Source of the DNA: an uncultured bacterium | Lineage (GTDB): Bacteria > Actinomycetota > Geothermincolia > Geothermincolales > Geothermincolaceae | Reading direction: 5' to 3' | Assembly: GCA_963765625.1 (NCBI GenBank) | Contig: CAVXXD010000006.1 | Coordinates: 371,990 to 435,989 of the forward strand | Length of the DNA stretch: 64,000 nucleotides | Shown here: piece after piece, positions 1 to 64,000 of the stretch | Layout: each line of letters starts with the position of its first letter | Numbering within the stretch: position 1 is the stretch's first letter | Notes under the pieces: model-generated | What the model was told of the DNA's origin: nothing | The model's database searches: none | The model's input: the letters and a program-made list of their open reading frames with translations, nothing else | Position numbers and translations under genes: made by a program

Positions 1-642
1 GACGTAGCGGTCGAGGGCTTCCCTGGTTATCTCTTCCTCTTCGCCGGGGAGAAGGTTGAAGTAATGGCCGTTCATCATGGAGCAGTAACCGTACTCCCTG
101 ATGCACTCGTCCATCCATATCCAGGCGTCGCCGTTGCGGCTCTCGTCCACTTCGCCGTAACACTGGTAGGCATACCAGTCCAGGCAGGGGACGCCCAGGA
201 AACGGTAGGCTTCCCCGTTGAGCCCGCAGGCGATGATGGTGCCGGGCGGCAGGGAGGGGAGGTCTTCCTTGCGGAGCTCCACCCCGAATTCGAACTTCAC
301 GCCGGCGTCGACGCATTCTTTGTAAAGAAGGGCGTCGATACTTCCGGGACGGTCGCTCCGCTCGACGTGGTAACTGCCGAAAACCGGAACGGGGAATTTG
401 AAATCGCCGACCCAGAGGTCGATGGACCTCGCCGGCATGAACGCGGGGGCTATATCGATGCCGATGTACTCCGATGTCGCAGCTAAGTCCAGGGGGGTGG
501 TGTGGGTGGAGGGGTTAAACAGGCGCGAGCCGCCCCAGCTCGCTTCGCGGTCTCGCACGACGACGTCGTGACCTTCCCGTGCCAGGTTGCAGGCGGCGAC
601 CATGCCGCTGATCCCCGCGCCGTAGATCAACACCTCGGACAT
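1..642 (-). CDS. FAD/NAD(P)-binding oxidoreductase, N-terminal part (the gene continues past the window start)
   Basis: This gene is not in the ORF track because it runs off the window. The reverse complement of 601-642 reads MSEVLIYGAGISGMVAACNLAREGHDVVVRDRE, which is a GxGxxG Rossmann motif followed by an acidic strand end. The frame stays open to position 1. An AAAGGAG SD lies 6 nt upstream of the ATG at 640-642. Confidence 0.7.
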   Translation of the reverse strand, partial: MSEVLIYGAGISGMVAACNLAREGHDVVVRDREASWGGSRLFNPSTHTTPLDLAATSEYIGIDIAPAFMPARSIDLWVGDFKFPVPVFGSYHVERSDRPGSIDALLYKECVDAGVKFEFGVELRKEDLPSLPPGTIIACGLNGEAYRFLGVPCLDWYAYQCYGEVDESRNGDAWIWMDECIREYGYCSMMNGHYFNLLPGEEEEITREALDRYV

Positions 643-727
643 CCTCGCTCCTTTCACGCACATACAGAGAGGCTTCCCGCATTAAGGTTTTTGTTCCGCT
701 AATTTTACCATCAGTAACGGCAACAGG

Positions 728-1888
728 CTACCGGCGCGACCGCCAGGCATGGAAGCCGTTGCTCAGGGCATTGAAGCCGTATTTCGCCACGTATGCGGGC
801 ATGCTCTCCGTCGGCTTGCGGTAGCCCGGCACTTCCTGCATGGACCGCGCGCCCCTGGTGCAAGCCACGACGCACAACCCGCAGCCGATGCAGCGCTGCG
901 GCCGGTGCTCTATCCACGCAGCCTCTCCCTCCCCCATTAAGACATGGGCGCCCATGGGGCAGGCCTTGACGCAGTCGCCGCACTTCACGCACCTGGCGAT
1001 GTCGTGGCCGGGCATGAAGTGGGGCGGGGCGACCATGCCGGGCTGGCTGAATTCGGAGACGGTGCGCAGGGCGTCGCAGCAGCAGCCGCAGCAGGAGCAG
1101 CAGGCACCGCTAAACTGCCCGCTGTCGTTGTTCATCATCCAGGTGACCAGCCCCTGGCTCTCGGCCTCGGTCTTCATCTCCATGACGTCCCGCCGGCTGA
1201 GCTTCCTCCCGAAGCCCCGGTTGACGACGGCTGGCGCCATCTTCCCCATTACGGTGCAGGTCTCTATGAGCCTGCCGCAGCCATTACCCAGCATCTCCGC
1301 GGAAGTGCGGCACTGGCAGGGCATAACCGCAAAATCATCGTAACGTTCCAGGATGACCTCCAGGCGATCGGAGGGATAGGCCATGGGCAGGGCGTTGATC
1401 ACCTCGCCCACCGGCAGGTAACGGACCGCGTTAATGGGGCGCCGGGCGTAGTCGGCCATGAAACCAGTCTCGTAGAGGGCTTCGTGCAACTCGGCGAAGC
1501 GGCGCTGCCAGGCGGAGGGGGCTTCCTGGGTCGAGGACTGCAGCATCACAAACTCGAAGGCTCCGGGGAGTATGGGCATCATCATGAAGAGATCTCTTCC
1601 GCCTTTATGCATGGACACGATGACGCACTTCTCCTCGGCCAGGCCCTTGAGTAGCCTGGCAGCTTCCTCGGGCGATGTGCCCGAGGCCTTGGCCAGTCCC
1701 GCGGCGGTACGGGGAAGCATGGGTTTCATGTGGCGCACCAGTTCCGCTTCTTCGAGGGTGTACATGTGCTCCACCAGGGAGACGAGTTCGTCGCAGAAGC
1801 GCGGCCCCAGCAGCAGGGGGCTGGTGTAGGTCTTCGCTATGTCAAGGTATGCCTTCGCCATTCCAGGATAGTCGCCGGGTAACGTCAT
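728..1888 (-). CDS. poly-cysteine (CCSCCGCCC) protein with a C-terminal 2x[4Fe-4S] ferredoxin domain
   Basis: The track ORF is 728..1918. The preferred start is the internal ATG at 1888, preceded by AGAAGGAGAAAAACC. Motifs are PCQCR...C...C, ACCSCCGCCC, CVKCGDCVKACP and CIGCGLCVVAC. It is paralogous to 23814..24623 and 24655..25665. Confidence 0.8.
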   Translation of the reverse strand: MTLPGDYPGMAKAYLDIAKTYTSPLLLGPRFCDELVSLVEHMYTLEEAELVRHMKPMLPRTAAGLAKASGTSPEEAARLLKGLAEEKCVIVSMHKGGRDLFMMMPILPGAFEFVMLQSSTQEAPSAWQRRFAELHEALYETGFMADYARRPINAVRYLPVGEVINALPMAYPSDRLEVILERYDDFAVMPCQCRTSAEMLGNGCGRLIETCTVMGKMAPAVVNRGFGRKLSRRDVMEMKTEAESQGLVTWMMNNDSGQFSGACCSCCGCCCDALRTVSEFSQPGMVAPPHFMPGHDIARCVKCGDCVKACPMGAHVLMGEGEAAWIEHRPQRCIGCGLCVVACTRGARSMQEVPGYRKPTESMPAYVAKYGFNALSNGFHAWRSRR

Positions 1889-2110
1889 GGTTTTTCTCCT
1901 TCTAATCAGCTTGGCCAAAACTCTTTCACTAGCTACATTTTACATGCGGCGGTTGACGCGCCATAGCAGGTCGGGTTCGCTATTTAGAGATGTTTGGCTT
2001 TACGAGTATAGCCTCGTTTCTGAAAGCGCCGCTGACAAAAAAGCGGCGGAGGAGCGGAAAGAGGCTAAGTAGAAAAGAGCTGTAAAAAGCATGTAGAGGT
2101 TTCTTTTTTA

Positions 2111-2515
2111 CTACTTGGGCGGTGGTGTATCGCACTTGGGGCATTTCCACCCCTTACCCCGCCTGCCGTAACCGGGAGGGACGTTGTCCCCACAACGGCC
2201 ACAGCGATATTGGCCGGACCCTTCCCTCATGATGTAGCTGCCACCCTCGATGCGCAGGGCCTTGCCGTACACCAACGCTTCGATGACTTTAGCCCGCGAC
2301 TCGGTCAGCATGCGCTGCAGGGTCTGGCGGGATACGCCCATCTCCCCCGCCGCTTTTTCCTGGTACATCCCCTCCAGGTCGACCAGGCGCATGGCCTCCA
2401 GCTCGTCTATGGTGACGTTGACTTCCTCAAGCTCAACCAGGGGTATGCCCCTGGGCTTGTAGTAGTCCGCCTTGGGCGCCTCGCGCACCAGTCTCGGCTT
2501 TACCGGTCTGGCCAA
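2111..2515 (-). CDS. DUF134 (UPF0251) predicted DNA-binding protein with a C-terminal zinc ribbon
   Basis: The sequence MARPVKPRLV..YYKPRGIPLVELEEVNVTIDELEAMRLVDLEG..MGVSRQTLQRML fits the DUF134 pattern. The C-terminus has CGRCG...CPKC. The start is TTG with a GAGGAG SD. Confidence 0.85.
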   Translation of the reverse strand: MARPVKPRLVREAPKADYYKPRGIPLVELEEVNVTIDELEAMRLVDLEGMYQEKAAGEMGVSRQTLQRMLTESRAKVIEALVYGKALRIEGGSYIMREGSGQYRCGRCGDNVPPGYGRRGKGWKCPKCDTPPPK

Positions 2516-2628
2516 ATTGTTTCTCCTCGGTATCTTTTATCAGACTTGAGTACGCGTTTACTTCATCGTAAATGTAATTGTATATGAACCGTTTCCCGTG
2601 CGCCTCAACTGGCGCACCCTTAATGCCC

Positions 2629-2958
2629 TCACCCGTCCGGGTCGACCGTCTCCAGGTAAATCACCTTACCGGAATTCAGGTGCACCTGCCATTTCATTGT
2701 GTGTAGCACCTCTCCCTGGGGGTAATAGGTGGCGGATACCACCATTGTGTTATTGTCTCCCGTCGCTTCCCAGGTTTCGAACATTCCCGGGTTATATGCC
2801 GAACCTGGCTCGTCGAGATATTCTTTTACCAGCTCAATGGCTTTCTGCTTGTTCTTGCTGACACTACTGCTGGTCGTCAGTACGACAACAACAATAGCGA
2901 CCAGGAGGCCTGCGCCGATTACGGCGGCAATTATCCACCTCCGGCTTTTCCGGTCCAT
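2629..2958 (-). CDS. small membrane-anchored hypothetical protein
   Basis: This is a 109-aa ORF with one N-terminal TM helix (WIIAAVIGAGLLVAIVVVVL). Its start abuts the stop of the upstream gene. I recognise no family. Confidence 0.55.
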   Translation of the reverse strand: MDRKSRRWIIAAVIGAGLLVAIVVVVLTTSSSVSKNKQKAIELVKEYLDEPGSAYNPGMFETWEATGDNNTMVVSATYYPQGEVLHTMKWQVHLNSGKVIYLETVDPDG

Positions 2959-2959
2959 A

Positions 2960-3830
2960 TCACACCAACCTTTCCCGTATAACCGACGCCAGTTCGCGCA
3001 GGGGTCTTTCCACTTCGGGCGGCACGTTGCCGATGGGGGGAAGAACCCGCCTGAGTACCTCTACCACTTCGGGGCAGAACGGATATCTCCGCGACAACCT
3101 GAATGCTACGGTCCTCGCACAAACACTTGATCTCATCTGCCACTTCCTTATTGAGGTCGCACTTGTTGATGCAAACCAGGGCGGGAATGGAGAAGTGGGA
3201 AGCCACCTGGAGTATTCTCTCCAGGTCATGGAGACCGGAAAGGGTAGGCTCGGTGACCACCAGGGCCAGGTCCGTCGCCGGTGAGCGAGGCGATGACCGG
3301 GCAGCCGGTGCCTGGAGAGCCGTCCACGATGACCAGTTCTACTTTCTGGTCGATCGCGGCTCACCTGGGCTTCCATGCGCACCTGGGTCACGACCTTGCC
3401 GGAAGCTTCCTCTCCCATGAACAGCTGGCCTTCCACCAGGGGCCCATGGGGAGTTGTCATCCGGGAAATACGAGCTCCGTCGGTCATGTTGAAATCCACC
3501 GCCTCGTCCAGGCAGACCAGTTTGCAGACGCCGCACCCCTCGCAGCTGGTGGGCTCGACGCGGTAGGGCGAATCGGGGATTATCGCGTCGAAGCGGCAGT
3601 GCTCGGCGCAGAGCCCGCACTCCGTACACCTGTCAGGGTCTATCAAAGCCTTGCGTGAGACCTGGACATCAGAGAAGCGCGAGCGCGAGGGGCGGGAAAA
3701 CGATACGCAGGTTGGGCGCCTCTACATCGCAATCCGCCAGCACTAACGGTCCCAGCAGCTGGGCCAGGGCCGCGGATACCGTTGTCTTCCCGGTGCCTCC
3801 CTTGCCGCTGATCACTACCAACTGCCGCAT
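2960..3830 (-). pseudogene. MinD/CooC-type P-loop ATPase with a 2x[4Fe-4S] insert, broken by about 4 frameshifts
   Basis: Homology is spread over 4 reading-frame segments. They are MRQLVVISGKGGTGKTTV..CDVEAPNL (stop at 3669); LIDPDRCTECGLCAEHC..CEGCGVCKLVC..GEEASGKVVTQV; DQKVELVIVDGSPGTGCPVIASLTG; and DLALVVTEPTLSGLHDLERIL..INKCDLN, followed by PFCPEVVEVL. The shifts fall near 3690, 3355, 3265 and 3075. Confidence 0.7.
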
Positions 3831-3831
3831 C

Positions 3832-4693
3832 TCACGCCACCATCCCTTGTACGGTCTCCTGCAGTCGTTGGTAAAGGCCCATGAACATCCCGTGCCAGGC
3901 CGGCCCCTCATCCACCAGGTTGGCGCCGCGGGAATATAAACGGGCAATCTCCTCACTGAAGGGTATGGACATCACGATATCCAGACCTTTCTCCCGGCAG
4001 AATTCTTTCACGCTACTCTCTCCCGGGAAGTCCTTGTTGACCACCACCACGGAACGGACCCCCAACGCCCCGGCCATCTCCACCGCCATGCCCATGTCGT
4101 GCAGGCCGAAGGGGGTAGGTTCAGTGACCATCAGGCAGAGGTCGGCGCCGCGCACGGTGGTCATGGCGGCGCAGCCGGTGCCTGGGCCACAGTCCACGAT
4201 GTTGACCGCTTCGGGGTCCAGGTATTCCTTGAGCCGGCTGATGACCGGAGAGGCCTTGGGCTCGCCGATGTCCAGCAGGCCCCGGACCATCTCCAAGGAC
4301 TCCCCGGTACGGCCGAACTCCAGGACGCCAATGCCTCTCCCTTTCTCGCTTATGGCTTTTTGCGGACACACCAGCTCGCAGGCGCCGCAGCCATGGCACA
4401 ACTCATCGAACAGCATAACCTTCTCCCTGGTCACCGCCAGGGCTCCGTAGGCACAGGCGCGGGCGCAGTCCCCACACAGGTCGCAGAGCTCCACGTCGAT
4501 CTCGGGCATCGGTATCATTACCGCCTCATGCTTATACCATTGCAGGCTCGAGGAAGAGATGGGCATTGGGTTCCTCGACATCGGCATCGAGCAATAGTGT
4601 CTTGATGCCCTCGCGATGCAGGGTCAAGGCCAGGTTGACCGCCACCAGGGTTTTTCCGGTGCCGCCCTTGCCGGCGGCCACAGCTATTACCAA
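3832..4693 (-). pseudogene. second MinD/CooC-type Fe-S ATPase, one frameshift near 4525-4550
   Basis: The N-terminal segment is (TTG)VIAVAAGKGGTGKTLVAVNLAL..LLLDADVEEPNAHLFLEPAMV followed by a stop. The protein continues in track ORF 3832..4587 as PEIDVELCDLCGDCARAC..CHGCGACELVCP..VDCGPGTGC..VTEPTPFGLHD. Confidence 0.7.
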
Positions 4694-5109
4694 GGCCCGC
4701 GCCCCTTTCCGCGGCCGCCGCCACCGCTGCCACTCATGCCGCCTCCCCGCATCCCGGCGTGTGAGGCCGCGGTCGCAGCCGTCGCGGCGGTTAGCCCTCC
4801 CTCTCGGAAGAGGCTGACGGCGGATTCAACTGTGCCGCTGATCCCGGTATAGACAGGGATGCTGCCGCCCGACAGCACTGCCATGGCATTGGGGCCGACG
4901 TTGCCGGTGATGACCGCCGATGCTCCTTTGTCCAACACCGTCTGAGCCGTGCGAATACCCGCTCCCCCGGACGCATTGATATTGTCGTTGGGGACAGCTT
5001 CCCACTCACCTGTGTCGGTGTCGCAGAACACCAGATACTGGCACCGGCCGAACCGCGGGTCCACGATGCTGGTAAGCTCCGTCCCGGTTGAAGATATCGC
5101 TACTTTCAT
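4687..5109 (-). CDS. NifB/NifX-family (dinitrogenase Fe-Mo cofactor biosynthesis-like) domain protein
   Basis: The sequence MKVAISSTG..VDPRFGRCQYLVF..ASGGAGIRTAQTVLDKGASAVITGNVGPNA is the typical NifX/NifB C-terminal domain pattern. The tail is Gly/Arg-rich. Confidence 0.85.
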   Translation of the reverse strand: MKVAISSTGTELTSIVDPRFGRCQYLVFCDTDTGEWEAVPNDNINASGGAGIRTAQTVLDKGASAVITGNVGPNAMAVLSGGSIPVYTGISGTVESAVSLFREGGLTAATAATAASHAGMRGGGMSGSGGGGRGKGRGPW

Positions 5110-5125
5110 CTCATACTCCTTTTCC

Positions 5126-5302
5126 TTACTTCTTCACGGCTTTGCGACGCTCACTCCAGCAACTGGTGCCCAGCAGGCGGGTACCACACCTGGGACACTT
5201 GTGCTGGCAGCAGGGGTCACCTAGGGTGTGCTGCTCGAAATGCCCGCAGGAAGGGCACTGGCATATGGTTCTTCCCGGAGCCCTTCTTCTCGATCTGAAC
5301 AT
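5126..5302 (-). CDS. 58-aa Cys-rich zinc-ribbon protein
   Basis: This ORF is below the track size cutoff. It reads MFRSRRRAPGRTICQCPSCGHFEQHTLGDPCCQHKCPRCGTRLLGTSCWSERRKAVKK, from the ATG at 5300-5302 to the TAA at 5126-5128. It is the first gene of the minus-strand NifX/MinD operon. Similar small CxCPxCG..CPxCG proteins accompany such clusters, from my recollection. Confidence 0.5.
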   Translation of the reverse strand: MFRSRRRAPGRTICQCPSCGHFEQHTLGDPCCQHKCPRCGTRLLGTSCWSERRKAVKK

Positions 5303-5540
5303 CTGCCATACCTCCTTCTGTTACTTTACATATGCTCATTACTATAATAGCCTATATTTATGGCATATGCCTATATCTGTATTACATTTAAATTGACATC
5401 GAAAGGAAAGGTTATGGTTAGAAGGAAGACTTTGCGAAATATCCACATATATTCCGGCCTTATATCGACGCTCTTGGGGGTCTACCTCTGGCTGGAGCCG
5501 AAATGGCGCATGATGAAGAGAAGAGCGGCTGGTGGTTAAG

Positions 5541-5964
5541 ATGGTAACGGAACACGAGCACAAAGTGGCAATCGCCACATCAGACGGAAAGACAATAGAT
5601 AAGCACTTCCGTGCCGCTCCTTCCTTCCTCGTCTTCACGATAAAAGGAGGCAGATTGGACGCCGTCGAGAGAAGGGAGAACCCCCACGCGTCGACCCCGG
5701 CAGACGGGTGAAGGCCGCGCGGAGTGTTTGAGTGTGATAGACGAAGTCCTGGGAGACGTGAAGGTGCTGATCTGCTCGGGCATGGGAGAAAACGCCTATG
5801 TCGGACTCCTCAAGAGGGATATCCTGCCTCTCCTGACAGAAGAGGAACGAGCGGACCGGGCATTAAAAGCGTACCTGCGTGGGACACCTCAAGGAGCACC
5901 CGGAACTGGTCCACGGGGCCTCGCACCAGAAAAAGAGAGAGAGCACAACAGAGAGCCCGCTTGA
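5541..5964 (+). pseudogene. NifB/NifX-family domain protein, one frameshift near 5700
   Basis: From the ATG at 5541 the frame reads MVTEHEHKVAIATSDGKTIDKHFRAAPSFLVFTIKGGRLDAVERRENPH and ends at the TGA at 5709. The family pattern resumes in the +2 frame as GEGRAECLSVIDEVLGDVKVLICSGMGENAY..LKAYLRG (track ORF 5728..5964). Confidence 0.6.
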
Positions 5965-5988
5965 GCGGGGAGAGGATGGCGAATAAAG

Positions 5989-7203
5989 ATGGCGAGTTGC
6001 GGCAGTGATTGTCAGGAGGGCACTTCTCCGTTCACGCAGGCGGATTCACTGAACATCAAGCACAAGATAATGGTATTGAGCGGCAAGGGGGGCGTGGGCA
6101 AGAGCTCGGTCGCCGCCTGTCTGGCCCTGGGGCTGGCCGACCGGGGGTACCAGGTCGGCCTGATGGACGTCGACTTCCATGGGCCCAGTGTCCCGGTCAT
6201 CTTCGGCCTGCGGGGCAAGAGGGTCCAGGGCGACGAGAGCGGCATCCATCCCGTGAGCGTAGGTGAGAATCTCAAGGTCGTCTCCATCGGCTTTTTTCTT
6301 GAAGAACAGGACGACGCGGTGATCTGGAGGGGGCCGATGAAGATGACCGCCATCCGGCAGTTCATCGAAGAGATCCACTGGGGGGACCTGGACTACCTGG
6401 TCATCGACTCGCCGCCCGGCACCGGGGACGAGCCTTTGAGCGTGGTCCAGCTGATCCCGGGGGCCTGGGGGCTAGTGGTCACAACTCCGCAGGAAGTGGC
6501 CGTGGCGGACGTGCGCAAGTCCATCAACTTCTGCCGTTCTACGGGCATGCGCCTCCTCGGCCTGGTGGAGAACATGGGTGGGCTGATCTGCCCGCATTGC
6601 GGAGAAACGGTCCACGTCTTCGGGCAGGGCGGCGCGGAAAGGATCGCCTCCGACATGGGCGTGGAATTGCTGGCGTCCCTGCCCTTGAGCGAGAGCTTCG
6701 GGGAATGGGCCGACCAGGGAAGAGGCAGTTCCGGGTCCTACCGGGAAGCCGGAGACGTCGCGAACATCCTGGACTCGCTGGTCGATAAGGTCGCAGCCAT
6801 GACCGGAGCCGGGGCTGTAGAGACAAGCGCCGGAAAAAGGCTGGAGGCCGTCGGGGATAGCGAAGCCGGGCTTTATGCCGTGCCCACGGAGAACGGGGTC
6901 CTCTGCGCCCACTTCGGGCATTGCGAGGAGTTCACCCTGGTGGAGGCGGGAGCGGGTGGAGAGACGAAGGTGAAGGAAGTGTGTGCCGCGCCGCCTCACG
7001 AGCCTGGCCTGCTGCCGCCCTGGCTGGCCGACAAGGGAGTGAACACCGTGATCGCGGGAGGAATGGGCTCGAGGGCACAGCAGATCTTCGCGGAAAGCGG
7101 CGTCAGGGTGATATGCGGCGCGCCGGCTCTGCCGCCCCTGCAGGTAGTCGAGGACTACTTGGCGGGCAAGCTGCAGCTGGGCTCGAACGTCTGCGACCAT
7201 TGA
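5989..7203 (+). CDS. Mrp/NBP35/ApbC-type Fe-S cluster carrier ATPase fused to a C-terminal NifX-like domain
   Basis: The ATPase motifs are SGKGGVGKSS (deviant Walker A), DSPPGTGDE and CPHCG. The C-terminal roughly 110 aa (AVPTENGVLCAHFGHCEEFTLVE..VIAGGMGSRAQQIF) matches the NifX-like fold pattern. Confidence 0.9.
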   Translation: MASCGSDCQEGTSPFTQADSLNIKHKIMVLSGKGGVGKSSVAACLALGLADRGYQVGLMDVDFHGPSVPVIFGLRGKRVQGDESGIHPVSVGENLKVVSIGFFLEEQDDAVIWRGPMKMTAIRQFIEEIHWGDLDYLVIDSPPGTGDEPLSVVQLIPGAWGLVVTTPQEVAVADVRKSINFCRSTGMRLLGLVENMGGLICPHCGETVHVFGQGGAERIASDMGVELLASLPLSESFGEWADQGRGSSGSYREAGDVANILDSLVDKVAAMTGAGAVETSAGKRLEAVGDSEAGLYAVPTENGVLCAHFGHCEEFTLVEAGAGGETKVKEVCAAPPHEPGLLPPWLADKGVNTVIAGGMGSRAQQIFAESGVRVICGAPALPPLQVVEDYLAGKLQLGSNVCDH

Positions 7204-7236
7204 TTTAGAAATCTACATGATACGGGGTGATTTGTG

Positions 7237-7557
7237 ATGTACCTTATCGGAGCTGACAACTGCAACGGCTGTGGATCCTGTGAGAGTATCTGTCCCATGG
7301 ACGCCATCAGGATGGAAAAAGCCGTGCCTGTAATAGACCAGCAGCGTTGCAGTGAGTGCGGGACCTGTTTCGATGCCTGCACTCAAGGGGCGATATATGA
7401 GATGGGAGAGCCGGCTCGGACCGTGACCTCATCTCAGCCGTGGCCAGGCGGCGGACGTTCCGGTCCCGGAGGTTTACGAACAAGGCCTGGGTCCGCGGAC
7501 TCCTTCCGGCATGACCGGAACGGGAATCTTCACGGCAGCCTTTCCGGTGGTACTTAA
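7237..7557 (+). CDS. 2x[4Fe-4S] ferredoxin (the C-terminus is uncertain)
   Basis: The motifs are CNGCGSCESICP and CSECGTCFDAC. After about residue 65 the frame becomes low complexity, and another frame (7427-7690) looks more protein-like. Confidence 0.65.
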   Translation: MYLIGADNCNGCGSCESICPMDAIRMEKAVPVIDQQRCSECGTCFDACTQGAIYEMGEPARTVTSSQPWPGGGRSGPGGLRTRPGSADSFRHDRNGNLHGSLSGGT

Positions 7558-7729
7558 GCTGGCCGGCGCGGTAGCCGACTACGTCTCGGCGCGGGCAGGC
7601 CAACGCTCAAATGCAAGCAGCGGCACGCTTGCCGGCAAGGGATGCGGGCGGGCGGGCGGCCGTGGCGGGCATCGCCACGGCCGCGGTTAATACGCGGAGG
7701 CGATGGCCCCGTCACGAGAGGTGATCGAG

Positions 7730-8158
7730 ATGAACGAAGAGCTCAGTAAGTACATGGACAACCTGGAAGCTGAAATCAACCAGGGCTACAGCGACAAAGT
7801 GATCGAGCATGCCATGCAGCCGCGCAATGTGGGGGAGCTGCATGACGCCGAAGGCCACGCTGTCTTCCGGGGGCCCTGCGGCGACACTATGGAGATCTGG
7901 TTATGTGTTTCGGGTGACGAAATACGCCAGGCCAACTTCTGGACGGACGGTTGCGGCACCAGCATCGCCTCTGGAAGCATGGTAACAGAGCTGGCCAAGG
8001 GCAAGCTCCTCGAGAAAGCCATGGAGATAGGCCAGGCGGACGTCCTGAAAGCCCTGGACGGTCTGCCAGAAGATAGCCAGCATTGTGCCCTGCTGGCCGC
8101 CACCACCCTGAAGCTTGCCATCAGCGACTACCTTGAAAGAAAATTCAAGCCCTGGTAG
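7730..8158 (+). CDS. IscU/NifU N-terminal-domain Fe-S cluster scaffold
   Basis: The motifs are PRNVGEL..GPCGDTMEIWL..FWTDGCGTSIASGS..HCALLA, giving the three conserved Cys. The track ORF starts at 7703. I prefer the ATG at 7730, which follows GAGAGG. Confidence 0.9.
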   Translation: MNEELSKYMDNLEAEINQGYSDKVIEHAMQPRNVGELHDAEGHAVFRGPCGDTMEIWLCVSGDEIRQANFWTDGCGTSIASGSMVTELAKGKLLEKAMEIGQADVLKALDGLPEDSQHCALLAATTLKLAISDYLERKFKPW

Positions 8159-8192
8159 AGAAATACCAAATTGTCTAGATAAGGAGGATGAG

Positions 8193-9014
8193 ATGCAGGT
8201 ATTCGTTCTTTCCGACAACACCGCGGGGCCGCCGGGCTTCTTCGCCGAACATGGCCTTTCCCTGCTGGTCAGAACCGGCGAAGGGGACATTCTAATGGAT
8301 GTCGGGAACGGCACGGCGGCCATGCAGAACGCGGAAATCTTCAGGCTCAGTTTTGAGCCGTTAAAAGCGGTGATCCTGTCCCATGGGCACTACGACCACA
8401 CCGCGGGACTGCCTGGTCTGCTGACCCGGAGAGGCGGCACGAAGGTTTACGCCCATCCGGGCATCTTCGACGCCAAGTACTACCGGGTCGGCGAAGCGAA
8501 ACGCTTCATCGGGATTCCCTGGCGGCGGGAGCACCTGGAGTCGCTGGGCGCCGATTTCGACCTGTCGTCATCGCCCCGGGAAGTGCTTCCGGGCATGACG
8601 CTGACCGGGGAGATACCCCGCGTCACCGACTTCGAGCCGGGAGACCCCAACCTGGTTGTGGACAAGGGCGGGGAACTGGTCCCGGACCCCTTCGTAGACG
8701 ACCAGTCCCTGGTAATCGACGACCCGCAGGGCCTGGTGGTCATCCTGGGATGCGCCCACGCCGGCGCCATCAACACCCTCACCTATGCCAGGAAGATCAC
8801 CGGCAAGAGCCGTATCCGGGCGGCCATCGGTGGTTCACATCTCTTCTTCCTTGGATCGGAACAGCTGGAAAGGACCATTGATGAGCTCAAATCAATGGAG
8901 CCTGAGATGCTGGCTTTTTCCCATTGCACCGGACAGGTCGCGGCCCGCCGGCTCGCGCAGGAATTCGGGGACAGGTTCGTCTTCAACCAGACGGGAACCG
9001 TGCTGAACATCTGA
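8193..9014 (+). CDS. MBL-fold metallo-hydrolase (COG1237-like)
   Basis: The sequence is MQVFVLSDNTAG..AEHGLSLLV..ILSHGHYDHTAGL (HxHxDH motif). An AAGGAGG SD precedes the ATG at 8193. The track ORF begins upstream at 8115. Confidence 0.85.
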   Translation: MQVFVLSDNTAGPPGFFAEHGLSLLVRTGEGDILMDVGNGTAAMQNAEIFRLSFEPLKAVILSHGHYDHTAGLPGLLTRRGGTKVYAHPGIFDAKYYRVGEAKRFIGIPWRREHLESLGADFDLSSSPREVLPGMTLTGEIPRVTDFEPGDPNLVVDKGGELVPDPFVDDQSLVIDDPQGLVVILGCAHAGAINTLTYARKITGKSRIRAAIGGSHLFFLGSEQLERTIDELKSMEPEMLAFSHCTGQVAARRLAQEFGDRFVFNQTGTVLNI

Positions 9015-9155
9015 ACCGCGGCACGGCGCACCTCCCTCGAAGCGGGCTTTGCGGTCTACTTCTCCGCGTTATGCCCAACTACCGAAGTGGTAGAATGGTA
9101 GCTGTTACCGGAGGCCTTTTTAAACAAGGTCATTTAGAAAGAGAGTGTGTTCGGA

Positions 9156-9389
9156 ATGCCTTTTTACGATTTCCGCTGCCGCTCCTGCGGCGAGGTGAAC
9201 GAGTTGTTCCTGCGCGACGGAAACGTCTCCGACGCAACCTGCCCTACCTGCGGCGGAGAAGACATGGAGAAACTTCTTTCCACCTTCAATACCGCGAAAA
9301 AATACAACCGGCCCCACGGTCGGACCTGCTGCGGCAGGGAAGAGCGCTGCGACTCACCACCGGGCGGCGGGAGCTGCTGCTCCAGCTAA
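9156..9389 (+). CDS. FmdB-family zinc-ribbon protein
   Basis: The sequence is MPFYDFRCRSCGEVNELF...CPTCGG with a Cys/Gly-rich tail. This is the typical FmdB/CxxC-x-CxxC signature. Confidence 0.8.
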   Translation: MPFYDFRCRSCGEVNELFLRDGNVSDATCPTCGGEDMEKLLSTFNTAKKYNRPHGRTCCGREERCDSPPGGGSCCSS

Positions 9390-9426
9390 CCTCATGGAAG
9401 AATGGGGCTTGTCTCCCCGCTGCCGC

Positions 9427-10579
9427 TCAGAGGCCCAGGCTTGAAGCGATCTCCAGGTGCATCAACTCGCGCGTGCCCCAGAAAAGCTGCAGCCCCTTGG
9501 CGTCCCGGTACAGGCTGGATAGGCGGCATTCCAGGGTGTAGCCGTATCCTCCCGCCATCTCCATGGCCGAGGAAGCTATCTCCTCCAGCTCTGCCGGTGG
9601 CAAACAGCTTGAGCATGCAGGCCTCCGGGTGGAGGGACTCGCCGGCATCCAGGCGGGCGGAGGCTAGATGGAGAGAGGTCGAGACCAGCTCGATGGAGGT
9701 GGCCATATCAGCCATGCGAAAGCTCAGGACCTGATGGCCGGCCAGCCGTTTTCCGCCCTGCTCCCTCTCCAGGGTATATCGCGACGCTTCCCCCAGACAG
9801 GCGCGGGCCATGCCCACCGCCACAGCCGCCACCATGACGGCTGCGCCATCAAAGAGAGGAAGCAGGTCTCTCCCTTGCAAGCCCTCCCGCAGGACGTGGC
9901 TAACGGGAAAAGCGCAGTCCTGCAGCACCAGGGCGTGGTTGGGCAGCCCTTCCCATCCGATGAAGCGGTAGTGGTGGGCCAAGTGCAGGCCTGAGCTTCC
10001 AGAGGGGACATACGCAACCGCGATACCGCCCGGCCCCCTCAAGAACATGAGAATGCCGCTGTCCACTCCTGGGGAAGTGTTGGTGACAAAGCATTTGTTG
10101 CCAACGGCATAAGCCATGTCGCCTCTTGTCTCCAGGGTGGTACGCAAGGCGGTGAAATCGGTCCCCGCCTCCGGTTCGGAAAGGGCTACGGCCCCAAGGA
10201 CATCTCCCCGGGCAAGTTGAGGCAGGAAATCCCGCATCCTCTCCTCGTCAGCCCAGCCGATCAAGCCGGCTGTGCAAGCCAGGTGGGAAAGGAGCATCAT
10301 GGCCATCACGGGATCCGCCGCCGCCAGTTCCTCGATGACTATGGCCGCCTCCACCCAGCCCCCGCCTTCGCCCTCCATCTCGAGAGGGACAACCATACCC
10401 GGGTAGCCCGCGGCGGCCAATTTCTTAAAGCTTTTCAGTGGGGAGCCGGGTTCTCTTCGTGGAAACGGTCCAGCCTCGCGCAGAATCCGGGCGGCGAGTT
10501 CCCGGGCCTGCCCGCGCAGCATATCGTGGGTATCGTCTTTCATACTCATATGATACAGGTCATAAGCCATATGTCGCAT
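9427..10579 (-). pseudogene. acyl-CoA dehydrogenase family protein, one frameshift near 9595
   Basis: The ACAD pattern runs through ..ALSEPEAGTDF..CFVTN..EACMLKLFA. The expected C-terminus AELEEIASSAMEMAGGYGYTLECRLSSLYRDAKGLQLFWGTRE lies in a different frame (track ORF 9427..9648). Confidence 0.75.
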
Positions 10580-10654
10580 CTAATAGACATATGCCCATAT
10601 TAACATTAGAATGACCGTAGTTCATGGACAAAAAGTTCGACGGAGGAGGAAGAA

Positions 10655-11017
10655 ATGAAGGTAGCGATAGTCAAGGATGGAGAGCAGGTCTCTTCACATT
10701 ACGGGCAATCCGAGGGATTCGTCATGGCTGAGGTCGAAGACGGTTCGGTCAAGTCCCGCTCCACGGTTCCGGCACCGGCGGAACATTCCTGTGGGGGCCT
10801 GGCCCAGCTCTTTGTCCAGCACCAGGTGGACACGGTGATTGTGGGCGGCATCGGGGGCGGAGCCATCGGCCACCTCAACGCGGCGGGCATCAACGTAGTA
10901 GCCGGAGCGTCCGGCAATATCGAAGAAGTGCTCTCAAGCTTCATAGATGGATCACTGACCCCTGGAGAAGCGGTCTGCGGCGGCCACGGCCAGTCCGGCC
11001 AGTGCCAGCACGATTGA
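10655..11017 (+). CDS. NifB/NifX-family domain protein
   Basis: The sequence is MKVAIVKDGEQVSSHYGQSEGFVMAEV..VDTVIVGGIGGGAIGHLNAAGINVV. A GGAGGAGG SD precedes it. Confidence 0.85.
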   Translation: MKVAIVKDGEQVSSHYGQSEGFVMAEVEDGSVKSRSTVPAPAEHSCGGLAQLFVQHQVDTVIVGGIGGGAIGHLNAAGINVVAGASGNIEEVLSSFIDGSLTPGEAVCGGHGQSGQCQHD

Positions 11018-11036
11018 AAAGCAGCGCCGAACCAAC

Positions 11037-11903
11037 ATGCCGTTGAGCGAGAAAAAGAAAGTCGCGCACGTATATATTTCACCCTCCGGTTCTACCCGGG
11101 CTGCCGGGCGATTCATCTGCTCTCTTCTGGAGGACAAAGGATACCAGGTGCTTGATTACGACCTGGCCCGGTATCGCGGCCGGGAGGAAGAGGTACGCGA
11201 GGGCATCAGGACATCATCGCTTGTGGTGGTGGGCAGCCCGGTTTACGGCGGGCACGCCGCGGGGCCGTTGATGAGCTTTACCAAGGGCATTCCCCACGGG
11301 AATGGAAAGCCAGCCCTGGCTTACGTAAGTTACGGCGTGGTGTCCAAGGGGAGCTCACTCTACCGGATGGCGAAATCGCTGGACGGGCTGGGCTATCACG
11401 TACTCGGGCTGGCGGAAGTCCTGGCAACGCACTCCATGATGTTCCGCGCCAGCAACCCGTTGGGGAAAGGACGTCCGGGTGAAGAAGACCGGGAGGTTCT
11501 GCGCACCCTGGTGGAGGAACTCGCGCCGCGGCTGGACGGCGTGGATGGAGGGAGCATGGACTACTCGGCCGCTCGCCCTCCCCGGCTTATCGACCGCGTC
11601 CTGGACACTACCTTCTACACGCCGCGGGTGATGCACTACGCCATGCCCCCTAAAAGATTCCGCCAGGATCGCTGCATTGACTGCGGCGCCTGCCGGAAAG
11701 CGTGCCCGGTAGGCCGGCTGGACAAGCTGCCGGTAATCGACAAGAGCATCAAGTGCCTCGACTGTTACTCCTGCGTACGTTCCTGTGAGCAGAAGGCCTT
11801 CACCGCTCCCATGTGGGTCGCCAGCCCTGTCTTGCGGCTCTTCAGCAAGGTGGAAGGAACGGGTGAGAAGCAAGCCACCAGGTGCTACATTGACAGACAT
11901 TGA
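11037..11903 (+). CDS. flavodoxin-like domain fused to a 2x[4Fe-4S] ferredoxin domain
   Basis: The N-terminus is VAHVYISPSGSTR..VVGSPVYGGH. The C-terminus has CIDCGACRKACP and CLDCYSCVRSC. Confidence 0.7.
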   Translation: MPLSEKKKVAHVYISPSGSTRAAGRFICSLLEDKGYQVLDYDLARYRGREEEVREGIRTSSLVVVGSPVYGGHAAGPLMSFTKGIPHGNGKPALAYVSYGVVSKGSSLYRMAKSLDGLGYHVLGLAEVLATHSMMFRASNPLGKGRPGEEDREVLRTLVEELAPRLDGVDGGSMDYSAARPPRLIDRVLDTTFYTPRVMHYAMPPKRFRQDRCIDCGACRKACPVGRLDKLPVIDKSIKCLDCYSCVRSCEQKAFTAPMWVASPVLRLFSKVEGTGEKQATRCYIDRH

Positions 11904-11927
11904 AGCAGCCGTCTCTGTCAGCGTGGG

Positions 11928-12923
11928 CTATGACGCTTGACGCAGGTAACCGTTTTGCTTGAACCATTCGATGGTGTTCTCCACCGTGGTCCTTAGAGGC
12001 GTCAGGGGCAAGCCGAGTTCTTTTACGGCCTTCGAGTTATCGAAATGCTCACCCATCTTTCCAATACGGACCTGGGACAGCGAGACGACCGGCGGCTTCC
12101 TGGTGACGCGGGCCTGGGCATGAAAGGCATGCGCCAGCAACAATGCAACCTGGTAGGGAAACTTAAGCCTGGGCGGCTTCACCCCGGCAGCCTCCGCGAC
12201 CAGTTTGAAGAAATCCCCCACGGTCACGTTTTCGTTTCCCAAGATATACCTCTCGCCCACCCTCCCCTTCTTCGCCGCCAGCAGGTGCCCCCGCGCCACA
12301 TCCTGAACGTCGATGATGTTGGTGGCCCCGTCGATGTAGCCCGGCATCTCACGGTTGACGATATCGACTATCAGTTTCCCGGAAGGGGTCGGCTTGATAT
12401 CTCTAACTCCTATCACCAGCGTCGGGTTGACGATGACCACCGGCAGGCCCTGGTCACAGATCTTCTTCGCCTCGATCTCCGCGAGGTATTTCGAGATGGC
12501 GTAGTGGTCCCCCGTCTCCCACTCGTTGAACTCCGCTTCCTCGTTTGCGTAGTTGCCGGCCCCATGAGCGCCCATGCAATTGGCGGTACTGGTGTAGACT
12601 ACTTTTTCCAATCCCTGCGCAAGCGCTTCTTCGAGCAGGTTCCTGGTGCCGTTGACGTTCACCTGATAGAAGAGGTCTTTATTCAATGACCAGTGGGCGA
12701 AGTAGGCCGCTACGTGGTAAAGCGTGTCGCAGCCTTTGAGCGCAGCCCTGAGGGACTCCCTGTCCCTGGTATCCGCATAGGCCTTCTCGATATCGAGACC
12801 GTCTATGTTCGCGGTATCACTGTCCTTCCTGACGGTTACCCGGACATCCGCGCCGTCCTTCAACAGCTCTCTTGCCACCGTAGATCCGATAAAGCCTGTC
12901 GCGCCGGTGACCAGGGTCTTCAC
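11928..12923 (-). CDS. NAD-dependent epimerase/dehydratase (extended SDR, dihydroflavonol-reductase-like)
   Basis: The sequence is MKTLVTGATGFIGS..YAISKYLAE (YxxxK). It overlaps the upstream CBS gene by 4 nt in an ATGA arrangement. Confidence 0.9.
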   Translation of the reverse strand: MKTLVTGATGFIGSTVARELLKDGADVRVTVRKDSDTANIDGLDIEKAYADTRDRESLRAALKGCDTLYHVAAYFAHWSLNKDLFYQVNVNGTRNLLEEALAQGLEKVVYTSTANCMGAHGAGNYANEEAEFNEWETGDHYAISKYLAEIEAKKICDQGLPVVIVNPTLVIGVRDIKPTPSGKLIVDIVNREMPGYIDGATNIIDVQDVARGHLLAAKKGRVGERYILGNENVTVGDFFKLVAEAAGVKPPRLKFPYQVALLLAHAFHAQARVTRKPPVVSLSQVRIGKMGEHFDNSKAVKELGLPLTPLRTTVENTIEWFKQNGYLRQAS

Positions 12924-13357
12924 CGCACAGCCCCCTTTCCATCTTTCCAGTGGATACCCCTTACGAGGTCGGTACGGGTGACCACGCCCACGATGTTCCT
13001 GTCCTTGTCGACAACCACCTCGAAGCGGGTCTGGTCCGCGAACATCTTCAGGATAGCTTTCTGTATGGTCTCCGTCGCCTCGATCGCCAGGGGCGGTGAT
13101 TGCATGATGTCCCGGACTTTTTCGTAGGCAACGGTTGCCGGATCCCTGCGGGCGAAAATGGAGATGATGTCTGTGTCCCGTACAATCCCTACCAGCTGGC
13201 CCTTCACGTTTATTACAGGATAACCGTGATAGGAATGCTGCTTGAACAACTCGATCAGTGTTCCCAGTCCTTCTTCTTCCTGAACAGCCATGGGGTTTTT
13301 GCTCATTACGTCTTCGACGGTGCCCTTGAGATACAGGTGTGCGCGTTCCTCTTCCAT
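12920..13357 (-). CDS. CBS-pair domain protein
   Basis: Only the C-terminal 145 aa of track ORF 12920..14524 look real. They run from the ATG at 13355-13357 as MEEERAHLYLKGTVEDVMSKNPMAV..GYPVINVKGQLVGIVRDTDI..VVVDKDRNIVGVVTRTDL. Confidence 0.85.
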   Translation of the reverse strand: MEEERAHLYLKGTVEDVMSKNPMAVQEEEGLGTLIELFKQHSYHGYPVINVKGQLVGIVRDTDIISIFARRDPATVAYEKVRDIMQSPPLAIEATETIQKAILKMFADQTRFEVVVDKDRNIVGVVTRTDLVRGIHWKDGKGAVR

Positions 13358-13368
13358 GCTCAACTCCT

Positions 13369-14595
13369 TTACAGGTTGGCCTCTCCTGCCTTGATCACGG
13401 CGATGCGGGTGCAAGGCGGCCCGATCAACTGGAAGAACAGGGTGGTAGCCGCGATGACGCTGATGGCCATAATCCCCAATTCCACTCCCGCATCCCCGAA
13501 CCTTCCCCCGCCGAACTCGATCATGGTCTGGATTGAAAGGCCGATGGCCACTCCAGCCTGCGAGAAAAGGCACAGTCCCAGGTACTTGCGCACACTGGGC
13601 TGTGCGTCGCCGATCACTCCACCCAGGGACGCCCCGGCCTGTTTCCCGACGGACCTGAACAAAATATAGAGCAGGCCGATCCAACCCAGGCTGACGAGCT
13701 TGCCCGCCTGCAACTGGGCCCCCACGATGACGAAGAACAGCACGAAGAGCGGTTGGGTGGTGCCTCTCATTATCTCGAAGACATCCTCGCGCCTCCACTT
13801 GGGGGAATTGGCGATGGTCATCCCCAGGGCCATGTTGGCCAGGATCAGGGAGATGTGAAGCAGGTTGGCCAGCCCGGTGGTGAAGACGATCACGCCCCAG
13901 GTGAGTACGAGAAGCCCACGTTTGGCCGTGTAGTTCCTGATGAGAAAGAGAAATATGACGCCGGCGGCCAGGCCTATGCCCAGGGCGCCGAACACCTCCA
14001 GCGTGGGCTTGATGATGACTTCCGCCATCTTGACGCTGCCCTCCGCCAGCAGCATCTTGGCGAAGAATATGGCAAAGGCGTAGATGACGATGGCAATGCC
14101 GTCGTCTATCCCCACCACCGCGAACACGGTGGAGGTCAGCGGGCCCGACGCCTGGTACTCCCTCAACACGTCCACGGTCGCCGCCGGAGCGGTGGCCGAG
14201 GCCAGGGCCCCGAAGACCAGCGCGATATAGAGCTTTCCCGTATACAGGTAAACGGCGATGGTGACGAGGACGGTCGCTCCCAGTGCCTCCAGGATGGATA
14301 TCCATATTATCGCCTTCCCCAGGTGCCTCAACTTTCTGAAGACCAGCTCGCCCCCGATGTCGAAGCCGATGCAGCCCAGGGCGATATAGGTGAAGTAGAC
14401 CAGCGCATCGAAGTTGGTGTCGTCGAATATGGACAGGACCGACTTGCCCATGATGATGCCTACGATGATATAGCCCACCACCATAGGTACCTTGAGCTTG
14501 CGGCAGACCAGGCCCGCGCCCCACCCGAGGAGCAGGGCGAGCCCCACCATCATCACGATGAAGCTGGGATCTGCCGGAACGATGTCTCTAAGCAT
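13369..14595 (-). CDS. cation:proton antiporter (CPA1/CPA2, Na+/H+ exchanger family)
   Basis: This is a polytopic membrane protein beginning MLRDIV..VVGYIIVGIIMGKSVL. The start at 14595 overlaps the MarR stop by 8 nt. Confidence 0.85.
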   Translation of the reverse strand: MLRDIVPADPSFIVMMVGLALLLGWGAGLVCRKLKVPMVVGYIIVGIIMGKSVLSIFDDTNFDALVYFTYIALGCIGFDIGGELVFRKLRHLGKAIIWISILEALGATVLVTIAVYLYTGKLYIALVFGALASATAPAATVDVLREYQASGPLTSTVFAVVGIDDGIAIVIYAFAIFFAKMLLAEGSVKMAEVIIKPTLEVFGALGIGLAAGVIFLFLIRNYTAKRGLLVLTWGVIVFTTGLANLLHISLILANMALGMTIANSPKWRREDVFEIMRGTTQPLFVLFFVIVGAQLQAGKLVSLGWIGLLYILFRSVGKQAGASLGGVIGDAQPSVRKYLGLCLFSQAGVAIGLSIQTMIEFGGGRFGDAGVELGIMAISVIAATTLFFQLIGPPCTRIAVIKAGEANL

Positions 14596-15058
14596 TCCCG
14601 TCCGCCGCCTTGTCGTTCTTGAGCTGGAAATAGCTCTCGGTAAAGGCGGCCAGTGAGCTTTCGAGCTGAGTGCGCGAGTCCTCATCCATATGCCCGAGGA
14701 TCTTTTCGAGGTACTTCTTTCGATGCGCGTTAACCCGGCGCACTACTTCGACTCCCTTCCCGGTTAAAGCTAACTCTATTCTTCTGCGGTCGGAGGTGGA
14801 GAAACGCCTTTCGATCAGGCCTTTCTCCTCCAGTTTCTCCAGAAGGAAAGAGATGGCCGGCGGGGAGACGTCGAGCATCCTGGCTATCTCGGTGGGCTTG
14901 TCGGTGAGGTTGCAGATCATGTCGAGAGTACGGAACTGGGGCACGGTGATCTGCTCCTCCCCGATATGCATAAGTGACTCCGCGAGAATGTTGACCATGA
15001 TGCGGGAGGCTGTGAATATGCTGTCTTCGACGTTTTTCCGGGAATCCGGGCGTCCCAT
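14588..15058 (-). CDS. MarR-family transcriptional regulator
   Basis: The winged-HTH pattern is ITVPQFRTLDMI..PTEIARMLDVSPPAISFLLEKLEEKGLIERR..DRRR. Confidence 0.9.
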   Translation of the reverse strand: MGRPDSRKNVEDSIFTASRIMVNILAESLMHIGEEQITVPQFRTLDMICNLTDKPTEIARMLDVSPPAISFLLEKLEEKGLIERRFSTSDRRRIELALTGKGVEVVRRVNAHRKKYLEKILGHMDEDSRTQLESSLAAFTESYFQLKNDKAADGNA

Positions 15059-15100
15059 GCTCCACCGTTCTTTATTTCATTACTCTAATATTTCAATTAT

Positions 15101-15112
15101 TTAATATATTAA
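15101..15112. promoter_or_regulatory. 12-bp perfect palindrome TTAATATATTAA in the MarR/hydrolase divergent intergenic region (candidate operator)
   Basis: The palindrome is read directly from the sequence. It sits in an AT-rich island inside a GC-rich genome, between divergent genes 14588..15058 and 15173..15952. Confidence 0.3.
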
Positions 15113-15172
15113 TACTGTGGGTGAGACAAATCAATTCGTGGAACCAGGGTATACTTGTAACAGGGGTGCCAT

Positions 15173-15952
15173 ATGGAAGAGATCAGGATCGGCGATCTTC
15201 GGATCGCTTACCAGAGCCGGGGCGCGGGGCCACCGCTCATGCTCCTTCACGGGGGCCTGAGTGACAGCAGGGAATGGCGAAGGCAACTGGAGGACCTGTC
15301 CGATACTTTTACCGTTGTGGCCTGGGACGCCCCGGGTTGCGGCAGTTCTTCGGATCCACCGGAGACATACCGGCTACCGGATTATGCCGACTGCCTGGCG
15401 GTGTTTCTCGAAGAACTCGGTATTGCACATCCGCACCTGCTCGGCATATCGTTTGGGGCCGGCCTCGCCCTGGAGTTCTATCGACGCCACCCGGAGACCC
15501 CCAGAACGCTCGTGCTGGCTTCGGCGTACGCCGGATGGGCGGGGTCTCTCCCGCGGGAGGAAGTCGAAGACCGCCTGGAAAGAGGGCTGGAGCAGTCCAG
15601 ACAACCCTTGGCCCAGGTCGCGGAGGAGTTCATCCCGACCCTGTTCTCCAAGCCGGTACCGGCCGAGGTGATCAGGGAGACCACGGCCATCATCTCCGAA
15701 GCCCACCCGGTCGGGATGCGGGTGATGCTCCGCTCTTTCGCCGAAGCGGACCTTCGTGACGTGCTTCCATCCATCAACATTCCCGTCCTGCTGCTCCACG
15801 GTGAACTCGATCAACGTTCACCGATGAGTGTTGCCCGGGAGCTGCATGCCCGAATACCGGAATCGAGCCTGGTGGTGATTCCCGATACCGGTCATGCCGG
15901 CAACCTGGAATCGCCCGAAGCCTTCAGTGCCGAAGTACGCAAATTTTTATAG
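15173..15952 (+). CDS. alpha/beta-fold hydrolase
   Basis: The motifs are LLHGG.., the GISFG nucleophile elbow, and the C-terminal ..GHAGNLE. Confidence 0.9.
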   Translation: MEEIRIGDLRIAYQSRGAGPPLMLLHGGLSDSREWRRQLEDLSDTFTVVAWDAPGCGSSSDPPETYRLPDYADCLAVFLEELGIAHPHLLGISFGAGLALEFYRRHPETPRTLVLASAYAGWAGSLPREEVEDRLERGLEQSRQPLAQVAEEFIPTLFSKPVPAEVIRETTAIISEAHPVGMRVMLRSFAEADLRDVLPSINIPVLLLHGELDQRSPMSVARELHARIPESSLVVIPDTGHAGNLESPEAFSAEVRKFL

Positions 15953-17293
15953 ATCCGCCAGTACCCTGTTGGCGGCCTGTTCGCCGGTGGCGAACCCGCC
16001 TTCCGTGCAGGCTATCAGGAAGAGGTACTCTCCGGCTAAGTGCAGGCCCTTCACGTCCCTGGTGTGATTCTTTAAGAATTCGTGGATGGCGGGGAACTGC
16101 CCGGGGGATTCCAGGTTGATGGCCCTGTCCCACCTTACGCATTCGGTGAACAAAGGCTCGTCGGGGAATTCCGGCCAGAATTTCTGCATCTCCCGGATGA
16201 CCCGCCTGCGCCGCTCCTCCTCGGTGAGCTGGCTGAGCTCCTTGTCGTACCACCCGCCCGTGTAGGTATACATCAGCCCGGCACCTTCCGGCGCCGTCTT
16301 GATGTCTCCGCCGGCGGTGTCGAAGATGGTGGTGAGGAGCGACTTCTCGCTGCCCGGGATGAGGGTGGCCACGAAATGCTTCGGGGTGATCTTCTTTTCC
16401 AGCCCAAACATGTAGTTCCAGGCGGAGCTGTACTTACACGTCTCCAGGGGCTTGCGGATGGTATCGGGCAGGTCCGGCATGATCTGCCGCGCCAATACGG
16501 CATCGGTGGTGCAGATCACCTGGTCCGCTTCGATGAACCCGTCCTTGGTCTCGACCCCCTTGACCTGCTTGCCTTCGATGACCACCTTGGTGACTGGCGT
16601 GGACAGCCGGACGCTGTCCTTCACTTTCTCGTAAAGCCTCTCGTTGATAGACCCCATGCCGTTCTCCAGGATGCATACCCCGCCCGCGAGGAAGGCCAGG
16701 GCGATGATGTGCGAGATAGTAACCTCTTCGGGCCGCGCCAGCACCATGGTGCCGAGGAAAGGCGCCAGGAAATGATCGACGATCTCTGGCCCGCCGTGCT
16801 TCAGCCCGAACTCGGTGGCACTGACGTTGCCCAAGGGCAGGAGCGGCTCGAAGTCCCTGGTGACCTTGTCGAGCTTGCGCATTTCCTTGTACATGGCCAG
16901 CCCCAGCCTGGCGAATTGGGGATAGGCTTTGAGAGGAAGCCCCCTGAACCTGAGCATCTCCGGAGTGTTCTTCAACATCTCCATCGGTTTGCCCGAAAGA
17001 AGGTAATGTTTCTTGCCATTTCGCCAGAAGGCCACCCTCATGGTTGCTTCATGATGCGCCTCACCCGACAATCCCAGCTCCCTGATGAGCCTGCCGGTCA
17101 CGTCCCACTGCGTCTCGGTGAAGCCGGCGCCGAGGGGGAGAAGGAATCCGTCCCTTCTCAAGCTCCAGCAGCGCCCGCCCGGCCGGTCACTGGCCTCGAA
17201 GGTCAGTACGTCGACCCCGGCTTTCTTCAGCTCGTAGGTCGCCGTTAATCCGGCACAGCCTGCTCCAATTACAACAACCGGTTTCTTTTCCAT
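15947..17293 (-). CDS. FAD-dependent oxidoreductase (amine-oxidase/protoporphyrinogen-oxidase-like)
   Basis: The sequence is VVVIGAGCAGLTATYELKKAGVDVLTFEASDRPGGR, the GxGxxG-x17-E dinucleotide motif with a GG tail. The C-terminus is LHLAGEY. Confidence 0.85.
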   Translation of the reverse strand: MEKKPVVVIGAGCAGLTATYELKKAGVDVLTFEASDRPGGRCWSLRRDGFLLPLGAGFTETQWDVTGRLIRELGLSGEAHHEATMRVAFWRNGKKHYLLSGKPMEMLKNTPEMLRFRGLPLKAYPQFARLGLAMYKEMRKLDKVTRDFEPLLPLGNVSATEFGLKHGGPEIVDHFLAPFLGTMVLARPEEVTISHIIALAFLAGGVCILENGMGSINERLYEKVKDSVRLSTPVTKVVIEGKQVKGVETKDGFIEADQVICTTDAVLARQIMPDLPDTIRKPLETCKYSSAWNYMFGLEKKITPKHFVATLIPGSEKSLLTTIFDTAGGDIKTAPEGAGLMYTYTGGWYDKELSQLTEEERRRRVIREMQKFWPEFPDEPLFTECVRWDRAINLESPGQFPAIHEFLKNHTRDVKGLHLAGEYLFLIACTEGGFATGEQAANRVLADL

Positions 17294-17431
17294 GAGTCTC
17301 CCTCCCTGCTAAATAGGACTCAATGACTCTCCGACAATATCAAGCAGCCGGACGTGATGCAAGCTGGGCATCGAGCACTGTCAACCGGAGCGATATAGTC
17401 GTTCTTGAGGAGTACAAAGTTATCCGTATTC

Positions 17432-18094
17432 TCAAACCGAGCGATTTCTGGCGCTTCGAGAAGCAATGGTCCTAGTATACGCGGCCAGCTCCGCTTCTAC
17501 CTGCTCAATGGCAATGCCGGGCTTCATGCCGGCAAGATTCTCGACCGGGGCCACCCTGCTACGACCACCCTTCTTCAACAGGCGCTCCATCTTTTCAAGG
17601 TCGGTATTCACCAGCAAGGTGCCGTGATGAAGAATGCGCCCTCTCGACCTCGCCTGGGCCGAGCCGGATATCTTGCGCCCCGACACATAGATGCTGTTCG
17701 GTTCCACCCACTCCCAGGGCAACCCCAATGATTGCAGGAGGCGCGTTACCGGAAAAGACAGCAGCCTCAGACTTTCCTCGACGTCGCAAGCCGGGAGGTT
17801 CGCTTCTTCCAGATAAAGGGAGTAGTTCAGGTTGCCGGGGTCGTGGAAGACGGCTCCGCCTCCGCTCACCCGTTTCAGCACGGGCACCCCCAACCGTTTC
17901 GCCTCCCCCAGGTGGACTTCTTCCTCGGGCTTCAAGAACCTGCCCAGCACTACGCAGTCACTGTTTCTCCAAATGCGGAAGGAAGGCCCGTTCACGTTTC
18001 GCATGTAATCAGCTTCCCGGCGGAGGTTCTCCGCGGGATCAAGGGTCGGTTCCTCGGCCAACCTTTCAAGATCCGGGTGGAGCAACAACCTCAC
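17432..18094 (-). CDS. lipoate-protein ligase family protein (BPL/LplA/LipB catalytic domain only)
   Basis: The motifs are RVSGGGAVFHDPGNLNYSL and GRKISGSAQ (catalytic Lys motif). It overlaps the upstream DGC gene. Confidence 0.8.
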   Translation of the reverse strand: MRLLLHPDLERLAEEPTLDPAENLRREADYMRNVNGPSFRIWRNSDCVVLGRFLKPEEEVHLGEAKRLGVPVLKRVSGGGAVFHDPGNLNYSLYLEEANLPACDVEESLRLLSFPVTRLLQSLGLPWEWVEPNSIYVSGRKISGSAQARSRGRILHHGTLLVNTDLEKMERLLKKGGRSRVAPVENLAGMKPGIAIEQVEAELAAYTRTIASRSARNRSV

Positions 18095-18515
18095 CAGCTT
18101 CTACCAGGGCGTCTATCTTCTTTACGATTTCCCGGGCCAATCGTTCAGTGAGCTCCCGTTCCAGTTCACCCGGGTGGGAGCGCGACAGCTTGACGTCAAC
18201 CCCCCACTCTTTCAGCAGGGCACGGATGTCGATGGCGTCCCGTACTTTGCCCGAATACTTCTCGGTGGAGAGCCGGGCGCAGGCCTTGCCGCACCCGTCC
18301 ACGGATATCACCGGCACCTTGTTGGCGAACTCCCGCTCCCCTCCGTCTCCCGCCAGATACAGGGGGAGGCACAGGGAGACGGTTATCCCCGGACGGTACT
18401 TCTCCATGACCAGGCGCACCGCATTGCGGGCAATGGTGCCCTCCGGCTCGGCCTCACCCGAGCACGAGAGGACTCCTACGAATTTTGGCTTGGCCTCCAG
18501 TGCCATCTCAATCAC
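18066..18515 (-). CDS. DGC-domain (putative zinc/thiol-binding) protein
   Basis: The motifs are VLSCSGEAEPEG..LCLPL..VISVDGCGKACA, the DGC motif with conserved Cys. Confidence 0.75.
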   Translation of the reverse strand: MIEMALEAKPKFVGVLSCSGEAEPEGTIARNAVRLVMEKYRPGITVSLCLPLYLAGDGGEREFANKVPVISVDGCGKACARLSTEKYSGKVRDAIDIRALLKEWGVDVKLSRSHPGELERELTERLAREIVKKIDALVEAGEVVAPPGS

Positions 18516-18915
18516 CGCCCTTCAGGAGCTCTTCTATCTCCGAGGCCAGTTCCTCCGACATGGCCTCCACCAGCTTGCGTCCTCCCTCACCGATGTCCAG
18601 TACCGTCTCCGGCTTGAGGTCCTTGTGCTTCTTCAGGTAGTCCTGCACGCGATGGGCGATGTCCGGAACCTTTCCCGCCGTTTCGACGTTTATACGCGCG
18701 CAGTCCTTCGAGCACCCGTCGATGGCTACCACGTAGTTGTTGCGCGCCAACTCGCAGGCTTCCTCGTCCCCCATGGTCAGAAGGGCCAGGCAGAGCGTGT
18801 CGGCCTTGTCGGGCAGCAGGTCCTCGACTACGCGATATGCGGCCTCCCTGCCCACGGAGGCCGAAGCCTTGCCGATGCCGCTGCAGGGAATGACGTAGAC
18901 TTTCTTCTCATCCAT
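18508..18915 (-). CDS. DGC-domain protein
   Basis: The motifs are VIPCSGIGKASASVGREAA..LCLALL..VVAIDGCSKDCA. It overlaps both neighbouring genes by 8 nt. Confidence 0.75.
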   Translation of the reverse strand: MDEKKVYVIPCSGIGKASASVGREAAYRVVEDLLPDKADTLCLALLTMGDEEACELARNNYVVAIDGCSKDCARINVETAGKVPDIAHRVQDYLKKHKDLKPETVLDIGEGGRKLVEAMSEELASEIEELLKGGD

Positions 18916-19774
18916 ATCTTTCCTCGCTCTCCTTCCTTACCTTCTCCTTGAGATACGCGAGGTACGCGTCGCAATCCATGAGCAGCTCGCGATCACTTTC
19001 CAGATCGGCCAGTTCTACTTCGACGGCCCAACCAGATATGTAGGGGTCCTGGTTGATGAGCTCGGGGTTGTCCACCAGCTCCCGGTTGACCGCCACGACC
19101 TTGCCACTGACCGGCGAGATGATGTCCAGTGCGGTCTTAGTGGACTCCAGCGAACCGGCATCGTCGAACTGCTCCAGTTCCTTCCCGACCTCGGGCGGTT
19201 CGAAGAAGACCATGTCCGAGGCGCTCTGCTGCACGTAATCGGAAACACCCAGCCGGGCCCGGTTGCCTTCCACCCTCGCCCAGCAGTCGTTCTCATTGAA
19301 GAAATATCCTGCCTCGGGCACCTTGAAGATGAACTTGCCCTCCATGAACTCGCTCATCTCCACGTCTTCCGCGAACAGCCCTGAAGATGCCCCTTCCTCT
19401 CCTGCGGCTCCCTCCTCGCTCAGGCCCTCCAGCTCGGCAAGCAGGCGGGCGAGATGCTCGGGGTCGGGTACCGGGTTCTTGCCACCTTTCAGTCCCATGC
19501 CCTTGAGCATCTCGGTGACGTTCAGTTTGCCGGCGAGCTTCAAACCCTTCTCCCTGGCCAGCTTGGAAGCGCAACCGGTCTTGCAGCCGTCAATCACCAG
19601 TAACTCCCCCGCATCGATCTCCTTCTCGTAGCGTTTGGGGTTGCGGTTGAAGAGTACCGGGCAGACCAGGGCGGCTCCGTCTTCAGCCAGCCGTAAGGCA
19701 GCCTCGCGCGCCAAAGCCCCGGCCTCCTTGTCCAGGCCGTTGCACGGCAGCACGGCCTTACCTTTACCCTTCAT
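18908..19774 (-). CDS. DGC domain fused to a glycine-cleavage-H-like lipoyl carrier domain
   Basis: The N-terminus is VLPCNGLDKEAGALAREAA..VIDGCKTGCA. The C-terminus, ARLGVSDYVQQ..LESTKTALDIISPVSGKVVAVNRELVDNPELINQDPYISGW, aligns with the E. coli GcvH segment [21 protein letters not shown], including the lipoyl Lys. Confidence 0.8.
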   Translation of the reverse strand: MKGKGKAVLPCNGLDKEAGALAREAALRLAEDGAALVCPVLFNRNPKRYEKEIDAGELLVIDGCKTGCASKLAREKGLKLAGKLNVTEMLKGMGLKGGKNPVPDPEHLARLLAELEGLSEEGAAGEEGASSGLFAEDVEMSEFMEGKFIFKVPEAGYFFNENDCWARVEGNRARLGVSDYVQQSASDMVFFEPPEVGKELEQFDDAGSLESTKTALDIISPVSGKVVAVNRELVDNPELINQDPYISGWAVEVELADLESDRELLMDCDAYLAYLKEKVRKESEERYG

Positions 19775-20057
19775 CTCGGCCCTCCTCGCGCAGCTTCTTT
19801 ATCAGCGCGGTGGTCTCCTTCTTGTCCGGGAAGGAGAGGGCGTCAGGGGCGCAGGTCTTACCGCAAGCCCGGCAGAAGACCACGCAATTCCCGGGGTTGG
19901 CGACCACCAGCTTGTGCTCCTCACCGTCCCGCCGCTCGAAGACCTTGTGGGGGCAGAACTCGTCGCACTCCATGCAGAAATCGCACTTGTCGTAGTCTAT
20001 AGTGGGGCACCAGGGGATCTTATCGCGTGGCACCCCCATGAAGGTAGCGTCACTCAT
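19764..20057 (-). CDS. 4Fe-4S ferredoxin-domain protein
   Basis: The ATG at 20055-20057 (MSDATFMGVPRDKIPW) overlaps the upstream stop by 8 nt. The motifs are CDFCMECDEFCP and CVVFCRACGKTC. Confidence 0.7.
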   Translation of the reverse strand: MSDATFMGVPRDKIPWCPTIDYDKCDFCMECDEFCPHKVFERRDGEEHKLVVANPGNCVVFCRACGKTCAPDALSFPDKKETTALIKKLREEGRDEG

Positions 20058-20439
20058 CTTCCTCAACCCCCATCTCTTTGAGGGCGGCACGGACTTTCTC
20101 AATCGCCTCATCGGTGGTCAGGTCCCGGATGTCCAGGGGTATCAGGTCGGTCTTGACGTCCATGCCGGCTGCCGCGAAGGCATCCCGGAACATCTTGTAC
20201 TGCATGGTGGGGGCGCATGCCGCAACCACCACTTTGCGCTTTCCTTTAAGGTAATCGGCCAGGAAACGGTCGCCGTCCTCCTCGCAGAGCTGGGGGTGGA
20301 TGAAGCCGTACTCCACCGGTAACTCGATACGCGCCTGGTTGATGAAGTCCCAGATGTCCATCTTGTCGAAGCCGGCACATTTGCCGGTACACACGCACAT
20401 GATCAATCCAGGTTTTTCATTTTCTTCCATGTTCCTCAT
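20050..20439 (-). CDS. Cys-rich protein resembling a stand-alone fragment of heterodisulfide reductase subunit A (HdrA)
   Basis: The sequence IMCVCTGKCAGF..VEYGFIHPQLCEEDG..KVVVAACAPTMQYKMFRDAFAAAGMDVKTDLIPLDIRD parallels the HdrA segment I recall (CHCGxNI..C..G..VVVASCTPRTHEPLF..AGLN..ANIRD). The start could instead be the ATG at 20430. Confidence 0.5.
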   Translation of the reverse strand: MRNMEENEKPGLIMCVCTGKCAGFDKMDIWDFINQARIELPVEYGFIHPQLCEEDGDRFLADYLKGKRKVVVAACAPTMQYKMFRDAFAAAGMDVKTDLIPLDIRDLTTDEAIEKVRAALKEMGVEEDE

Positions 20440-20475
20440 CTCCCGACTTGTCCGGTCGCCTCTATTTCATTCATA

Positions 20476-20497
20476 TTAACAAATATACATTTGTTAA
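20476..20497. promoter_or_regulatory. perfect 9-4-9 palindrome TTAACAAAT-ATAC-ATTTGTTAA (candidate operator)
   Basis: The palindrome is read directly from the sequence. It lies in the only AT-rich gap (20440-20511) of the 12-gene minus-strand array, just upstream of the HdrA-like/GcvH/DGC/LplA block. Confidence 0.4.
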
Positions 20498-20511
20498 TAC
20501 TATAATCCATA

Positions 20512-21054
20512 TCATACCTTTGTCTCCAGGCCGAGCGCTTCGACGATCTCCTCCAGCCTCCGGCGCTTCCCCGAATGCTCCTCGTCGCGGTAGAGGGGCA
20601 GGCATTCCGGCAGGCGATGCTTCTCCTGCAAAAGAAGGATGGAAAAGGCCCAACAGCCCTGCTCCCCGCATTCACGGCAGTTGGTCTGAGGCAGCAGGGC
20701 GTAGATATCCAGTGGCCTGACCTTCACCTTGCCCTCGAAGACCGGCTCGATATCGTCACGATTGTCGTAACAGTAGTTGATCCTCTCCGCCAGCCAGGCC
20801 AGGGTCTCTTCCGCGTCCGCAATATCATCGGCCTTGGCGACGGTCACGTCCTGCCCGTACACCGTCACCAGCCTGTATCCCTTGGTCAAAGTAAGGGCCG
20901 GAAACTTGCTGATATAGGTGGCGTTGGCCAGAACGGCGTTCAGGTAGGGCAGGATCTCACTGACGTCCACGGGAAGGCGGGCGATCAGCCTTATCTTGGT
21001 CTCGTCGGCGAAGCAGGGCTCCACACTCTCTATCTCTATCTTCTCAACCAGCAT
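20512..21054 (-). CDS. protein with a C-terminal CFeSP/RnfB-type [4Fe-4S] domain
   Basis: The segment LLPQTNCRECGEQGCWAFSILLLQ resembles the Fe-S domain found at the N-terminus of RnfB and AcsC. The remaining roughly 120 aa are unassigned. Confidence 0.65.
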   Translation of the reverse strand: MLVEKIEIESVEPCFADETKIRLIARLPVDVSEILPYLNAVLANATYISKFPALTLTKGYRLVTVYGQDVTVAKADDIADAEETLAWLAERINYCYDNRDDIEPVFEGKVKVRPLDIYALLPQTNCRECGEQGCWAFSILLLQEKHRLPECLPLYRDEEHSGKRRRLEEIVEALGLETKV

Positions 21055-21072
21055 GTCTTCCCGCTTCTCTCC

Positions 21073-22245
21073 CTAGATCAGTTCCTGCACCAGCAGCACC
21101 AGGTAATAGATACCTATACCCAGGAACACCACTCCTGCCCCCTTACGTATATATTTCTCCCACTTCTGCACCCGGTCCACGTGACCGGCCCATGTCCCGG
21201 CACCGAAGGCGATGGCCAGGGCGACGATGAGCACCGGCAGGCCGGTACCCACGGCATAGACAGCGGGCAGGTAAAGCCCCCCAGCCGTCGTCTCGATAGC
21301 CAGGGGTATGAGCATTCCGAAGAAGAGAATGGCGCTGTAGGGGCAGAAGGAGAGGGCGAAGACGCCCCCCAGCAAAAACGCGCCCAGGGGACCCTTGTCG
21401 GAGACGCGCTCACCCAGGCGGGCTATGTAACCGCCTTTTAGAAAGCTCAAGTTGATCACGTCCAGCATCACCAGGGATATCAGTATAAGCAGCGGGCCAA
21501 GATAGTATACGGCGGAATTGCGTAAGAACCCGGAGATGTCCACTACGTTGGCTCCCAGGTAGACCAGCGCCAGGCCGAGGGCCGAGTAAGCGGCCACCCT
21601 CCCAGCGGTATAGAGAACACCCGAGAGCGCCGCCCGCCTGCGGTCTTCGATATCTTTGGCGATATAAGCCACGGCCGCTATGTTGGTGGCCAGAGGGCAG
21701 GGGGATATGGCCGTCAGCAAACCCAGCAGGAAGGCGGCAAGCAGGGGTACGCTCTCCAGAGGTATACCCGTGTCCCCGGAAGCCGCGCCCTCGCTAAAAG
21801 CCGTATCTATCTCCTCGGTGATATAGGAGATGGACCCGTCCCGGTCCTCCCAGAGAAACCAGACCTTCTTCAGTTCCTCGAAATCGCCATCCTCAAGATT
21901 CCCAACAACCAGGTAGAGGGACGAACCCACCACGCCGTATCTCTCCACCAGCTCCGAGTTGGCGGGGTCATCGATGGCCAGTTGGGTAAAGGGTATTCCC
22001 TCTTTGTCGTTGCCGGCATAGGACGCGGCGGCTTCTGCCGCGAAAGCTTCGACATTCTCGCATGATACGCAGCGTATGCGGGGATAGAAATAGACCAGCT
22101 GCACTTCTTCATCGGTATCCGCTAAGGCGGAGGATGAAAACGCTCCAACCAGAAATAGCGCCACAAGGACCAAAACGAGAACGGCCGATAGCCGCAATCC
22201 CGGTCCAAGCTCGCTCACAGGTGCTTTCCCGTCAAGGCTTTCCAC
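21073..22245 (-). CDS. thioredoxin-like domain (CVSC) fused to a CcdA/DsbD-type transmembrane thiol-disulfide transporter
   Basis: The protein has a signal/anchor, then VYFYPRIRCVSCENVE. This is followed by a polytopic domain with LTAISPCPLATN and ALSFCPYSA, the two conserved membrane Cys of the DsbD/CcdA family. Confidence 0.8.
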   Translation of the reverse strand: MESLDGKAPVSELGPGLRLSAVLVLVLVALFLVGAFSSSALADTDEEVQLVYFYPRIRCVSCENVEAFAAEAAASYAGNDKEGIPFTQLAIDDPANSELVERYGVVGSSLYLVVGNLEDGDFEELKKVWFLWEDRDGSISYITEEIDTAFSEGAASGDTGIPLESVPLLAAFLLGLLTAISPCPLATNIAAVAYIAKDIEDRRRAALSGVLYTAGRVAAYSALGLALVYLGANVVDISGFLRNSAVYYLGPLLILISLVMLDVINLSFLKGGYIARLGERVSDKGPLGAFLLGGVFALSFCPYSAILFFGMLIPLAIETTAGGLYLPAVYAVGTGLPVLIVALAIAFGAGTWAGHVDRVQKWEKYIRKGAGVVFLGIGIYYLVLLVQELI

Positions 22246-22735
22246 TTATCAAACCGTCCAGGATGCCGCGCATTGAATCGGCGTCGATCACCCCCGAATA
22301 TACATCAACGGGTTGTCCGCTTGCGTCAAGGAATACCGTGGTAGGGATGGTCTGGATGCCGTACTGGTTACACAGGTTCTGTTCGGTGGCATCGTAGACG
22401 TCCACGATGACGAAAGCCACCTGGCCGGCATACTCGGGCTCGACTTCCTTTATCACCTTTTCGATTTCAATACAGGGGGTGCACTTGGTAGAGTGGAAGT
22501 TCAGCAACACGGGTAGGGATACGGCCTTGGCGTCGGCCAACGCTTTCTCGGATGCGCTAACTTTAACGGTGCCCGCAGGCTCAGAGGTAGTTGCCTGGCT
22601 TTCCGGCGGCGTCTGTACAGTATTCTCTGTTGCCTTCTTATTGCAACCACAAAACCCTACAGCAATGAGGGTCAGAGCTGCCGATAAAACCAGAGCGGAA
22701 GCCGCCATCACGGCCCGTTTGGCTCCCCTTTTCAC
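22232..22735 (-). CDS. secreted or membrane-anchored thioredoxin-fold protein (CTPC)
   Basis: The GTG at 22733-22735 forms a GTGA overlap with the upstream stop. The signal-like N-terminus is VKRGAKRAVMAASALVLSAALTLIAVGFCGC. The thioredoxin core is LLNFHSTKCTPC..IPTTVFL. Confidence 0.8.
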   Translation of the reverse strand: MKRGAKRAVMAASALVLSAALTLIAVGFCGCNKKATENTVQTPPESQATTSEPAGTVKVSASEKALADAKAVSLPVLLNFHSTKCTPCIEIEKVIKEVEPEYAGQVAFVIVDVYDATEQNLCNQYGIQTIPTTVFLDASGQPVDVYSGVIDADSMRGILDGLISGKP

Positions 22736-22965
22736 GTCTTGAACCAGCCCAGGACTTCTTTCCTCTTGGGCACCTTGCCCCAAGAGACCACCTTGCCGTC
22801 AATGACCACCCCAGGAGTGGCCATGACGTCATATTTCAGGATCTCGGACATCTCAGTCACTTCCTCTAATTGAGTAGCCTCACCGATTTCGGTCAAGACC
22901 TCCCGGATGATTTCCTTGGTGGCCGTGCATTTGTTACACCCCGTCCCCAACACCTTGATCTCCAT
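22732..22965 (-). CDS. small thioredoxin/glutaredoxin-like protein (redox-active disulfide protein 2 type)
   Basis: The sequence is MEIKVLGTGCNKC...ATPGVVIDGKVV in a 77-aa protein. Confidence 0.85.
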   Translation of the reverse strand: MEIKVLGTGCNKCTATKEIIREVLTEIGEATQLEEVTEMSEILKYDVMATPGVVIDGKVVSWGKVPKRKEVLGWFKT

Positions 22966-22971
22966 CCCGTC

Positions 22972-23364
22972 CTACCTCCTTACCCTCTTTGCAGGCCCCT
23001 GTCCGCAGCAGGCCAGTCCGTCCTCCGGAGAATCGCCTTGCTTGCGATAATCGAGGTAGGTAAGAAAAACGCTTGTAATTGTCGCAAGCTTTCCCCGCTC
23101 CACCGAGTAATAGGATGATGTGCCCTCCTTGCGCAACGAGAGAAGGCCGCTCTCCTTGAGCACGTTGAGGTGGTGTGATGCCAGCTGTTGGGATATGCCC
23201 AGCTCCCCATCCACCTCGCATACGCACCGCTCCCCTTTGAGCAGCAAGCACATTATCCGCAGGCGGTTGGGGTCCGAGAGGGTTTTCAGGGCTTCCGCCA
23301 GTTCGACTATACCAGGGTCATCCACGCACTTGAGGTTGTGTTTTCTCGCCATGCGCTTCTCCAA
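22972..23364 (-). CDS. ArsR/SmtB-family metalloregulator
   Basis: The motifs are LSDPNRLRIMCLLLKGERCVCE..LGISQQLASHHLNVLKESGL, plus a C-terminal CC pair. Confidence 0.9.
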   Translation of the reverse strand: MEKRMARKHNLKCVDDPGIVELAEALKTLSDPNRLRIMCLLLKGERCVCEVDGELGISQQLASHHLNVLKESGLLSLRKEGTSSYYSVERGKLATITSVFLTYLDYRKQGDSPEDGLACCGQGPAKRVRR

Positions 23365-23483
23365 TCACTTCTCCAATCACAAACTTCCGCTTTAACTAAT
23401 ATCTATTTGTAGATTAGCACAGTAGAATGATTATTTGCTAATGTGATTGGAGTGGATGGAATTATGGAAGGGAGGATGTTGTC

Positions 23484-23807
23484 ATGAGAATGTTAGAGGA
23501 ATTCTTTCCGGAGTTTACTCAGAAGCTGGACGAGATCGATCAACTCTATCTGGAAAAAAGAATGATTGACGAAAAGACATATCAATTTATCTGCTTTGCC
23601 CTTTCGATCAAAGGCCGCTCTAAGCCTTGCGTGCTCAAACATTTCAAAGGCGCGCTCGAAGCCGGAGCTACGGTCCAGGAGCTGTCTTATATCTTCGCAT
23701 TGACGATGCGCGAAGCAGCGGGAGCGGATGATTGCTGGACGCATGACGTTCTCGGGGATTGGCAGGATATTGTTGCCGGAAAAACAAGCTGTGACTGTAA
23801 GAAGTAG
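23484..23807 (+). CDS. carboxymuconolactone decarboxylase (AhpD-like) family protein
   Basis: The sequence is FPEFTQKLDEIDQLY..KTYQFICFALSIKGRSKPCVLKHFKGALEAGATVQEL. Confidence 0.8.
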   Translation: MRMLEEFFPEFTQKLDEIDQLYLEKRMIDEKTYQFICFALSIKGRSKPCVLKHFKGALEAGATVQELSYIFALTMREAAGADDCWTHDVLGDWQDIVAGKTSCDCKK

Positions 23808-23813
23808 ACCGGC

Positions 23814-24623
23814 ATGAGAAGACCGGGCTTGATCGATATCGCCAGGACCCGCCGTTCGGGCCGGGTGATGATGCGGATTATCGAGGACGCGTTCCGGGCG
23901 ACCCGGCTTCCGTTGATAGGAAAGCTGCCGCTCCTGGGAGAAAAATACAACAACATGCGATGGCTGCCCGTCAACGAAGGCATCCGGATGCATGAGGACG
24001 CCCCCATGCCGGCCGACATCATCTACCGCTTTATCGACGAAGCCTCACGCCGGGCCATCCTGAACAATTGCGAGTGCCGTAAGGTCTATGATTGCCGGCA
24101 TCACCCCACCGACATCGGCTGCCTCTTCCTGGGAGATTCCGCCTGCGAAGGGCCCCCCGGCATGTTCCGCGAAGCCAGCGTCGAGGAGGCCAGGGAACAC
24201 GTGGGCCGGGCACTGGAAGCGGGGCTGGTGCCGATGGTCGGCAAGAACTTCATAGACAACGTCCTCTTCGGTATCAAGGAGCGCCACAAGCTGCTGTCGA
24301 TCTGTTTCTGCTGCGAGTGCTGCTGCATCAGCCGGTACGTACGGCATTCTCCTTCCAGGGTGATAGATTCGACATTTCCCAGGCTGGAAGGCGTCACGGT
24401 AGAGGTGACGGATGAATGCACCGGCTGTGGCACCTGCGTGGACCACTGCTACATACAGGCGATGCATGTCGTCGGGGGCAGGGCGGTGATGGCCGAATCC
24501 TGCCGTGCCTGCGGGCGCTGCGCGACCGCTTGCCCCAACCATGCCATCAGGGTAAGCATCGACGACCCCGAATATCTGAATAAGTGCTACGACCAGATAC
24601 GCTCCTTGATCAAATTCGACTGA
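23814..24623 (+). CDS. poly-cysteine (CFCCECCC) protein with a 2x[4Fe-4S] domain, paralog 2
   Basis: The motifs are NNCECRKVYDCRHHPTDIGC, SICFCCECCC, CTGCGTCVDHC and CRACGRCATACP. The exact start is uncertain. Confidence 0.75.
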   Translation: MRRPGLIDIARTRRSGRVMMRIIEDAFRATRLPLIGKLPLLGEKYNNMRWLPVNEGIRMHEDAPMPADIIYRFIDEASRRAILNNCECRKVYDCRHHPTDIGCLFLGDSACEGPPGMFREASVEEAREHVGRALEAGLVPMVGKNFIDNVLFGIKERHKLLSICFCCECCCISRYVRHSPSRVIDSTFPRLEGVTVEVTDECTGCGTCVDHCYIQAMHVVGGRAVMAESCRACGRCATACPNHAIRVSIDDPEYLNKCYDQIRSLIKFD

Positions 24624-24654
24624 GAAGCACTCTGGAAGCGGGAAAGGATGAACG

Positions 24655-25665
24655 ATGGGCGGATTGTTAGAAGAAGACGGGAGACCGGGTAACGTCGACG
24701 AGAAGGGCAACGTCCTCTTCCTCGACGAGGACCGCATGCGCCGCAAGGAGAAGCCCGGCAAGAAGATATACCGGCCGTGGAGTGACCCGTTCGGCATCCT
24801 CGACGCGTTCGTCAATGCCGCGGCGATACGCCGGTGGAACTACTGGGTCATCCACTACGGCTTTCCGTACCTCCGCAAGGGAATCGAGCTCTTCGGCAGG
24901 CTGGGCCCGTTCGGGTCGAGGGTTTTCAAGCACGGGGCCATGCTGGCGCCAGAGTCGAAGGCGTACACCACCGGCACCGTCTACAACCTGAACGTGGACC
25001 TGGAGGACCAGGCCAGGAATGTCACCCTGCCCATTGACTTCGTCAGGGAGGCTGTCCTGAACGCCGAGTACGTCGCGGGCATGAACCAGTGCTTCTGCCG
25101 CGACGGCTATAACTGCGGCGACTACCCGCACGACCTGGGGTGCCTGTTTTTAAACGGCAGCGGGCGCGCGGTCGTCGAACACGGCATCGCGACCGAGTTC
25201 ACCAGGGAGCAGGCGCTCGAGCGCATCGACCGCGCCGCCGGGCTCGGGCTGGTATGCCAGGCACTCTGGGTGCAGGTGGAGCGGTTTCTGTGGGGACTTA
25301 CCAGCGACAAGATGAACGAGTTACTGGAGATATGCTTCTGCTGCCCGTGCTGCTGTGCCGGCCTGAGCCTGTGCATTGCCGGGGACCGCAACGTGAAACA
25401 GAGGTTCGCCCCCAGCGGCTGGACCGCCGTGTGCGACCGTGAGACGTGCGACGGCTGCCGCGATTGCGCCCCGCACTGCCCGCAGGATGCCATCAGCTTC
25501 CGCGAGGGCGACGGCAAGCAGGTAATCGACCAGGAGGTCTGCATGGGCTGCGGTATCTGCAAGATGCATTGCCCGAACGGCGCCATCAAGATCAAGCAGA
25601 CGATGCCCATGCGGGAGAGCCTGCACGCGTACTTCCTTGAGGAGGGGCGCCTCGACCTGAAATAA
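24655..25665 (+). CDS. poly-cysteine (CFCCPCCC) protein with a 2x[4Fe-4S] domain, paralog 3
   Basis: The motifs are NQCFCRDGYNCGDYPHDLGC, EICFCCPCCC, CDGCRDCAPHCP and CMGCGICKMHCP. Confidence 0.75.
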   Translation: MGGLLEEDGRPGNVDEKGNVLFLDEDRMRRKEKPGKKIYRPWSDPFGILDAFVNAAAIRRWNYWVIHYGFPYLRKGIELFGRLGPFGSRVFKHGAMLAPESKAYTTGTVYNLNVDLEDQARNVTLPIDFVREAVLNAEYVAGMNQCFCRDGYNCGDYPHDLGCLFLNGSGRAVVEHGIATEFTREQALERIDRAAGLGLVCQALWVQVERFLWGLTSDKMNELLEICFCCPCCCAGLSLCIAGDRNVKQRFAPSGWTAVCDRETCDGCRDCAPHCPQDAISFREGDGKQVIDQEVCMGCGICKMHCPNGAIKIKQTMPMRESLHAYFLEEGRLDLK

Positions 25666-25721
25666 GATAGTCCCGCGCCCTGATTCCATGGCTTGGAGAG
25701 AAAAGACAAGGGGAGGAAAAG

Positions 25722-27257
25722 ATGAACGACGCGTGGGACGCCATAATCGTAGGAGCCGGTGTGGGAGGGCTGTCTGTCGGAGCGCTGCTGGCGAAGCAAG
25801 GCTACAAAACCCTCATCATCGAGAAGGATGACCGGGTCGGCGGCCGCGCCCTGACGCTCAGGGGCGAAGAGGTCTCGGATAAGGGAGCGGAGTGGTACGA
25901 ACAATTACTGGCCGGCCAGTACACTTATCTTGCCGCGGCCAGCCCTTCCATAAAGGAGATATCGGACGGGCGAATGCTTGACGGCTATACCCTCGACCTT
26001 GGTTACCATGCTCTAAGTTGCGCGGGGGAAGGATATTTCGCGGTGATGCAGGAGCTCCTCGGCGGCTTTGGCCAGCATCCCCTGGTGATCACGCCCTGCA
26101 ATTGCGCGACCTGGTTCGACGGCATGTTCATGCTCGATGCTCCCGTGCTCTCCCTGGATTTCGATCCGAGGGTGCTGGCGGACATGGAAAAACACGGCCT
26201 GAACTTCATGGATTTCTTCGGAGACCTGGCCGGCATCACTCCCGAGCAACTCGAGGAGCTGGACAAGGTGTCGGTACAGGAGCACATGGAGAAGATAGGG
26301 TTCACCAAGAGCGACATCCTCTATGCGATCATGAAATGCAGCTGCACCCTGGCGACCACCATCAACAACCCCAACGACATATCCATCGGTGACATCATCA
26401 GGTATTTCAGCCAGGTGCTCCTTCCCCTCATCATCATGAAGGGCAAGCCCGGATATCCCGCGGGGTTCAGCGAAAGGGGCTCGGCGGCTTGGCCGGAATG
26501 CGTGGCGAAGAGGTTCGAGGAGTTCGGTGGCGAGACCAGGTTCGACACCAGCTTGAAAGGCATCGAGATAGAAGACGGCCGCGTGGTGGGGGTGACCACC
26601 GAGTCCGGGGGAAAGGAAGTATCGTTCAAGGCCCCCGTCGTCGTCTACAACCCTCCCGTGCAGGACCTGTTCAAGTACGCTGCCGATTCACACTTTCCCC
26701 CGGATTTCGTCTCGCGCGTCAAGTCGCTCTACGGGTATGGCAGTATCACCCCTTACTTCGGCTTGAACGACCTGGTGATCCCCGGGGAACATGCCGAAAG
26801 GCTGGTCAAAACGCCCTGCGTCGTCAAGAAGGAAGAGGGCTTCGACTGGGACATCTACATGGCATGGAACGTCCAGTCATATCTCGATCCGACCTGTGCC
26901 CCCGCGGGCAAGCACCTGTTGACCGCATACCTTCCCGTGACGGAGCAAGAGTCCCTGGACCCCGTCAAGGTAAAGAAGATAATCGACGCCGTCCCGGACT
27001 TCTTTGAATCCGTCTACCCCGGCTTCAAGGAGTCCGTCGACTGGGAACTGTATCCGGTCTGCTGGAAGCTGGAAGGCGTCGCCAAAAGCGTCAGCCAGGC
27101 GGGCAGCCTCAAGCCGGACGTCAAGGCTCCCGGCGTGGAGGGGCTTTATTTCGCGGGGGACACGGTCAGGTCATACGGCGTAGGCATGGACGGCGCCTGC
27201 TCCAGCGGGATCCTCTGCGCCTCGGCGATCACGGGCGAGGATTTCGGCGTTCACTGA
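25722..27257 (+). CDS. FAD-dependent oxidoreductase (phytoene-desaturase/amine-oxidase-like)
   Basis: The sequence is [37 protein letters not shown], with the C-terminal segment LYFAGDT. An AAGGGGAGG SD precedes it. Confidence 0.85.
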
Positions 27258-27276
27258 AACAGCCGGGGGGAAGGCT

Positions 27277-28302
27277 TTGTATTGCACGAACTGTGGTAAA
27301 GAGATCAAAGAAGGCTATCGCTTCTGCATGCAATGCGGGAAACCAGTCAACAATGTTGTCCCGCTGCCAAATGCAGAGGATGACGTAGAAAGGTTGATCG
27401 AGGGTCTTGGTGATGAAGACCCGAATGAGCGCCTCCAGGCTGCCGTAGATCTCGGGAGAACCGGTGACGCGAGGGCGGTGGAGCCGCTTATCAAAGCGTT
27501 AGGGGATGGGGATATCGGCCAATTCGCCGCGGAGGCACTCGGGAGAATAGGCTGTGCGAGGGCGGTGGAGCCGCTTATCAAAGCGTTAGGGGATGGGGAT
27601 CCGGATATCGGTCCATACGCCGCGGAGGCACTCGGAAAAATAGGTGGAGAAAAGGCCGCGGAGGCGCTTCTTGACGCACTCTCAGATAAGAATAGGCATG
27701 TGGACGTGCGCGGCGAATCCGCGGAGGCCCTGGGGAAGATGGGCGATACGAGGGCAATAAGGCCGCTTATTGAGGCACTGGTGAACGGGGACAAACGCTT
27801 TCGTTTAAAGGCTGCTTGTGCACTCGGCGATATTGGTGGCGACGAGGCGGTGGAGGCACTTATTGAGGCACTTGTGGATGAGGATATCGATATATGCCAA
27901 CGCGCCGCGTGGTCCCTCGGCGAAATCGCCAGCGAGCGATCGGTAGAGCCGTTGATCGAAGCATTGGTGGATAGAGCGTCAGCGGCGGCGGCCGACGCGC
28001 TTGGAGCGATTGGTGACCCTCGCGCGGTAGAGCCGTTGATCGAAGCATTGAAGAATGAAGATAAAGCCGTGCGCATGGCTGCTACGGCTGCGCTCGGCGA
28101 AATCGGCAGCGAGCGATCGGTAGAGCCGTTGATTGAAGCACTAAGAGACGAGGAGTACTTTATAAGCTTTCGAGCCGCGGAAGCCCTGGGAAAAATAGGT
28201 GACCCTCGCGCGGTGGAGCCGTTAACAGCTGCGCTCAGGAACAAGGACGATAATGTAAGCAGAAGTGCAGCCGAGGCTCTCGAAAAGATACGCATGCGCT
28301 AA
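27277..28302 (+). CDS. zinc-ribbon plus HEAT (PBS-lyase-type) repeat protein
   Basis: The N-terminus is (TTG)MYCTNCG..FCMQCG. It is followed by about ten 31-aa repeats of the form ..RAVEPLI(K/E)AL.D.D..VR..AA.ALG.IG. Confidence 0.85.
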
Positions 28303-28974
28303 GGAAGGTGTTGCTCCGTCTTGTTGAAGCTTTGCTGATGAGGTTTGAACCTTATCTGCCTGAGGTACATCTTACCCAAAAGAGTTGACTGGACGAGCAG
28401 TGAGATTGTCGAAGGAGGTGAAGTGTATGCCAGCTATGCAGATTTGGCTTTATGCCAATACGGACGCGAAGACCGCAAGGGAAAAAGAGGTAGAGAAAGA
28501 GCGGTCAAAGGCTAAATAAGCCATGTGGTTCAAACCAGAAGCAGAGTTCCTTTGTAAAAGAAGGGGCTTTTATTTTTTTAGTCCGAGTACCCCCCGACGG
28601 TGTCGGTGCCGGCGCCGCGATGGTTTCTGTCTTCACCACGCTGCCGGAGCCATTGGGGGTCATGTAGGTGATCTCGACGGTCACGGCGGTCGAGTTGGGG
28701 GTCTGGACCAGGGTCTATGCCGATGGAGTCGTGGCAAACCTGGCCATTATCCTAACGTGCCGGCTGTGGACAACATGGCATACACCGCTTCCATGTGCGC
28801 ATCGCGCATCAAGGGGATAACTGCCTGACGGCCCAAAGATCTTCAAGTACTGGAGTTGTTTCCTGGTTTAATTACAGGTCAAACAGCACAGCCGGACGAC
28901 AGTAATACTTGGAACAGAGCTTGATATAATATGTTTGCCAGGTAGGGTTTCATGTAGGGGAAAGGAGCCGAAAG

Positions 28975-29370
28975 ATGAGGAAGGCATTCTTGATAATAAG
29001 CTGTTTTCTGATACTCGGTACACTCTTGGCAGGGTGTGGTGGGGAAAGCAGCAGTAATAACTATGGACAAGGCGAAGGTGGCCCCGGACCGGAACCAGGC
29101 ACCACAACGGCTACGAACACTGGGTCGGGAAATACCGGCGTGGACCCTGATGTCCAGCAATGCAGGGACAACATTACCGCTATCTATTCGGCGGTCGGAG
29201 AATTCAAGATACATAACAGCGGGAACGCTCCACGGAGCATGGACTCACTGGTACCGGGATACATGACGATGCCTGTGTGCCCACTCGGAGGGACCTATAC
29301 ATTGACGGTGGACCAGGACGCGCCTATGGGCGTGACGGTGACCTGCTCGCTGGGACACGACCGTCCCTAA
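28975..29370 (+). CDS. lipoprotein with a pilin-like C-terminal Cys-containing domain
   Basis: The signal peptide carries a canonical lipobox, LLAGC. A Gly/Thr-rich linker follows. The C-terminus is QQCRDNITAIYSAVGEFKIHNSGNAP..LVPGYMTMPVCPLGG. Confidence 0.7.
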   Translation: MRKAFLIISCFLILGTLLAGCGGESSSNNYGQGEGGPGPEPGTTTATNTGSGNTGVDPDVQQCRDNITAIYSAVGEFKIHNSGNAPRSMDSLVPGYMTMPVCPLGGTYTLTVDQDAPMGVTVTCSLGHDRP

Positions 29371-29382
29371 AGCTTTTCACCG

Positions 29383-29937
29383 TTATTCTCTCCAGTATTC
29401 AGGCTTATTCATAGCGTCAGCGCAGACAACCCTGCCCCCGGCAGAACCCAGCACGTCCGGACGAAGGGCCTGAACCATCCACGCATTCGCGTCCTTGACC
29501 GGAATAGGATAAGGCGCGTCGAATCCGAGCCGGCTCGCCGGCTTGAACCCATGACGCGGGTAGTATTCCGGATGCCCGAGGACAAACACGAGATCAACAC
29601 CTGACCCGGACAGAAGCTGCAGCCCCCTGGCAATGAGCTTCCCGCCAATCCCCCGCTTCTGGGCATCAGGGACCACTGCCAGTGGGGCCAGGATAGCGGC
29701 GTTCAAGGGTCTTTCCTTTTTCTCCAGGGATGCAGCGGTGAACAGTATGTGCCCGACGGGCTGGTCATCCTCGCAGGCAAGCAGAGACAAGAGTGGTTTC
29801 GCGGTAGGGTCATTTAAGAGGTCCCTGACCAGTCCGGCCTCTTCATCGCCACCAAAGGCCGCGCGCTCAACAAGCAGGACGTCGTCCAGGTCCGCGTCCA
29901 ATGCTTCTCTTACGTATACCTGCTTCTCCGTTTCCAT
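29383..29937 (-). CDS. GNAT-family N-acetyltransferase
   Basis: The motif is LAVVPDAQKRGIGGKLIARG (acetyl-CoA-binding Q/RxxGxG/A). The C-terminal domain is YhbS-like. Confidence 0.9.
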   Translation of the reverse strand: METEKQVYVREALDADLDDVLLVERAAFGGDEEAGLVRDLLNDPTAKPLLSLLACEDDQPVGHILFTAASLEKKERPLNAAILAPLAVVPDAQKRGIGGKLIARGLQLLSGSGVDLVFVLGHPEYYPRHGFKPASRLGFDAPYPIPVKDANAWMVQALRPDVLGSAGGRVVCADAMNKPEYWRE

Positions 29938-29996
29938 GCCGTCACTATACCGGATACCGAATGTTTATGCCTCATTTGAGAGTGCTCTCTAACGTT

Positions 29997-30030
29997 AAGA
30001 AGGCCGCCCGTTGAGGGCGGCCTTCTTTTC
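29997..30030 (-). terminator. stem-loop downstream of the large surface-protein gene
   Basis: The hairpin is AAGAAGGCCGCCC-gttga-GGGCGGCCTTCTT, a 13-bp perfect stem. It is flanked by A- and T-rich runs and lies 14 nt after the stop at 30044, so it could act in both directions. Confidence 0.55.
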
Positions 30031-30043
30031 ATTTTCTGTCGCG

Positions 30044-33000
30044 CTACTGCATCTGGTAGCCCATCACACAGTGCCCGCCGGTCCACTCGTTGTTGAACAG
30101 GAAGTACATGGGGCGCTCGCAGATGACGGGCTTGTCGGAGGTGAGCATGGCCGATATGGCCATGTCCGCCCCGGCGTCGAAGTTGACCATGACCGTATAG
30201 CGGGAGTGGGCGGCCACCAGGTGGGTGGTGTTGACAGGGTCCGCTCCCCCTTCCGGGTAGTAGGTGATGGCCACGTTGGCGTCGGTGTCTCCGGTGTTCT
30301 GGACGGTCAGCCACTCCTCGAAACCGTAGCCGGTGTAGCCTTCCGCGAAGAACCATCTGGTCGAGCTGTGGGGGGTACCTACCACACAGTGTCCTCCGGT
30401 CCAGCTCCAGCCACCCATGCCGCGGTAGTTGAAGTACATGGGGCGCTCGGCCAGGAAGTCCGCCGTCGAGGTCAGGTGGACGGAGACGTCTTGCTCGGGC
30501 CCGATCACCTCGGGGACCAGCACCGTGAAGCGCCGTCCGGCCTCGATGTCGTAGCTCCGGTTGACGACCTCGCCCGTTCCCAGCTGGTAGCCGGCGAGGA
30601 CGGTGATCATCGCCGCGTTGGGGTTCTGGATGGTGATCCACTCCTCGAAGCCGTTGCGGGTAGTGCCCTCGGCCAGGAAGTACTCGTTGGTGATGGAGGG
30701 AACGCCCATCACGCAGTGGCCACCGGTCCAGTTCCGGTTGGCGGTCCCCTGGTAGTTGAAGTACATGGGGCGTTCGGCCACCACCGGCTGGCTGGATACT
30801 ATCTTCAGCGAGCTCTGGTAGTCGCCCGCCAGCATCACGTTGACGTTGAAGGTGCGGCGGGAGCGGGCCGGGATGAGCTGGTTCTCTATCACGATCTCCC
30901 CGGCCTCCTGGGTCTGGAAGAAGAAATCGGCGCTGGCGTCGACGTCGGTGTCGTTCAGGACGCAGACATACTCCTCAAAACCCGGCCCGGTGTAGCCTTC
31001 CGCGAAGAACCAGGTGGCCGAGGGCAGCGAGGCGCCGACCGAGTCGTGCCCGCCGGTCCATATCCCCTTGTAGTCGAAGTACATGGGCCGCTCGGAAACG
31101 AAGGGGTCTTCGGAGGTGCACTTGATAGAGACCTCCTGGTCCGGTCCCACCTCGGCGTTGACGTCGATGGTGATGCGGGAATGGGCCGGCACGGAGTAGT
31201 CCTTGGTGATGGGCGAGTTGTTGGCGAAGAGGTAGGTCACCGTGACCACGATGGGCGCGTCACCCGGCTGGCCCAGGCACAGGTACTCCTGGAAGCCCGC
31301 CCCGGTGTAGCCTTCCGCGAAGTAGAACTGGGGAGTGGTCACTTCCGCCGCCACTTCCGCGAACAGGGCGACCAGGGCCGAGTCGGCGGCCGGCACGGTG
31401 TATTCAAAAGAAGCGGTGGTGGAGACGGTGTTGCCGCTGCCGTCGACCCAGAGGGTGAAGACGTAGCCGTCGGCCGGGGTGGCGGTCATGGTCACCACGG
31501 TGCCGGCGGTGTAGCTGCCCGATCCGGTCACCGAGCCGCCCATGGGCGGGTTGGCGGTGGCGGTCACGGTGTAGGTGTCGGGAGCGAAGTGGGCCACCAG
31601 GTCGCGGTCGGCGGTGGCGTTGAAGATGAGAGTGGGGTCGGTGGACACCGGGGAACCGCCCTCGGTCCAGCCGGTGAAGTGCCAGCCGGTGGCGGGGGTG
31701 GCGGCCAGGGTAACCGGCTGGTTGTAGTTGAAGAAGCCTGCGCCGTCCACGCTGCCCTGCCCCTCGACCGAGGCGTTGATGACCACGGCGGCCGGGGTGG
31801 TGGTTACGGTGGAGGTGTTGTCGTCGGGGTCGGGATCTTTCTGGTCGGTGCCGGTGATAGCGGCGGTGTTGGTGTAGTTGCCGGTGGGGTTGACCACCGC
31901 GGCGCAGATCAGCTCAATCGAGGCACCGGCGGCCAGGGCGTCCACCTTCCAGGTCAGGGTGGGGGCGGAGGCCTCGCTGCAGCTGGTGCCGCCCGCGATG
32001 CTCCCGGCCACGTAGGTGTAGCCGTCAGGCATGACGTCGGTAACGGTGACGTTGTAGGCGGCGTTCGGCCCGTTGTTGGCCAGGGTCAGCTTGAAGGTGA
32101 CCGTGGAGCCGACGAAGGGCGTGAGGTTGCTGGCTTCCTTGATCAGGGACAGGTCGGCGTCGTCCACGGTGAAGTGGGCCACCAGGACCGAATCGGCATT
32201 CGGCACGGTGTAATCGAAGGATGCGCTGCTCGACACCAGGGTACCGTTTTCGTAGGTCCAGTTGACGAAGTGCCAGCCGGTGGCCGAGGTGGCAGCCATG
32301 GGCGCCAGGGAGCCGGCGGCGTAGTTGCCCGTGCCGCTGACCGTGCCGCCCTGGGCGGGGTCGGCTTGGGCCGTGACGTTGTAGCAATTGGGCCTGGGGG
32401 TGACCGTCACCGTGGAAGAGTTGTTGCCGGGGTTCGGGTCGCACTGGTCGACCCCGGTCAGCGCCGCGGTGTTGGTGTAATCGCCGGATGCATTGACGAC
32501 AGCCGAAAAGGTGAGGTTGACCGTCGACCCGGAAGCGAGGCTGTCTATGGCCCAGTTCAGGGTGGTCCCGCTCACGCCGCGGCTGTCGCCGCCCGCGATG
32601 GTGCCGGCAACGTAGGTAAATCCCGACGGCACGGCATCCTGGACGGTAATGTCCTCGGCCAGGTCCGGGCCGTTATTCTTGACGGCTATATTGAAAGAGA
32701 TGGTGGAACCGATAAGTGGCGTGGGATCACTGGCGGTTTTGACGATACTTATGTCCGAGTTCCCGGTCCGCGCGTTGTAAGGCTCCGTCAGGTCGGCGGC
32801 GTCATAGCAGAGGGGAATGGTGGCGGAAGGAAGGATGGCTCCGGTATTGGGATCGATCTCGTACATTGTTTTCGAGCCGTTAAGCGTCCCGAAGACCCTG
32901 CCGGAGATGGTCTGAGTCAGCTGGTAAACGCCAGCCATCGACTTGTTGATCCTGGTGAAGGTGTTGGTGTTAAGGTCGAGAGACCAGAACCAACCGGACT

Positions 33001-33658
33001 CTTGCCGACCGCTGGATCCCAGCAAGAGGCCGCCCGAGGTGTCGCGCTTGATGATGATGTCACCGAAACTGCCGAAGTTGCATGGTGAGTAGCCTGAGGA
33101 ACCGACAATGTTGAGGCGCCGGTAGGAAGAGACGCTCCTGCCATCATCCGAGAGCGTCAACTCGTAGACGTCGTAGATGTCGCCGGTATAGTAGGTGCTG
33201 TCACCGTAGCAGCCGCCGCCGTCGCTCGTATATTCCGGCCCGATGTAGAGCTTGCCGTCATAGAAAGCGGCTCCACCGCTATCCAGTAGGCCGACGTTGC
33301 CCGGGAAGATGTTGCTGAAATCCTTGAGGAGGCTGTGGGTGTTGGTCTCGGGGTTCCAGCAATACATCTTTTTGTTGCTGCCGTAGTAGAGCAGCCCGTT
33401 GTCGGAGTTGGCCGCCATGGAATTCACGATGGTGCCGATTGGCGCCGTCGTAGCCACGGCGCTTTCCCCGGTGTCCAGGTTCGTTCTCCAGATCTTGCCG
33501 TTCGCGCCGGCGTCGCCACCGTATACCAGGCTCTCCGTCGGCACGTAGGTCGTAGTAGCGGCGGCGATCAGCGGGGTGATCTGCGAAAACAGCACCAGCA
33601 ACACCACCAGCAAAGCCACCGAGACGCTAATCCGATTCGACTTTGTGTCTATCTGCAT
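30044..33658 (-). CDS. 1204-aa secreted/cell-surface multidomain protein
   Basis: The N-terminal anchor is VSVALLVVLLVLF, followed by a propeller-like region. There are three DUF11-type repeats (D(I/L)S(I/L)(V/I)K.AS..TP..GST..F...) and three InlB-B-like repeat domains (GG(T/S)V(S/D)G(T/A)G..). Five C-terminal repeats of about 110 aa follow (F(Y/F)FAEG(Y/T)T..GFEE..ERPMYF(N/D)Y.G..TGGH). Confidence 0.85.
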   Translation of the reverse strand: MQIDTKSNRISVSVALLVVLLVLFSQITPLIAAATTTYVPTESLVYGGDAGANGKIWRTNLDTGESAVATTAPIGTIVNSMAANSDNGLLYYGSNKKMYCWNPETNTHSLLKDFSNIFPGNVGLLDSGGAAFYDGKLYIGPEYTSDGGGCYGDSTYYTGDIYDVYELTLSDDGRSVSSYRRLNIVGSSGYSPCNFGSFGDIIIKRDTSGGLLLGSSGRQESGWFWSLDLNTNTFTRINKSMAGVYQLTQTISGRVFGTLNGSKTMYEIDPNTGAILPSATIPLCYDAADLTEPYNARTGNSDISIVKTASDPTPLIGSTISFNIAVKNNGPDLAEDITVQDAVPSGFTYVAGTIAGGDSRGVSGTTLNWAIDSLASGSTVNLTFSAVVNASGDYTNTAALTGVDQCDPNPGNNSSTVTVTPRPNCYNVTAQADPAQGGTVSGTGNYAAGSLAPMAATSATGWHFVNWTYENGTLVSSSASFDYTVPNADSVLVAHFTVDDADLSLIKEASNLTPFVGSTVTFKLTLANNGPNAAYNVTVTDVMPDGYTYVAGSIAGGTSCSEASAPTLTWKVDALAAGASIELICAAVVNPTGNYTNTAAITGTDQKDPDPDDNTSTVTTTPAAVVINASVEGQGSVDGAGFFNYNQPVTLAATPATGWHFTGWTEGGSPVSTDPTLIFNATADRDLVAHFAPDTYTVTATANPPMGGSVTGSGSYTAGTVVTMTATPADGYVFTLWVDGSGNTVSTTASFEYTVPAADSALVALFAEVAAEVTTPQFYFAEGYTGAGFQEYLCLGQPGDAPIVVTVTYLFANNSPITKDYSVPAHSRITIDVNAEVGPDQEVSIKCTSEDPFVSERPMYFDYKGIWTGGHDSVGASLPSATWFFAEGYTGPGFEEYVCVLNDTDVDASADFFFQTQEAGEIVIENQLIPARSRRTFNVNVMLAGDYQSSLKIVSSQPVVAERPMYFNYQGTANRNWTGGHCVMGVPSITNEYFLAEGTTRNGFEEWITIQNPNAAMITVLAGYQLGTGEVVNRSYDIEAGRRFTVLVPEVIGPEQDVSVHLTSTADFLAERPMYFNYRGMGGWSWTGGHCVVGTPHSSTRWFFAEGYTGYGFEEWLTVQNTGDTDANVAITYYPEGGADPVNTTHLVAAHSRYTVMVNFDAGADMAISAMLTSDKPVICERPMYFLFNNEWTGGHCVMGYQMQ

Positions 33659-33675
33659 CCTTTTGTCTCCTCTCC

Positions 33676-33741
33676 TTAATCAACCATTTCCCTGCACAAA
33701 AAAACCGGCCTAAACATGCTGTTCAGGGCCGGTTTCACCAT
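33676..33741 (-). other. candidate 21-codon upstream ORF spanning the leader terminator
   Basis: GGGGAG plus 5 nt precedes the ATG at 33739-33741. The ORF reads MVKPALNSMFRPVFLCREMVD and ends at the TAA at 33676-33678, which directly abuts the AAGGAGAGGAG SD of the 1204-aa gene. Confidence 0.3.
33698..33735 (-). terminator. intrinsic-terminator-like hairpin in the 5' leader of the surface-protein gene
   Basis: In minus-strand sense the element reads AAACCGGCC-16 nt loop-GGCCGGTTT followed by TTTTTTT. It lies about 40 nt upstream of the start codon at 33658. Confidence 0.55.
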
Positions 33742-33864
33742 TCAGCTCCCCGCGGTCCAAGTGACCAGATAAGGAACGCGGATCAATGCTTTCCCTTGTA
33801 CGAAGTCGTCCGATAATATGCCCAACAGAGGTATTGCAGGTCGTCTTCGTTAATCTCTGATGTG

Positions 33865-33893
33865 ATGTTAGCAACCGCTAACCATGCTGTCAA
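33865..33893 (-). promoter_or_regulatory. sigma70-like promoter (TTGACA-17 nt-TAACAT) for the surface-protein leader
   Basis: In minus-strand sense the sequence reads TTGACAgcatggttagcggttgcTAACAT. The -35 is at 33888-33893 and the -10 at 33865-33870. Confidence 0.5.
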
Positions 33894-34053
33894 GTTACAA
33901 TCATATGACATCCTGTAACTTTGAATCACTGCTTCTGCCTGCCGCTTCCTGCAGGTCGGCGGGATTATGGTAAACTACCTATGCCAGAAAAGCGCATATC
34001 TTCTGGTTGGGCCGTGACCGAATCTATTTACACCCATAAGGAGATTTCCCGAA

Positions 34054-34803
34054 ATGGACATTCCACGGATCTTCAACGTCACCGAAAGTGCTCACCGTAT
34101 CCATAACCCGTTCACACCCGAAAAGCTCGCCACTCTCGGCGCGGCGCTGCGTCTGGAAGCGGGGACCCGAGTGCTCGACCTCGGCAGCGGTTCGGGGGAG
34201 ATGCTGTGCACCTGGGCACGCGATTACGGAGTCACCGGCACCGGCATCGACCTGAGCCAGTTGTACACCGAGCAAGCGATACTCCGCGCTGAAGAACTCG
34301 GCGTCGCCGATCGAGTCGAGTTCATCCACGGCGATGCTACCGGCTACGTCTCGGATGACAAGGCCGGGGTGGCAGCCTGTCTCGGTGCTACATGGATCGG
34401 TGGGGGAGTCGCCGGCACTATCGAGCTTCTGGCGCAGAGCCTCCGCACCGGAGGGATCATCCTCATCGGCGAGCCCTACTGGCGGCAGTTACCGCCGACG
34501 GAAGATGTTGCCAGGGGATGTTTGGCCGGCTCAATCTCCGACTTTCTCATGCTCCCGGAACTTCTCGCGTCTTTCGGCCACCTTGACTACGACGTCGTGG
34601 AAATGGTTTTGGCGGACCAGGACGGTTGGGACAGATACGAGGCGGCGAAATGGCTCACCATGCGCCGATGGCTTGAAGCTAATCCCGACGACGAGCTCGC
34701 GAAAGAAGTTCGAGCCAAACTGACCTCGGAACCCGAGCGCTACGCCGCTTACACACGTGAATACCTGGGTTGGGGTGTGTTCGCGCTGATGACGCGGCGA
34801 TGA
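34054..34803 (+). CDS. class I SAM-dependent methyltransferase
   Basis: The segment VLDLGSGSGEM is SAM-binding motif I. An AAGGAG SD precedes the gene. Confidence 0.9.
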   Translation: MDIPRIFNVTESAHRIHNPFTPEKLATLGAALRLEAGTRVLDLGSGSGEMLCTWARDYGVTGTGIDLSQLYTEQAILRAEELGVADRVEFIHGDATGYVSDDKAGVAACLGATWIGGGVAGTIELLAQSLRTGGIILIGEPYWRQLPPTEDVARGCLAGSISDFLMLPELLASFGHLDYDVVEMVLADQDGWDRYEAAKWLTMRRWLEANPDDELAKEVRAKLTSEPERYAAYTREYLGWGVFALMTRR

Positions 34804-34948
34804 GTTGTGGCATCCGGCGGGGGACGGCGCAACATGGCGAAGCATCGAGCATGTCTTGCTCATGGTTCTTGCTTCGAATAGAATGTGGGCAAACAAGGGT
34901 GTTCAGGGCAGGTAATTCCATTTACTGGTATTTGACCGGAGGGAGAAA

Positions 34949-36070
34949 ATGGGCTCGGCAACGGACAGGATCCTGGTATGTGATGATTGTGGGATCCCGC
35001 TGCTTATCAGCGGCGAGCTGAGCTGGGAGAGCAACGGGGTCATCCTCTCCAGGAGTTCCCCCGGCTCCCGCTGGACCTTCTTCGAATCCGAGAACTTCGA
35101 TCCCCTGTTCCGGGATATCGAGCAGCTCATCGGCGTTTCCATCGAGAACATCGTCATGGAGGCCAGGAGAAGCGAGGCAAGAAGATACGTGACGAAGCTG
35201 TTCCCCCCGGAGGCCAGAGAGGTGTTTTCGTCCTGGGATGAAAAGAAGAGCCTGACCGCCGGGGAGCGGGAGGAGATGTTCCAGAAGGCCAAGAAGACCA
35301 CCGATATCGTATACGATTTCTGCCGGGCCTGCGGATATGCCGCCGGGGATCCAGGGGAGTTGTGGGAGAGAAAGGCCGACCGGCCGTGGCGGTTGAGTGA
35401 AGCCATAAACCCCTACTCGACGAGCCTGTTCCACGCGGAATGCCTCGGAGCCTGCGAGGCGCTCGAGGGCAGGGACATGTGGGTCGACTACGAGCTGCGG
35501 GACGGCGTTTACTACGTGAGCTATTATCCGTCCGAGCACCCCCTGGAATTGAAGGGGCGTCCGGATGGAGGCAGGTATGAGTTTAAGGGTGGGAGTATCC
35601 GGTATGATCTTTGCCCCGGGTGTGGCGTACCCAGGGAGATCTCCCGTTACCGCTGGGACCTGGAGCAGGGGACCATCACCGATGACGACACGAGCCGGAG
35701 GATGGCGGTGATCGGCTCGCAGGCGCTGAGCGCCATTGTGCACGCCCTGGTGGACGAACTGGGGGAGGACGTGACCAATACGCTCATCGAAGCCTCGCGG
35801 AGGTTCACCAAGGACCACTGGAGCAACGAGGACTGGAAGCGGACCGGCACGGATTTCCAACGGATCTTTTCTTTACGAGGCCTGGGCAACGTGGTGAAGT
35901 TCGAGGGCGACAGAAAGCACCTCACCATGAGGATTCAGAACTCCTGCCTCCACCTGCTGCTGCTCGGGACCATACAGGCGCTGGTGGAACTGGCGTATTC
36001 CGCCGATGCCAGCACCTGTTCCTGGGAGTATTTCCCCGACGGCGACCTCGAGGTCACGATACACGTTTGA
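34949..36070 (+). CDS. hypothetical protein made of two tandem [CxxCG zinc-ribbon-like + about 150-aa] modules
   Basis: Module 1 starts ILVCDDCGIPLLISGELSWESNGVI. Module 2 starts IRYDLCPGCGVPREISRYRWDLEQGTI. Each is followed by a similar helical/beta region. The resemblance to V4R-type ligand-binding domains is only my impression. Confidence 0.65.
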   Translation: MGSATDRILVCDDCGIPLLISGELSWESNGVILSRSSPGSRWTFFESENFDPLFRDIEQLIGVSIENIVMEARRSEARRYVTKLFPPEAREVFSSWDEKKSLTAGEREEMFQKAKKTTDIVYDFCRACGYAAGDPGELWERKADRPWRLSEAINPYSTSLFHAECLGACEALEGRDMWVDYELRDGVYYVSYYPSEHPLELKGRPDGGRYEFKGGSIRYDLCPGCGVPREISRYRWDLEQGTITDDDTSRRMAVIGSQALSAIVHALVDELGEDVTNTLIEASRRFTKDHWSNEDWKRTGTDFQRIFSLRGLGNVVKFEGDRKHLTMRIQNSCLHLLLLGTIQALVELAYSADASTCSWEYFPDGDLEVTIHV

Positions 36071-36545
36071 ACAAGGGGTTCATCAAGCAGACAGTATTGG
36101 GACAGCGCGAGCAACCCAGCAGACGGACGGCCAATGCCCCCAGCATTAAAGACAGCACGTACAGCCCAAGGTAGCGCCCGCCCATCTCGCGCGCTTGCGG
36201 CAGGGGGTAGAGGATGCACGCTCCGACCAGTGCCATGTCGATATAGAAGGCGCCCGCGGTGAGGTCGTGCTCGTGGTCGGGCTCCAGGATCATGGCGGTC
36301 AATTTTCCCATCAGGGTGGAGCATTCCTGCCCGTAGAACTCGCAGCGGCAGCAGACTGTCTTCCGCACGGCAGTGGTCAAGACCACCCACAGAAGCGTGT
36401 ACAGCGGAATGCGGCGCGGCGCCTTTCTTGCAAGAGCAAAAGACCCCATGGCCAGGACAACGCCAAAGAACGAAGTAGTCACGTAAGCGGTGCCGCGAGG
36501 CCAGGGGTTGCATGCGGGTTCCGGACAGCCCGGCTCCGTTCTCAT
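36054..36545 (-). CDS. Cys-rich integral membrane protein
   Basis: The preferred start is the ATG at 36543-36545, 1 nt after the upstream stop. The protein has about 4 TM segments plus CCRCEFYGQEC and CSRCPNTVC motifs. The upstream part of track ORF 36054..36764 overlaps the ACAD-like gene out of frame. Confidence 0.6.
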   Translation of the reverse strand: MRTEPGCPEPACNPWPRGTAYVTTSFFGVVLAMGSFALARKAPRRIPLYTLLWVVLTTAVRKTVCCRCEFYGQECSTLMGKLTAMILEPDHEHDLTAGAFYIDMALVGACILYPLPQAREMGGRYLGLYVLSLMLGALAVRLLGCSRCPNTVCLMNPLFKRVS

Positions 36546-36546
36546 T

Positions 36547-37548
36547 TCAACACTTTTCCAGATGAAGCAGAGCCTCGTGGCTCGAGAAAGGCCAGATGCA
36601 GCAGTAGGAGGCGTCGCGCAACAGGCGTTCCATGCCGTAGTCGCGCATGTACCCATATCCTCCGTGCAGCTGCACAGCATTGGACGCGGCCTCGCGAGCT
36701 CTCTCGCAGACCAGCGCCTTGACCGCCAGGGCCGTGGAGAGCGAGGGCCGGTCGCCGTCCTCACTGCACGCCCCCCGGAGCAGCGTCAACCCCGTCTCCT
36801 CTACCGCGCGCATGCCGCCCAGCATCAGGCGCAGCTGCTGGTGCTCGTGGATGATGCTGCCCCCCTGGTAACGCTCATGGGAATAGGCCCGGGAAACCTC
36901 GGCGCCCTTCGACGCGATGCCGGTAGCGATGGCTGCCGTCCCCAGGCAAAGGACCGCCAGGATATAGTCGAAATATTCCCCGGCCAGCTTTCCGCTCTGC
37001 AGCGCTTCCGCTTTTTCCAGTTCCAGCGCCCCGGGCCGGGCAGCTCGCAGGCCGTGGTTGTACTCGCAGGCCACCGTTACCCCATTCCCGTCCAGGGCTA
37101 CCGTCGCAACCTCTCCATCCGGGCTCACCAGCACCACTCGCTTTGTCAGAAGAAGTCCCGGGACGAAATCGCAGATGCCCGAGACCGTTCCGTTCGTACT
37201 CCCGTTCTCCAGGTGGGCCGGTAGGCCCAGGGAGTAGAGGTCGGTGAGATAGGAGCCAGGCAGTTCCAGCCCGGCAAGCTCGAGCGCCTTGCAGGCCAGG
37301 TTGTGGTTGAGGCACAGCGCGGCCACGGCCGCGCTCTCCCGCGCGATCCCGGTCAGGGCGAGCAGAAAGGAGTGAAGGTCCAGGCCCTGGCCTCCCCGCT
37401 CCTCGGGAAGCATCGCGGCCAGCATACCGAACTCAGCCGTCTGGGCGATCACTTCCAGGATGTGGTTCTTTTCGGGATAGTCATCCATTTCGGATGCCCG
37501 CGGGCAGATCTCCGCCCTGGAGAACTCAAGGAAGTAGGTGTAGCCCAA
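36547..37548 (-). pseudogene. acyl-CoA dehydrogenase-like gene, 5'-truncated
   Basis: The ACAD pattern begins mid-helix at (TTG)GYTYFLEFSRAEICPRASEMDDYPE. No ATG/GTG with an SD is present. The 5' end abuts the truncated TetR fragment on the other strand. Confidence 0.55.
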
Positions 37549-38052
37549 GGGACCTTCTATCTATATTTCGACGGCAAAGAAGCTGTCTTCGATGCCGTCG
37601 CGGAGGACATCGTCCTGGAAGGGTATAACGTCATCAAGGGCATCGTGGCGCAAGAGGACCTCTCGGCCCCGGAAAAGGTCAAGCAGACCATGGCTTACCT
37701 CATTAGCCTGGAGGCGACCGAACGGTGGACCGACGAACTGGACGTGCGGCGCCTTCGCCACCTGCGGGACCGCGTCGGCGGTATAGCGCTCGATCTCTAC
37801 TCGCCCCTGGTGACCGACATCATCAAGCAGGGCGTCGAAGAGGGGTTGATGCACGTTGTTCACCCCGCGGCAACCGCCGCCTTTTTCCTCTCGGTGAGCT
37901 GGGACTTCCTTGACGTCCTCAAGGGATCCGACGCCCTGTCCAGCGAGGAGTGGTGGGAGGCATACCTCGATTTCATAGTCAGGTTAGCCGGCATAGACGA
38001 GAAGATCGACCTGGGCATCGGCGACCTGAAAGCTCCATCATCAGCCGAATAG
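37537..38052 (+). pseudogene. TetR-family regulator fragment lacking the N-terminal HTH
   Basis: Homology starts at the last HTH residues, GVAQGTFYLYFDGKEAVF, and continues through a TetR-like C-terminal domain. Upstream in the same frame there is only antisense sequence of the ACAD-like gene. Confidence 0.6.
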
Positions 38053-38072
38053 AGTGACGGCTTCTCCTGCCG

Positions 38073-38684
38073 TTACTTCCCGCTGCGCTTCCCCCCGCCC
38101 AGTACGGCATCGAGATACGTCCTTACCATGTCCATCCCGATACTCGGGTGTGCCCTGTCCGGAAACATGTACCAATGCGCCCAGAGCCCATCGGTCAGCG
38201 CGCTGATGGTGATCGCTATCCTTTCCGCCTCCGCCGCGGTCAGGCTACCGCTCGAGTCCGCCCCAAGAAGGGTGTCACTCAAGGCACCGTAGTATCTCTC
38301 GTAAGCCTTGCGCATTGCTTCAAGGATGCTCTCGTTGATGGTGGCCCAGTAAGCCACGGCGATATAGGCCTTGGTGTAGTCCTGCGAAGGGAATTCGTCG
38401 CTGAAGTATATCTCGAGAAGCTTCTCCAGCCTCTCCCGGGGGTCTTCTATGGCCTCGATCGGCTTGAAGAACAACTCCTCGTGCATCTTCAGGATCTGCA
38501 GGATGAGTTCCTGGGACAGCTCTTCCTTGCTGGAGAAATAGTGATTGATCAGGCTGGTGGTGAGGTTCGCTTCCCTGGCGATGTTGGCGAACGTGCAGCC
38601 CTCGATGCCCTTTTCGGTAAGGCACCTGTAAAACGCTTCCAGTATCTGTGGACGACGTTCCTCAGCCAGGCTCTTCCTTCCCAT
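38073..38684 (-). CDS. TetR/AcrR-family transcriptional regulator
   Basis: The sequence is RRPQILEAFYRCLTEKGIEGCTFANIAREANLTTSLINHYFSSKEEL. Confidence 0.9.
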   Translation of the reverse strand: MGRKSLAEERRPQILEAFYRCLTEKGIEGCTFANIAREANLTTSLINHYFSSKEELSQELILQILKMHEELFFKPIEAIEDPRERLEKLLEIYFSDEFPSQDYTKAYIAVAYWATINESILEAMRKAYERYYGALSDTLLGADSSGSLTAAEAERIAITISALTDGLWAHWYMFPDRAHPSIGMDMVRTYLDAVLGGGKRSGK

Positions 38685-38699
38685 GCCCTTCCCTTCGAG

Positions 38700-40442
38700 T
38701 CACTCAGCCGCCGGCAGGCTCAATTCGAAGTCACCTTCGTAGACCTCCATGAACCTTTCTACCATGGGAGGGATGAGGTTGGCAAAGTGGTCCGTCTTCA
38801 CACAGACGACCGCCGGCAGTTCCTGGTCCCTGGCCTCCTCGAATACGCGCTCGAGGTCCTCGGCCTTGTCCACGTATGCGCCGTAGCAGCCCATGGCCTC
38901 CGCCATCCTGTCCCAGCGTACCGGGTACTGCTGGCAGGCGATGACCTTAGAGGCGTCTCCGTTGAAGAAGGCCAGTTGAGCGATCTCCTCCATGCACCAG
39001 TTCTCGTCGGCATGGACGATGACCGTTATCTTGACCTTCTCGCGTACGGCCGTCTCCATCTCCATGAAATTGAAGCCGGCGGCTCCGTCTCCGGTGACGA
39101 CGTAAACGTCGCTGTCCGGGGCCGCCAGCTTGGCGCCTATGGCGTAAGGGATACCCGTGCCGAGATGCCCGAACTCGAAGATGCCCAGGGAGGTGCGGGG
39201 CTTGCCTGAAGTCTGGTGTAGACTCCGTTGAACAGGCTGGTGTTGCCGCCGTCACCCACGTTAACGGCTTCCGGCCCGAAGACTTTCGCTGCCGCCAGCA
39301 CCGAGGCAGCAGGATGTATCAGGCCGCCCGCGTAGCTCCATCGGAGCCTGTTCGAGTACGGCGAACTCCTGCCTCTCCATGTCCTTGTACTTCGCGACCA
39401 GTTCGCCATCCGCACGGCTTGACGTCCATCCGCTTGAGCTCTTCGAGCAATGCGCTTGCCGTAGCTTTGGCGTCGGCCACTATGGCCATGTCGACGGGCC
39501 GGTTGACCCCGATGTTCCTGGGGATCGACGTCCACCTGGATAAGTTTCTGGAGAATCCGGGATCGCCGAAGTAGCGGGCATAAGGCAGGTCCATGGTGCC
39601 CAGCCGCGTCCCCAACGCCAGGATGACGTCCGCTTCCTGCCGGGCCGTCAGGGCTCCGTTGCTCATGCCGAAGAGGTAGTTGGGGTGATGGTTGTCGAAG
39701 GCTGACCGGGCAGCCATGGTGGTGGTCGCGGGGCAGTTCAGCAGCTCCACCAGCTCCCGGAAGTCGTCCCAACCTCCGCTGTTGAGCACTCCCGGTTCCC
39801 GCTATCAGCAGCGGGTTCCCGGCCTCCGCGATCAAGCGGGCCGCCTTCTCGACTTGCGCGGCGGCCGGCTCGAGCAGCTATGACGCGGTACTGGTGCGGT
39901 TCGAGGTATTGCAGCTCCGAGTCGTCGCCTTCCTCGTAGAGGATATCGTAGGGTATGTCGATATGTACCGGACCGGGGCGTCCCGCCAGGGCTTCCCGGA
40001 AAGCGGCCTGGACGATCTCGGGAATGCGCTTCCACTGGTGAACGACCTCGTTCCACTTACACACCGGCTTCATGATGTCGTACTGGTTGACGGCCTGGTA
40101 TACTCCGGAACGGAAGGGGTAACCGAGGTTCGTCGGCACCTGGGAGCTGATGGCGATAACCGGCACTCCCTCCTCGCGCGCGCAGAGTAGTCCCGGGACG
40201 ATGTTCGCCGTGCCCGGCCCGTATCCCGCCATCGCCACGGGTATCTCGCCGCAGGCCTTATATACACCCTCCGCCATGTGTGCCGCGGCAGACTCGTGCC
40301 TGGGGCCCACCCACCTGATCCCGTTGGCCGCCGCCGACGCCATGACCGGGTGATACCCGGCGTCGGTTATTCCGAAAATCCTCTTCACCCTCTCCTTGAG
40401 AAGACACCTTACCAGCACTTCGGCTCCCGTGACCGTCGCCAT
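38700..40442 (-). pseudogene. thiamine-diphosphate enzyme (acetolactate-synthase-like), at least 4 frameshifts
   Basis: The N-terminal Pyr domain is intact (MATVTGAEVLV..GPRHESAAAHMAEG..GYGPGTANIV). The middle domain is split across frames (LIAEAGNPLLIAG / LNSGGWDDFRELVELLNCP..ADVILALGTRLG / LIHPAASVLAAAKVFGPEAVNVGDGGN). The C-terminal PP domain is in yet another frame (VVTGDGAAGFNFMEMETAVREKVKITVIV). Confidence 0.75.
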
Positions 40443-40589
40443 GACCGCACCTCCTGTTACTCTCGTCGTTCTTTCGAACAAGGGACCAAGGTCGAGCAGC
40501 ACCGTACAGCTTGGATATATATTGTTTGTATGTTCAAACTATATTTGACTGGCAACCAGACGTCAAGATTTGTTCCTGGCGTTTCCAGG

Positions 40590-42429
40590 CTAGAGAAGCG
40601 CTTCGCGGCCGTTCCTGATGAAACTCTCCTTCATGGACCGGTACTTCTCCGCACTCAGAGGGGCGTAGGTGGCATCCCCTCTTTCCATGTAGTAGACCCG
40701 CATGCCGGGATGTTCTTCGAGATTGTAGTGTTCTTTCTTGTAGGGCCGGACGACTATCTTGTGGGTGTCGGTGAGCGGGAACTGCTCGACCACCCTGATG
40801 AAATCGGGCATCCACTTGGGGTCCATGCCGCCTTCCTGCTGCTGGCCGGTGAGCCAGGCGAAAGCCTCGTCGGGGTCGAACTCGCAGCCCTCCCTCATCT
40901 GCACGGCTATCATCACCTTTTCGTCGGAGACGTCGCACGGGCACCCGTAAGCGATGGCCAAGTGGGCGCCGGGAATGCCCTTGGCGTAATCCAGCACGTT
41001 CTCCGCCGAGAAGTTCTCGCCGTCCTTCCTGATCCAGTCGTCGGTGCGGCCGTTGAAGTAGAGGTACTTCTTCCCGTCGATAATCCTGATGTGACCGAGG
41101 TCGCCCGAGTGAAAGATCCCGTCGCGGAACTTTAAACGGGTCGCCTCGGCGTTGCCGAAATAGCCGCCGAACCTGAGGTTGTTCTCCCCGACCATGCGGC
41201 ATATCTCGCCGACGGCCTGGTCGTAATTGGCCAGCCTTCCGTCGTCGCCCGCGATGCCGGGGGCGCATTCCCTGTCGCTCTCGTCCAAGATGACCACCGA
41301 TTTCGAGCACCTGCCCAGCGACTCGAAGGGGTCTCCGGGCCGGTTGACCGTGGTCACCACGGCTTCGGCCGAACCGTAGATCTCGTATACGTGCTCCATG
41401 CCGAGGTACTTTTCGATCTTGGCGCGGTCCACCACGGAGGCGCCGTTCCCGTAGGCGGCCCTGAACCTGTTGCGCGGATCGTGCGCGAGCGCCTCTTCCA
41501 CCGCTTCACCGCTGCCATACTCCTTCTCCAGCGCGGAGATGATGTAGTGCAGAGGCTGCCCCACGTAATTGAGGAAGGTCACCCCGTACTCCAGCATGTC
41601 CTCCTCGAAGGCGCTGGCGCTGAACTTGCGTTTGAGCACGAAGCTGCCGCCGGCGATCATCTGCGGGAGTATGCCGATGTACCAGTCGTTGGCATGGAAG
41701 AGCGGCATGGCGATGTAGCCCCGGTCTCTCTTTGTGAGCTTAACCGCAGCTTCCACCACGAACCCCGCGCCGATCATCTTGGCGTGGGTGCAGGGCACTC
41801 CCTTGGGGAGGCCGGTGGTGCCGGACGTGTAGATGACCAGGACCGGGCTGAAGAGGTCGACGCGGGGGACACGGCATTTCCCCGTCTTTTGCGCGGCAGC
41901 CTCGACGGCTTCCTCAAGGATCCCGTATGGCCTTCCTTCGATCTCACCCTTGGGTCCCGCGTAGAGTATGTCTTCTTCTCGCAGGTCGCTCTGGCTTCTA
42001 ATCTTCTCGGCCTCAGCGATGGTACTCGAATTGATGATGAGCATCGAGACGCCTGATTGGCCTATCACGTTCACCAGGGTCTCTCCACGGAAGCCGGTGT
42101 TGACGGCGAAGAGTATGGAGTTGCTCAATCCGGCGGCAAAAGCGGCAAAGATGAATTCCGGCGTGTTGTCCACATAGATACCCACACAGAGCCGTCCATT
42201 CTTCGGGCAGGGTTCCGTCGGCTACGCGCTTTTCATGTTCGCAGGCGAAGAACCGTGCGTAATCCAGCGACCTCCGGTAGACCTCCCCGTACGTATATTC
42301 GCGGCCTTCGAATATGAAGAAGATGCGTCTGCGGCGGGGCCATATCCACCACATCGTCAGCTTGACCATGGTCCCGAAGTTGATGAAGGACAGCTTGCTT
42401 AAAAAGCTTTTCAGGTTAAACTTCTTCAT
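40590..42429 (-). pseudogene. AMP-dependent acyl-CoA synthetase/ligase, one frameshift near 42190
   Basis: The N-terminal 80 aa (MKKFNLKSF..FEGREYTYGEVYRRSLDYARFF) are in track ORF 42013..42429. The remainder (GIYVDNTPEF..YTSGTTGLPKGV..) is in 40590..42185. Confidence 0.75.
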
Positions 42430-42435
42430 GCAGAT

Positions 42436-43665
42436 TCAAATAGCCTCCTTTGCGCGCATGCGATCGAGGCACCTGTACAGGGCGTCGCGCAACGGCTTTT
42501 CGCGCGGATCGTCATAGAGGTATATCCCCATGTTGTTCATGACGTAGGCGAATCCCACCTGGGCGTCCGGGTCGGCGAACCCGAAGGAGCCCCCCGCCCC
42601 GTTCATGCCGAAGGACCTGGGACTGCTGCCGAAAGAGTAACCCTGGAACGGCTTCCAGTAGCCGAGGGAGAAATTGGTATCCACCCGCAGCACGCGGTCG
42701 AATCGCCCGGTGAGGGAAGGTTTCGCCGGCTTATACAACTCCTCCAGGGTCTCCGCCTTCAGGCCCAGCTCCGCGCCACCGGTGGCGAAGGCGCCGTAGG
42801 CCCTGGCGATGGCGCGCGCGGTGCCGATGCCGTTGCCAGCCGGTATCTCGACGCGGTTGAGAGGCTCGCTCCCGAAATCGGCCGGGGAGAGGAACTTCAG
42901 GCACAGGAAAGCGCGGGCCGTGAGCGACCGGAGCTTCACGGCTTCCCTCACCAGTCCCCAGGGTACTTGCCTGGGCTTGAAAGGCATCCCGATCTGCCTG
43001 AAGGCCTCGATGTGGGCGAGGCGGAAGGAGGGAACGCTTTCGGGCAGACCGATATAGAATTCCTCACCCAGGGGCTCCGCGATCTCCTCGCGCAGGAACC
43101 GCCCCATGCTCCTGCCGGCGGGGTCCACGCGGCGGATAATCGCGCCCGCATACCAGCCCAGGGTGATGGCATGATAGCCCTGCGCCTCTCCCGGCATCCA
43201 AGCCGGCCTCTGCCGCGCGAGGATGCTGTCGGTACGGTCGAGGTCCGCCAGTTCGTCCGCGCCCAGGCGCTGGTCGAGGGCGCACAATCCCGCCTGGTGG
43301 GAGAGGATCTGGCGCACGGTTATCCTGTCCTTCCCCGCCTGCGCGAACTCGGGCCAGTAGGCCGCCACTCTCTCGTCGTAGTCCAGCAGCCCTCGGGAAT
43401 GGGCCAGGGCCATGGCCAGGCAGGACATGCCCTTGGTGGCGGAGAAGACGACCACCATGGTGTCCTCCTTCCAGGGAGCCCGCGACCTGAGATCGCGGTA
43501 CCCTCCCCAGAGGTCGACCACCTTCTCTCCCCGGTGATAGACGGCGCATGCCGCCCCCAGCTCGCCCCGCTGGGAAAAGTTCCGGCGGAACTCTTCCTCC
43601 ACCTCCTCGAAACCCGGCGCCACGACGCCATGGACAAGTGAAGGATCGACTTTTGTTCCGAACAT
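42436..43665 (-). CDS. serine hydrolase (class C beta-lactamase/esterase family)
   Basis: The segment VFSATKGM carries the SxxK active-site motif. The length and pattern are typical of EstB/AmpC-like proteins. Confidence 0.85.
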   Translation of the reverse strand: MFGTKVDPSLVHGVVAPGFEEVEEEFRRNFSQRGELGAACAVYHRGEKVVDLWGGYRDLRSRAPWKEDTMVVVFSATKGMSCLAMALAHSRGLLDYDERVAAYWPEFAQAGKDRITVRQILSHQAGLCALDQRLGADELADLDRTDSILARQRPAWMPGEAQGYHAITLGWYAGAIIRRVDPAGRSMGRFLREEIAEPLGEEFYIGLPESVPSFRLAHIEAFRQIGMPFKPRQVPWGLVREAVKLRSLTARAFLCLKFLSPADFGSEPLNRVEIPAGNGIGTARAIARAYGAFATGGAELGLKAETLEELYKPAKPSLTGRFDRVLRVDTNFSLGYWKPFQGYSFGSSPRSFGMNGAGGSFGFADPDAQVGFAYVMNNMGIYLYDDPREKPLRDALYRCLDRMRAKEAI

Positions 43666-43856
43666 GATACCCCCCCCTCGAGATCGCTTCTTTTTACCAA
43701 TATTATACCGTCAAGCGAGAACGCTCCGTCGGGAAGGCACACAGAACTGCCAAGCAAGGCAGCGTAACCGTCTGATGCCGTCGCATGCTTGCACTTTTTG
43801 AAGTAAATGACATTAATTGTATTGTTGGTAAGAAGAGAAGAAAGGAGGAACCACTT

Positions 43857-44432
43857 ATGAAACAATCACTTCCGGCAAATACGATATTGCTCCCCTCACC
43901 GGTGCTCGTTATCGGAACGTACGGCTCCGATGGGCGCCCCAATATCATGACCGCCGCATGGGGAGGAATCGCGGCGAGCAAGCCGCCTTGTATCAGTGTG
44001 TCTCTCCGGGAAGCGACACTCACCTATCACAACATCCGGCAGACCGAGGCGTTCACAGTGAACATCCCCTCCGAGAGCTACATGAAGGAGGCCGACTTCG
44101 TCGGCTTGGTTTCCGGAAAGGAGCGCGACAAATTCCAGGAAGCCCGCCTGACTCCGGAGAAGAGCAGCCTGGTCAACGCCCCCATCGTCAAGGAGTTTCC
44201 CTATGCCCTGGAATGCAGGCTGATCGAGCAGGTCGCTGTAGGCTCGCACATGATGTTCATCGGGGAGATCGTCGGAATGGTCGCTGATAGCGAGATGTTG
44301 AGCCCTGATCAACTTCCGGATATCGAGAAGGTGAGACCACTGCTGTTCGGCTCCTTCGGCAGTATGGCGTATTACGGCGTCGGCGACAAACTCGGTAAAG
44401 CGTTCTCGGCTGGAAACGAACTGAAGCCGTAG
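43857..44432 (+). CDS. flavin reductase-like (FMN-binding split-barrel) protein
   Basis: The ATG at 43857 follows AAAGGAGG. The sequence is PVLVIGTYGSDGRPNIMTAAWGG..SLREATLTYHNI. Confidence 0.85.
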   Translation: MKQSLPANTILLPSPVLVIGTYGSDGRPNIMTAAWGGIAASKPPCISVSLREATLTYHNIRQTEAFTVNIPSESYMKEADFVGLVSGKERDKFQEARLTPEKSSLVNAPIVKEFPYALECRLIEQVAVGSHMMFIGEIVGMVADSEMLSPDQLPDIEKVRPLLFGSFGSMAYYGVGDKLGKAFSAGNELKP

Positions 44433-44478
44433 GTTCAGAAACGGACTCTGGGGGTTCCCGCCCCATACCGAGTGCATA

Positions 44479-44670
44479 CACCTGGGGAAGCCTTTCCTTG
44501 ACGGTTTTCCAGATTATCTTGAGATTGACCCCGAAATACTCGTGGGCGACAATGTTTCTCAGTCCCACCATGGCCTGCCAATCAGCCTCCGGATATTGCT
44601 CCCTCAGCTTTTTAAGAACATGCTTGGATGCTTCGCCGATCACTTCGAAATTCTGATGACTGCATCGACC
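44479..44670 (-). pseudogene. HepT (DUF86) toxin remnant
   Basis: The sequence is (VDAVIR)/NFEVIGEASKH..WQAMVGLRNIVAHEYFGVNLKIIWKTV, carrying the Rx4HxY motif. The first 50 or so aa are missing. There is a 1-nt frame break between DAVIR and NFEV. The normal stop is lost, and the frame runs into the 3' end of the convergent gene. Confidence 0.5.
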
Positions 44671-44672
44671 AC

Positions 44673-44870
44673 TGGTCGCTTCAGAGCATCCAGCTCAAGG
44701 TGGTAAAGATCGGGGCAAAGGTGATCTCGCATGCCAGGAGCACCGTCTTTCAGCTCGCGGAAGTAGCCCTGCCCGAGTCTTTGACCGAGCGGACGGTTGT
44801 AAGGGCTTCTGCGCGGAGAGACGACATTGCCTTGCTTGGGAGCACCATTACGCTAAGCGGGAGGGCATAA
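44673..44870 (+). mobile_element. C-terminal tail of a DDE transposase (IS remnant)
   Basis: The sequence WSLQSIQLKVVKIGAKVISHARSTVFQLAEVALPESL resembles the conserved ..WSL..LR.KL.KIGAKVV.H.R...FQ.AEVA.P.. tail that I recall from IS1380/IS4-type transposases. No upstream catalytic domain and no terminal repeats were identified. Confidence 0.4.
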
Positions 44871-44925
44871 GAAAGTGTTCGTTATATAATATTGGAAGCT
44901 GGAACCGTTCCAGAGAAGAGGAGGA

Positions 44926-46440
44926 ATGATGGAAGCACTCAACGAGAAGCTGCGCCACCTCTACAAGGCGATCGAAGACAGTGGTCTTTACATCAACCTG
45001 AACCACGACGTCCGTTTCCACGAGAAGATGGAGATACCCCTCAATCTGAACGAGACGGATACCATCGTCATCTCGGACGAGTCCTACAATTCTCCGCTAC
45101 TCTTCGCCATGCTCACCTCCGTGCTGCGCAACGGCACGATGATACTCTTCGGCTCGCCCGGCTCCGGCAAGACCACTTCGGCGGAGTTCGTCGGCGCTTT
45201 CGTCTACGGCAAGCTCTTAGAGGAAACAGCGTCGGCTTCCGGGGACGACTCGGGGGTGCTCGAGGCGATCCACGAGGCGACCATCCACGGCCACCAGGAG
45301 CTGACCGAGGAGAAGATGATCGCCCGGCCGCACCTGGGCAAGCTGATGCGCGAGGGCGAGGAGGAGATCATACCCCGCAAGTTCATGCAGTCCCCCTTCC
45401 GCATGGTCGACGAGGTGAACCGTCTGACCCCGGGACGCACCAACAACCTCCTCGAGATGATGGACCGCGGCTTCTCCGTCTACGGCGACGTGAAGATATA
45501 TGCGACCGAGGGAGTCACCTTCCTCACGGCCAACTTCAGGGATATTGCCTCCTCCGACCTGACCCCACCCTTCCTCGACCGGGTCGACGTCGGGGTATTC
45601 GCGCCCACCCTCAACCCCTACTTCCTGGAGATGGCGGGTGGCGGTGAGGACCGCAAGCTCACCGGCGATCTAGAGGCTTACCTGAAACGCCTGCGGGGCC
45701 AGGCCGAGGTCGAGCTCGACGCGGGCGACCTCGAGCGCATACGGCAGGAGATATCCGAGGTGCAGCTCGACCCGGAAGCCAGGTACATCCTCTATAACTT
45801 CATAGCCGAGATGAACGGGTGCGCGGCGGCTTCGACCGACCTCGAGCGCAAGAGCAAAGGCTTCGCGTGGTTCGTGAAGCCCCCCATCCTCTGCGCCCAG
45901 TTGGAAGACGACGCTTACGGAACCGACGAGGGGCAGCTGGGCGGCTGCCATTTCCATAATACCGAGAACATCTGTTACAAGACCGAGAACGAGGTGAGCG
46001 TCCGTTCGGGCAAGGCCATAGAGCGTTACGCCAAGGCACTGGCGTGGTTCAGGGGCAAGCAGCAGGCCGGGTTGGACGACCTGGAGGCGGTCGTCCCCTA
46101 CGCCCTCTGGTTCAAGCTCATCCCGACCGACCGCGCCTGGGCGCAGCAACCCGAGTACATGAACGACCGCATAGCCCTGGTGCGCGACCTCTTCGCCAGC
46201 TCGCGCAACCATTACATAAAGAGCCGCCACGTGGTGCAGGCACTCGACGCCTCCCTGCAGCTGTACGAGAGCGGCCTGGGCGGCGAGACGGTTAACGAAG
46301 AGCTCTTGCTCTCGGCCATCGCTTCTCTTAAGAACTACGACTCGCCCGCCAAATACCCCATAGCGACAATGCTGAGGCAGGCCTACCAGGAGCTTAAGGA
46401 CGGACGGGGCGCAGGCGTGGAGGACGGCCGGGAGGCCTGA
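44926..46440 (+). CDS. MoxR-like AAA+ ATPase with a Cys-containing insertion
   Basis: Walker A is LFGSPGSGKTT and Walker B is FRMVDEVNR. Also present are LTANFRD..PPFLDRV and the lid segment SVRSGKAIERYAKALAWF. A roughly 60-aa insert carries 4 Cys. A TATAAT -10 and a GAGGAGG SD lie upstream. Confidence 0.8.
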   Translation: MMEALNEKLRHLYKAIEDSGLYINLNHDVRFHEKMEIPLNLNETDTIVISDESYNSPLLFAMLTSVLRNGTMILFGSPGSGKTTSAEFVGAFVYGKLLEETASASGDDSGVLEAIHEATIHGHQELTEEKMIARPHLGKLMREGEEEIIPRKFMQSPFRMVDEVNRLTPGRTNNLLEMMDRGFSVYGDVKIYATEGVTFLTANFRDIASSDLTPPFLDRVDVGVFAPTLNPYFLEMAGGGEDRKLTGDLEAYLKRLRGQAEVELDAGDLERIRQEISEVQLDPEARYILYNFIAEMNGCAAASTDLERKSKGFAWFVKPPILCAQLEDDAYGTDEGQLGGCHFHNTENICYKTENEVSVRSGKAIERYAKALAWFRGKQQAGLDDLEAVVPYALWFKLIPTDRAWAQQPEYMNDRIALVRDLFASSRNHYIKSRHVVQALDASLQLYESGLGGETVNEELLLSAIASLKNYDSPAKYPIATMLRQAYQELKDGRGAGVEDGREA

Positions 46441-46446
46441 GGCGTC

Positions 46447-48048
46447 ATGCTCCTCCCCCCGCCGGAAGACCTGGAGGCGATGCTGGAGAGGGTGCGCTCC
46501 TTCTGCGGCAATCCCCGCATGATAGACCCTGAGTTCGTGACCGACCCGATGAACCACCCCTTCGCCGAGTACCTCGCCGGCAATTACGGGTACTTCGCCT
46601 GCTCGGAGAACCGCGTCTTCATCAACATCCTCGAGGTGCTGACGAGGCTGGGCGAGGAGAACATCGAGCCCCTCCTCGTCTACCAGTACCTCCACTACGC
46701 GCTGGCCCCGTTCGACATACGCACCGCCCTGCGGTTGACGATGGCTGCGAAGCTGGCGCTGGAGGAATCGGGACGGGAGGCGCACTTCGACGAGGCACGC
46801 TCTGTGCAGCGCCTCTTCTGCGACATCGTCTGCGTCACCTACGCCGCGAGACAGGGCCGGCTCGAGGATATGATTTCCCTCTACCAGGCGATCGACCGTG
46901 CGCAGGTGGCGCGAGGCGGCGGCGCCCAGGCCGACAGGCTCATGAAGTCGCTGCTCTGCCTCTACGAGGAGCTCTGGGAGTGCCGGGGGCGCCTGGCCGG
47001 GAACGTGGACGACGAGATGCGCGATGACGCGATAGCGCTGGCGACGCGCTTCCTCGAGAAGCCCTTCGCCGCGTCCGGCTGGGAGGCGAAGGTGAGGCTG
47101 CTGGCGAGCTATCTCCAGAAGTACTACGAGCAGCCGGGGCAGCTGGAGGGCGCACGCATCATGGAGCACGGCATAGACAACATGCGCTCGCGTGACACCC
47201 AGAAGATGCTGCGCAACCTGCCTTCCGGGATGGGGGTGGAGGACTTCAAGGACCTGGCGGGAGGCCTGGGGGAAGGCGAGGAGAAGGCGGCGCTGGTCTG
47301 GTACTACCGCGACCTGGCCAGGCGTTACGAGGTGCGCTTCAAGCCGGCGCGCAGCATCGGGGGCGAGGAGGTGCCTTACGCCCCTCGCAACTGGGGCATG
47401 GGCGACCCCTTCGACCGCCTCGACCTTCCTTATACCTTGTACACTACGGCAGTCGCTGTCCCGACGCTCACCACCAAGCAGTGGGAAAAGACCACGCTGC
47501 AGATAATACAGACGCGGCGCACGCCGCCGGACGTCCTGATAATCCTCGACGCCTCTTCCTCCATGACCAATCCGACCCTCAAGGTCTCCCACGCGGTGCT
47601 AGCGGGCTTCGTCATGGCCCGCAGCGCCATCAACCTGGGGGCCAAGGTTGGTTTAATCGTCTACTCCAACCAGCGCAAGAACCTGACGATCGACTTCACC
47701 TGGAACATGACGCCGATCGAGCGGGGGCTGGTCACGTATTACGGCGGAGGCACTGTCTTCCCGGTGAAGGACTTCCTCAAGATGGCGATGAAGGAGGCGC
47801 ACAGGCCGAGGCACTTCTGCCTCATATCCGATACCGAGATCGCCAACATCGAGGAGGCCGCGCAGTACCTGGGCCGCGCGCTCGAGGTGAATTTCGAGAA
47901 CTCCGGCTCGGTCTTCCTCATCGACCAGGACCGCAACCAGAAGGCGGAACTCATAAGGGAAGCAGGCTACGAGGTCTTCCCGGTGTCGCGTGGCGAGGAC
48001 CTGGTGCGGGTGGTGGCCGGCAAGGCGGAGGAGCTGTACGTATCGTGA
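46447..48048 (+). CDS. protein with an unassigned roughly 340-aa helical N-terminus and a C-terminal von Willebrand factor A domain
   Basis: The MIDAS motif is VLIILDASSSM (DxSxS), followed downstream by GGGT and ISDTE. The gene starts 6 nt after the MoxR stop. Confidence 0.8.
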   Translation: MLLPPPEDLEAMLERVRSFCGNPRMIDPEFVTDPMNHPFAEYLAGNYGYFACSENRVFINILEVLTRLGEENIEPLLVYQYLHYALAPFDIRTALRLTMAAKLALEESGREAHFDEARSVQRLFCDIVCVTYAARQGRLEDMISLYQAIDRAQVARGGGAQADRLMKSLLCLYEELWECRGRLAGNVDDEMRDDAIALATRFLEKPFAASGWEAKVRLLASYLQKYYEQPGQLEGARIMEHGIDNMRSRDTQKMLRNLPSGMGVEDFKDLAGGLGEGEEKAALVWYYRDLARRYEVRFKPARSIGGEEVPYAPRNWGMGDPFDRLDLPYTLYTTAVAVPTLTTKQWEKTTLQIIQTRRTPPDVLIILDASSSMTNPTLKVSHAVLAGFVMARSAINLGAKVGLIVYSNQRKNLTIDFTWNMTPIERGLVTYYGGGTVFPVKDFLKMAMKEAHRPRHFCLISDTEIANIEEAAQYLGRALEVNFENSGSVFLIDQDRNQKAELIREAGYEVFPVSRGEDLVRVVAGKAEELYVS

Positions 48049-48890
48049 AGCTCCCTAGGCACAGGCTGGCGAAGGGTTCCTCTTCCCTTTCGGACATGAT
48101 CAGGACCGACCGGCGCGAGGAGGAAGCGCGCGCCCGACACGCCCGCGATTTCGACCTGGGCGAGCTGATGCTCCAGGTGCGCTCGCGCGACAGCTTCGGC
48201 AAGGAGAGGGTGCGGCGGGCCATCCCGGCGCAAGAGGACGAGGAACTGGTCAAGGTGGTGGACCGGCTGTTGAAGGAAGCTTCCTCGTACTATTCGCGGA
48301 TGAATATGCAGTGGCAGCGCCAGCTGATCGGCTACCTGACGAGCCTTGGTGCCGAGGCGATGGCGAGACTGGGCCTGGGCGAGTTGGAGATACCTTCCTG
48401 CTTCGACTACGTCGGGCTGGAGGCGGACGGCACAGCGGGCCACAGTTTAGCGATAAAGGCCGAGGAGGTGGGAGACCACTGCGGGCTGAAGGCGTCTTTC
48501 CTCGTGTTGCGCGCCGGCAAGGTCGGCGATCATTGCTTCACCCACTCCGACTCCTGCATGGTGGTCTCGGGCCGGGCCGGGCACTTCCTGGGCGAGCGGT
48601 CGCAGGGGATGCGCGTTCGTGCCGGCGAGGTGGGCGACTGGCTGCTGCTGGAGTCGAAGGGGGCGCGGGCCGAGGTGAGGCGGGCCGGGAGGCTGGCCGG
48701 GTTGGACTCACACGACCTGGAGATGCACGTGGATTACGCCTCTTACGAGCTCGGCGCCCGCTCCTTCAACGCCACCATCTACGTCTACCGCGGCGTGCTC
48801 AGCATGGGCCTATCCGGCAACGGCGTCGTCTACCTGGCGCCGGAGATCGGCCCCGTCCGCACCTGCTTCGAGATGCGCCCCCTCCCCTGA
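48045..48890 (+). CDS. hypothetical protein with a predicted beta-solenoid C-terminal half
   Basis: A GTGA start/stop overlap links it to the VWA gene. About seven consecutive 18-aa units are present (AIKAEEVGDHCGLKASF / LVLRAGKVGDHCFTHSDSC / MVVSGRAGHFLGERSQGM / RVRAGEVGDWLLLESKGA ...), reminiscent of bactofilin or MinC-type beta-helices. Confidence 0.6.
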   Translation: MKLPRHRLAKGSSSLSDMIRTDRREEEARARHARDFDLGELMLQVRSRDSFGKERVRRAIPAQEDEELVKVVDRLLKEASSYYSRMNMQWQRQLIGYLTSLGAEAMARLGLGELEIPSCFDYVGLEADGTAGHSLAIKAEEVGDHCGLKASFLVLRAGKVGDHCFTHSDSCMVVSGRAGHFLGERSQGMRVRAGEVGDWLLLESKGARAEVRRAGRLAGLDSHDLEMHVDYASYELGARSFNATIYVYRGVLSMGLSGNGVVYLAPEIGPVRTCFEMRPLP

Positions 48891-49083
48891 CTCCCCCTTT
48901 TTTCTACGTACCGAACTGGGTTTCACTGAAGGTGATCGCATGACAGTCGAAAGCATTGCATCATCTACCAACTCCAACACCCTGCCACCGAGAAACGCTG
49001 TTGCCTTTCTTAGCGGTAAGATATTGGCTAGAAGGAGAGCAGATGCAAGATGTTCGTTTAGCCTAACAAGGAAGGGGGGTCGG

Positions 49084-50751
49084 GTGGAAACACCGGAGTG
49101 GTGGCGCGAGGCGGTCTTTTATCAGGTGTACGTGCGCAGCTTCCTCGACTCGGATTCAGACGGGGTAGGAGACCTTCCCGGGCTCATCGGCAAGTTGGAC
49201 TACCTGAAGTCCCTGGGGGTGGACGCCCTCTGGCTCACCCCCGTCCATCCCTCGCCCGACCGCGACTTCGGTTATGACGTCAGCGACTACCTCTCCATCC
49301 ACCCGGCCTATGGCGGCATGGGCGACTTCGAACGGCTGCTGGCTGAGGCGCATGCCCGCGGCATCCGGGTCATCCTGGATTTCGTCCTCAATCACACCTC
49401 CGAGGAGCACCCCTGGTTCATCGAGTCCCGTTCATCGCGGGACAACCCCTGGCGCGACTGGTATATCTGGCGGGACGGGAGACCGTCAGGCAGGCCTCCC
49501 AACCGTTGGATGAACCGGGTCTTCGGCAGCGCCTGGGAGTTTGACCCCCGCACCGGCCTGTATTATTACCACGCCTTCTTACGCTGCCAGCCCGACCTCG
49601 ACTGGCGCAACCCCGAGGTGAGGGAAGCCATGTTCGAGACGGCCCGCTTCTGGCTAGACCGGGGGGTGGACGGCTTCCGCCTGGACCTGGTCAATCACCT
49701 GGTGGAGGACGACCGGCTGCGGGACAACCCGTGGCGCAATCCCCTGCGGGGATTCCGGGGTGTCCAGCAATTAGTCCCCTACGAGTGGCAGGAGCACCTC
49801 TGGGACCGGGACCGCCCCGAGACCCACCAGGTCCTAAGGGAACTGCGCCGGGTGACTGAGGAATACCCTGAGCGGGTGCTGGTGGGCGAGGCGGCCACCT
49901 TCGAACGCGAAGCCGCCGCGGCCTTCTACGGCCAGGGAGGTGACGAACTCCAGCTGGTCTTCAACTTCGACTACTTCACATGCCCCTTCTCAGCGCAGGC
50001 GTGGCGGAGGGCGGTAGAGGGGTGGGAGCGGGCGCTGCCCGAGGGAGCCTGGCCTTGCCTGGCCCTCTCCAACCACGACCAGCCCCGGCACGCCGGCCGC
50101 TTCGGCGGCAGCTTCCTGGGCTACGGCGCCTCGCGCTTCGCGCCCTGGCGTGCGCGGGTGGCGGCGACCCTGCTGCTCACGCTGCGGGGCACGCCTTTCC
50201 TCTACTACGGCGAGGAGATCGGCATGCCCAACGCGCCGGTGTGGCCATGGGAGGTGCGAGACCCGGCGGGGCGCATCGCCTGGCCGATCTACCAGGGGCG
50301 AGATATGTGCCGCACCCCCATGCGCTGGGACTCCACGCCCAGTGCTGGCTTCAGCAACGGGCGTCCCTGGCTCAGGCCGGGGCCGATGCCCGCGGAGGGC
50401 GGCGTGGCCGAGCAGGAGCGCGACCCCCACTCCCTGCTCAACTGCTACCGTGAGCTCATCCGCCTGCGCCGGTCGCGGCCGGCGTTCCGCCTCGGTGAGC
50501 AGCATTTCGTTGAGCAGGTGCCACGGGGCTGCCTGGCCTGGCTGAGGGAGCACGAAGACGACGCGGTGCTGGTGGTCCTGAACTTCAAGCCCGGCGCCAG
50601 CAACCTCGGTGAGCTGCTGGATGATCCGCTTGTCGGGCGCTTCTCGCGGTGCCGGGTGCTTTTCAGCTCCTACGGACGGCCTCCCGAACCCGTCGACCTG
50701 CGATGCGCCAAGCTGCTGCCCCACGAGGCCCTGGTACTCGAGCCCGCCTGA
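49084..50751 (+). CDS. GH13 alpha-glucosidase / oligo-1,6-glucosidase-like
   Basis: The motifs are WWREAVFYQVYVRSF.DS..DGVGDL, DFVLNHTS, GVDGFRLDLV, VGEA and SNHDQPR (GH13 conserved regions I-IV). The likely start is the GTG at 49084, following GAAGGGGGG. Confidence 0.9.
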   Translation: METPEWWREAVFYQVYVRSFLDSDSDGVGDLPGLIGKLDYLKSLGVDALWLTPVHPSPDRDFGYDVSDYLSIHPAYGGMGDFERLLAEAHARGIRVILDFVLNHTSEEHPWFIESRSSRDNPWRDWYIWRDGRPSGRPPNRWMNRVFGSAWEFDPRTGLYYYHAFLRCQPDLDWRNPEVREAMFETARFWLDRGVDGFRLDLVNHLVEDDRLRDNPWRNPLRGFRGVQQLVPYEWQEHLWDRDRPETHQVLRELRRVTEEYPERVLVGEAATFEREAAAAFYGQGGDELQLVFNFDYFTCPFSAQAWRRAVEGWERALPEGAWPCLALSNHDQPRHAGRFGGSFLGYGASRFAPWRARVAATLLLTLRGTPFLYYGEEIGMPNAPVWPWEVRDPAGRIAWPIYQGRDMCRTPMRWDSTPSAGFSNGRPWLRPGPMPAEGGVAEQERDPHSLLNCYRELIRLRRSRPAFRLGEQHFVEQVPRGCLAWLREHEDDAVLVVLNFKPGASNLGELLDDPLVGRFSRCRVLFSSYGRPPEPVDLRCAKLLPHEALVLEPA

Positions 50752-50779
50752 TAGCCCGTCAAACCGGGGGGCTTTGACA

Positions 50780-50797
50780 CCCAACGGTTTTCAAGAC
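50780..50797. repeat. 18-nt direct repeat of the tRNA-Ser anticodon-arm region (att-like)
   Basis: The sequence CCCAACGGTTTTCAAGAC is identical to the corresponding segment inside the tRNA-Ser gene at 55145-55232, in the same orientation. Confidence 0.45.
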
Positions 50798-50806
50798 ATC
50801 TGGACT

Positions 50807-51151
50807 CTACACGTCCTTGGAAATGAGTTCCGCAACGTTGTCTCTCAGGGACGGGATATCTTCCTGTACCGTTTGCCAGATTATCTCGAGATCAACTCCA
50901 AAATACTCATGAATGAGCTTATTCCGCATGCTCATCATCTTCTCCCAAGGAATCAAGGGGTTCTCTTCCTTGACGGAGTCCGGAATGGTTCTTGCAGATT
51001 CACCTATGACCTCGATGCTCCTGATAACCGCATTGACAGTCTTCTTATCTTCAGCGAAGCTCTTATAACTCATGCCCTTGATGAAGCTTTGGATGTCATC
51101 GATTGATTCGAGGATATCTTGAAGATAGTCGAGATAGTCTCTGCGCCTCAT
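50807..51151 (-). CDS. hepT: HepT-type (DUF86) RNase toxin
   Basis: The motifs are AVIRSIEVIGESA and SMRNKLIHEYFGVDLEIIW (Rx4HxY). It overlaps the upstream antitoxin gene by 4 nt. Confidence 0.85.
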   Translation of the reverse strand: MRRRDYLDYLQDILESIDDIQSFIKGMSYKSFAEDKKTVNAVIRSIEVIGESARTIPDSVKEENPLIPWEKMMSMRNKLIHEYFGVDLEIIWQTVQEDIPSLRDNVAELISKDV

Positions 51152-51456
51152 ACTGGGACCATTTCCTGAAGGATGCTTTGGCCTATTCTCGGCTTCAATG
51201 CCTTCTTGGATACCAGGTCGACTTTCACGCCTAATGTGTTGGAGAGGTATTCCTCAAGCTCAATAAACTGGAAAAGTCCGATCGGTTTGCTGAACTCCAC
51301 CAGGATATCGAGATCGCTTTCCTCGCCTTGTTCACCCTTTACGTATGAACCAAACAAGGCGATCTCTTTAACAGAGTAGTCCCCCTTTAAGACCCCTTTT
51401 TTCTCTTTAATGATTCCCTTAAGCTCTTCGATATTCTTCATCGTTCCGCCATCCAA
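51148..51456 (-). CDS. mntA: MntA-type nucleotidyltransferase antitoxin
   Basis: The segment LFGSYVKGEQGEESDLDILV carries the GSx10-DxD minimal nucleotidyltransferase motif. Confidence 0.85.
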   Translation of the reverse strand: MDGGTMKNIEELKGIIKEKKGVLKGDYSVKEIALFGSYVKGEQGEESDLDILVEFSKPIGLFQFIELEEYLSNTLGVKVDLVSKKALKPRIGQSILQEMVPV

Positions 51457-51530
51457 TCAGGCTAGTCTTTCTTGTTATTGATTATACAGCAACTCCATGA
51501 AGCGGGGCTTGCTTCGAAGTGCCTAAATAG

Positions 51531-51586
51531 TGGCGGAGGGGCCGGGATTCGAACCCGGGGGACCTTGCGGCCCAACGATTTTCAAG
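51531..51586 (-). repeat. partial copy (3' half, 56 nt, 2 mismatches) of tRNA-Ser(UGA)
   Basis: The sequence is TGGCGGAGGGGCCGGGATTCGAACCCGGGGGACCTTgCGGCCCAACGaTTTTCAAG. It ends in the anticodon loop. About 25 nt of flank 3' of the tRNA is also similar. Confidence 0.75.
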
Positions 51587-52046
51587 TGCTGGAACGTTTC
51601 GATTATGTAATTGCTGGTCAGACGGCAAATCGCTGACCTGCGGGTTTATGGGGCCGACTCGCCTGGAGTCAGCTTGAGTTACCCTGAAGCTCCTCCTCTG
51701 GGTAGCAGTTTGGGTAGCAGTCAGGTCGCAGTTCTATCTATGGCTTTTCTTCCAGAAACGCTTGGAAATGACCTATATAGAGGTATACCCTTGAGCATTT
51801 TCGCCCGTTCTGAAGGTCTAAATACCCCCTGGGAAGAAATTTCTGAGGAAGCCTGAGTAGCATCTCCATGAATGGAATCATCTTCGAAGGTTATCCTGCT
51901 GGACGGTATAATGTTGACAGTGGGCATATGCAAAATGTTCGATATAGGGCTTTCTCTCTACGTGCATCGTATTGGGGGTGATCGATGAGCTAATCGGGCA
52001 AGAATCATTTGACCAAGAAAGTGATCCTATCCAGGAGGTGGAGGAA

Positions 52047-52364
52047 ATGAGAATTTTAGTCACGCACATCTATCCCACAGCATTGCTTGGAGAGTATGTA
52101 ACGGCAGCGCTCAAGAACTGGCAGGAAAACCCCTTTCCCAGCTTTGTGAAGATGATAGGCCCCTTCTTCACAGTTGGTGAAGAAGGGCATAAATGCTACA
52201 CCATTCTCGAGATCGATAAGGGTAAAGAGGACGAAGCTTTCCAGATCATCAATAAACGCATAATAAATTTCTACCCGATTCAAGGCTTCAGGCACAGAGA
52301 AGAGAGATTGGCGACCATGGAGGAAGGCGCTGCATTGTTAAATATTGAAGCACCCTCACGCTAG
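52047..52364 (+). CDS. hypothetical 105-aa protein
   Basis: The ATG at 52047 follows CAGGAGGTGGAGG. The region has lower GC than the rest of the window. I recognise no family. Confidence 0.5.
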   Translation: MRILVTHIYPTALLGEYVTAALKNWQENPFPSFVKMIGPFFTVGEEGHKCYTILEIDKGKEDEAFQIINKRIINFYPIQGFRHREERLATMEEGAALLNIEAPSR

Positions 52365-52381
52365 ACTCCAGAGGAACCTAT

Positions 52382-52657
52382 ATGCATGAGAGCCAGTGGC
52401 CCTTACTGGTCGGGTCAATTTATTCTTTTATTTTGAGCATAGTGTTCTGGGTAGTCCTCCGCCCAAAGGTAGGAACATGGAAACCAAAGCCTGATGGGTA
52501 TGCTCACAAATTATTTAAACCGTTCGAAATGACAGGCAAGCAATACGATGAGGGGTACTTAAAATTTGCCAAATCTCATATTTCCTTTATGGGCATCTTC
52601 TTTTTCATCATGAGCATTGTTATGATGGTTGGTTTTGTAGCCATGTTCTTTAAGTAA
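52382..52657 (+). CDS. hypothetical 91-aa membrane protein
   Basis: Two predicted TM helices are present (LLVGSIYSFILSIVFWVVL and FMGIFFFIMSIVMMVGFVAMFF). The region has low GC. Confidence 0.5.
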   Translation: MHESQWPLLVGSIYSFILSIVFWVVLRPKVGTWKPKPDGYAHKLFKPFEMTGKQYDEGYLKFAKSHISFMGIFFFIMSIVMMVGFVAMFFK

Positions 52658-52741
52658 GCCTAATTCGCCTTGAACATCCTCCCGTGGGTAGCAGTCTGGT
52701 TAGCGGTCGTGATTTCGATCTTTTGCTTGCATGGGTGAAAG

Positions 52742-52797
52742 TGGCGGAGGGGCCGGGATTCGAACCCGGGGGACCTTACGGCCCAACGGTTTTCAAG
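52742..52797 (-). repeat. partial copy (3' half, 56 nt, 1 mismatch) of tRNA-Ser(UGA)
   Basis: The sequence is TGGCGGAGGGGCCGGGATTCGAACCCGGGGGACCTTaCGGCCCAACGGTTTTCAAG. After CAAG it diverges in the same way (TGC) as the copy at 51531. Confidence 0.75.
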
Positions 52798-52940
52798 TGC
52801 GGCAAAAGTTCATTCCTGAATAGAATATCGCTAATAAAAGCGGGGCTGCATAGAAGAGAGGCGCCTATTATCTCAACATAACGGCTTTCATATATTGAAG
52901 AAACTCTAATCTTCGTTGGCCCTCTTCATTATCCTCATAT

Positions 52941-53777
52941 TCATCTCCCGGAAATATGACTCCGGCCACGCTTCGACTTTCCCTTATCTGGACGAAACAC
53001 GTCTCGGCGCAATATGCCGTAGGCGTCGAAGCTGGAGCGTACGGTGAAGAGCACAGTGAGGGAAACGCTCAGGGTCACCGAAACGAAGATCACCACCATG
53101 ATGGCCAGCTGATACTTGATGGCGGTAATCGGGCTGGAGCCGCCGAGTATCTGGCCGGTCATCATGCCGGGCAGGAAAACCAGGCCGATGGTGGCCATAT
53201 TGGCGATGGTCGGGCGCAGGGCAGTTGTGAGCGACTGGCGGAAGTAGGGTACCAGGGCTTCGAAGCGGCTTGCCCCGAGGGCCAGGTCGTAACGGTAGCG
53301 GTTATCGTCGCGCCGGATGCTCTGGTAGAACTGGCTGATGCCGACAATGTTTCCGCCCAGGCAGTTGCCCAGCAGCATTCCTCCGACAGCGATGAGGTAC
53401 CTGGCGTCAAGGATGTCGTCCAGGCGGACCACCACGGCGTTGAAGTAGAGCAGGACCGCCAGGGTGGAGAGGACGAAGGATGCCATCGTCGGCAGGACGA
53501 AACGGCGGCGACTGAGCTTGCTGGATCCGATGACCGAGAAGGCGGCGAAGATGATCATGACCAGCACCCAGGCCAGGTTTATCCAGCCATTGTTCAGATT
53601 GAAAAGGTACTCCAGGAAGATTCCGACCAGTACCAGCTGCACTGTCATGCGCAGCAGTGAGACAACCGTGTCCCTGGCGATCCTGACCTTGAGGGCGAGA
53701 AAGACGGCAAGGGGGATCACCATCAGCAGCAGGCACAGCGCCAGCGAAAGGTAGGAGATGTCCTGCGCTCCCATCAC
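52941..53777 (-). CDS. ABC transporter permease of the UPF0014/FetB (YbbM) type
   Basis: This is a polytopic protein with the pattern ..MTVQLVLVGIFLEYLF..GGMLLGN..ALGAS..ATIGLVFLPGMMTGQILGG. Confidence 0.75.
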   Translation of the reverse strand: MMGAQDISYLSLALCLLLMVIPLAVFLALKVRIARDTVVSLLRMTVQLVLVGIFLEYLFNLNNGWINLAWVLVMIIFAAFSVIGSSKLSRRRFVLPTMASFVLSTLAVLLYFNAVVVRLDDILDARYLIAVGGMLLGNCLGGNIVGISQFYQSIRRDDNRYRYDLALGASRFEALVPYFRQSLTTALRPTIANMATIGLVFLPGMMTGQILGGSSPITAIKYQLAIMVVIFVSVTLSVSLTVLFTVRSSFDAYGILRRDVFRPDKGKSKRGRSHISGR

Positions 53778-54409
53778 TCCACCCCCATCTCAATCACACT
53801 CATCCTCCCACCCTCCAGCCAGGTGTGGTCATGGGAGACGGAGAGCACAGTCCATTCATCCCGCCCGGTGAAGTGTTCGACCACCCTGCGCTTCATCGGC
53901 GCGTCCAGTGCCGAAGTGGTCTCGTCCAGCAGGAAGATGTCGCGGTGCAGCAGCAAAGCCAGGGCCAAGGCCACCCGCTGGCGCTCCCCTCCTGAAAGGT
54001 CGGTAATCTCCTTTCGTAAGATCTCCGGTTCGAGATCGAAGAGCGCTAGCGCAGCGTCCAGGTCCTGCCGCGACGGCTGCAGCGGAAGATTGACCTTGTA
54101 GCGCATGGTCCGCTCGACCAGGTCCTCCACCCGCCCCGCCGCAATGTCTAAATCCTGGCTAACGTAGGCCGCCCTGCGGCGTACCTCCCAGGCTGCCGAG
54201 GGGTCGAGAGGGCGGCCCTCGAAGAAGACACCGCCGGAGTCCGGCACCGCGAAACCAAGTAGCATCCGCAGCAAGGTGGACTTGCCGATGCCTGATTTGC
54301 CGTAGATGAGCACCTTCTCCCCTCGTTTCACCTCCAAGTTGAAATCACGCAGGACCTCGACCCCGTCGTATTCAACATTGACATCTCGAAAGGAGAACAG
54401 CACGCTCAC
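53774..54409 (-). CDS. ABC transporter ATP-binding protein (FetA-like)
   Basis: Walker A is GKSGIGKST, the signature is LSGGERQRVALA, and Walker B is FLLDETTSALD. Confidence 0.85.
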   Translation of the reverse strand: MSVLFSFRDVNVEYDGVEVLRDFNLEVKRGEKVLIYGKSGIGKSTLLRMLLGFAVPDSGGVFFEGRPLDPSAAWEVRRRAAYVSQDLDIAAGRVEDLVERTMRYKVNLPLQPSRQDLDAALALFDLEPEILRKEITDLSGGERQRVALALALLLHRDIFLLDETTSALDAPMKRRVVEHFTGRDEWTVLSVSHDHTWLEGGRMSVIEMGVE

Positions 54410-54720
54410 CTCTCGCCTCCCCTGTCCAGCAGCACTTCGTCCACCAGTTCCTGGATCTTCCGGCGCGCCTCCTTCAAGGCTCTGCCGCCCTTGACCGTAG
54501 CTCGGTAGTAACGGCGTACCTTGCCGTTTACCACCCGCTTCTCGGACCGCAGATAACCGCCATCCTCCAATGAATGGAGCATGGGATAAAGCGTGCCAGG
54601 GCTTAGGCGATAGCCGTGCCGCGATAGTTCATCTATGATCCATGCCCCGTAGACCGGCTCCTCCTCCGCATGATGGAGAATGTGGATCCGGATGAACCCC
54701 AGGAAAAAGTATCTCTGCAT
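54406..54720 (-). CDS. PadR-family transcriptional regulator
   Basis: The sequence is HILHHAEEEPVYGAWIIDELSRHGYRLSPGTLYPMLHSLEDGGYL..RRYYRAT. Confidence 0.9.
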   Translation of the reverse strand: MQRYFFLGFIRIHILHHAEEEPVYGAWIIDELSRHGYRLSPGTLYPMLHSLEDGGYLRSEKRVVNGKVRRYYRATVKGGRALKEARRKIQELVDEVLLDRGGER

Positions 54721-54798
54721 ATCGCCTTGCTCCTAATATCGTATTACGATATCTTGCTTCGATATATTAAATCTAAAAAGGGGAAACGTCTATGTCAA

Positions 54799-54954
54799 TC
54801 CCCGAATTCGTTGCTCGAGTATCTGATGAGAAACCAGGGGCAGGTCCTGACCAGAACCCAGATCATGGAGCATGTCTGGAACTATGACTATTATGCGGGC
54901 TCAAACGTGGTCGATGTATACATCCGTTACTTAAGAAAAAAGATCGACGAGGGC
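54799..54954 (+). pseudogene. fragment of an OmpR-family response regulator (winged-helix output domain only)
   Basis: The sequence is SPNSLLEYLMRNQGQVLTRTQIMEHVWNYDYYAGSNVVDVYIRYLRKKIDEG. There is no receiver domain upstream, and the sequence degenerates after KKIDEG. Confidence 0.55.
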
Positions 54955-55144
54955 CGCAGAAGAGGACCTTCGACGCCGGAGGGCCGCCAGGTCAGATCGG
55001 CGGACCCAGATAACCACACTCAACCCTTTTACCCTAAGGCTCTACGCCTAAACCCTTACAATATCCTCGCTTAACACGTCTAAAATTTAACACATTCTCT
55101 AGCACAGTCCGGATATCTTGCTTTTGCTTGAAGCGCTGAAATAG

Positions 55145-55232
55145 TGGCGGAGGGGCCGGGATTCGAACCCGGGGGACCTTTCGGCCCAACGGTTTTCAAG
55201 ACCGCCGCATTCGTCCACTCTGCCACCCCTCC
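55145..55232 (-). tRNA. tRNA-Ser (anticodon UGA), class II with a long variable arm, CCA encoded
   Basis: I folded this by hand. The acceptor stem is GGAGGGG/CCCCTCC and the D stem is 3 bp (GCA/TGC). The anticodon stem is GCGGT/ACCGT with loop CTTGAAA. The variable arm is GGGCC-GAAA-GGTCC and the T arm is CCGGG-TTCGAAT-CCCGG, followed by discriminator G and CCA. Confidence 0.85.
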
Positions 55233-55345
55233 GTGGTCTATGTAAGTATAGCGCAACCGCGCGCGAAATAGCGTAGCCTCAACGCCTGTATTAAAATTAC
55301 GTTATGGTCGTCAAACGATAATGCGAACCGATCCGGGGGGTAAGC

Positions 55346-56737
55346 ATGAAGAAGACGATGCCGCGCTCCGCCCTGTGCCTCAACTTGTGTCTAGCCGCGC
55401 TCCTCGCCCTGTGTCTCGCAGCCGCCGGGTGTGGCGATAAATCGGCAACCGTCACTGAAGAAACCCCCGCTCCCGGCTTCGCGGAAAGGGCGCAAGCGCT
55501 GGTGGAGTCCGTCGCCGCGGGCGACTACGTCATCCCGCCGAAGGATCTCGACGCTGCTATGCGCCAGGCCGCGACGCCGGAAGCGATGCAGCAGGCCTGG
55601 GAGTCCCTACTGGGGAGTATGGGCGCTTTCAAGTCCGTCGTCTCCACCCGCCTTTCCGGGACGTCGGGCAGCGAGGTGGCCTTCGTCACCTGCTCGTTTG
55701 AGAACGGTGAGATAGACGTCAAGGTGGTGTTCGGCGGGGGCGGCAGGATCTCCGGGTTCTTCTTCGTCCCGGTCAACAGCGAGGCTGAATACCAGCCCCC
55801 TGCCTATGTCGACACCTCCAGTTTTACCGAGAAGGAAGTCACCGTTGGGGAGAGCGGGGAGTGGCCCCTGCCGGGGACGCTCACCCTCCCCAACGGCGAA
55901 GGTCCTTTCCCGGCCCTGGTGCTGGTGCACGGCTCTGGAGGCAACAACCGTGACGAGGGCTACGGCGCCATCGCCCCCTTCAAGGACCTGGCCTGGGGGC
56001 TGGCATCGCGCGGCATCGCCGTCCTGCGCTACGACAAGCGGACCATGGTCTACCAGGACCGGATGGCGATACTCAACGGGAACATCACCGTCAACGAAGA
56101 GGTGGTGGAGGACGTCCTGCTGGCCGTGGAGCTGATGCACGGCATGGAGGGCATCGACCCCGACAGGATATTCGTACTGGGGCACAGCCTGGGCGGCATG
56201 CTCATCCCGCGCATAGCCACCGCCTCGCCCGAAGCCCACGGTTTCGTCATCCTGGCGGGAGCCGCCCGCCCCATAGAGGACCTCATCATGGAGCAGACGG
56301 AGTACCTCGACTCCCTGGACGGCGTCATCACCCCGGAGGAGCAGGCCCAGCTGGACCAGCTGCGGGTGCTGGTGGAATGGATGAAAGGGCCGGAGCTCAA
56401 ATCGAATACCCCTGCGTACCAGTTGATGATGGGCTTCAGTGGCCGCTACTGGCTGGACCTGCACGGCTACCAGCCAGCGGATGAAGCGAAAAGCATCGCC
56501 CGTCCCGTCCTGGTGCTGCAGGGTGAACGCGACTACCAGGTGACCATGGCCGATTTCAGCCTCTGGCAGCAAGCCCTGTCCGGCATGCCCAACGTCACCT
56601 TCATCACTTATCCCGACCTCAACCACCTCTTCATGACCGGTACCGGCAAGAGCACGCCACAGGAGTACTCCCAGCCCGGCCACGTCTCGCAGGATGTGGT
56701 GGAGGACATCGCCGCCTTCATTACTCAGGCGTCGTAG
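55346..56737 (+). CDS. lipoprotein alpha/beta hydrolase
   Basis: The lipobox is LAAAGC. After an N-terminal roughly 120-aa domain comes the hydrolase core LVLVHGSGG and the GHSLGG nucleophile elbow. Confidence 0.8.
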   Translation: MKKTMPRSALCLNLCLAALLALCLAAAGCGDKSATVTEETPAPGFAERAQALVESVAAGDYVIPPKDLDAAMRQAATPEAMQQAWESLLGSMGAFKSVVSTRLSGTSGSEVAFVTCSFENGEIDVKVVFGGGGRISGFFFVPVNSEAEYQPPAYVDTSSFTEKEVTVGESGEWPLPGTLTLPNGEGPFPALVLVHGSGGNNRDEGYGAIAPFKDLAWGLASRGIAVLRYDKRTMVYQDRMAILNGNITVNEEVVEDVLLAVELMHGMEGIDPDRIFVLGHSLGGMLIPRIATASPEAHGFVILAGAARPIEDLIMEQTEYLDSLDGVITPEEQAQLDQLRVLVEWMKGPELKSNTPAYQLMMGFSGRYWLDLHGYQPADEAKSIARPVLVLQGERDYQVTMADFSLWQQALSGMPNVTFITYPDLNHLFMTGTGKSTPQEYSQPGHVSQDVVEDIAAFITQAS

Positions 56738-58290
56738 TAGATGTCCAGGTAGAGCTCGAGGGACTCCTTGACCAGCCGGCGGTCGAAGAAGATGGCCGAC
56801 GGGCCGTGCATGGGCATGCGGCTGCGGCCGCCCACCGCCCAGGCGGTTCCGCCCCATCCCTCGCCGGCGCCCTGCACCGCGTCGCGCAGGTCCAGCAGGA
56901 AGCGCTCGGCCACCCCGGGACGGGTGTGGCGCGGGGCCAGGCAGAAGCCGGCGGCGGGGGGATACTGCAGCCCGGCCAGGCTCCAGCGTCGGCCGGCCAT
57001 CAGCCGGATCACCTCGTAGATATCTACGTCGTCGGAAGTGAAGGCGATGTTCCACAGGGGGTCGCCCAGCAGCTTGAGGCCGGGGATGGCCTTGATGCCC
57101 CGCTTGACGTAGGCCGCCGTCACCAGGATAGCGCGGGCAGATTCGCGGTAGCCGTCCCTCCCCGTGGTCACCAGCGCCGCCCAGCAGGCCGCCGATAGCG
57201 CCCCGGGCCGGCCGCTGGCCAGAGTGGGAGAGAAGTAGACGCCGCCCGGCCATTCCGAGTTGGTGAAACAGTGGCGGCCGCGGAGTTCCCGCTCCCGGTG
57301 AAGAAGCACGGCTGTCCCGCGGGGGGCGAAGCCATACATGTGCGTCCCCACCGAGATGGAGGTCACCCCCTTCAGGCGGAAGTCGGCCACGGGCACGTCG
57401 TAGCCAAGTTCCTCGGCGAATGGGAGCATGAAGCCGCCCAGGGAGGCGTCGACGTGGAGGCCGAGACCGCGCTCGAGCGCAAGCTCGCTAAGTTCCTCGA
57501 TGGGGTCGATGACGCCGTGGGGAAGGGTGGGGGCCGAGCCTACCATCACCGCGGTGTTGTAGTTGACAGCTTTGCGCATGGCCCCGACGTCGGCCCGGTA
57601 ATCCTCGCCCACTGGAATCCGGCGAACTCTCATCTCCAGAAAGTCGGCCGCCTTGTCAAAGGCGGGGTGGACGCTGGCCGGGGCGATTATCTCGGGCCGG
57701 GCGACCCTCTTTTCTTCCTTGATCTTGTCCCGGTAGGCTTTCATGGCCAGGATGATGCTCTCGGTATTGCCGGAGGTGACAACCCCGCAGGCCTCGGGCG
57801 GCGTGTCGCCGTTATCCCCGGGTCCTCCCATGCCCAGCACGCGGGCCACCATGGAGATCGTCTCCGCCTCGTACTTGACGGCAGAGGGCCAGCGGTCGGG
57901 GTGGAAGGGGTCGCTTCCCGCGTTGGCAGCGCAGACTTCGGCCAGGAAGCGCCGGTGTTCTTTCTCCGCCTGGAAGGCCGAACCCCCGCCGGAGTTGTCC
58001 GGCCGGCGCGGTTCCTCCACGGCGTTGAGTCCGTTCATCTCGGCGATGATATCCCCGGCTGGCGCGCCGCGCTCAGGCAGCACGGCGAACTCCAGGCCGG
58101 TGCCCTGGTAGGGCTTTATGGCGTCAGCCATGTCGCCGGCGATACGGTCAAACCCGCGCCCGCCCTGCTTCCGCAGGATGGGGAGATTCCTGGCGATATC
58201 GCTCATCCTGGCGATCACCCCGGCGGCAGCGCCGGGATTAGCCAGCTTGGCCGCTTTCGCCGCCTTGTTGTAGAAATCGGTCAGGCCCAT
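56725..58290 (-). CDS. group II PLP-dependent decarboxylase/sphingosine-1-phosphate-lyase-like protein with the PLP lysine replaced
   Basis: The fold-type I pattern is present (VTSGNTESIILA..HVDASLGGF..). The expected S-x-x-x-T-H-K-Y-G-F-A-P-K-G motif reads SISVGTHMYGFAPRG. The Met codon is at 57337-57339. Confidence 0.75.
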   Translation of the reverse strand: MGLTDFYNKAAKAAKLANPGAAAGVIARMSDIARNLPILRKQGGRGFDRIAGDMADAIKPYQGTGLEFAVLPERGAPAGDIIAEMNGLNAVEEPRRPDNSGGGSAFQAEKEHRRFLAEVCAANAGSDPFHPDRWPSAVKYEAETISMVARVLGMGGPGDNGDTPPEACGVVTSGNTESIILAMKAYRDKIKEEKRVARPEIIAPASVHPAFDKAADFLEMRVRRIPVGEDYRADVGAMRKAVNYNTAVMVGSAPTLPHGVIDPIEELSELALERGLGLHVDASLGGFMLPFAEELGYDVPVADFRLKGVTSISVGTHMYGFAPRGTAVLLHRERELRGRHCFTNSEWPGGVYFSPTLASGRPGALSAACWAALVTTGRDGYRESARAILVTAAYVKRGIKAIPGLKLLGDPLWNIAFTSDDVDIYEVIRLMAGRRWSLAGLQYPPAAGFCLAPRHTRPGVAERFLLDLRDAVQGAGEGWGGTAWAVGGRSRMPMHGPSAIFFDRRLVKESLELYLDIYYDA

Positions 58291-58391
58291 TTAATACTCC
58301 CGGCATCGGCTTTCAACCGCCACGCAGACCACCATGTTTACCGGCCTCCTCTTTCGGATATAGCCGTATTATATCGGAATCGAGACAGGAG

Positions 58392-58814
58392 GTGCCCGGG
58401 ATGTCAACCAAGATGTTCGTCAACCTGCCGGTCAAGGACCTGGTTAACAGCAGCGGGTTCTTCGCCGGCCTCGGCTTCAAGTTCGATCCCCGCTTTACCA
58501 ACGAGGACGCCGCCTGCATGATCGTCGGCGAGGACATCTACGTAATGCTGCTGGTCGAGAAGTTCTTCAGGACGTTTACCCCCAAAGATATCTGTAACGC
58601 CTACCATCACACCGAGGCCATCATCTCCCTCACCATGGAAAGCAGGGAGCAGGTCGACGAGTTCGTGAACCGGGCGCTGGACGCGGGCGCCTCGGACTAC
58701 AAGGAGCCCATGGACGAAGGCGCCATGTACGCGTGGGGTTTCCAGGACCTCGACGGCCACATCTGGGAGATCTTCTACCTGGACATGAGCCAGGTGCCCG
58801 ACATGCCCGCCTAG
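58392..58814 (+). CDS. VOC (glyoxalase/bleomycin-resistance) family protein
   Basis: The sequence is MFVNLPVKDL..SSGFFAGLGF..WGFQDLDGHIWEI. Confidence 0.8.
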   Translation: MPGMSTKMFVNLPVKDLVNSSGFFAGLGFKFDPRFTNEDAACMIVGEDIYVMLLVEKFFRTFTPKDICNAYHHTEAIISLTMESREQVDEFVNRALDAGASDYKEPMDEGAMYAWGFQDLDGHIWEIFYLDMSQVPDMPA

Positions 58815-58835
58815 GCCCGGGTGATGCGGTTCCTC

Positions 58836-60969
<2,134 letters not shown>

Positions 60970-60982
<13 letters not shown>

Positions 60983-61593
60983 GTGCCGTCTTCCTCCTGC
61001 GTGGAGACGAACTCTTCCAGGTCCTCCTCCACCGTGACGTCGAAGATCCGCTTGTCCTCCTTGGGCCGCGCGCGCTCGATTTCCGGCTTGATACGGAGGG
61101 CCCGGCGCAGGGCCTCTTCTTCTTCTCTGGAAAGGGTGTGGGCGGAGCGGCCGTCGGCGACGGCCTTGGCGTAGACGCGGTTCTCGTTCCGGCCGTAGAT
61201 GGAGGTGTAGATCACCCCGTTGCGCTCGTCGTCCAGCATGGCCACGGCGTAGGAGAGCTTGCCCCCCATGTCCTCGAAGGCGTCGAAGCGAATTACCGCT
61301 ACCCGCTGCACCGCGCCGGCCAGCACGTCCAGCACGTAGTCGTACTTGCGCGACAGGTCCTGCACCTGGCGGGAGTTGTCCTTGACCTCCTCGATATGGT
61401 TGGCCACCAGTTCCACCATGTTCTTGCCATCGGCGCCCTTCTTCAGAATAAAGACGCTCTTGCGCAGCAGGGCCCACTGGCGCATCACCACCAGCATCAG
61501 GGCCAGGAAGACCAGGTTGGACACGATCAGCAGCAGGATCCAGAGATCCTGGTGATCTTCTATTATTGAAATCGCTGTCATATCTCCTCCCAT
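60970..61593 (-). CDS. DUF4446-family membrane protein
   Basis: The protein has a single N-terminal TM helix. It then reads VQRVAVIRFDAFEDMGGKLSYAVAMLDDERNGVIYTSIYGR, the pattern I associate with DUF4446, which sits between pheA and serS in actinobacteria. Confidence 0.7.
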
Positions 61594-61695
61594 GATTCAG
61601 GTTGACATTATATCACGCGCACCATTGGACGCAGGCGGGCGGTGGGGTAGAATATAAAGCAACAACAGCATGCTTTACGGGGGAGGTGCCGCCTG

Positions 61696-61971
61696 ATGCT
61701 CCTTAAGAACTACATGGAAGACGTGGTCGATCAGACCCTGGACGAGATCATGGAGTGGAAAGAGTCCTGTGGCTGCGACCGCTGCCGCAACGACATCAAG
61801 GCTCTGGCCCTCAACCACCTGCCCCCCAAGTACGTGGTCACCGACATGGGCTACGTCTACAGCAAGGTCAACCAGCTGGCCACCCAGTTCCGCACGGACA
61901 TCACCGTGGCCGTCACCAACGCCATGAAGGTGGTCTCCAAGAACCCCCGCCACGATCCCGAGAAGTGCTGA
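61696..61971 (+). CDS. ComFB-like (late competence development) protein
   Basis: The sequence is LKNYMEDVVDQTLDEI...CGCDRCRNDIKALALNHLPPKY. Confidence 0.7.
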   Translation: MLLKNYMEDVVDQTLDEIMEWKESCGCDRCRNDIKALALNHLPPKYVVTDMGYVYSKVNQLATQFRTDITVAVTNAMKVVSKNPRHDPEKC

Positions 61972-62004
61972 TCCGGGACCTCCTGGCTTACGGCTCCGCA
62001 TTTT

Positions 62005-62721
62005 ATGGTAAATACTGGTAAGAAACTCGATATTGCCGACCTGACCCTGCTTCAGCGGCAGCTCGCCGGCCAGGTCGTTGCTGACATCCCCCTAGATTTC
62101 GGCAAGCTTGAGCGTGTCACCGGCACGGACATCTCCTACCTCCGCGAGGACCACCTGGCCATCGCCGTGGCCGTCTCCTTCTCCTGGCCCGCTCTCGAGC
62201 TGGAGGAAGAGCGGGCCTGCGTGGGCCGGGTGGAATTCCCCTACGTCCCGGGGCTGCTCTCCTTCCGCGAGCTGCCGGCCTTGCTCCCCACCGTCCACGC
62301 CCTCTCCCGCCCACCACAGCTGCTGATGGCGGATGGCCAGGGCATTGCCCACCCCCGCCGTTTCGGCATCGCCTCCCACCTGGGAGTGGCCCTGGACGTC
62401 CCCACCCTGGGGTGCGCCAAGTCACGCCTGGTAGGTGATTATGACGAGCCGGGGCTGGAGCGGGGTAGCCGGTCCCTTCTTTTTCATGAAGAAGAAGTGG
62501 TGGGGGTGGTGCTGCGGACCCGCACCGGGGTCAAGCCCGTCTATGTCAGCGTCGGGCACCGTATCGACCTGGAGAGCTGCGTCGAGGCCGTGCTGGCCTG
62601 TGGCCGCGGATACCGCCTGCCCGAGCCCCAGCGCTACGCCCATGCCCTCACCGCCCGTCTCAAGTCCGCCTGGCGCGCCGGGGGCATGCCCGCCCTGCGC
62701 CAGGAGTGCCGGCTGCTGTAG
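62005..62721 (+). CDS. nfi: endonuclease V
   Basis: The motifs are VTGTDISY, FPYVPGLLSFRE, DGQGIAHPRRFGIASHLG and KPVYVSVGH. Confidence 0.9.
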   Translation: MVNTGKKLDIADLTLLQRQLAGQVVADIPLDFGKLERVTGTDISYLREDHLAIAVAVSFSWPALELEEERACVGRVEFPYVPGLLSFRELPALLPTVHALSRPPQLLMADGQGIAHPRRFGIASHLGVALDVPTLGCAKSRLVGDYDEPGLERGSRSLLFHEEEVVGVVLRTRTGVKPVYVSVGHRIDLESCVEAVLACGRGYRLPEPQRYAHALTARLKSAWRAGGMPALRQECRLL

Positions 62722-62774
62722 TGCGAGTTTCTTCTCAGTCAGCCAATCGCGTAGTATCATGTTCTGAGTAAAAA

Positions 62775-63095
62775 GTGCCACTGCGAAAAGGGGGTCGTCC
62801 GTTGGCGCTGTTCCAGAGTTTTGGTGCGCCGGAGATCCTGATGCTCCTGATAATCTTCTTTCCCGTACTGATAGCGGCGGCGGCCGTCCTGACCGCGCTG
62901 TACTTCAGGAAACGGCGCGAGCCCATGCCTCCCGTCCCACCGGCGAAGCCCGGCCCGCACACGCCTTCCGGGGCCATCTCCAGACAATACGATGGAGCCC
63001 ACCTCCTGCCCAAGGGCTCCCTGCCCTGCGCCAGGTGCGGCAGGTCCAACCCTGCAGGGTCGGTTTTCTGCCGCAAATGCGGCGTCAAGCTCTGA
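62775..63095 (+). CDS. single-pass membrane protein with a C-terminal zinc ribbon
   Basis: The TM helix is ILMLLIIFFPVLIAAAAVLTALYF, followed by a Pro-rich linker and CARCG..FCRKCG. The start is uncertain (62775 or the ATG at 62841). Confidence 0.6.
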   Translation: MPLRKGGRPLALFQSFGAPEILMLLIIFFPVLIAAAAVLTALYFRKRREPMPPVPPAKPGPHTPSGAISRQYDGAHLLPKGSLPCARCGRSNPAGSVFCRKCGVKL

Positions 63096-63188
63096 AGGAA
63101 ATCTGGGGTCAGACCCCTTCTCCACTTTCTCCCGCCTCCGACCGTGACCGGCCTTGAAGTGGAGAAGGGGTCTGACCCCAGATTTCCT
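63096..63188. repeat. 32-bp perfect inverted repeat separated by 29 nt
   Basis: The left arm at 63096-63127 is AGGAAATCTGGGGTCAGACCCCTTCTCCACTT. The right arm at 63157-63188 is its exact reverse complement. Each arm contains the sub-palindrome GGGGTC-A-GACCCC. No U-tract follows on either strand. Confidence 0.75.
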
Positions 63189-63202
63189 GGCGGGCGGCTG
63201 TA

Positions 63203-63232
63203 TTGACAAGGCTGAGGAGAGGGACAATAATA
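63203..63232 (+). promoter_or_regulatory. candidate sigma70-like promoter of the trp leader (TTGACA ... TAATAAT)
   Basis: TTGACA lies at 63203-63208. An A/T-rich -10-like AATAAT/TAATAA lies 17-19 nt downstream. Confidence 0.4.
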
Positions 63233-63266
63233 ATTAGCACTTGTAATAAAAGCATGGGAGTTGAAA

Positions 63267-63353
63267 ATGGAAGTTTACCCGAACAGCAAAAGGAGCATAT
63301 CCTGGTGGTGGCGGAACTGCCGCGGCGGTGTCTGCCCACCTTGCACCTGGTAA
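63267..63353 (+). CDS. Trp-operon leader peptide (28 aa, three consecutive Trp codons)
   Basis: GGGAG plus 6 nt precedes the ATG at 63267. The peptide is MEVYPNSKRSISWWWRNCRGGVCPPCTW, with TGG TGG TGG at 63303-63311, and it ends at the TAA at 63351. Confidence 0.7.
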   Translation: MEVYPNSKRSISWWWRNCRGGVCPPCTW

Positions 63354-63375
63354 ACGAGCGGACACAGAAAAACCG

Positions 63376-63408
63376 GCCGCGGCGAGCATTGAACGCCGCG
63401 GCTTTTTT
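63376..63408 (+). terminator. intrinsic terminator (attenuator) upstream of trpB
   Basis: The hairpin is GCCGCGGCG-9 nt loop-CGCCGCGGC followed by TTTTTT. It lies 43 nt upstream of the trpB ATG. Confidence 0.7.
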
Positions 63409-63450
63409 ATATCGCCGAATACGCTGATCAGATAAGGAGGAAAGGGTAAG

Positions 63451-64000
63451 ATGGCCAACGACGACAAGATAGTCCACCTGGACCAGAAGTACATCCCGGA
63501 GGCGTGGTACAACGTCCTGCCGGACCTGCCCAAGCCACTGGAGCCGCCGCTCCACCCGGTGACCCGGCAGCCCATAGGGCCGGACGACCTGGCGCCGCTG
63601 TTTCCCATGGGCCTGATCGCCCAGGAGATGAGCAGCGACAACTACATCGAGATACCGAAAGAGGTCAGGGAGATCTACAAGATATGGAGGCCCACCCCGC
63701 TGGAGCGGGCCACCCGCCTGGAGCAAGCCCTCCAGACCCCGGCCAAAATCTACTATAAGAACGAAGGGCTGAGCCCGGCCGGCAGCCACAAGGGCAACAC
63801 CGCGGTGGCGCAGGCTTTCTACAACAAGGCGGAGGGCGTCAAGCGCATCTCCACCGAGACCGGCGCGGGCCAGTGGGGAACCGCCCTCTCCATGGGCTGC
63901 AAGTTCTTCGACATGGAACTGGACGTCTACATGGTCCGCTCCAGCTTCAACCAGAAGCCCTATCGCCGCATCCTCATGGAGGTCTGGGGCGCCAACGTGC
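63451..64000 (+). CDS. trpB: tryptophan synthase beta chain, TrpB2-type (partial; continues past the window end)
   Basis: The sequence is [63 protein letters not shown], including the PLP Lys in SHK. An AAGGAGG SD precedes it. Confidence 0.9.

Follow-up and report, generated by a model that had tools for sequence, protein, structure and literature searches.

In the Lpd-DlaT-AhpD-AhpC peroxidase chain of Mycobacterium tuberculosis, protein-bound lipoyl acts as a dithiol carrier leading from a reductase to thiol-disulfide proteins. Lipoic acid is also the kind of group that is normally poisoned by arsenic, dihydrolipoyl groups being prime targets of arsenite. In the H-protein of Escherichia coli (GcvH), the residues E12, H13 and E14 lock the aminomethyl-lipoate arm in its pocket (PMC7733448). 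Carriers related to this protein have been described in sHdr-LbpA, where sulfur is oxidized in a lipoate-dependent manner and sLpl(AB) serve as dedicated ligases (eLife 2018, PMC6067878), and in a stress operon formed by GcvH-L, LplA2, SirTM and a macrodomain protein (PMC4518038, PMC12440151). None of the ars determinants that we found in the literature relies on lipoyl as a cofactor, on DGC domains or on Fe-S proteins of the HdrA type. Here, we report that six overlapping genes in a window of 64 kb (the whole stretch of DNA that was analysed) are the core of a widespread module of strict anaerobes, located inside arsenic-resistance operons; no paper describing this module was found, and it appears to be undescribed so far.

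The six genes encode a small Fe-S protein (X129), an eight-cysteine ferredoxin, a DGC-GcvH fusion, two DGC proteins and an LplA consisting of the catalytic domain only. They lie on the minus strand between 17432 and 20439, exactly where the initial annotation had placed them, and their reported overlaps of 8–29 nt are right provided that the ferredoxin starts at an internal ATG at 20057 (MSDATFMG, matching the homologues), which reduces the ORF 19764–20111 from 115 to 97 aa. The domains that had been called were, except for the HdrA-like one, recovered by Pfam (DGC and GCV_H in the fusion, DGC in each of the two proteins that follow, LplA-B_cat and Fer4), and the motifs ESTKTALDIISPVSG, RVSGGGAVFHDPGNLNYS and KISGSAQ are present in the sequences. 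The gene set is real but incomplete, as a span ending at 20439 misses five upstream genes on the same strand, up to 23364; in fact, the operon comprises 11 genes (17432–23364, minus strand), and the six form its distal part (Table 1). The arsR, arsE and arsF/arsG genes share the strand with the module, and the gaps are small or replaced by overlaps. An AhpD-like gene is found in the window, divergent from arsR.

Table 1. Features of the operon, listed from its head, with the evidence for each assignment.
Feature	Coordinates	Strand	Evidence
Inverted repeat ATTAGCA-N16-TGCTAAT upstream of arsR, candidate operator	23413..23442	-	sequence
Repressor of the ArsR/SmtB family, at the head of the operon	22972..23364	-	NCBIfam NF033788, 87 bits (cut-off 55)
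Thioredoxin-like protein, 77 aa, MTH895/ArsE family	22732..22965	-	TIGR00412, 93.5 bits (cut-off 62)
Thioredoxin, N-terminal hydrophobic lipoprotein-like segment, start codon uncertain	22232..22783	-	Pfam Thioredoxin
ArsF-family domain (residues 48-148) fused to ArsG-family DsbD_2 membrane protein (165-384)	21073..22245	-	NCBIfam, Pfam DsbD_2
FeS180, 180 aa, Cys motif of AcsC/CdhE/RnfB N-terminal Fe-S domain	20512..21054	-	PF04060, 34 bits (cut-off 23)
X129, small stand-alone protein like the HdrA N-terminal [4Fe-4S] domain	20050..20439	-	profile vs PDB
Ferredoxin (Fd), 97 aa, eight Cys (CxxCxxCxxxCP ... Cx3Cx2Cx3C)	19764..20057	-	Pfam Fer4
DGC-GcvH fusion	18908..19774	-	DGC PF08859, 61 bits; GCV_H PF01597, 112.6 bits
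DGC protein B, stand-alone, 135 aa	18508..18915	-	Pfam DGC
DGC protein C, stand-alone, 149 aa, paralogue of B	18066..18515	-	Pfam DGC
LplA-type lipoate-protein ligase, 220 aa, catalytic domain only	17432..18094	-	PF21948 (LplA-B_cat), 162 bits

The module was compared in 80 fetched related loci, in which the genes within 7.5 kb were counted, NCBIfam and Pfam serving to confirm their identities. At essentially all of them, X129-Fd-fusion-DGC-DGC follow one another in colinear order, in Actinomycetota, acetogens, Bacteroidales, Armatimonadota, Melainabacteria, Dehalococcoidales and Asgard archaea, and the named hosts all belong to anaerobic groups; synteny in other genomes had been proposed as a check, and since the five-gene order recurs (80/80 loci) across so many phyla the arrangement is far beyond chance. 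ArsR is encoded near the module at 58/80 loci, with a CxC motif in 23 of the 24 ArsRs adjoining the module at other loci, and at least one among ACR3, ArsC, ArsA, ArsD, ArsM and ArsP at 44/80, often within one operon or divergent unit with ArsR. An ArsR-headed operon here and these neighbours elsewhere turn what had been read as a generic thiol/redox module into an arsenic-linked one: the initial interpretation had rightly recognized a lipoyl carrier of GcvH type that is non-canonical and is served by its own LplA-type ligase, and it missed the arsenic operon context; its idea that DGC domains hand electrons or sulfur to the lipoyl arm is a hypothesis. In the 64-kb window itself, no gene for ACR3, ArsB, ArsC or ArsM was found. 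To our knowledge, ArsH, ArsI and ArsV, which are O2-dependent organoarsenical enzymes, cannot function in anaerobic hosts.

The upstream genes fit the family assignments in Table 1. The window ArsR carries a CVC motif in the region of the DNA-binding helix and a CC pair at its C-terminus. The MTH895/ArsE family recurs in 28/80 loci; homologues of the following thioredoxin, which is probably extracytoplasmic, occur in 15/80. The ArsF/ArsG fusion scores 64.6 against NF040494 (cut-off 60) and 266 against NF040495 (cut-off 200), and homologues of FeS180 (22/80 loci) are often paired with a cysteine-desulfurase-family gene. X129, without any Pfam match, has five invariant cysteines (C15, C17, C21, C52 and C75) and belongs to a small family of stand-alone proteins that share 64–87% identity across phyla in their alignment. 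When its family profile was compared with the PDB, four sets of entries (7bkb_A, 9sfi, 5odc and 8rvu) were matched in the N-terminal domain of HdrA, at HdrA residues 5–93 and with an E-value of 1e-4 for 7bkb_A, and a weak match to HdrA is found in NCBIfam; hence, its description as an HdrA fragment stands. The ferredoxin, predicted to bind 2x[4Fe-4S], is closest in NCBIfam to the HgcB-type ferredoxin, below the cut-off, and its eight-cysteine pattern is shared by 77 of 83 homologues.

In the fusion, a DGC domain (C11, C38, C64 and C68) is connected by a disordered linker to an H-protein domain, in which Lys213 is the lipoyl lysine and N162-D163-C164-W165 forms the pocket motif. The lysine, whose loss in orthologs would have spoken against a lipoyl carrier, is kept in every fusion examined in the alignments. 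The AF2 model has a pLDDT of 84.7 and a pTM of 0.54, at which the inter-domain geometry is not reliable; with Foldseek, the C-terminal 130 residues match H-proteins with a TM of about 0.9 and 33–40% identity. In a pairwise alignment, N-D-C takes the place of E12-H13-E14 of E. coli GcvH, and by analogy with that protein Cys164 may lie close to the lipoyl arm. The sequence FNENDCW is found in 79/79 fusions of the loci; of 120 homologues from databases, 112 have NDCW. No literature on a DGC-GcvH fusion was found, in agreement with the initial view that it is uncharacterised. Family alignments also reveal four invariant cysteines in each stand-alone DGC protein (C11, C42, C68 and C72 in DGC-B), and the two families match each other with an hhalign probability of 99.7%; the AF2 model of DGC-B, with a pLDDT of 94.8, has no significant fold match in the PDB, where no solved relative of the DGC fold was found, and the cysteines may hold Zn or an Fe-S cluster or act as free thiols. 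The ligase lacks the accessory domain, its best PDB matches (LplA, 1vqz and 1x2g) being covered in the catalytic domain alone, and its gene is present in 20/80 loci, mostly straight after DGC-C.

The module thus described has features in common with each of the known systems. It shares with the glycine cleavage H-protein the fold, the lipoyl-lysine hairpin E-S-x-K, the adjoining LplA-type ligase and, in 23/80 genomes, an adjacent L-protein (dihydrolipoyl dehydrogenase, Lpd), about a dozen of these genes lying directly upstream on the same strand; it differs by the N-terminal DGC Cys4 domain, by the Asn-Asp-Cys triad and by its position inside ars operons with no P- or T-protein gene nearby. 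Like sHdr-LbpA, it combines a GcvH-like lipoyl carrier working outside glycine cleavage with its own ligase and Hdr-related Fe-S proteins, but it has only the 129-aa HdrA N-terminal-like protein instead of a flavin-containing HdrA, and it is accompanied by DGC proteins and ars genes, HdrB/C, DsrE and TusA being absent from the recurrent neighbours of the 80 loci. With the GcvH-L operon it has in common an H-like lipoyl protein of non-metabolic type, its own ligase and a link to stress resistance; unlike that operon it is without sirtuin or macrodomain, and its H-domain is much nearer to canonical GcvH, with 22% identity to GcvH-L (5a35) and 55 bits against TIGR03077, below the cut-off of 144. 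The proposal that this system is distinct from both is borne out. A lipoyl dithiol electron carrier, as in the Lpd-DlaT-AhpD-AhpC chain, is proposed here too, and an AhpD-like gene adjoins the operon; however, the carrier is of the H type rather than an E2, the input would come via ferredoxin and Fe-S proteins, and the output is presumed to be related to arsenic and not to peroxide reduction. Finally, the module resembles ArsEFG, ArsD/ArsA and ArsC in being under ArsR with ArsE/F/G-like proteins co-encoded, and ArsD, a metallochaperone, and ArsC in relying on cysteine thiols.

On the basis of these sequence comparisons we tentatively propose, with a probability of about 45%, that the module performs an ArsR-controlled handling of arsenic specific to strict anaerobes, with a lipoyl dithiol, attached to protein, as the working group. 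Most likely, lipoyl and cysteine thiols recharged by ferredoxin or NADH would act on arsenicals. From what is known of the family, ArsR would free the 11-gene operon once a thiophilic metalloid occupies its CVC site, and the neighbouring LplA would load lipoate or octanoate onto Lys213 of the H-domain, as the invariance of the lysine and its hairpin suggests. Low-potential electrons may enter through the ferredoxin and X129, whose fifth invariant cysteine might work beside the cluster as in ferredoxin:thioredoxin reductase, and the three DGC Cys4 proteins would relay them so that the lipoyl arm stays dithiol; where Lpd is adjacent, in about a third of the genomes, the arm could alternatively be recharged from NADH. 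Docked in its usual pocket, the dihydrolipoyl arm would form with Cys164, invariant in place of Glu14, a three-thiol centre which, judging from arsenic chemistry, may bind trivalent arsenicals and/or reduce pentavalent ones in an ArsC-like thiol cascade. The neighbourhoods suggest that the thiol-bound arsenical would then pass to co-encoded efflux or methylation proteins, namely ArsG here and ACR3, ArsA/ArsD, ArsP or ArsM elsewhere. What speaks against this reading is that ACR3, ArsB, ArsC and ArsM genes were not found in the window, that 17/80 loci (several of them short contigs) show no ars-type neighbour, and that ArsR-family regulators respond to persulfides and other metals too; inhibition of the lipoyl carrier by arsenite would suit a binding role and would be hard to reconcile with catalysis alone.

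A lipoyl-based "thioredoxin system" that never contacts arsenic would account for part of the same data, and we regard it as somewhat unlikely. As in the mycobacterial Lpd-DlaT-AhpD-AhpC chain, the lipoyl-GcvH domain would receive electrons, either from ferredoxin via X129 and the DGCs or from NADH via Lpd, and would deliver them to the thiol-disulfide enzymes of ars operons, namely ArsC and a transmembrane path from ArsE through the DsbD-like ArsG to ArsF/thioredoxin. The two invariably present Fe-S electron carriers, the frequency of Lpd, the AhpD-like gene in the window and the adjacency of single DGC genes to thioredoxin-type ArsC genes are consistent with such a relay, as is the fact that, in this operon and at the 32/80 loci with ArsE/F/G-like genes, cytoplasmic ArsE occurs together with a DsbD_2 membrane protein and with thioredoxin domains outside the cytoplasm. 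However, many loci have neither ArsC nor ArsEFG-like genes, and the relay leaves both the invariant change from Glu14 to Cys and the Cys-rich tails unexplained; furthermore, with dihydrolipoyl groups as prime targets of arsenite, the carrier would be fragile under the very stress it serves. Ordinary gcvH, serving glycine cleavage or a reductive glycine system amid unrelated neighbours, is scarcely credible, even if many hosts are acetogens, the fold is that of H-proteins and the NF002270 GcvH subfamily cut-off is passed (121.4 vs 117): the score against the TIGR00527 gcvH equivalog is below its cut-off (113.3 vs 115.85), ars operons surround the module, and GcvT and GcvP are absent from the recurrent neighbours of the 80 loci. 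As had been stated, no GcvT, GcvP, Lpd or 2-oxoacid dehydrogenase gene was found among the long ORFs scanned in the window, and this, together with the invariable replacement of the aminomethyl-holding Glu12-His13-Glu14 by Asn-Asp-Cys, argues that the fusion is not an ordinary gcvH.

If sulfane sulfur were carried by the lipoyl arm and by cysteines of the DGCs, as it is by LbpA in sHdr sulfur oxidation, the module could form or cleave thioarsenicals (As-S compounds) or persulfides, with ArsR as a persulfide-type sensor. ArsR-family regulators also sense other metals and persulfides, and the model of BigR, a sulfite/persulfide sensor, gives the window ArsR a score below the cut-off. A cysteine-desulfurase-family gene (TIGR01977, above the cut-off) is present in 17/80 loci, and rhodanese genes occur in several Bacteroidales loci. 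However, most loci and the window are without desulfurase or rhodanese genes, the sHdr-type partners named above do not recur, and the CVC arrangement is typical of metalloid sensors, all of which makes sulfur transfer quite improbable. A general thiol, metal or oxidative-stress buffer that rides in arsenic islands with no specific arsenic role, be it a lipoyl antioxidant like GcvH-L of Staphylococcus aureus or a set of Zn/Cd-binding proteins, seems improbable too, if a little less so. Zinc binding is annotated as a putative property of the DGC domain, CDF metal transporters are found at 10/80 loci, no ars-type neighbour was seen at 17/80, and GcvH-L is reported to promote oxidative-stress resistance (PMC12440151). 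Against this, the linkage is to specific arsenic genes, SirTM or macrodomain partners are absent, and the H-domain is nearer to true H-proteins than to GcvH-L.

Outside the five-gene order, single DGC genes are found in ArsR-DGC-ArsC-ArsC operons, and in P. mercurii ND132 arsenic reportedly up-regulates an ArsR-ArsP-ArsE-DGC operon (bioRxiv 10.1101/2022.10.17.512643), both in favour of a link to arsenic. The DGC-C homologues of several genomes end in Cys/Gly-rich C-terminal tails. As for the inverted repeat upstream of arsR, its candidacy as an operator is suggestive only; at other loci, the intergenic regions between divergent ArsR and X129 contain palindromes too.

The six open reading frames (ORFs) reported on the minus strand by the initial annotation are all present in the sequence and encode X129 (a 129-aa protein similar to the N-terminal part of HdrA), a ferredoxin, the 288-aa DGC-GcvH fusion, two stand-alone DGC proteins of 135 aa (DGC-B) and 149 aa (DGC-C), and a lipoate-protein ligase (LplA). 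The 8–29 nt overlaps claimed between these genes hold provided that translation of the ferredoxin begins at the internal ATG at 20057, as it does in its homologues. What had passed unnoticed is that further genes of the same orientation, overlapping or separated by small gaps, extend the string upstream as far as an ArsR repressor; on sequence grounds, the six genes are thus the distal part of an 11-gene operon headed by this ArsR (ArsR130). The assignments of ArsR130 and of the putative ArsE, ArsF and ArsG all pass the NCBIfam cut-offs, ArsR130 carries a CVC motif, which we take to be typical of metalloid-sensing ArsR members, and an inverted repeat lies upstream of its gene. The reported lack of glycine-cleavage and 2-oxoacid dehydrogenase genes was borne out, since GcvT, GcvP, dihydrolipoyl dehydrogenase (Lpd) and 2-oxoacid dehydrogenase were not found among the scanned long ORFs of the window. 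The amine-oxidase-like flavoprotein encoded downstream was rejected as a member of the module, as it is not a recurrent neighbour among the related loci.

Features of the window, with NCBIfam scores followed by the cut-off of each model
Position	Strand	Feature	NCBIfam
5989-7203	+	Mrp/NUBPL-type P-loop ATPase fused to a dinitrogenase FeMo-cofactor-binding-like domain (PF10609 + PF02579)	
15947-17293		Amine-oxidase-like flavoprotein	
17432-20439	-	X129, ferredoxin, fusion, DGC-B, DGC-C and LplA	
20512-21054	-	FeS180, 180-aa protein with AcsC/RnfB-type Fe-S motif	
21073-22245	-	ArsF-domain/ArsG-family DsbD_2 membrane protein	NF040494 64.6 (60); NF040495 266.4 (200)
22232-22783	-	Thioredoxin, probably extracytoplasmic	
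22732-22965	-	MTH895/ArsE-family thioredoxin-like protein	TIGR00412 93.5 (62)
22972-23364	-	ArsR/SmtB repressor ArsR130, CVC motif	above cut-off
23365-23400		Tandem direct repeat GTGATTGGAGAA x2, directly upstream of arsR and running into its start region	
23484-28302	+	Gene string divergent from arsR	
30044-33658	-	1204-aa protein, DUF11 + InlB B-repeat + DUF5719	
44926-48890		Long overlapping ORFs (504, 533, 640 and 469 aa)	

Two-domain homologues of the fusion number hundreds in the databases. In a survey in which one genome per species was scanned, 138 loci were identified and 80 of these were fetched (L-numbers below). With 68-82% identity, the nearest relatives of the window belong to the Actinomycetota, whose fetched loci include Candidatus Geothermincola, while the remaining loci come from acetogens (Acetobacterium, Clostridium ljungdahlii, C. 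ragsdalei, Eubacterium and Moorella), other Bacillota, Bacteroidales, Armatimonadota, non-photosynthetic relatives of Cyanobacteria, Dehalococcoidales and Asgard archaea. In essentially every one of the 80 loci, the genes follow one another as X129, ferredoxin, fusion, DGC, DGC. In PLSDB, the search for plasmid-borne copies returned matches to ordinary gcvH only and no fusion.

The neighbourhood of the module was analysed by clustering all the ORFs within 7.5 kb of the fusion and by checking cluster representatives with NCBIfam and Pfam. ArsR is the most frequent neighbour listed (58/80 loci), followed by ArsE-like proteins (28), ACR3 and Lpd (23 each), ArsG-like proteins and FeS180 (22 each), LplA (20), ArsC (19), a cysteine-desulfurase-family protein (17), ArsM and ArsA (13 each), two clusters of ArsP-type permeases (10 and 12) and ArsD (10). 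At least one established ars gene (ACR3, ArsC, ArsA, ArsD, ArsM or ArsP) lies within this distance in 44 of the 80 loci and an ars-type gene of any sort in 63, several of the remaining loci being short contigs; furthermore, a CxC motif is found in 23 of the 24 ArsRs adjoining the module. In about a dozen loci, the gene immediately preceding X129 on its strand is that of Lpd. In Acetobacterium (L010, L012, L013, L018 and L019), an ArsR-DGC-ArsC-ArsC operon with a single DGC gene is separate from, and divergent to, the module (L010, 5352-7160, minus strand, with equivalents in the other four), and an Lpd-ArsA-ArsD unit is found downstream; therefore, DGC and Lpd both occur in ars units of their own. 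A different operon with a DGC gene, ArsR-ArsP-ArsE-DGC, has been reported to be up-regulated in arsenic-treated cells of P. mercurii ND132 (bioRxiv 10.1101/2022.10.17.512643). Finally, FeS180 is repeatedly paired, about 2-3 kb from the fusion, with the cysteine-desulfurase-family gene (TIGR01977, also resembling the selenocysteine lyase SclA), as in L009, L010, L012, L013, L016, L018, L019, L025, L027, L028, L045, L058 and L074; the window has FeS180 and lacks the desulfurase.

The fusion matches DGC and GCV_H in Pfam (PF01597, 112.6 bits), and its second domain is predicted to adopt the canonical H-protein fold (Foldseek TM about 0.9; 1onl_A, E 1e-13, TM 0.90), with 33-40% identity to solved H-proteins versus 22% to GcvH-L (5a35). 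The lipoyl lysine, Lys213, is invariant in the alignment of the fusion family and retained in all 79 of the 79 fusions from the loci. In the E. coli H-protein, the cavity that locks the aminomethyl-lipoate arm is lined by Glu12, His13 and Glu14 (PMC7733448), to which Asn162, Asp163 and Cys164 of the fusion correspond in a pairwise alignment; the motif FNENDCW is present in 79/79 fusions from the loci and NDCW in 112 of 120 database homologues. Since Glu-His-Glu is replaced by Asn-Asp-Cys, the pocket feature serving glycine cleavage is, judging from this alignment, lost from the H-domain, and the thiol of Cys164 would occupy the place at which the arm's distal sulfur docks. The domain misses the gcvH equivalog cut-off (TIGR00527, 113.3 versus 115.85) and passes the looser GcvH subfamily model (NF002270, 121.4 versus 117). 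A marine Actinomycetota locus, L007, contains two additional stand-alone H-like genes (4228-4824 and 10239-10769, both on the plus strand): one of them has an NADCW pocket motif and lacks the lipoyl lysine, with PTERLTL in place of ESxKxA, and the other, which directly follows LplA, has a more canonical appearance (KHMW, TESFKFV).

The three DGC units (the fusion domain, DGC-B and DGC-C) all score above the PF08859 cut-off and are distinct, conserved paralogues, each with four invariant cysteines, including that of the D-G-C motif, in the respective alignments. These cysteines come after beta-strands in an alpha/beta domain that is predicted with confidence (pLDDT 94.8). Profiles of the two stand-alone DGC families found no solved relative in the PDB and the best Foldseek hit of the model had an E of 0.19, so the fold can be described only as 'three-layer alpha/beta'; homology of DGC to the X129/HdrA-N domain is not supported (hhalign probability 1.7%). 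In several genomes DGC-C bears a Cys/Gly-rich C-terminal tail (L021, L032, L034, L040, L051, L067, L068 and L071), e.g., GGCGCGCGC, GCGCGCGCGC and GGGGCCCCGGNCGE, and such tails look like ligands for soft metals. In two Armatimonadota-type loci, DGC-C has an extra C-terminal domain of about 70 aa (L017, 9311-9991; L054, 9316-9996). In databases, the proteins of the module go under names such as 'glycine cleavage system H protein' and 'putative zinc-binding protein'.

The ferredoxin is a Pfam Fer4 protein, while X129 has no Pfam match and only a weak NCBIfam match to HdrA in the region of residues 5-93. Searched with a profile of 32 orthologues, several solved Hdr complexes gave matches to HdrA residues 5-93 (best E 1e-4); the alignment is confined to these residues, and the FAD-binding thioredoxin-reductase-like core and the ferredoxin domains of HdrA are missing from X129. 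The family is small and consists of stand-alone proteins of 100-135 aa, with five invariant cysteines and 64-87% identity across Actinomycetota, Bacillota, Bacteroidota and Asgard archaea, and is much more conserved than the fusion (44-88%) or the DGC proteins (31-83%), which suggests a very strong constraint and/or a recent horizontal spread with ars islands.

The 220-aa ligase, whose gene overlaps the last DGC gene, has the LplA/LipB catalytic domain (PF21948, 162 bits), and its lipoyl-AMP-binding lysine motif, GRKISGSAQ, is aligned with GKKFCGNAQ of 1vqz. It consists of the catalytic domain only: the match covers residues 5-173 of a 328-position model, the TIGR00545 score of 132.6 stays below the cut-off of 280, and the alignment to LplA structures extends over the catalytic domain, the C-terminal accessory domain being missing. 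The formation of lipoyl-AMP by LplA needs this accessory domain or a separate LplB. In other genomes, the LplA genes found after the module include short as well as full-length forms.

The module can be compared with the known systems built on a lipoyl carrier. The fusion shares with canonical GcvH the GCV_H domain, the fold and the lipoyl-lysine hairpin, but neither its Glu12/His13/Glu14 pocket nor its equivalog score, and no GCV_T or GDC-P was detected in the scanned long ORFs of the window or among the recurrent neighbour clusters of the 80 loci; an ordinary gcvH was rejected because of the pocket residues, the genomic context and the missing P and T proteins. With the sHdr-LbpA system the module has in common a dedicated lipoate-protein ligase encoded together with the carrier; however, that system has an HdrA flavoprotein and CCG-domain HdrB/HdrC, whereas the module has only the 129-aa protein resembling the HdrA N-domain, no Hdr-like cluster occurs among the recurrent neighbours of the 80 loci, and membership was rejected as HdrB/C, DsrE and TusA are absent from these neighbours. 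Similarly, the sirtuin and macrodomain neighbours of GcvH-L/SirTM are missing from the recurrent neighbours and the GcvH-L-type model TIGR03077 scores 55.2 on the fusion against a cut-off of 144, which led us to discard this assignment too. In contrast, as in ars operons, the gene string of the window is headed by an ArsR with a putative thiophilic metalloid site, ArsR lies within 7.5 kb in 58 of the 80 loci, and the linkage to established ars genes is recurrent. We regard the module as a non-canonical lipoyl carrier with a dedicated ligase. A full-text literature search found no description of the fusion, of the module, of DGC with lipoate or of GcvH with ars, nor does the module figure in a review on the distribution of ars genes.

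The best reading of the observed anatomy, conservation and linkage is that of a thiol module of strict anaerobes, linked to arsenic and based on lipoyl and cysteine groups, for which we infer the following steps. The ligase would load Lys213; the ferredoxin and X129 would keep the lipoyl arm reduced via the DGC proteins, and, where its gene is present, Lpd could reduce the arm with NADH; the dihydrolipoyl arm and Cys164 would then bind trivalent arsenicals and/or reduce pentavalent ones, and the product would be handed to the co-encoded exporters or methyltransferase. The main rival, which draws on the analogy with the mycobacterial Lpd-DlaT-AhpD-AhpC system, is that the module may be a pure electron relay to ArsC or to an ArsE-ArsG-ArsF membrane path. 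We consider sulfur transfer, and likewise a general buffer against stress or metals, less probable. On a bolder reading, the lipoyl dithiol and the pocket cysteine would have been recruited as the site at which arsenicals react in a reductase or chaperone driven by ferredoxin, i.e., a previously unrecognised, O2-independent arsenic resistance of anaerobic bacteria and Asgard archaea; we hold this tentatively, at roughly three chances in ten. There is a real chance that the module represents a new kind of arsenic-resistance mechanism.

Protein-bound lipoyl dithiols are classically attacked by arsenite and by organoarsenicals, lewisite among them. A lipoyl group inside arsenic-resistance operons, with a cysteine in its pocket, would invert this picture of lipoyl as the victim of arsenic and would bring a cofactor-based mechanism into the ars repertoire. 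Conservation of the module extends over many anaerobic phyla, with gut Bacteroidales and Clostridia, industrial acetogens and Asgard archaea among its carriers, and it is a concrete candidate for the way in which organisms that lack glutathione or oxygen-dependent enzymes cope with arsenicals, both inorganic and organic; were the reductase or chaperone reading true, the module could be the enzyme so far missing for an O2-free reduction or capture of methylated and aromatic arsenicals, and the function of the orphan DGC domain would be defined. It would also offer the first functional handle on this domain and on the stand-alone HdrA-N-like Fe-S protein, and widen the list of the non-canonical roles of lipoate.

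Some other genes of the window deserve mention. The plus-strand string divergent from arsR encodes an AhpD/CMD-like protein of 107 aa, two Cys-rich proteins with a C-terminal Fer4 (269 and 336 aa), a phytoene-desaturase-like flavoprotein (511 aa) and a HEAT-repeat protein (341 aa). The intergenic region under ArsR control may also serve this string, which does not recur beside the module in other loci. The long overlapping ORFs at 44926-48890, in a stretch with about 64% GC, have no Pfam match and are alternative candidates for the real gene. The 1204-aa protein is probably located at the cell surface, and a 1025-aa ORF with no family match lies on the strand opposite to its gene.

Follow-up and report, generated by a model that had tools for sequence, protein, structure and literature searches.

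The 64,000-nt stretch of DNA analysed here (the window) carries, side by side, genes for a MoxR-type ATPase (g1), a protein with a VWA domain (g2) and a beta-helix protein (g3), and the question it raises is what their products would do together.

Genetic organization and distribution of the triad

The three genes form a single operon, since only a 6-nt gap (GGCGTC) separates g1 from the g2 ATG at 46447, and the g3 GTG start at 48045 overlaps the g2 TGA in a GTGA. The tight coupling reported by the sequence-only reading thus agrees with the coordinates (Table 1), and a GGAGG-like site was observed upstream of every start. A TATAAT hexamer is located upstream of g1, in a 55-nt AT-rich spacer behind an IS remnant; as a candidate -10 element it is weak, because the consensus scan gave no full -35/-10 pair upstream of g1.

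Table 1. Coordinates of the operon, its sequence features and its flanks (positions in the window)
Feature	Position	Strand	Basis or remark
g1, predicted MoxR/ChlI-class AAA+ ATPase, 504 aa	44926..46440	+	profile matches, AAA_lid_2, conserved motifs; TGA at 46438-46440
g1 Walker A GSPGSGKT, residues 76-83	45151..45174	+	G76, G79, G81, K82 invariant in 79 relatives
g1 Walker B D162-E163, motif DEVNR	45409..45414	+	invariant in 79 relatives
g1 four-Cys module (C299, C323, C341-H342, C350)	45820..45975	+	alignment of 79 relatives
g2, predicted pseudo-zincin domain, conserved linker and VWA domain, 533 aa	46447..48048	+	sequence, model, conservation; TGA at 48046-48048
g2 degenerate zincin motif Y79-Q-Y-L-H83-Y-A-L-A87-P-F-D90	46681..46716	+	vs family consensus HExxH[YH]xxCP[YWF]D
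g2 linker, residues 300-355	47344..47511	+	low pLDDT, high conservation
g2 VWA domain with complete MIDAS (D368, S370, S372, T436, D462)	47524..48045	+	Foldseek and conservation
g3, helical domain and beta-helix, 281 aa	48045..48890	+	behind g2 in all 21 full triads
g3 N-terminal peptide and acidic helix start, candidate docking element	48045..48134	+	27-sequence conservation
g3 beta-helix, ~8 rungs of 18 residues, motif a-G-D-[YHW]-x-G	48402..48887	+	DSSP on model
TATAAT hexamer, candidate -10 element	44885..44890	+	read in sequence; 35 nt upstream of g1 start
HepT fragment	44470-44643	-	flank
DDE transposase C-terminal tail	44628-44870		flank
HepT-MntA pair, intact	50807-51456		flank
tRNA-Ser	55145-55232		sole tRNA gene in window

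The grouping is more than chance: 21 loci of Solincola/Geothermincolales-like Actinomycetota carry these three genes in this order, each locus examined having one copy of the triad, and another five short loci hold g3 with at least part of g2 directly upstream. As anticipated from the sequence, an uncharacterised MoxR-VWA pair is strictly accompanied by a third gene in these 21 triads; g3 is confined to the actinobacterial clade, where it lies only downstream of the pair. The g1-g2 pair itself is present at 71 loci or more, in Deltaproteobacteria and in archaea (Asgard, DPANN and Methanosarcinales), and g2 stands behind g1 in all 71 loci with sufficient downstream DNA. The triad is an unstudied branch of this large family, which has no name and is present in archaea and a few bacterial groups.

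With respect to the surroundings, the toxin remnant, the IS tail and the intact HepT-MntA pair described earlier are present, but the "tRNA-linked islets" were overstated, because the window holds only one tRNA gene. Likewise, toxin-antitoxin and IS debris does flank the operon, but the accessory context proposed from it does not extend to the relatives, in which the neighbourhood is partly conserved (an amine-oxidase-like gene, TetR and SDR upstream; Usp, HcyBio and NIL-Fer4 downstream); the accessory look is thus local debris in this genome.

The operon-mates in the closest relatives from archaea are otherwise unrelated to one another, yet they have an N-terminal tag of about 30 aa in common. 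This sharing is clear in loci L024, L016 and L028, where the N-terminal 30 aa gave z=8-25 and the remainder z ~0; it was also observed across loci (c46 vs L028, z=9), and an independent HMM search agrees. The g3 N-terminus, compared with these archaeal tags, remained at z<3, and an HMM built from it found no tag, so that the analogy of g3 with the tagged proteins is only positional.

Domain make-up of the three proteins

The g1 family profile matches the MoxR-like structure 2r44 (1.6e-17) and BchI/ChlI (5e-8 to 3e-7), and the lid matches AAA_lid_2 above the Pfam cut-off (23.9 vs 22.7 bits). Sensor-1 N203, R219 and sensor-2 R360 are, together with the Walker A and B motifs, present in 79/79 relatives, which confirms the MoxR-type motifs first read in g1; judging by these residues, catalysis is intact in this MoxR/ChlI-class AAA+ ATPase. 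Directly ahead of R360 there is a 67-aa stretch with four cysteines. The insert noticed in the sequence is thus present, and it is no peculiarity of this gene but a family-wide C...C-x2-CH...C module, found in about 68 of the 79 relatives (C299 in 69, C341 in 67, H342 in 72 and C350 in 68). Most relatives have C-x2-CH, and the Solincola clade carries a 17-residue loop between the second and third cysteines. This Cys4(His) module presumably binds metal.

In g2, a helical domain (residues ~1-295) and the conserved linker precede the VWA domain. The latter was correctly recognized from the sequence: its MIDAS (D368-A-S370-S-S372 ... T436 ... D462) is complete in 70/70 relatives, and Foldseek with the AlphaFold2 model returned 52 PDB matches at E<=1e-3, all of them VWA domains and among them NorD (9qhg_G). 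No effector domain was recognised after it. The linker, modelled with pLDDT of 27-56, has the conserved residues P310, W316 (65/70 relatives), D326 (67/70), P339 (69/70) and W346 (66/70). The N-terminal region had been described as helical and unassigned; it is helical, but an assignment can be proposed. The best PDB match of its profile is the minigluzincin selecase (4qhi, E=0.0024), in an alignment that spans the edge strand and the HExxH helix, and the Pfam matches, to Peptidase_M48, SprT-like and DUF2201_N, are weak (E 0.025 and weaker). The motif, together with these marginal E-values, suggests a zincin-like domain of the M48/minigluzincin type. Across the family the motif reads HExxH in 45/71 copies and H[GSA]xxH in 16/71, and YQxxH in all seven actinobacterial copies. 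By its residues, the g2 of the window is a pseudo-peptidase in which HExxH has decayed to YQYLH; it could not be an active peptidase, because its motif has lost three residues, the first His, Glu and Cys.

The AlphaFold2 model of g3 (mean pLDDT 92.5) comprises helices over residues 15-109 and strands that recur every 18 residues over 135-279, in agreement with the 18-residue repeats and the beta-helix predicted before. The first 11 residues are conserved yet modelled as disordered (pLDDT ~40 over residues 1-10); the N-terminal consensus is M-K/R-F/L-P-R/K-P-x-F ... SL-x-E-L-L-E ... REEE, and in 27 sequences M1 and P4 are conserved at >=90% and L15 and E25 are invariant. No direct match of g3 to the Pfam GXGXG model or to any PDB sequence was obtained. 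The g3 profile reaches P0154 (3.5e-7; hhalign probability 95%), which in turn matches FwdC structures (1e-11) and Pfam GXGXG (1.6e-7), and this transitive link through intermediate sequences points to a beta-helix of the GXGXG/FwdC type. Beta-helices of this type serve structurally within Fwd and GltS, two multi-subunit enzymes. Furthermore, distant homologues of g3 occur alone, apart from any MoxR/VWA pair, so that the beta-helix domain can do without a MoxR-VWA machine.

Possible functions of the operon

The reading that we favour, with about even confidence, is that the operon would specify a self-contained remodelling machine of the MoxR-VWA kind and, with it, a dedicated partner protein, g3; the machine would work in the manner of NorQ-NorD. 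On the precedent of the NorQ hexamer with the NorD VWA domain (PMC9976466, PMC13036017), g1 would assemble as a hexamer and a single g2 would bind the ring by way of its VWA domain or its linker. The dead-peptidase cleft of g2, the MIDAS metal or both would hold g3, for which the N-terminal peptide and the invariant acidic residues E25 and E26 are candidate contacts. ATP hydrolysis would then pull on g2, so that g3 is remodelled, loaded or released; a possible output is control over how the beta-helix oligomerises or whether it binds another partner. As to ancestry, the pair would derive from the large archaeal and bacterial family whose g2 keeps an intact HExxH. Because the archaeal operon-mates share a tag, tagged proteins may have been the clients that the ancestral machine recognised and perhaps also cleaved; the version in the window would bind without cutting.

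A classical cofactor-insertion or maturation chaperone, like NorQD, CbbQO, CoxDE or RavA-ViaA, with its client encoded elsewhere and g3 as adaptor or scaffold, was initially considered equally possible, and we now regard it as unlikely. The pair with its intact MIDAS fits such a role, the nearest mechanistic precedents are all chaperones (PMC9976466), the beta-helix of g3 would parallel the structural GXGXG domain of FwdC and GltB, and the inheritance looks stable and vertical. However, no metalloenzyme consistently adjoins the triad in the 21 loci, no similarity to NorD, CbbO or ViaA was found in g2 outside the VWA domain, and a family-wide zincin domain with tagged operon-mates does not fit metal insertion.

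The defence role called plausible in the sequence-only reading found little support, and an anti-phage or conflict system of the MoxR-vWA "ternary" type, in which g3 would be a sensor or effector whose release is gated by the ATPase-VWA pair, appears quite improbable. A MoxR protein, a vWA protein and a third conserved protein make up the common scheme described by Kaur et al. 2020 (PMC7159879), and the architecture of the triad fits it. In addition, the third components in archaeal relatives vary, are frequently present in several copies and consist of repeat domains (L001 has four PQQ-type beta-propellers), Mrr_cat and additional AAA and coiled-coil genes are found at some loci, and TA and IS remnants flank the triad in the window. 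Against this, PADLOC gave only marginal P-loop matches (E>=0.0015), searches of phage sequences and IMG/VR returned no relatives, and VMAP-C, iSTAND, FtsH and a vWA-fused propeller are all absent, as is an effector behind the g2 VWA domain. Moreover, no toxic domain was recognisable, the triad is single-copy per locus in a partly conserved neighbourhood, and its GC content is in line with that of the surrounding genome.

Finally, that g3 would be a polymer-forming, bactofilin-like cytoskeletal beta-helix with its assembly controlled by g1-g2 is very hard to credit: bactofilin rungs resemble in length the 18-residue rungs of the model, but the bactofilin or MinC-like nature once suggested for g3 has no support in Pfam (no Bactofilin or MinC_C match in 27/27 family members, even at E<=10) or in Foldseek (no structure of either protein among the 50 matches listed), and the sequence links lead to GXGXG/FwdC instead.

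Comparison with known systems

The Mg-chelatase BchI/ChlI-BchD also pairs an AAA+ ATPase with a VWA-containing partner, and the g1 profile and its archaeal relatives match BchI/ChlI and BchD weakly. However, g2 has no AAA-like domain, a BchH-like subunit is absent and the scores are far below the family cut-offs. With FtsH the triad has in common an AAA+ motor paired with a zincin, and with the M48/minigluzincin group (selecase MJ1213, the best PDB match) the g2 family shares an edge strand followed by the HExxH helix; in contrast, motor and zincin are here on separate polypeptides, a VWA domain is added, the similarity is marginal and the catalytic motif of the window g2 is incomplete. The g3 repeat, a-G-D-x-x-G with rungs of ~18-19 residues, resembles the GXGXG beta-helix (FwdC, GltB C-terminal domain; PF01493), but g3 adds a helical N-domain of its own and a GYLTSxGAE...DYVG junction, and stands outside any Fwd or GltS enzyme.

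The MoxR-vWA ternary conflict systems (VMAP, iSTAND, FtsH and beta-propeller types; PMC7159879) share with the triad the MoxR and vWA core and a third conserved component, which in the archaeal relatives is variable and repeat-rich. Unlike them, the triad has no defining third component or vWA C-terminal effector and shows no mobility or multiplicity, and its lineage and domain make-up differ.

From NorQ-NorD, CbbQ-CbbO, RavA-ViaA and CoxD-CoxE the triad differs in having no nearby client metalloenzyme, in the Cys4 module of g1, in its dedicated third protein and in a g2 N-domain that is zincin-like rather than NorD-, CbbO- or ViaA-like; curated family models stay below threshold on its proteins. 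Like these pairs, it has a MoxR-class ATPase gene adjoining that of a partner whose long N-terminal part is not VWA and which ends in a VWA/MIDAS domain, and the g2 VWA domain matches the NorD structure 9qhg_G. The mechanism of NorQ-NorD, a hexamer with one VWA adaptor and linker remodelling (PMC13036017), is the one we would expect here.

Operon organization and distribution of the triad

The three genes that we call the triad code for a MoxR-type ATPase (g1), a protein with a probable zincin-like domain and a VWA domain (g2), and a beta-helix protein (g3). The tight coupling proposed in the sequence-only reading, with a 6-nt gap and a GTGA overlap, agrees with the junctions that we read: the TGA of g1 (46438-46440) is followed by GGCGTC and then by the ATG of g2 at 46447, and the GTG of g3 at 48045 is overlapped by the TGA of g2 (48046-48048). 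A GGAGG-like site is present 5' of each of the three starts, and the GTG start of g3 is supported by its orthologues, which start at the equivalent M-K/R-F/L-P position. The GC content of the operon (0.62-0.65) is the same as in the remaining window, and a scan for promoters and terminators gave no signal above shuffled expectation.

Regarding the flanks, the toxin remnant, the IS tail and the intact HepT-MntA pair that had been reported are indeed present; the mention of tRNA-linked islets was overstated, since the window contains only one tRNA gene. The HepT fragment and the transposase tail (44470-44870) look like what an IS-mediated rearrangement left behind, and stand in place of the TetR/SDR neighbourhood of the relatives. 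The accessory look of this region consists of that IS/HepT remnant just upstream of the operon and of the low-GC HepT-MntA islet downstream.

Coordinates of features in the window and in the fetched loci of relatives (L numbers)
Feature	Sequence	Position	Strand	Length	Remark
Cyclic-di-GMP-II riboswitch aptamer	window	33719-33803	(-)		Rfam 53.8 bits, gathering score 53.5
HepT fragment	window	44470-44643	(-)	58 aa	only profile positions 37-114
DDE_Tnp_1_4 transposase, last ~45 residues	window	44628-44870			abuts HepT fragment, directly upstream of g1
g1	window	44926-46440		504 aa	mechanical ORF list
g2	window	46447-48048		533 aa	mechanical ORF list
g3	window	48045-48890		281 aa	in-frame GTG, inside longer ORF ending at 48890
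Low-GC islet	window	50800-53000			GC 0.45-0.475, ~0.6 elsewhere
Intact HepT-MntA pair	window	50807-51456			within low-GC islet
Orphan ORF	window	51972-52364			within low-GC islet, no Pfam match
Orphan ORF	window	52382-52657			within low-GC islet, no Pfam match
tRNA-Ser	window	55145-55232			sole tRNA gene of the window, near low-GC islet
g1-g2 pair of strain MK-D1	L074 (NZ_CP042905.2)	9791-13553			HExxH intact (HEIAH)
g3 variant	L107	627-1316		229 aa	divergent end
g3 variant	L108	1867-2556		229 aa	divergent end
ORF upstream of g1	L010	2853-3293	(-)	146 aa	Geothermincolales contig, ~5 kb from g1

In word-indexed searches, orthologues of g1, g2 and g3 (42-85% identity) were found only in Solincola/Geothermincolales-like Actinomycetota. 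When the g1 profile was run against a single genome for each GTDB species, the family grew to 435 candidate relatives, a number that is an upper bound (tblastn E<=1e-3 within pattern-selected candidates), and the best 80 loci were kept. Among bacteria they belong to Actinomycetota (6) and Deltaproteobacteria/Syntrophia; among archaea, to Methanosarcinales, to Woese-, Pace- and Nanoarchaeota, to Thor-, Prometh-, Hermod- and Jordarchaeota, and to Thermoproteota. One of the loci kept comes from the complete genome of the cultured Asgard archaeon Promethearchaeum syntrophicum MK-D1. ORFs of the fetched loci were called mechanically with the longest start, and their N-termini may be a few residues off.

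In the loci having more than 1.7 kb downstream of g1, our ORF calls and HMMs always place a full-length relative of g2, with its N-domain, after g1 (71/71). This relative adjoins g1 directly or after at least one gene, mostly a single gene of ~230-290 aa when the two are separated. Relatives of g3 are limited to the actinobacterial loci of this set. A metagenome scan with the g3 profile yielded 24 loci, in which the order g1-g2-g3 was observed wherever the upstream DNA was sufficient; the sole exception is L108, a locus with a truncated g3 form and with g2 undetectable in the 1.8 kb upstream of it. In total, 21 complete triads were obtained.

The triad loci present partly conserved genes upstream (amine-oxidase-like, TetR regulator, SDR epimerase) and downstream (Usp, HcyBio, NIL-Fer4). 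The window and locus L006 have other neighbours in common (acyl-CoA synthetase, GH13), in a different order. Given these partly conserved neighbourhoods, the triad behaves as a vertically inherited chromosomal module.

Domain content of the three proteins

The motifs of an active AAA+ ATPase are intact in g1. G76-T83 (Walker A), D162-E163-R166 (Walker B, DEVNR), N203 (sensor 1), R219 (Arg finger) and R360 (sensor 2) are invariant in 79 relatives, with the exceptions of T83 (77/79) and of D218 and R219 (78/79, owing to one unread X). The sole curated model passing its threshold was AAA_lid_2 (PF17863) on residues 354-406, with 23.9 bits for a cut-off of 22.7. No curated core-ATPase model (AAA_3 or AAA_5) passed on g1, AAA_5 reaching 15.4 bits under a cut-off of 22; PF07728/PF07726 annotations are present on more distant relatives, and NCBIfam and PADLOC gave only P-loop-level noise. 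As a single sequence against PDB g1 also returned noise, and the family alignment had to be used as a profile (A3). This profile matched MoxR-like 2r44 (1.6e-17) and then BchI/ChlI structures (5e-8 to 3e-7), among them 1g8p BchI at 5.1e-8 and ChlI at 1.6e-7. By its sequence, g1 is thus a MoxR/ChlI-class AAA+ ATPase, for which hexamer formation and ATP hydrolysis are predicted.

Just N-terminal to sensor 2, g1 carries a module of four cysteines and one histidine (C299, C323, C341, C350 and H342). The pre-sensor-2 insert of this AAA+ clade sits at this position. The pattern C-x(15-22)-C-x2-C-H-[FY]-x(6-9)-C was found in ~68/79 relatives, so that the four-Cys module is a sequence signature of the family; it is absent from ~11 Woesearchaeota-type copies, and in the Solincola clade the only deviation is a loop of 17 residues separating Cys2 from Cys3. 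The spacing between these two residues is C-x-x-C-H in many, chiefly archaeal, relatives (e.g. L032-L084), C-x3-C-H in deltaproteobacterial copies and C-x17-C-H in the window. The first of these forms is formally a haem-c attachment motif. As these proteins carry no recognisable export signal and all four Cys are conserved, binding of Zn or of an Fe-S cluster seems likelier than a haem-c site.

The AlphaFold2 model of g2, built with a 30-sequence alignment (mean pLDDT 74), can be divided in three: residues ~1-295 form a helical N-domain that includes a small beta-hairpin, residues 300-355 are of low confidence, and residues 360-533 form an alpha/beta domain. Foldseek gave 52 PDB matches at E<=1e-3, every one VWA, including TFIIH p44, ANTXR2, Rpn10, ArnB and NorD 9qhg_G. 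The MIDAS (DxSxS...T...D) is complete, with D368, S370, S372, T436 and D462 found in 70/70 relatives. The linker was modelled with low confidence, yet few segments of the family are as well conserved (W316, D326, P339 and W346 in at least 65/70), which suggests a candidate binding element ordered only within a complex. In NorQD, the ATPase ring is engaged by the VWA finger and linker (PMC9976466, PMC13036017).

The remainder of g2 showed no PDB match to NorD, CbbO or ViaA with profiles A2, A5 and A6. Alignments of diverse relatives (A5, A6) show, in the N-domain, a beta-strand and after it the motif HExxH-[YH]-x-x-C-P-[YWF]-D. The top PDB match of the N-domain profile was the minigluzincin selecase MJ1213 (4qhi), with a marginal E=0.0024, and what aligns is precisely the edge strand together with the HExxH helix. 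Weak Pfam matches were obtained to Peptidase_M48 (best E 0.025, 3/20 members), SprT-like (0.2) and DUF2201_N (0.04). Motif and marginal E-values together point to a probable zincin-like (M48/minigluzincin) fold. HExxH is intact in 45/71 relatives, nearly all archaeal. The catalytic Glu is lost in the 16/71 that are deltaproteobacterial (H[GSA]xxH), and the 7/71 actinobacterial members, window included, carry YQxxH...AP[F]D; no motif was found in 3/71. Since HExxH is not present in the window g2 and is replaced by Y79-Q-Y-L-H83, its N-domain would be at most a pseudo-peptidase.

With respect to g3, its AlphaFold2 model (pLDDT 92.5) shows a disordered start (1-11), helices (15-109) and strands with an 18-residue period (135-279). 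The N-terminal peptide is conserved though modelled as disordered: M1 and P4 are kept in at least 90%, and L15 and E25 are invariant. The 27 members of the family matched nothing in Pfam, NCBIfam or the PDB sequences (profile for PDB), and the model gave no significant PDB match by Foldseek, the best being TBCC (E=0.2) and CAP C-terminal domains (~E=4); a CARP/TBCC-like reading was dropped for this reason. The bactofilin or MinC-like beta-helix suggested earlier found no support either: Bactofilin (PF04519) and MinC_C (PF03775) matched none of the 27 members at E<=10, and the 50 Foldseek matches listed include neither structure.

When 1.84 billion representative proteins were searched exhaustively with an HMM, 47 hits were obtained. 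Apart from the orthologues, they combine a helical part with repeats and have a-G-D-[YHW]-x-G rungs like those of g3, and several of the distant ones have in common the junction motif GYLTSxGAE...DYVG. One of these distant proteins, P0154, is matched by the g3 profile (E=3.5e-7, hhalign probability 95%) and in turn matches FwdC structures (1e-11) and Pfam GXGXG (PF01493; 1.6e-7, 31.5 bits, under the cut-off of 32.5). In addition, the widened g3 profile A4 matched FwdC 6s6y_C with E=0.021. From this transitive link, the motifs and the marginal E-values, the beta-solenoid of g3 is most likely of the GXGXG/FwdC/GltB-C type. Distant homologues are on short contigs or stand alone wherever their context is readable, which argues that it was in this lineage that the MoxR-VWA pair acquired the domain; one of the distant homologues, from an archaeon, adjoins ribosomal protein genes.

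Two further observations concern g3. The 229-aa variants (P0090-P0096, and those of L107 and L108) are fully divergent after ~residue 177, probably by frameshift or truncation. The N-terminus of the 146-aa ORF of L010 (FPFPRNRLSETDSQLASNLLEMLRRE) resembles the g3 N-terminal peptide, with a non-significant E=0.71.

Operon-mates and N-terminal tags in the relatives

In the archaeal subclade closest to the window g1 (30-41% identity), the genes located between or after g1 and g2 vary and frequently come in several copies; for example, L001 has four PQQ-type beta-propellers, L020-L025 have two proteins of the Woesearchaeota family c46, and L024 and L028 have three or four proteins unrelated to each other. 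Within L024, L016 and L028, the first 30 residues are common to the operon-mates (z=8-25 vs shuffles), while the rest gives z ~0. This tag is also alike across loci (c46, L028, L026 and L016; z=3.3-9.1), and an HMM made from the c46 tags alone placed 3 operon-mates of L028 among the top 4 non-family hits in 3,957 ORFs. The tag, the AAA+ ATPase and the HExxH-VWA protein stand side by side, which suggests that the tags may direct recognition, and possibly cleavage, by the HExxH-intact pair. The N-terminal peptide of g3 has no significant similarity to these tags; a direct homology between them was rejected, as an HMM of the g3 N-terminus run over all locus ORFs recovered g3 orthologues only. The c46 proteins (282/263 aa) had been guessed to be FGE-sulfatase-like from a C-terminal GxGVRxxR, an idea abandoned when Pfam found nothing.

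Other contexts of the pair were recorded as well. In Methanosarcinales, Woese- and Nanoarchaeota (L012, L013, L015, L017, L027, L030, L031, L039) it is inside a larger conserved operon, preceded by a coiled-coil protein (~390 aa) and a classical AAA ATPase (~520 aa) and followed by a DUF5906-like P-loop protein (~500 aa) and a long coiled-coil protein (~700 aa); a TrmB-like regulator is encoded in the vicinity, accompanied in some cases by an Mrr_cat nuclease. In Thor- and Jordarchaeota (L033, L036, L037, L042, L046, L052, L053, L057, L059, L064, L072, L075, L078, L083) it adjoins a single-domain AAA ATPase (356 aa) and an SMC-like ATPase (~1,120 aa). ScpA- and ScpB-like genes are also present in most Thorarchaeota loci, and in the Jordarchaeales locus the AAA/SMC/Scp-type genes are downstream of g2 on the same strand. 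A link to chromosome condensation was set aside, this SMC-ScpA-ScpB proximity in Thorarchaeota and Jordarchaeales being taken as lineage synteny. Finally, in Deltaproteobacteria (L048, L050, L051, L061-L063, L066, L067, L069-L071, L073, L076, L080, L084) g1 is shorter (~445 aa), and a separate ORF of 225-295 aa between g1 and g2 clusters with g1 in all-against-all BLAST; it looks as if the longer g1 of archaea (~570 aa) had been divided in two.

Proposed mechanism and relation to known systems

MoxR-VWA pairs are common, but to our knowledge the few whose mechanism is understood are all chaperones for cofactor insertion. For the triad, the best-supported reading, made by analogy, is a NorQD-like remodelling machine with g3 as its dedicated partner, in which the contacts between the proteins, the direction in which they act and the biological role are inferred. 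The g1 hexamer would work with one VWA adaptor, g2; g3 would be held by the pseudo-zincin cleft and/or the MIDAS site of g2, and would be remodelled by ATP hydrolysis.

A broader reading, which we consider possible but doubtful, is that the triad is a peptidase-dead offshoot of a widespread, so far unrecognised Cys4-MoxR and zincin-VWA machine recognising, and in the HExxH-intact archaeal forms cleaving, N-terminal tags of unrelated operon-mates. If it were true, tag processing would make this machine a split, VWA-coupled FtsH analogue with dedicated leader-tagged clients and, with the peptidase, a new type of ATP-dependent protein-processing machine, whose active, half-dead and dead peptidase variants could be compared as they occur in nature. 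The occurrence of the pair in a cultured Asgard archaeon makes experiments feasible. In the literature searched, the Cys4(His) ATPase module, the zincin-VWA fusion and the N-terminal tags (of one subclade) are undescribed for MoxR systems.

The sequence-only reading had weighed a chaperone role and a defence or conflict role. The former lost ground, in that no metalloenzyme that could be the client is consistently adjacent in the triad loci. The latter fared no better. PADLOC-DB gave only P-loop-level matches (DolB 0.0015, IetA 0.0037), none for g2 and one for g3 (0.046), and no Pfam or NCBIfam match relates g3 to VMAP (VMAP-C), iSTAND, double FtsH or a vWA-fused beta-propeller. A viral origin, by analogy with ATV p618/p892, was rejected, with no match in 50,697 phage records and a single weak IMG/VR hit. 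For the window, the speculative label of "defence island" gives way to a concrete, testable architecture.

The ternary conflict systems of Kaur et al. 2020 have VMAP (VMAP-C), iSTAND, a double FtsH or a vWA-fused beta-propeller as third component, and variable effector domains on the vWA protein or encoded next to it. In the triad, g2 ends at the VWA domain, and effector domains of this kind were found in none of the 21 loci. The triad does not fit the definition of a published MoxR-vWA ternary conflict system, of any PADLOC system or of bactofilin/MinC. It belongs to a large MoxR-VWA family, defined here, that is named by no curated model; the triad falls below the curated family thresholds, yet by every motif-level test it is a MoxR-VWA system.
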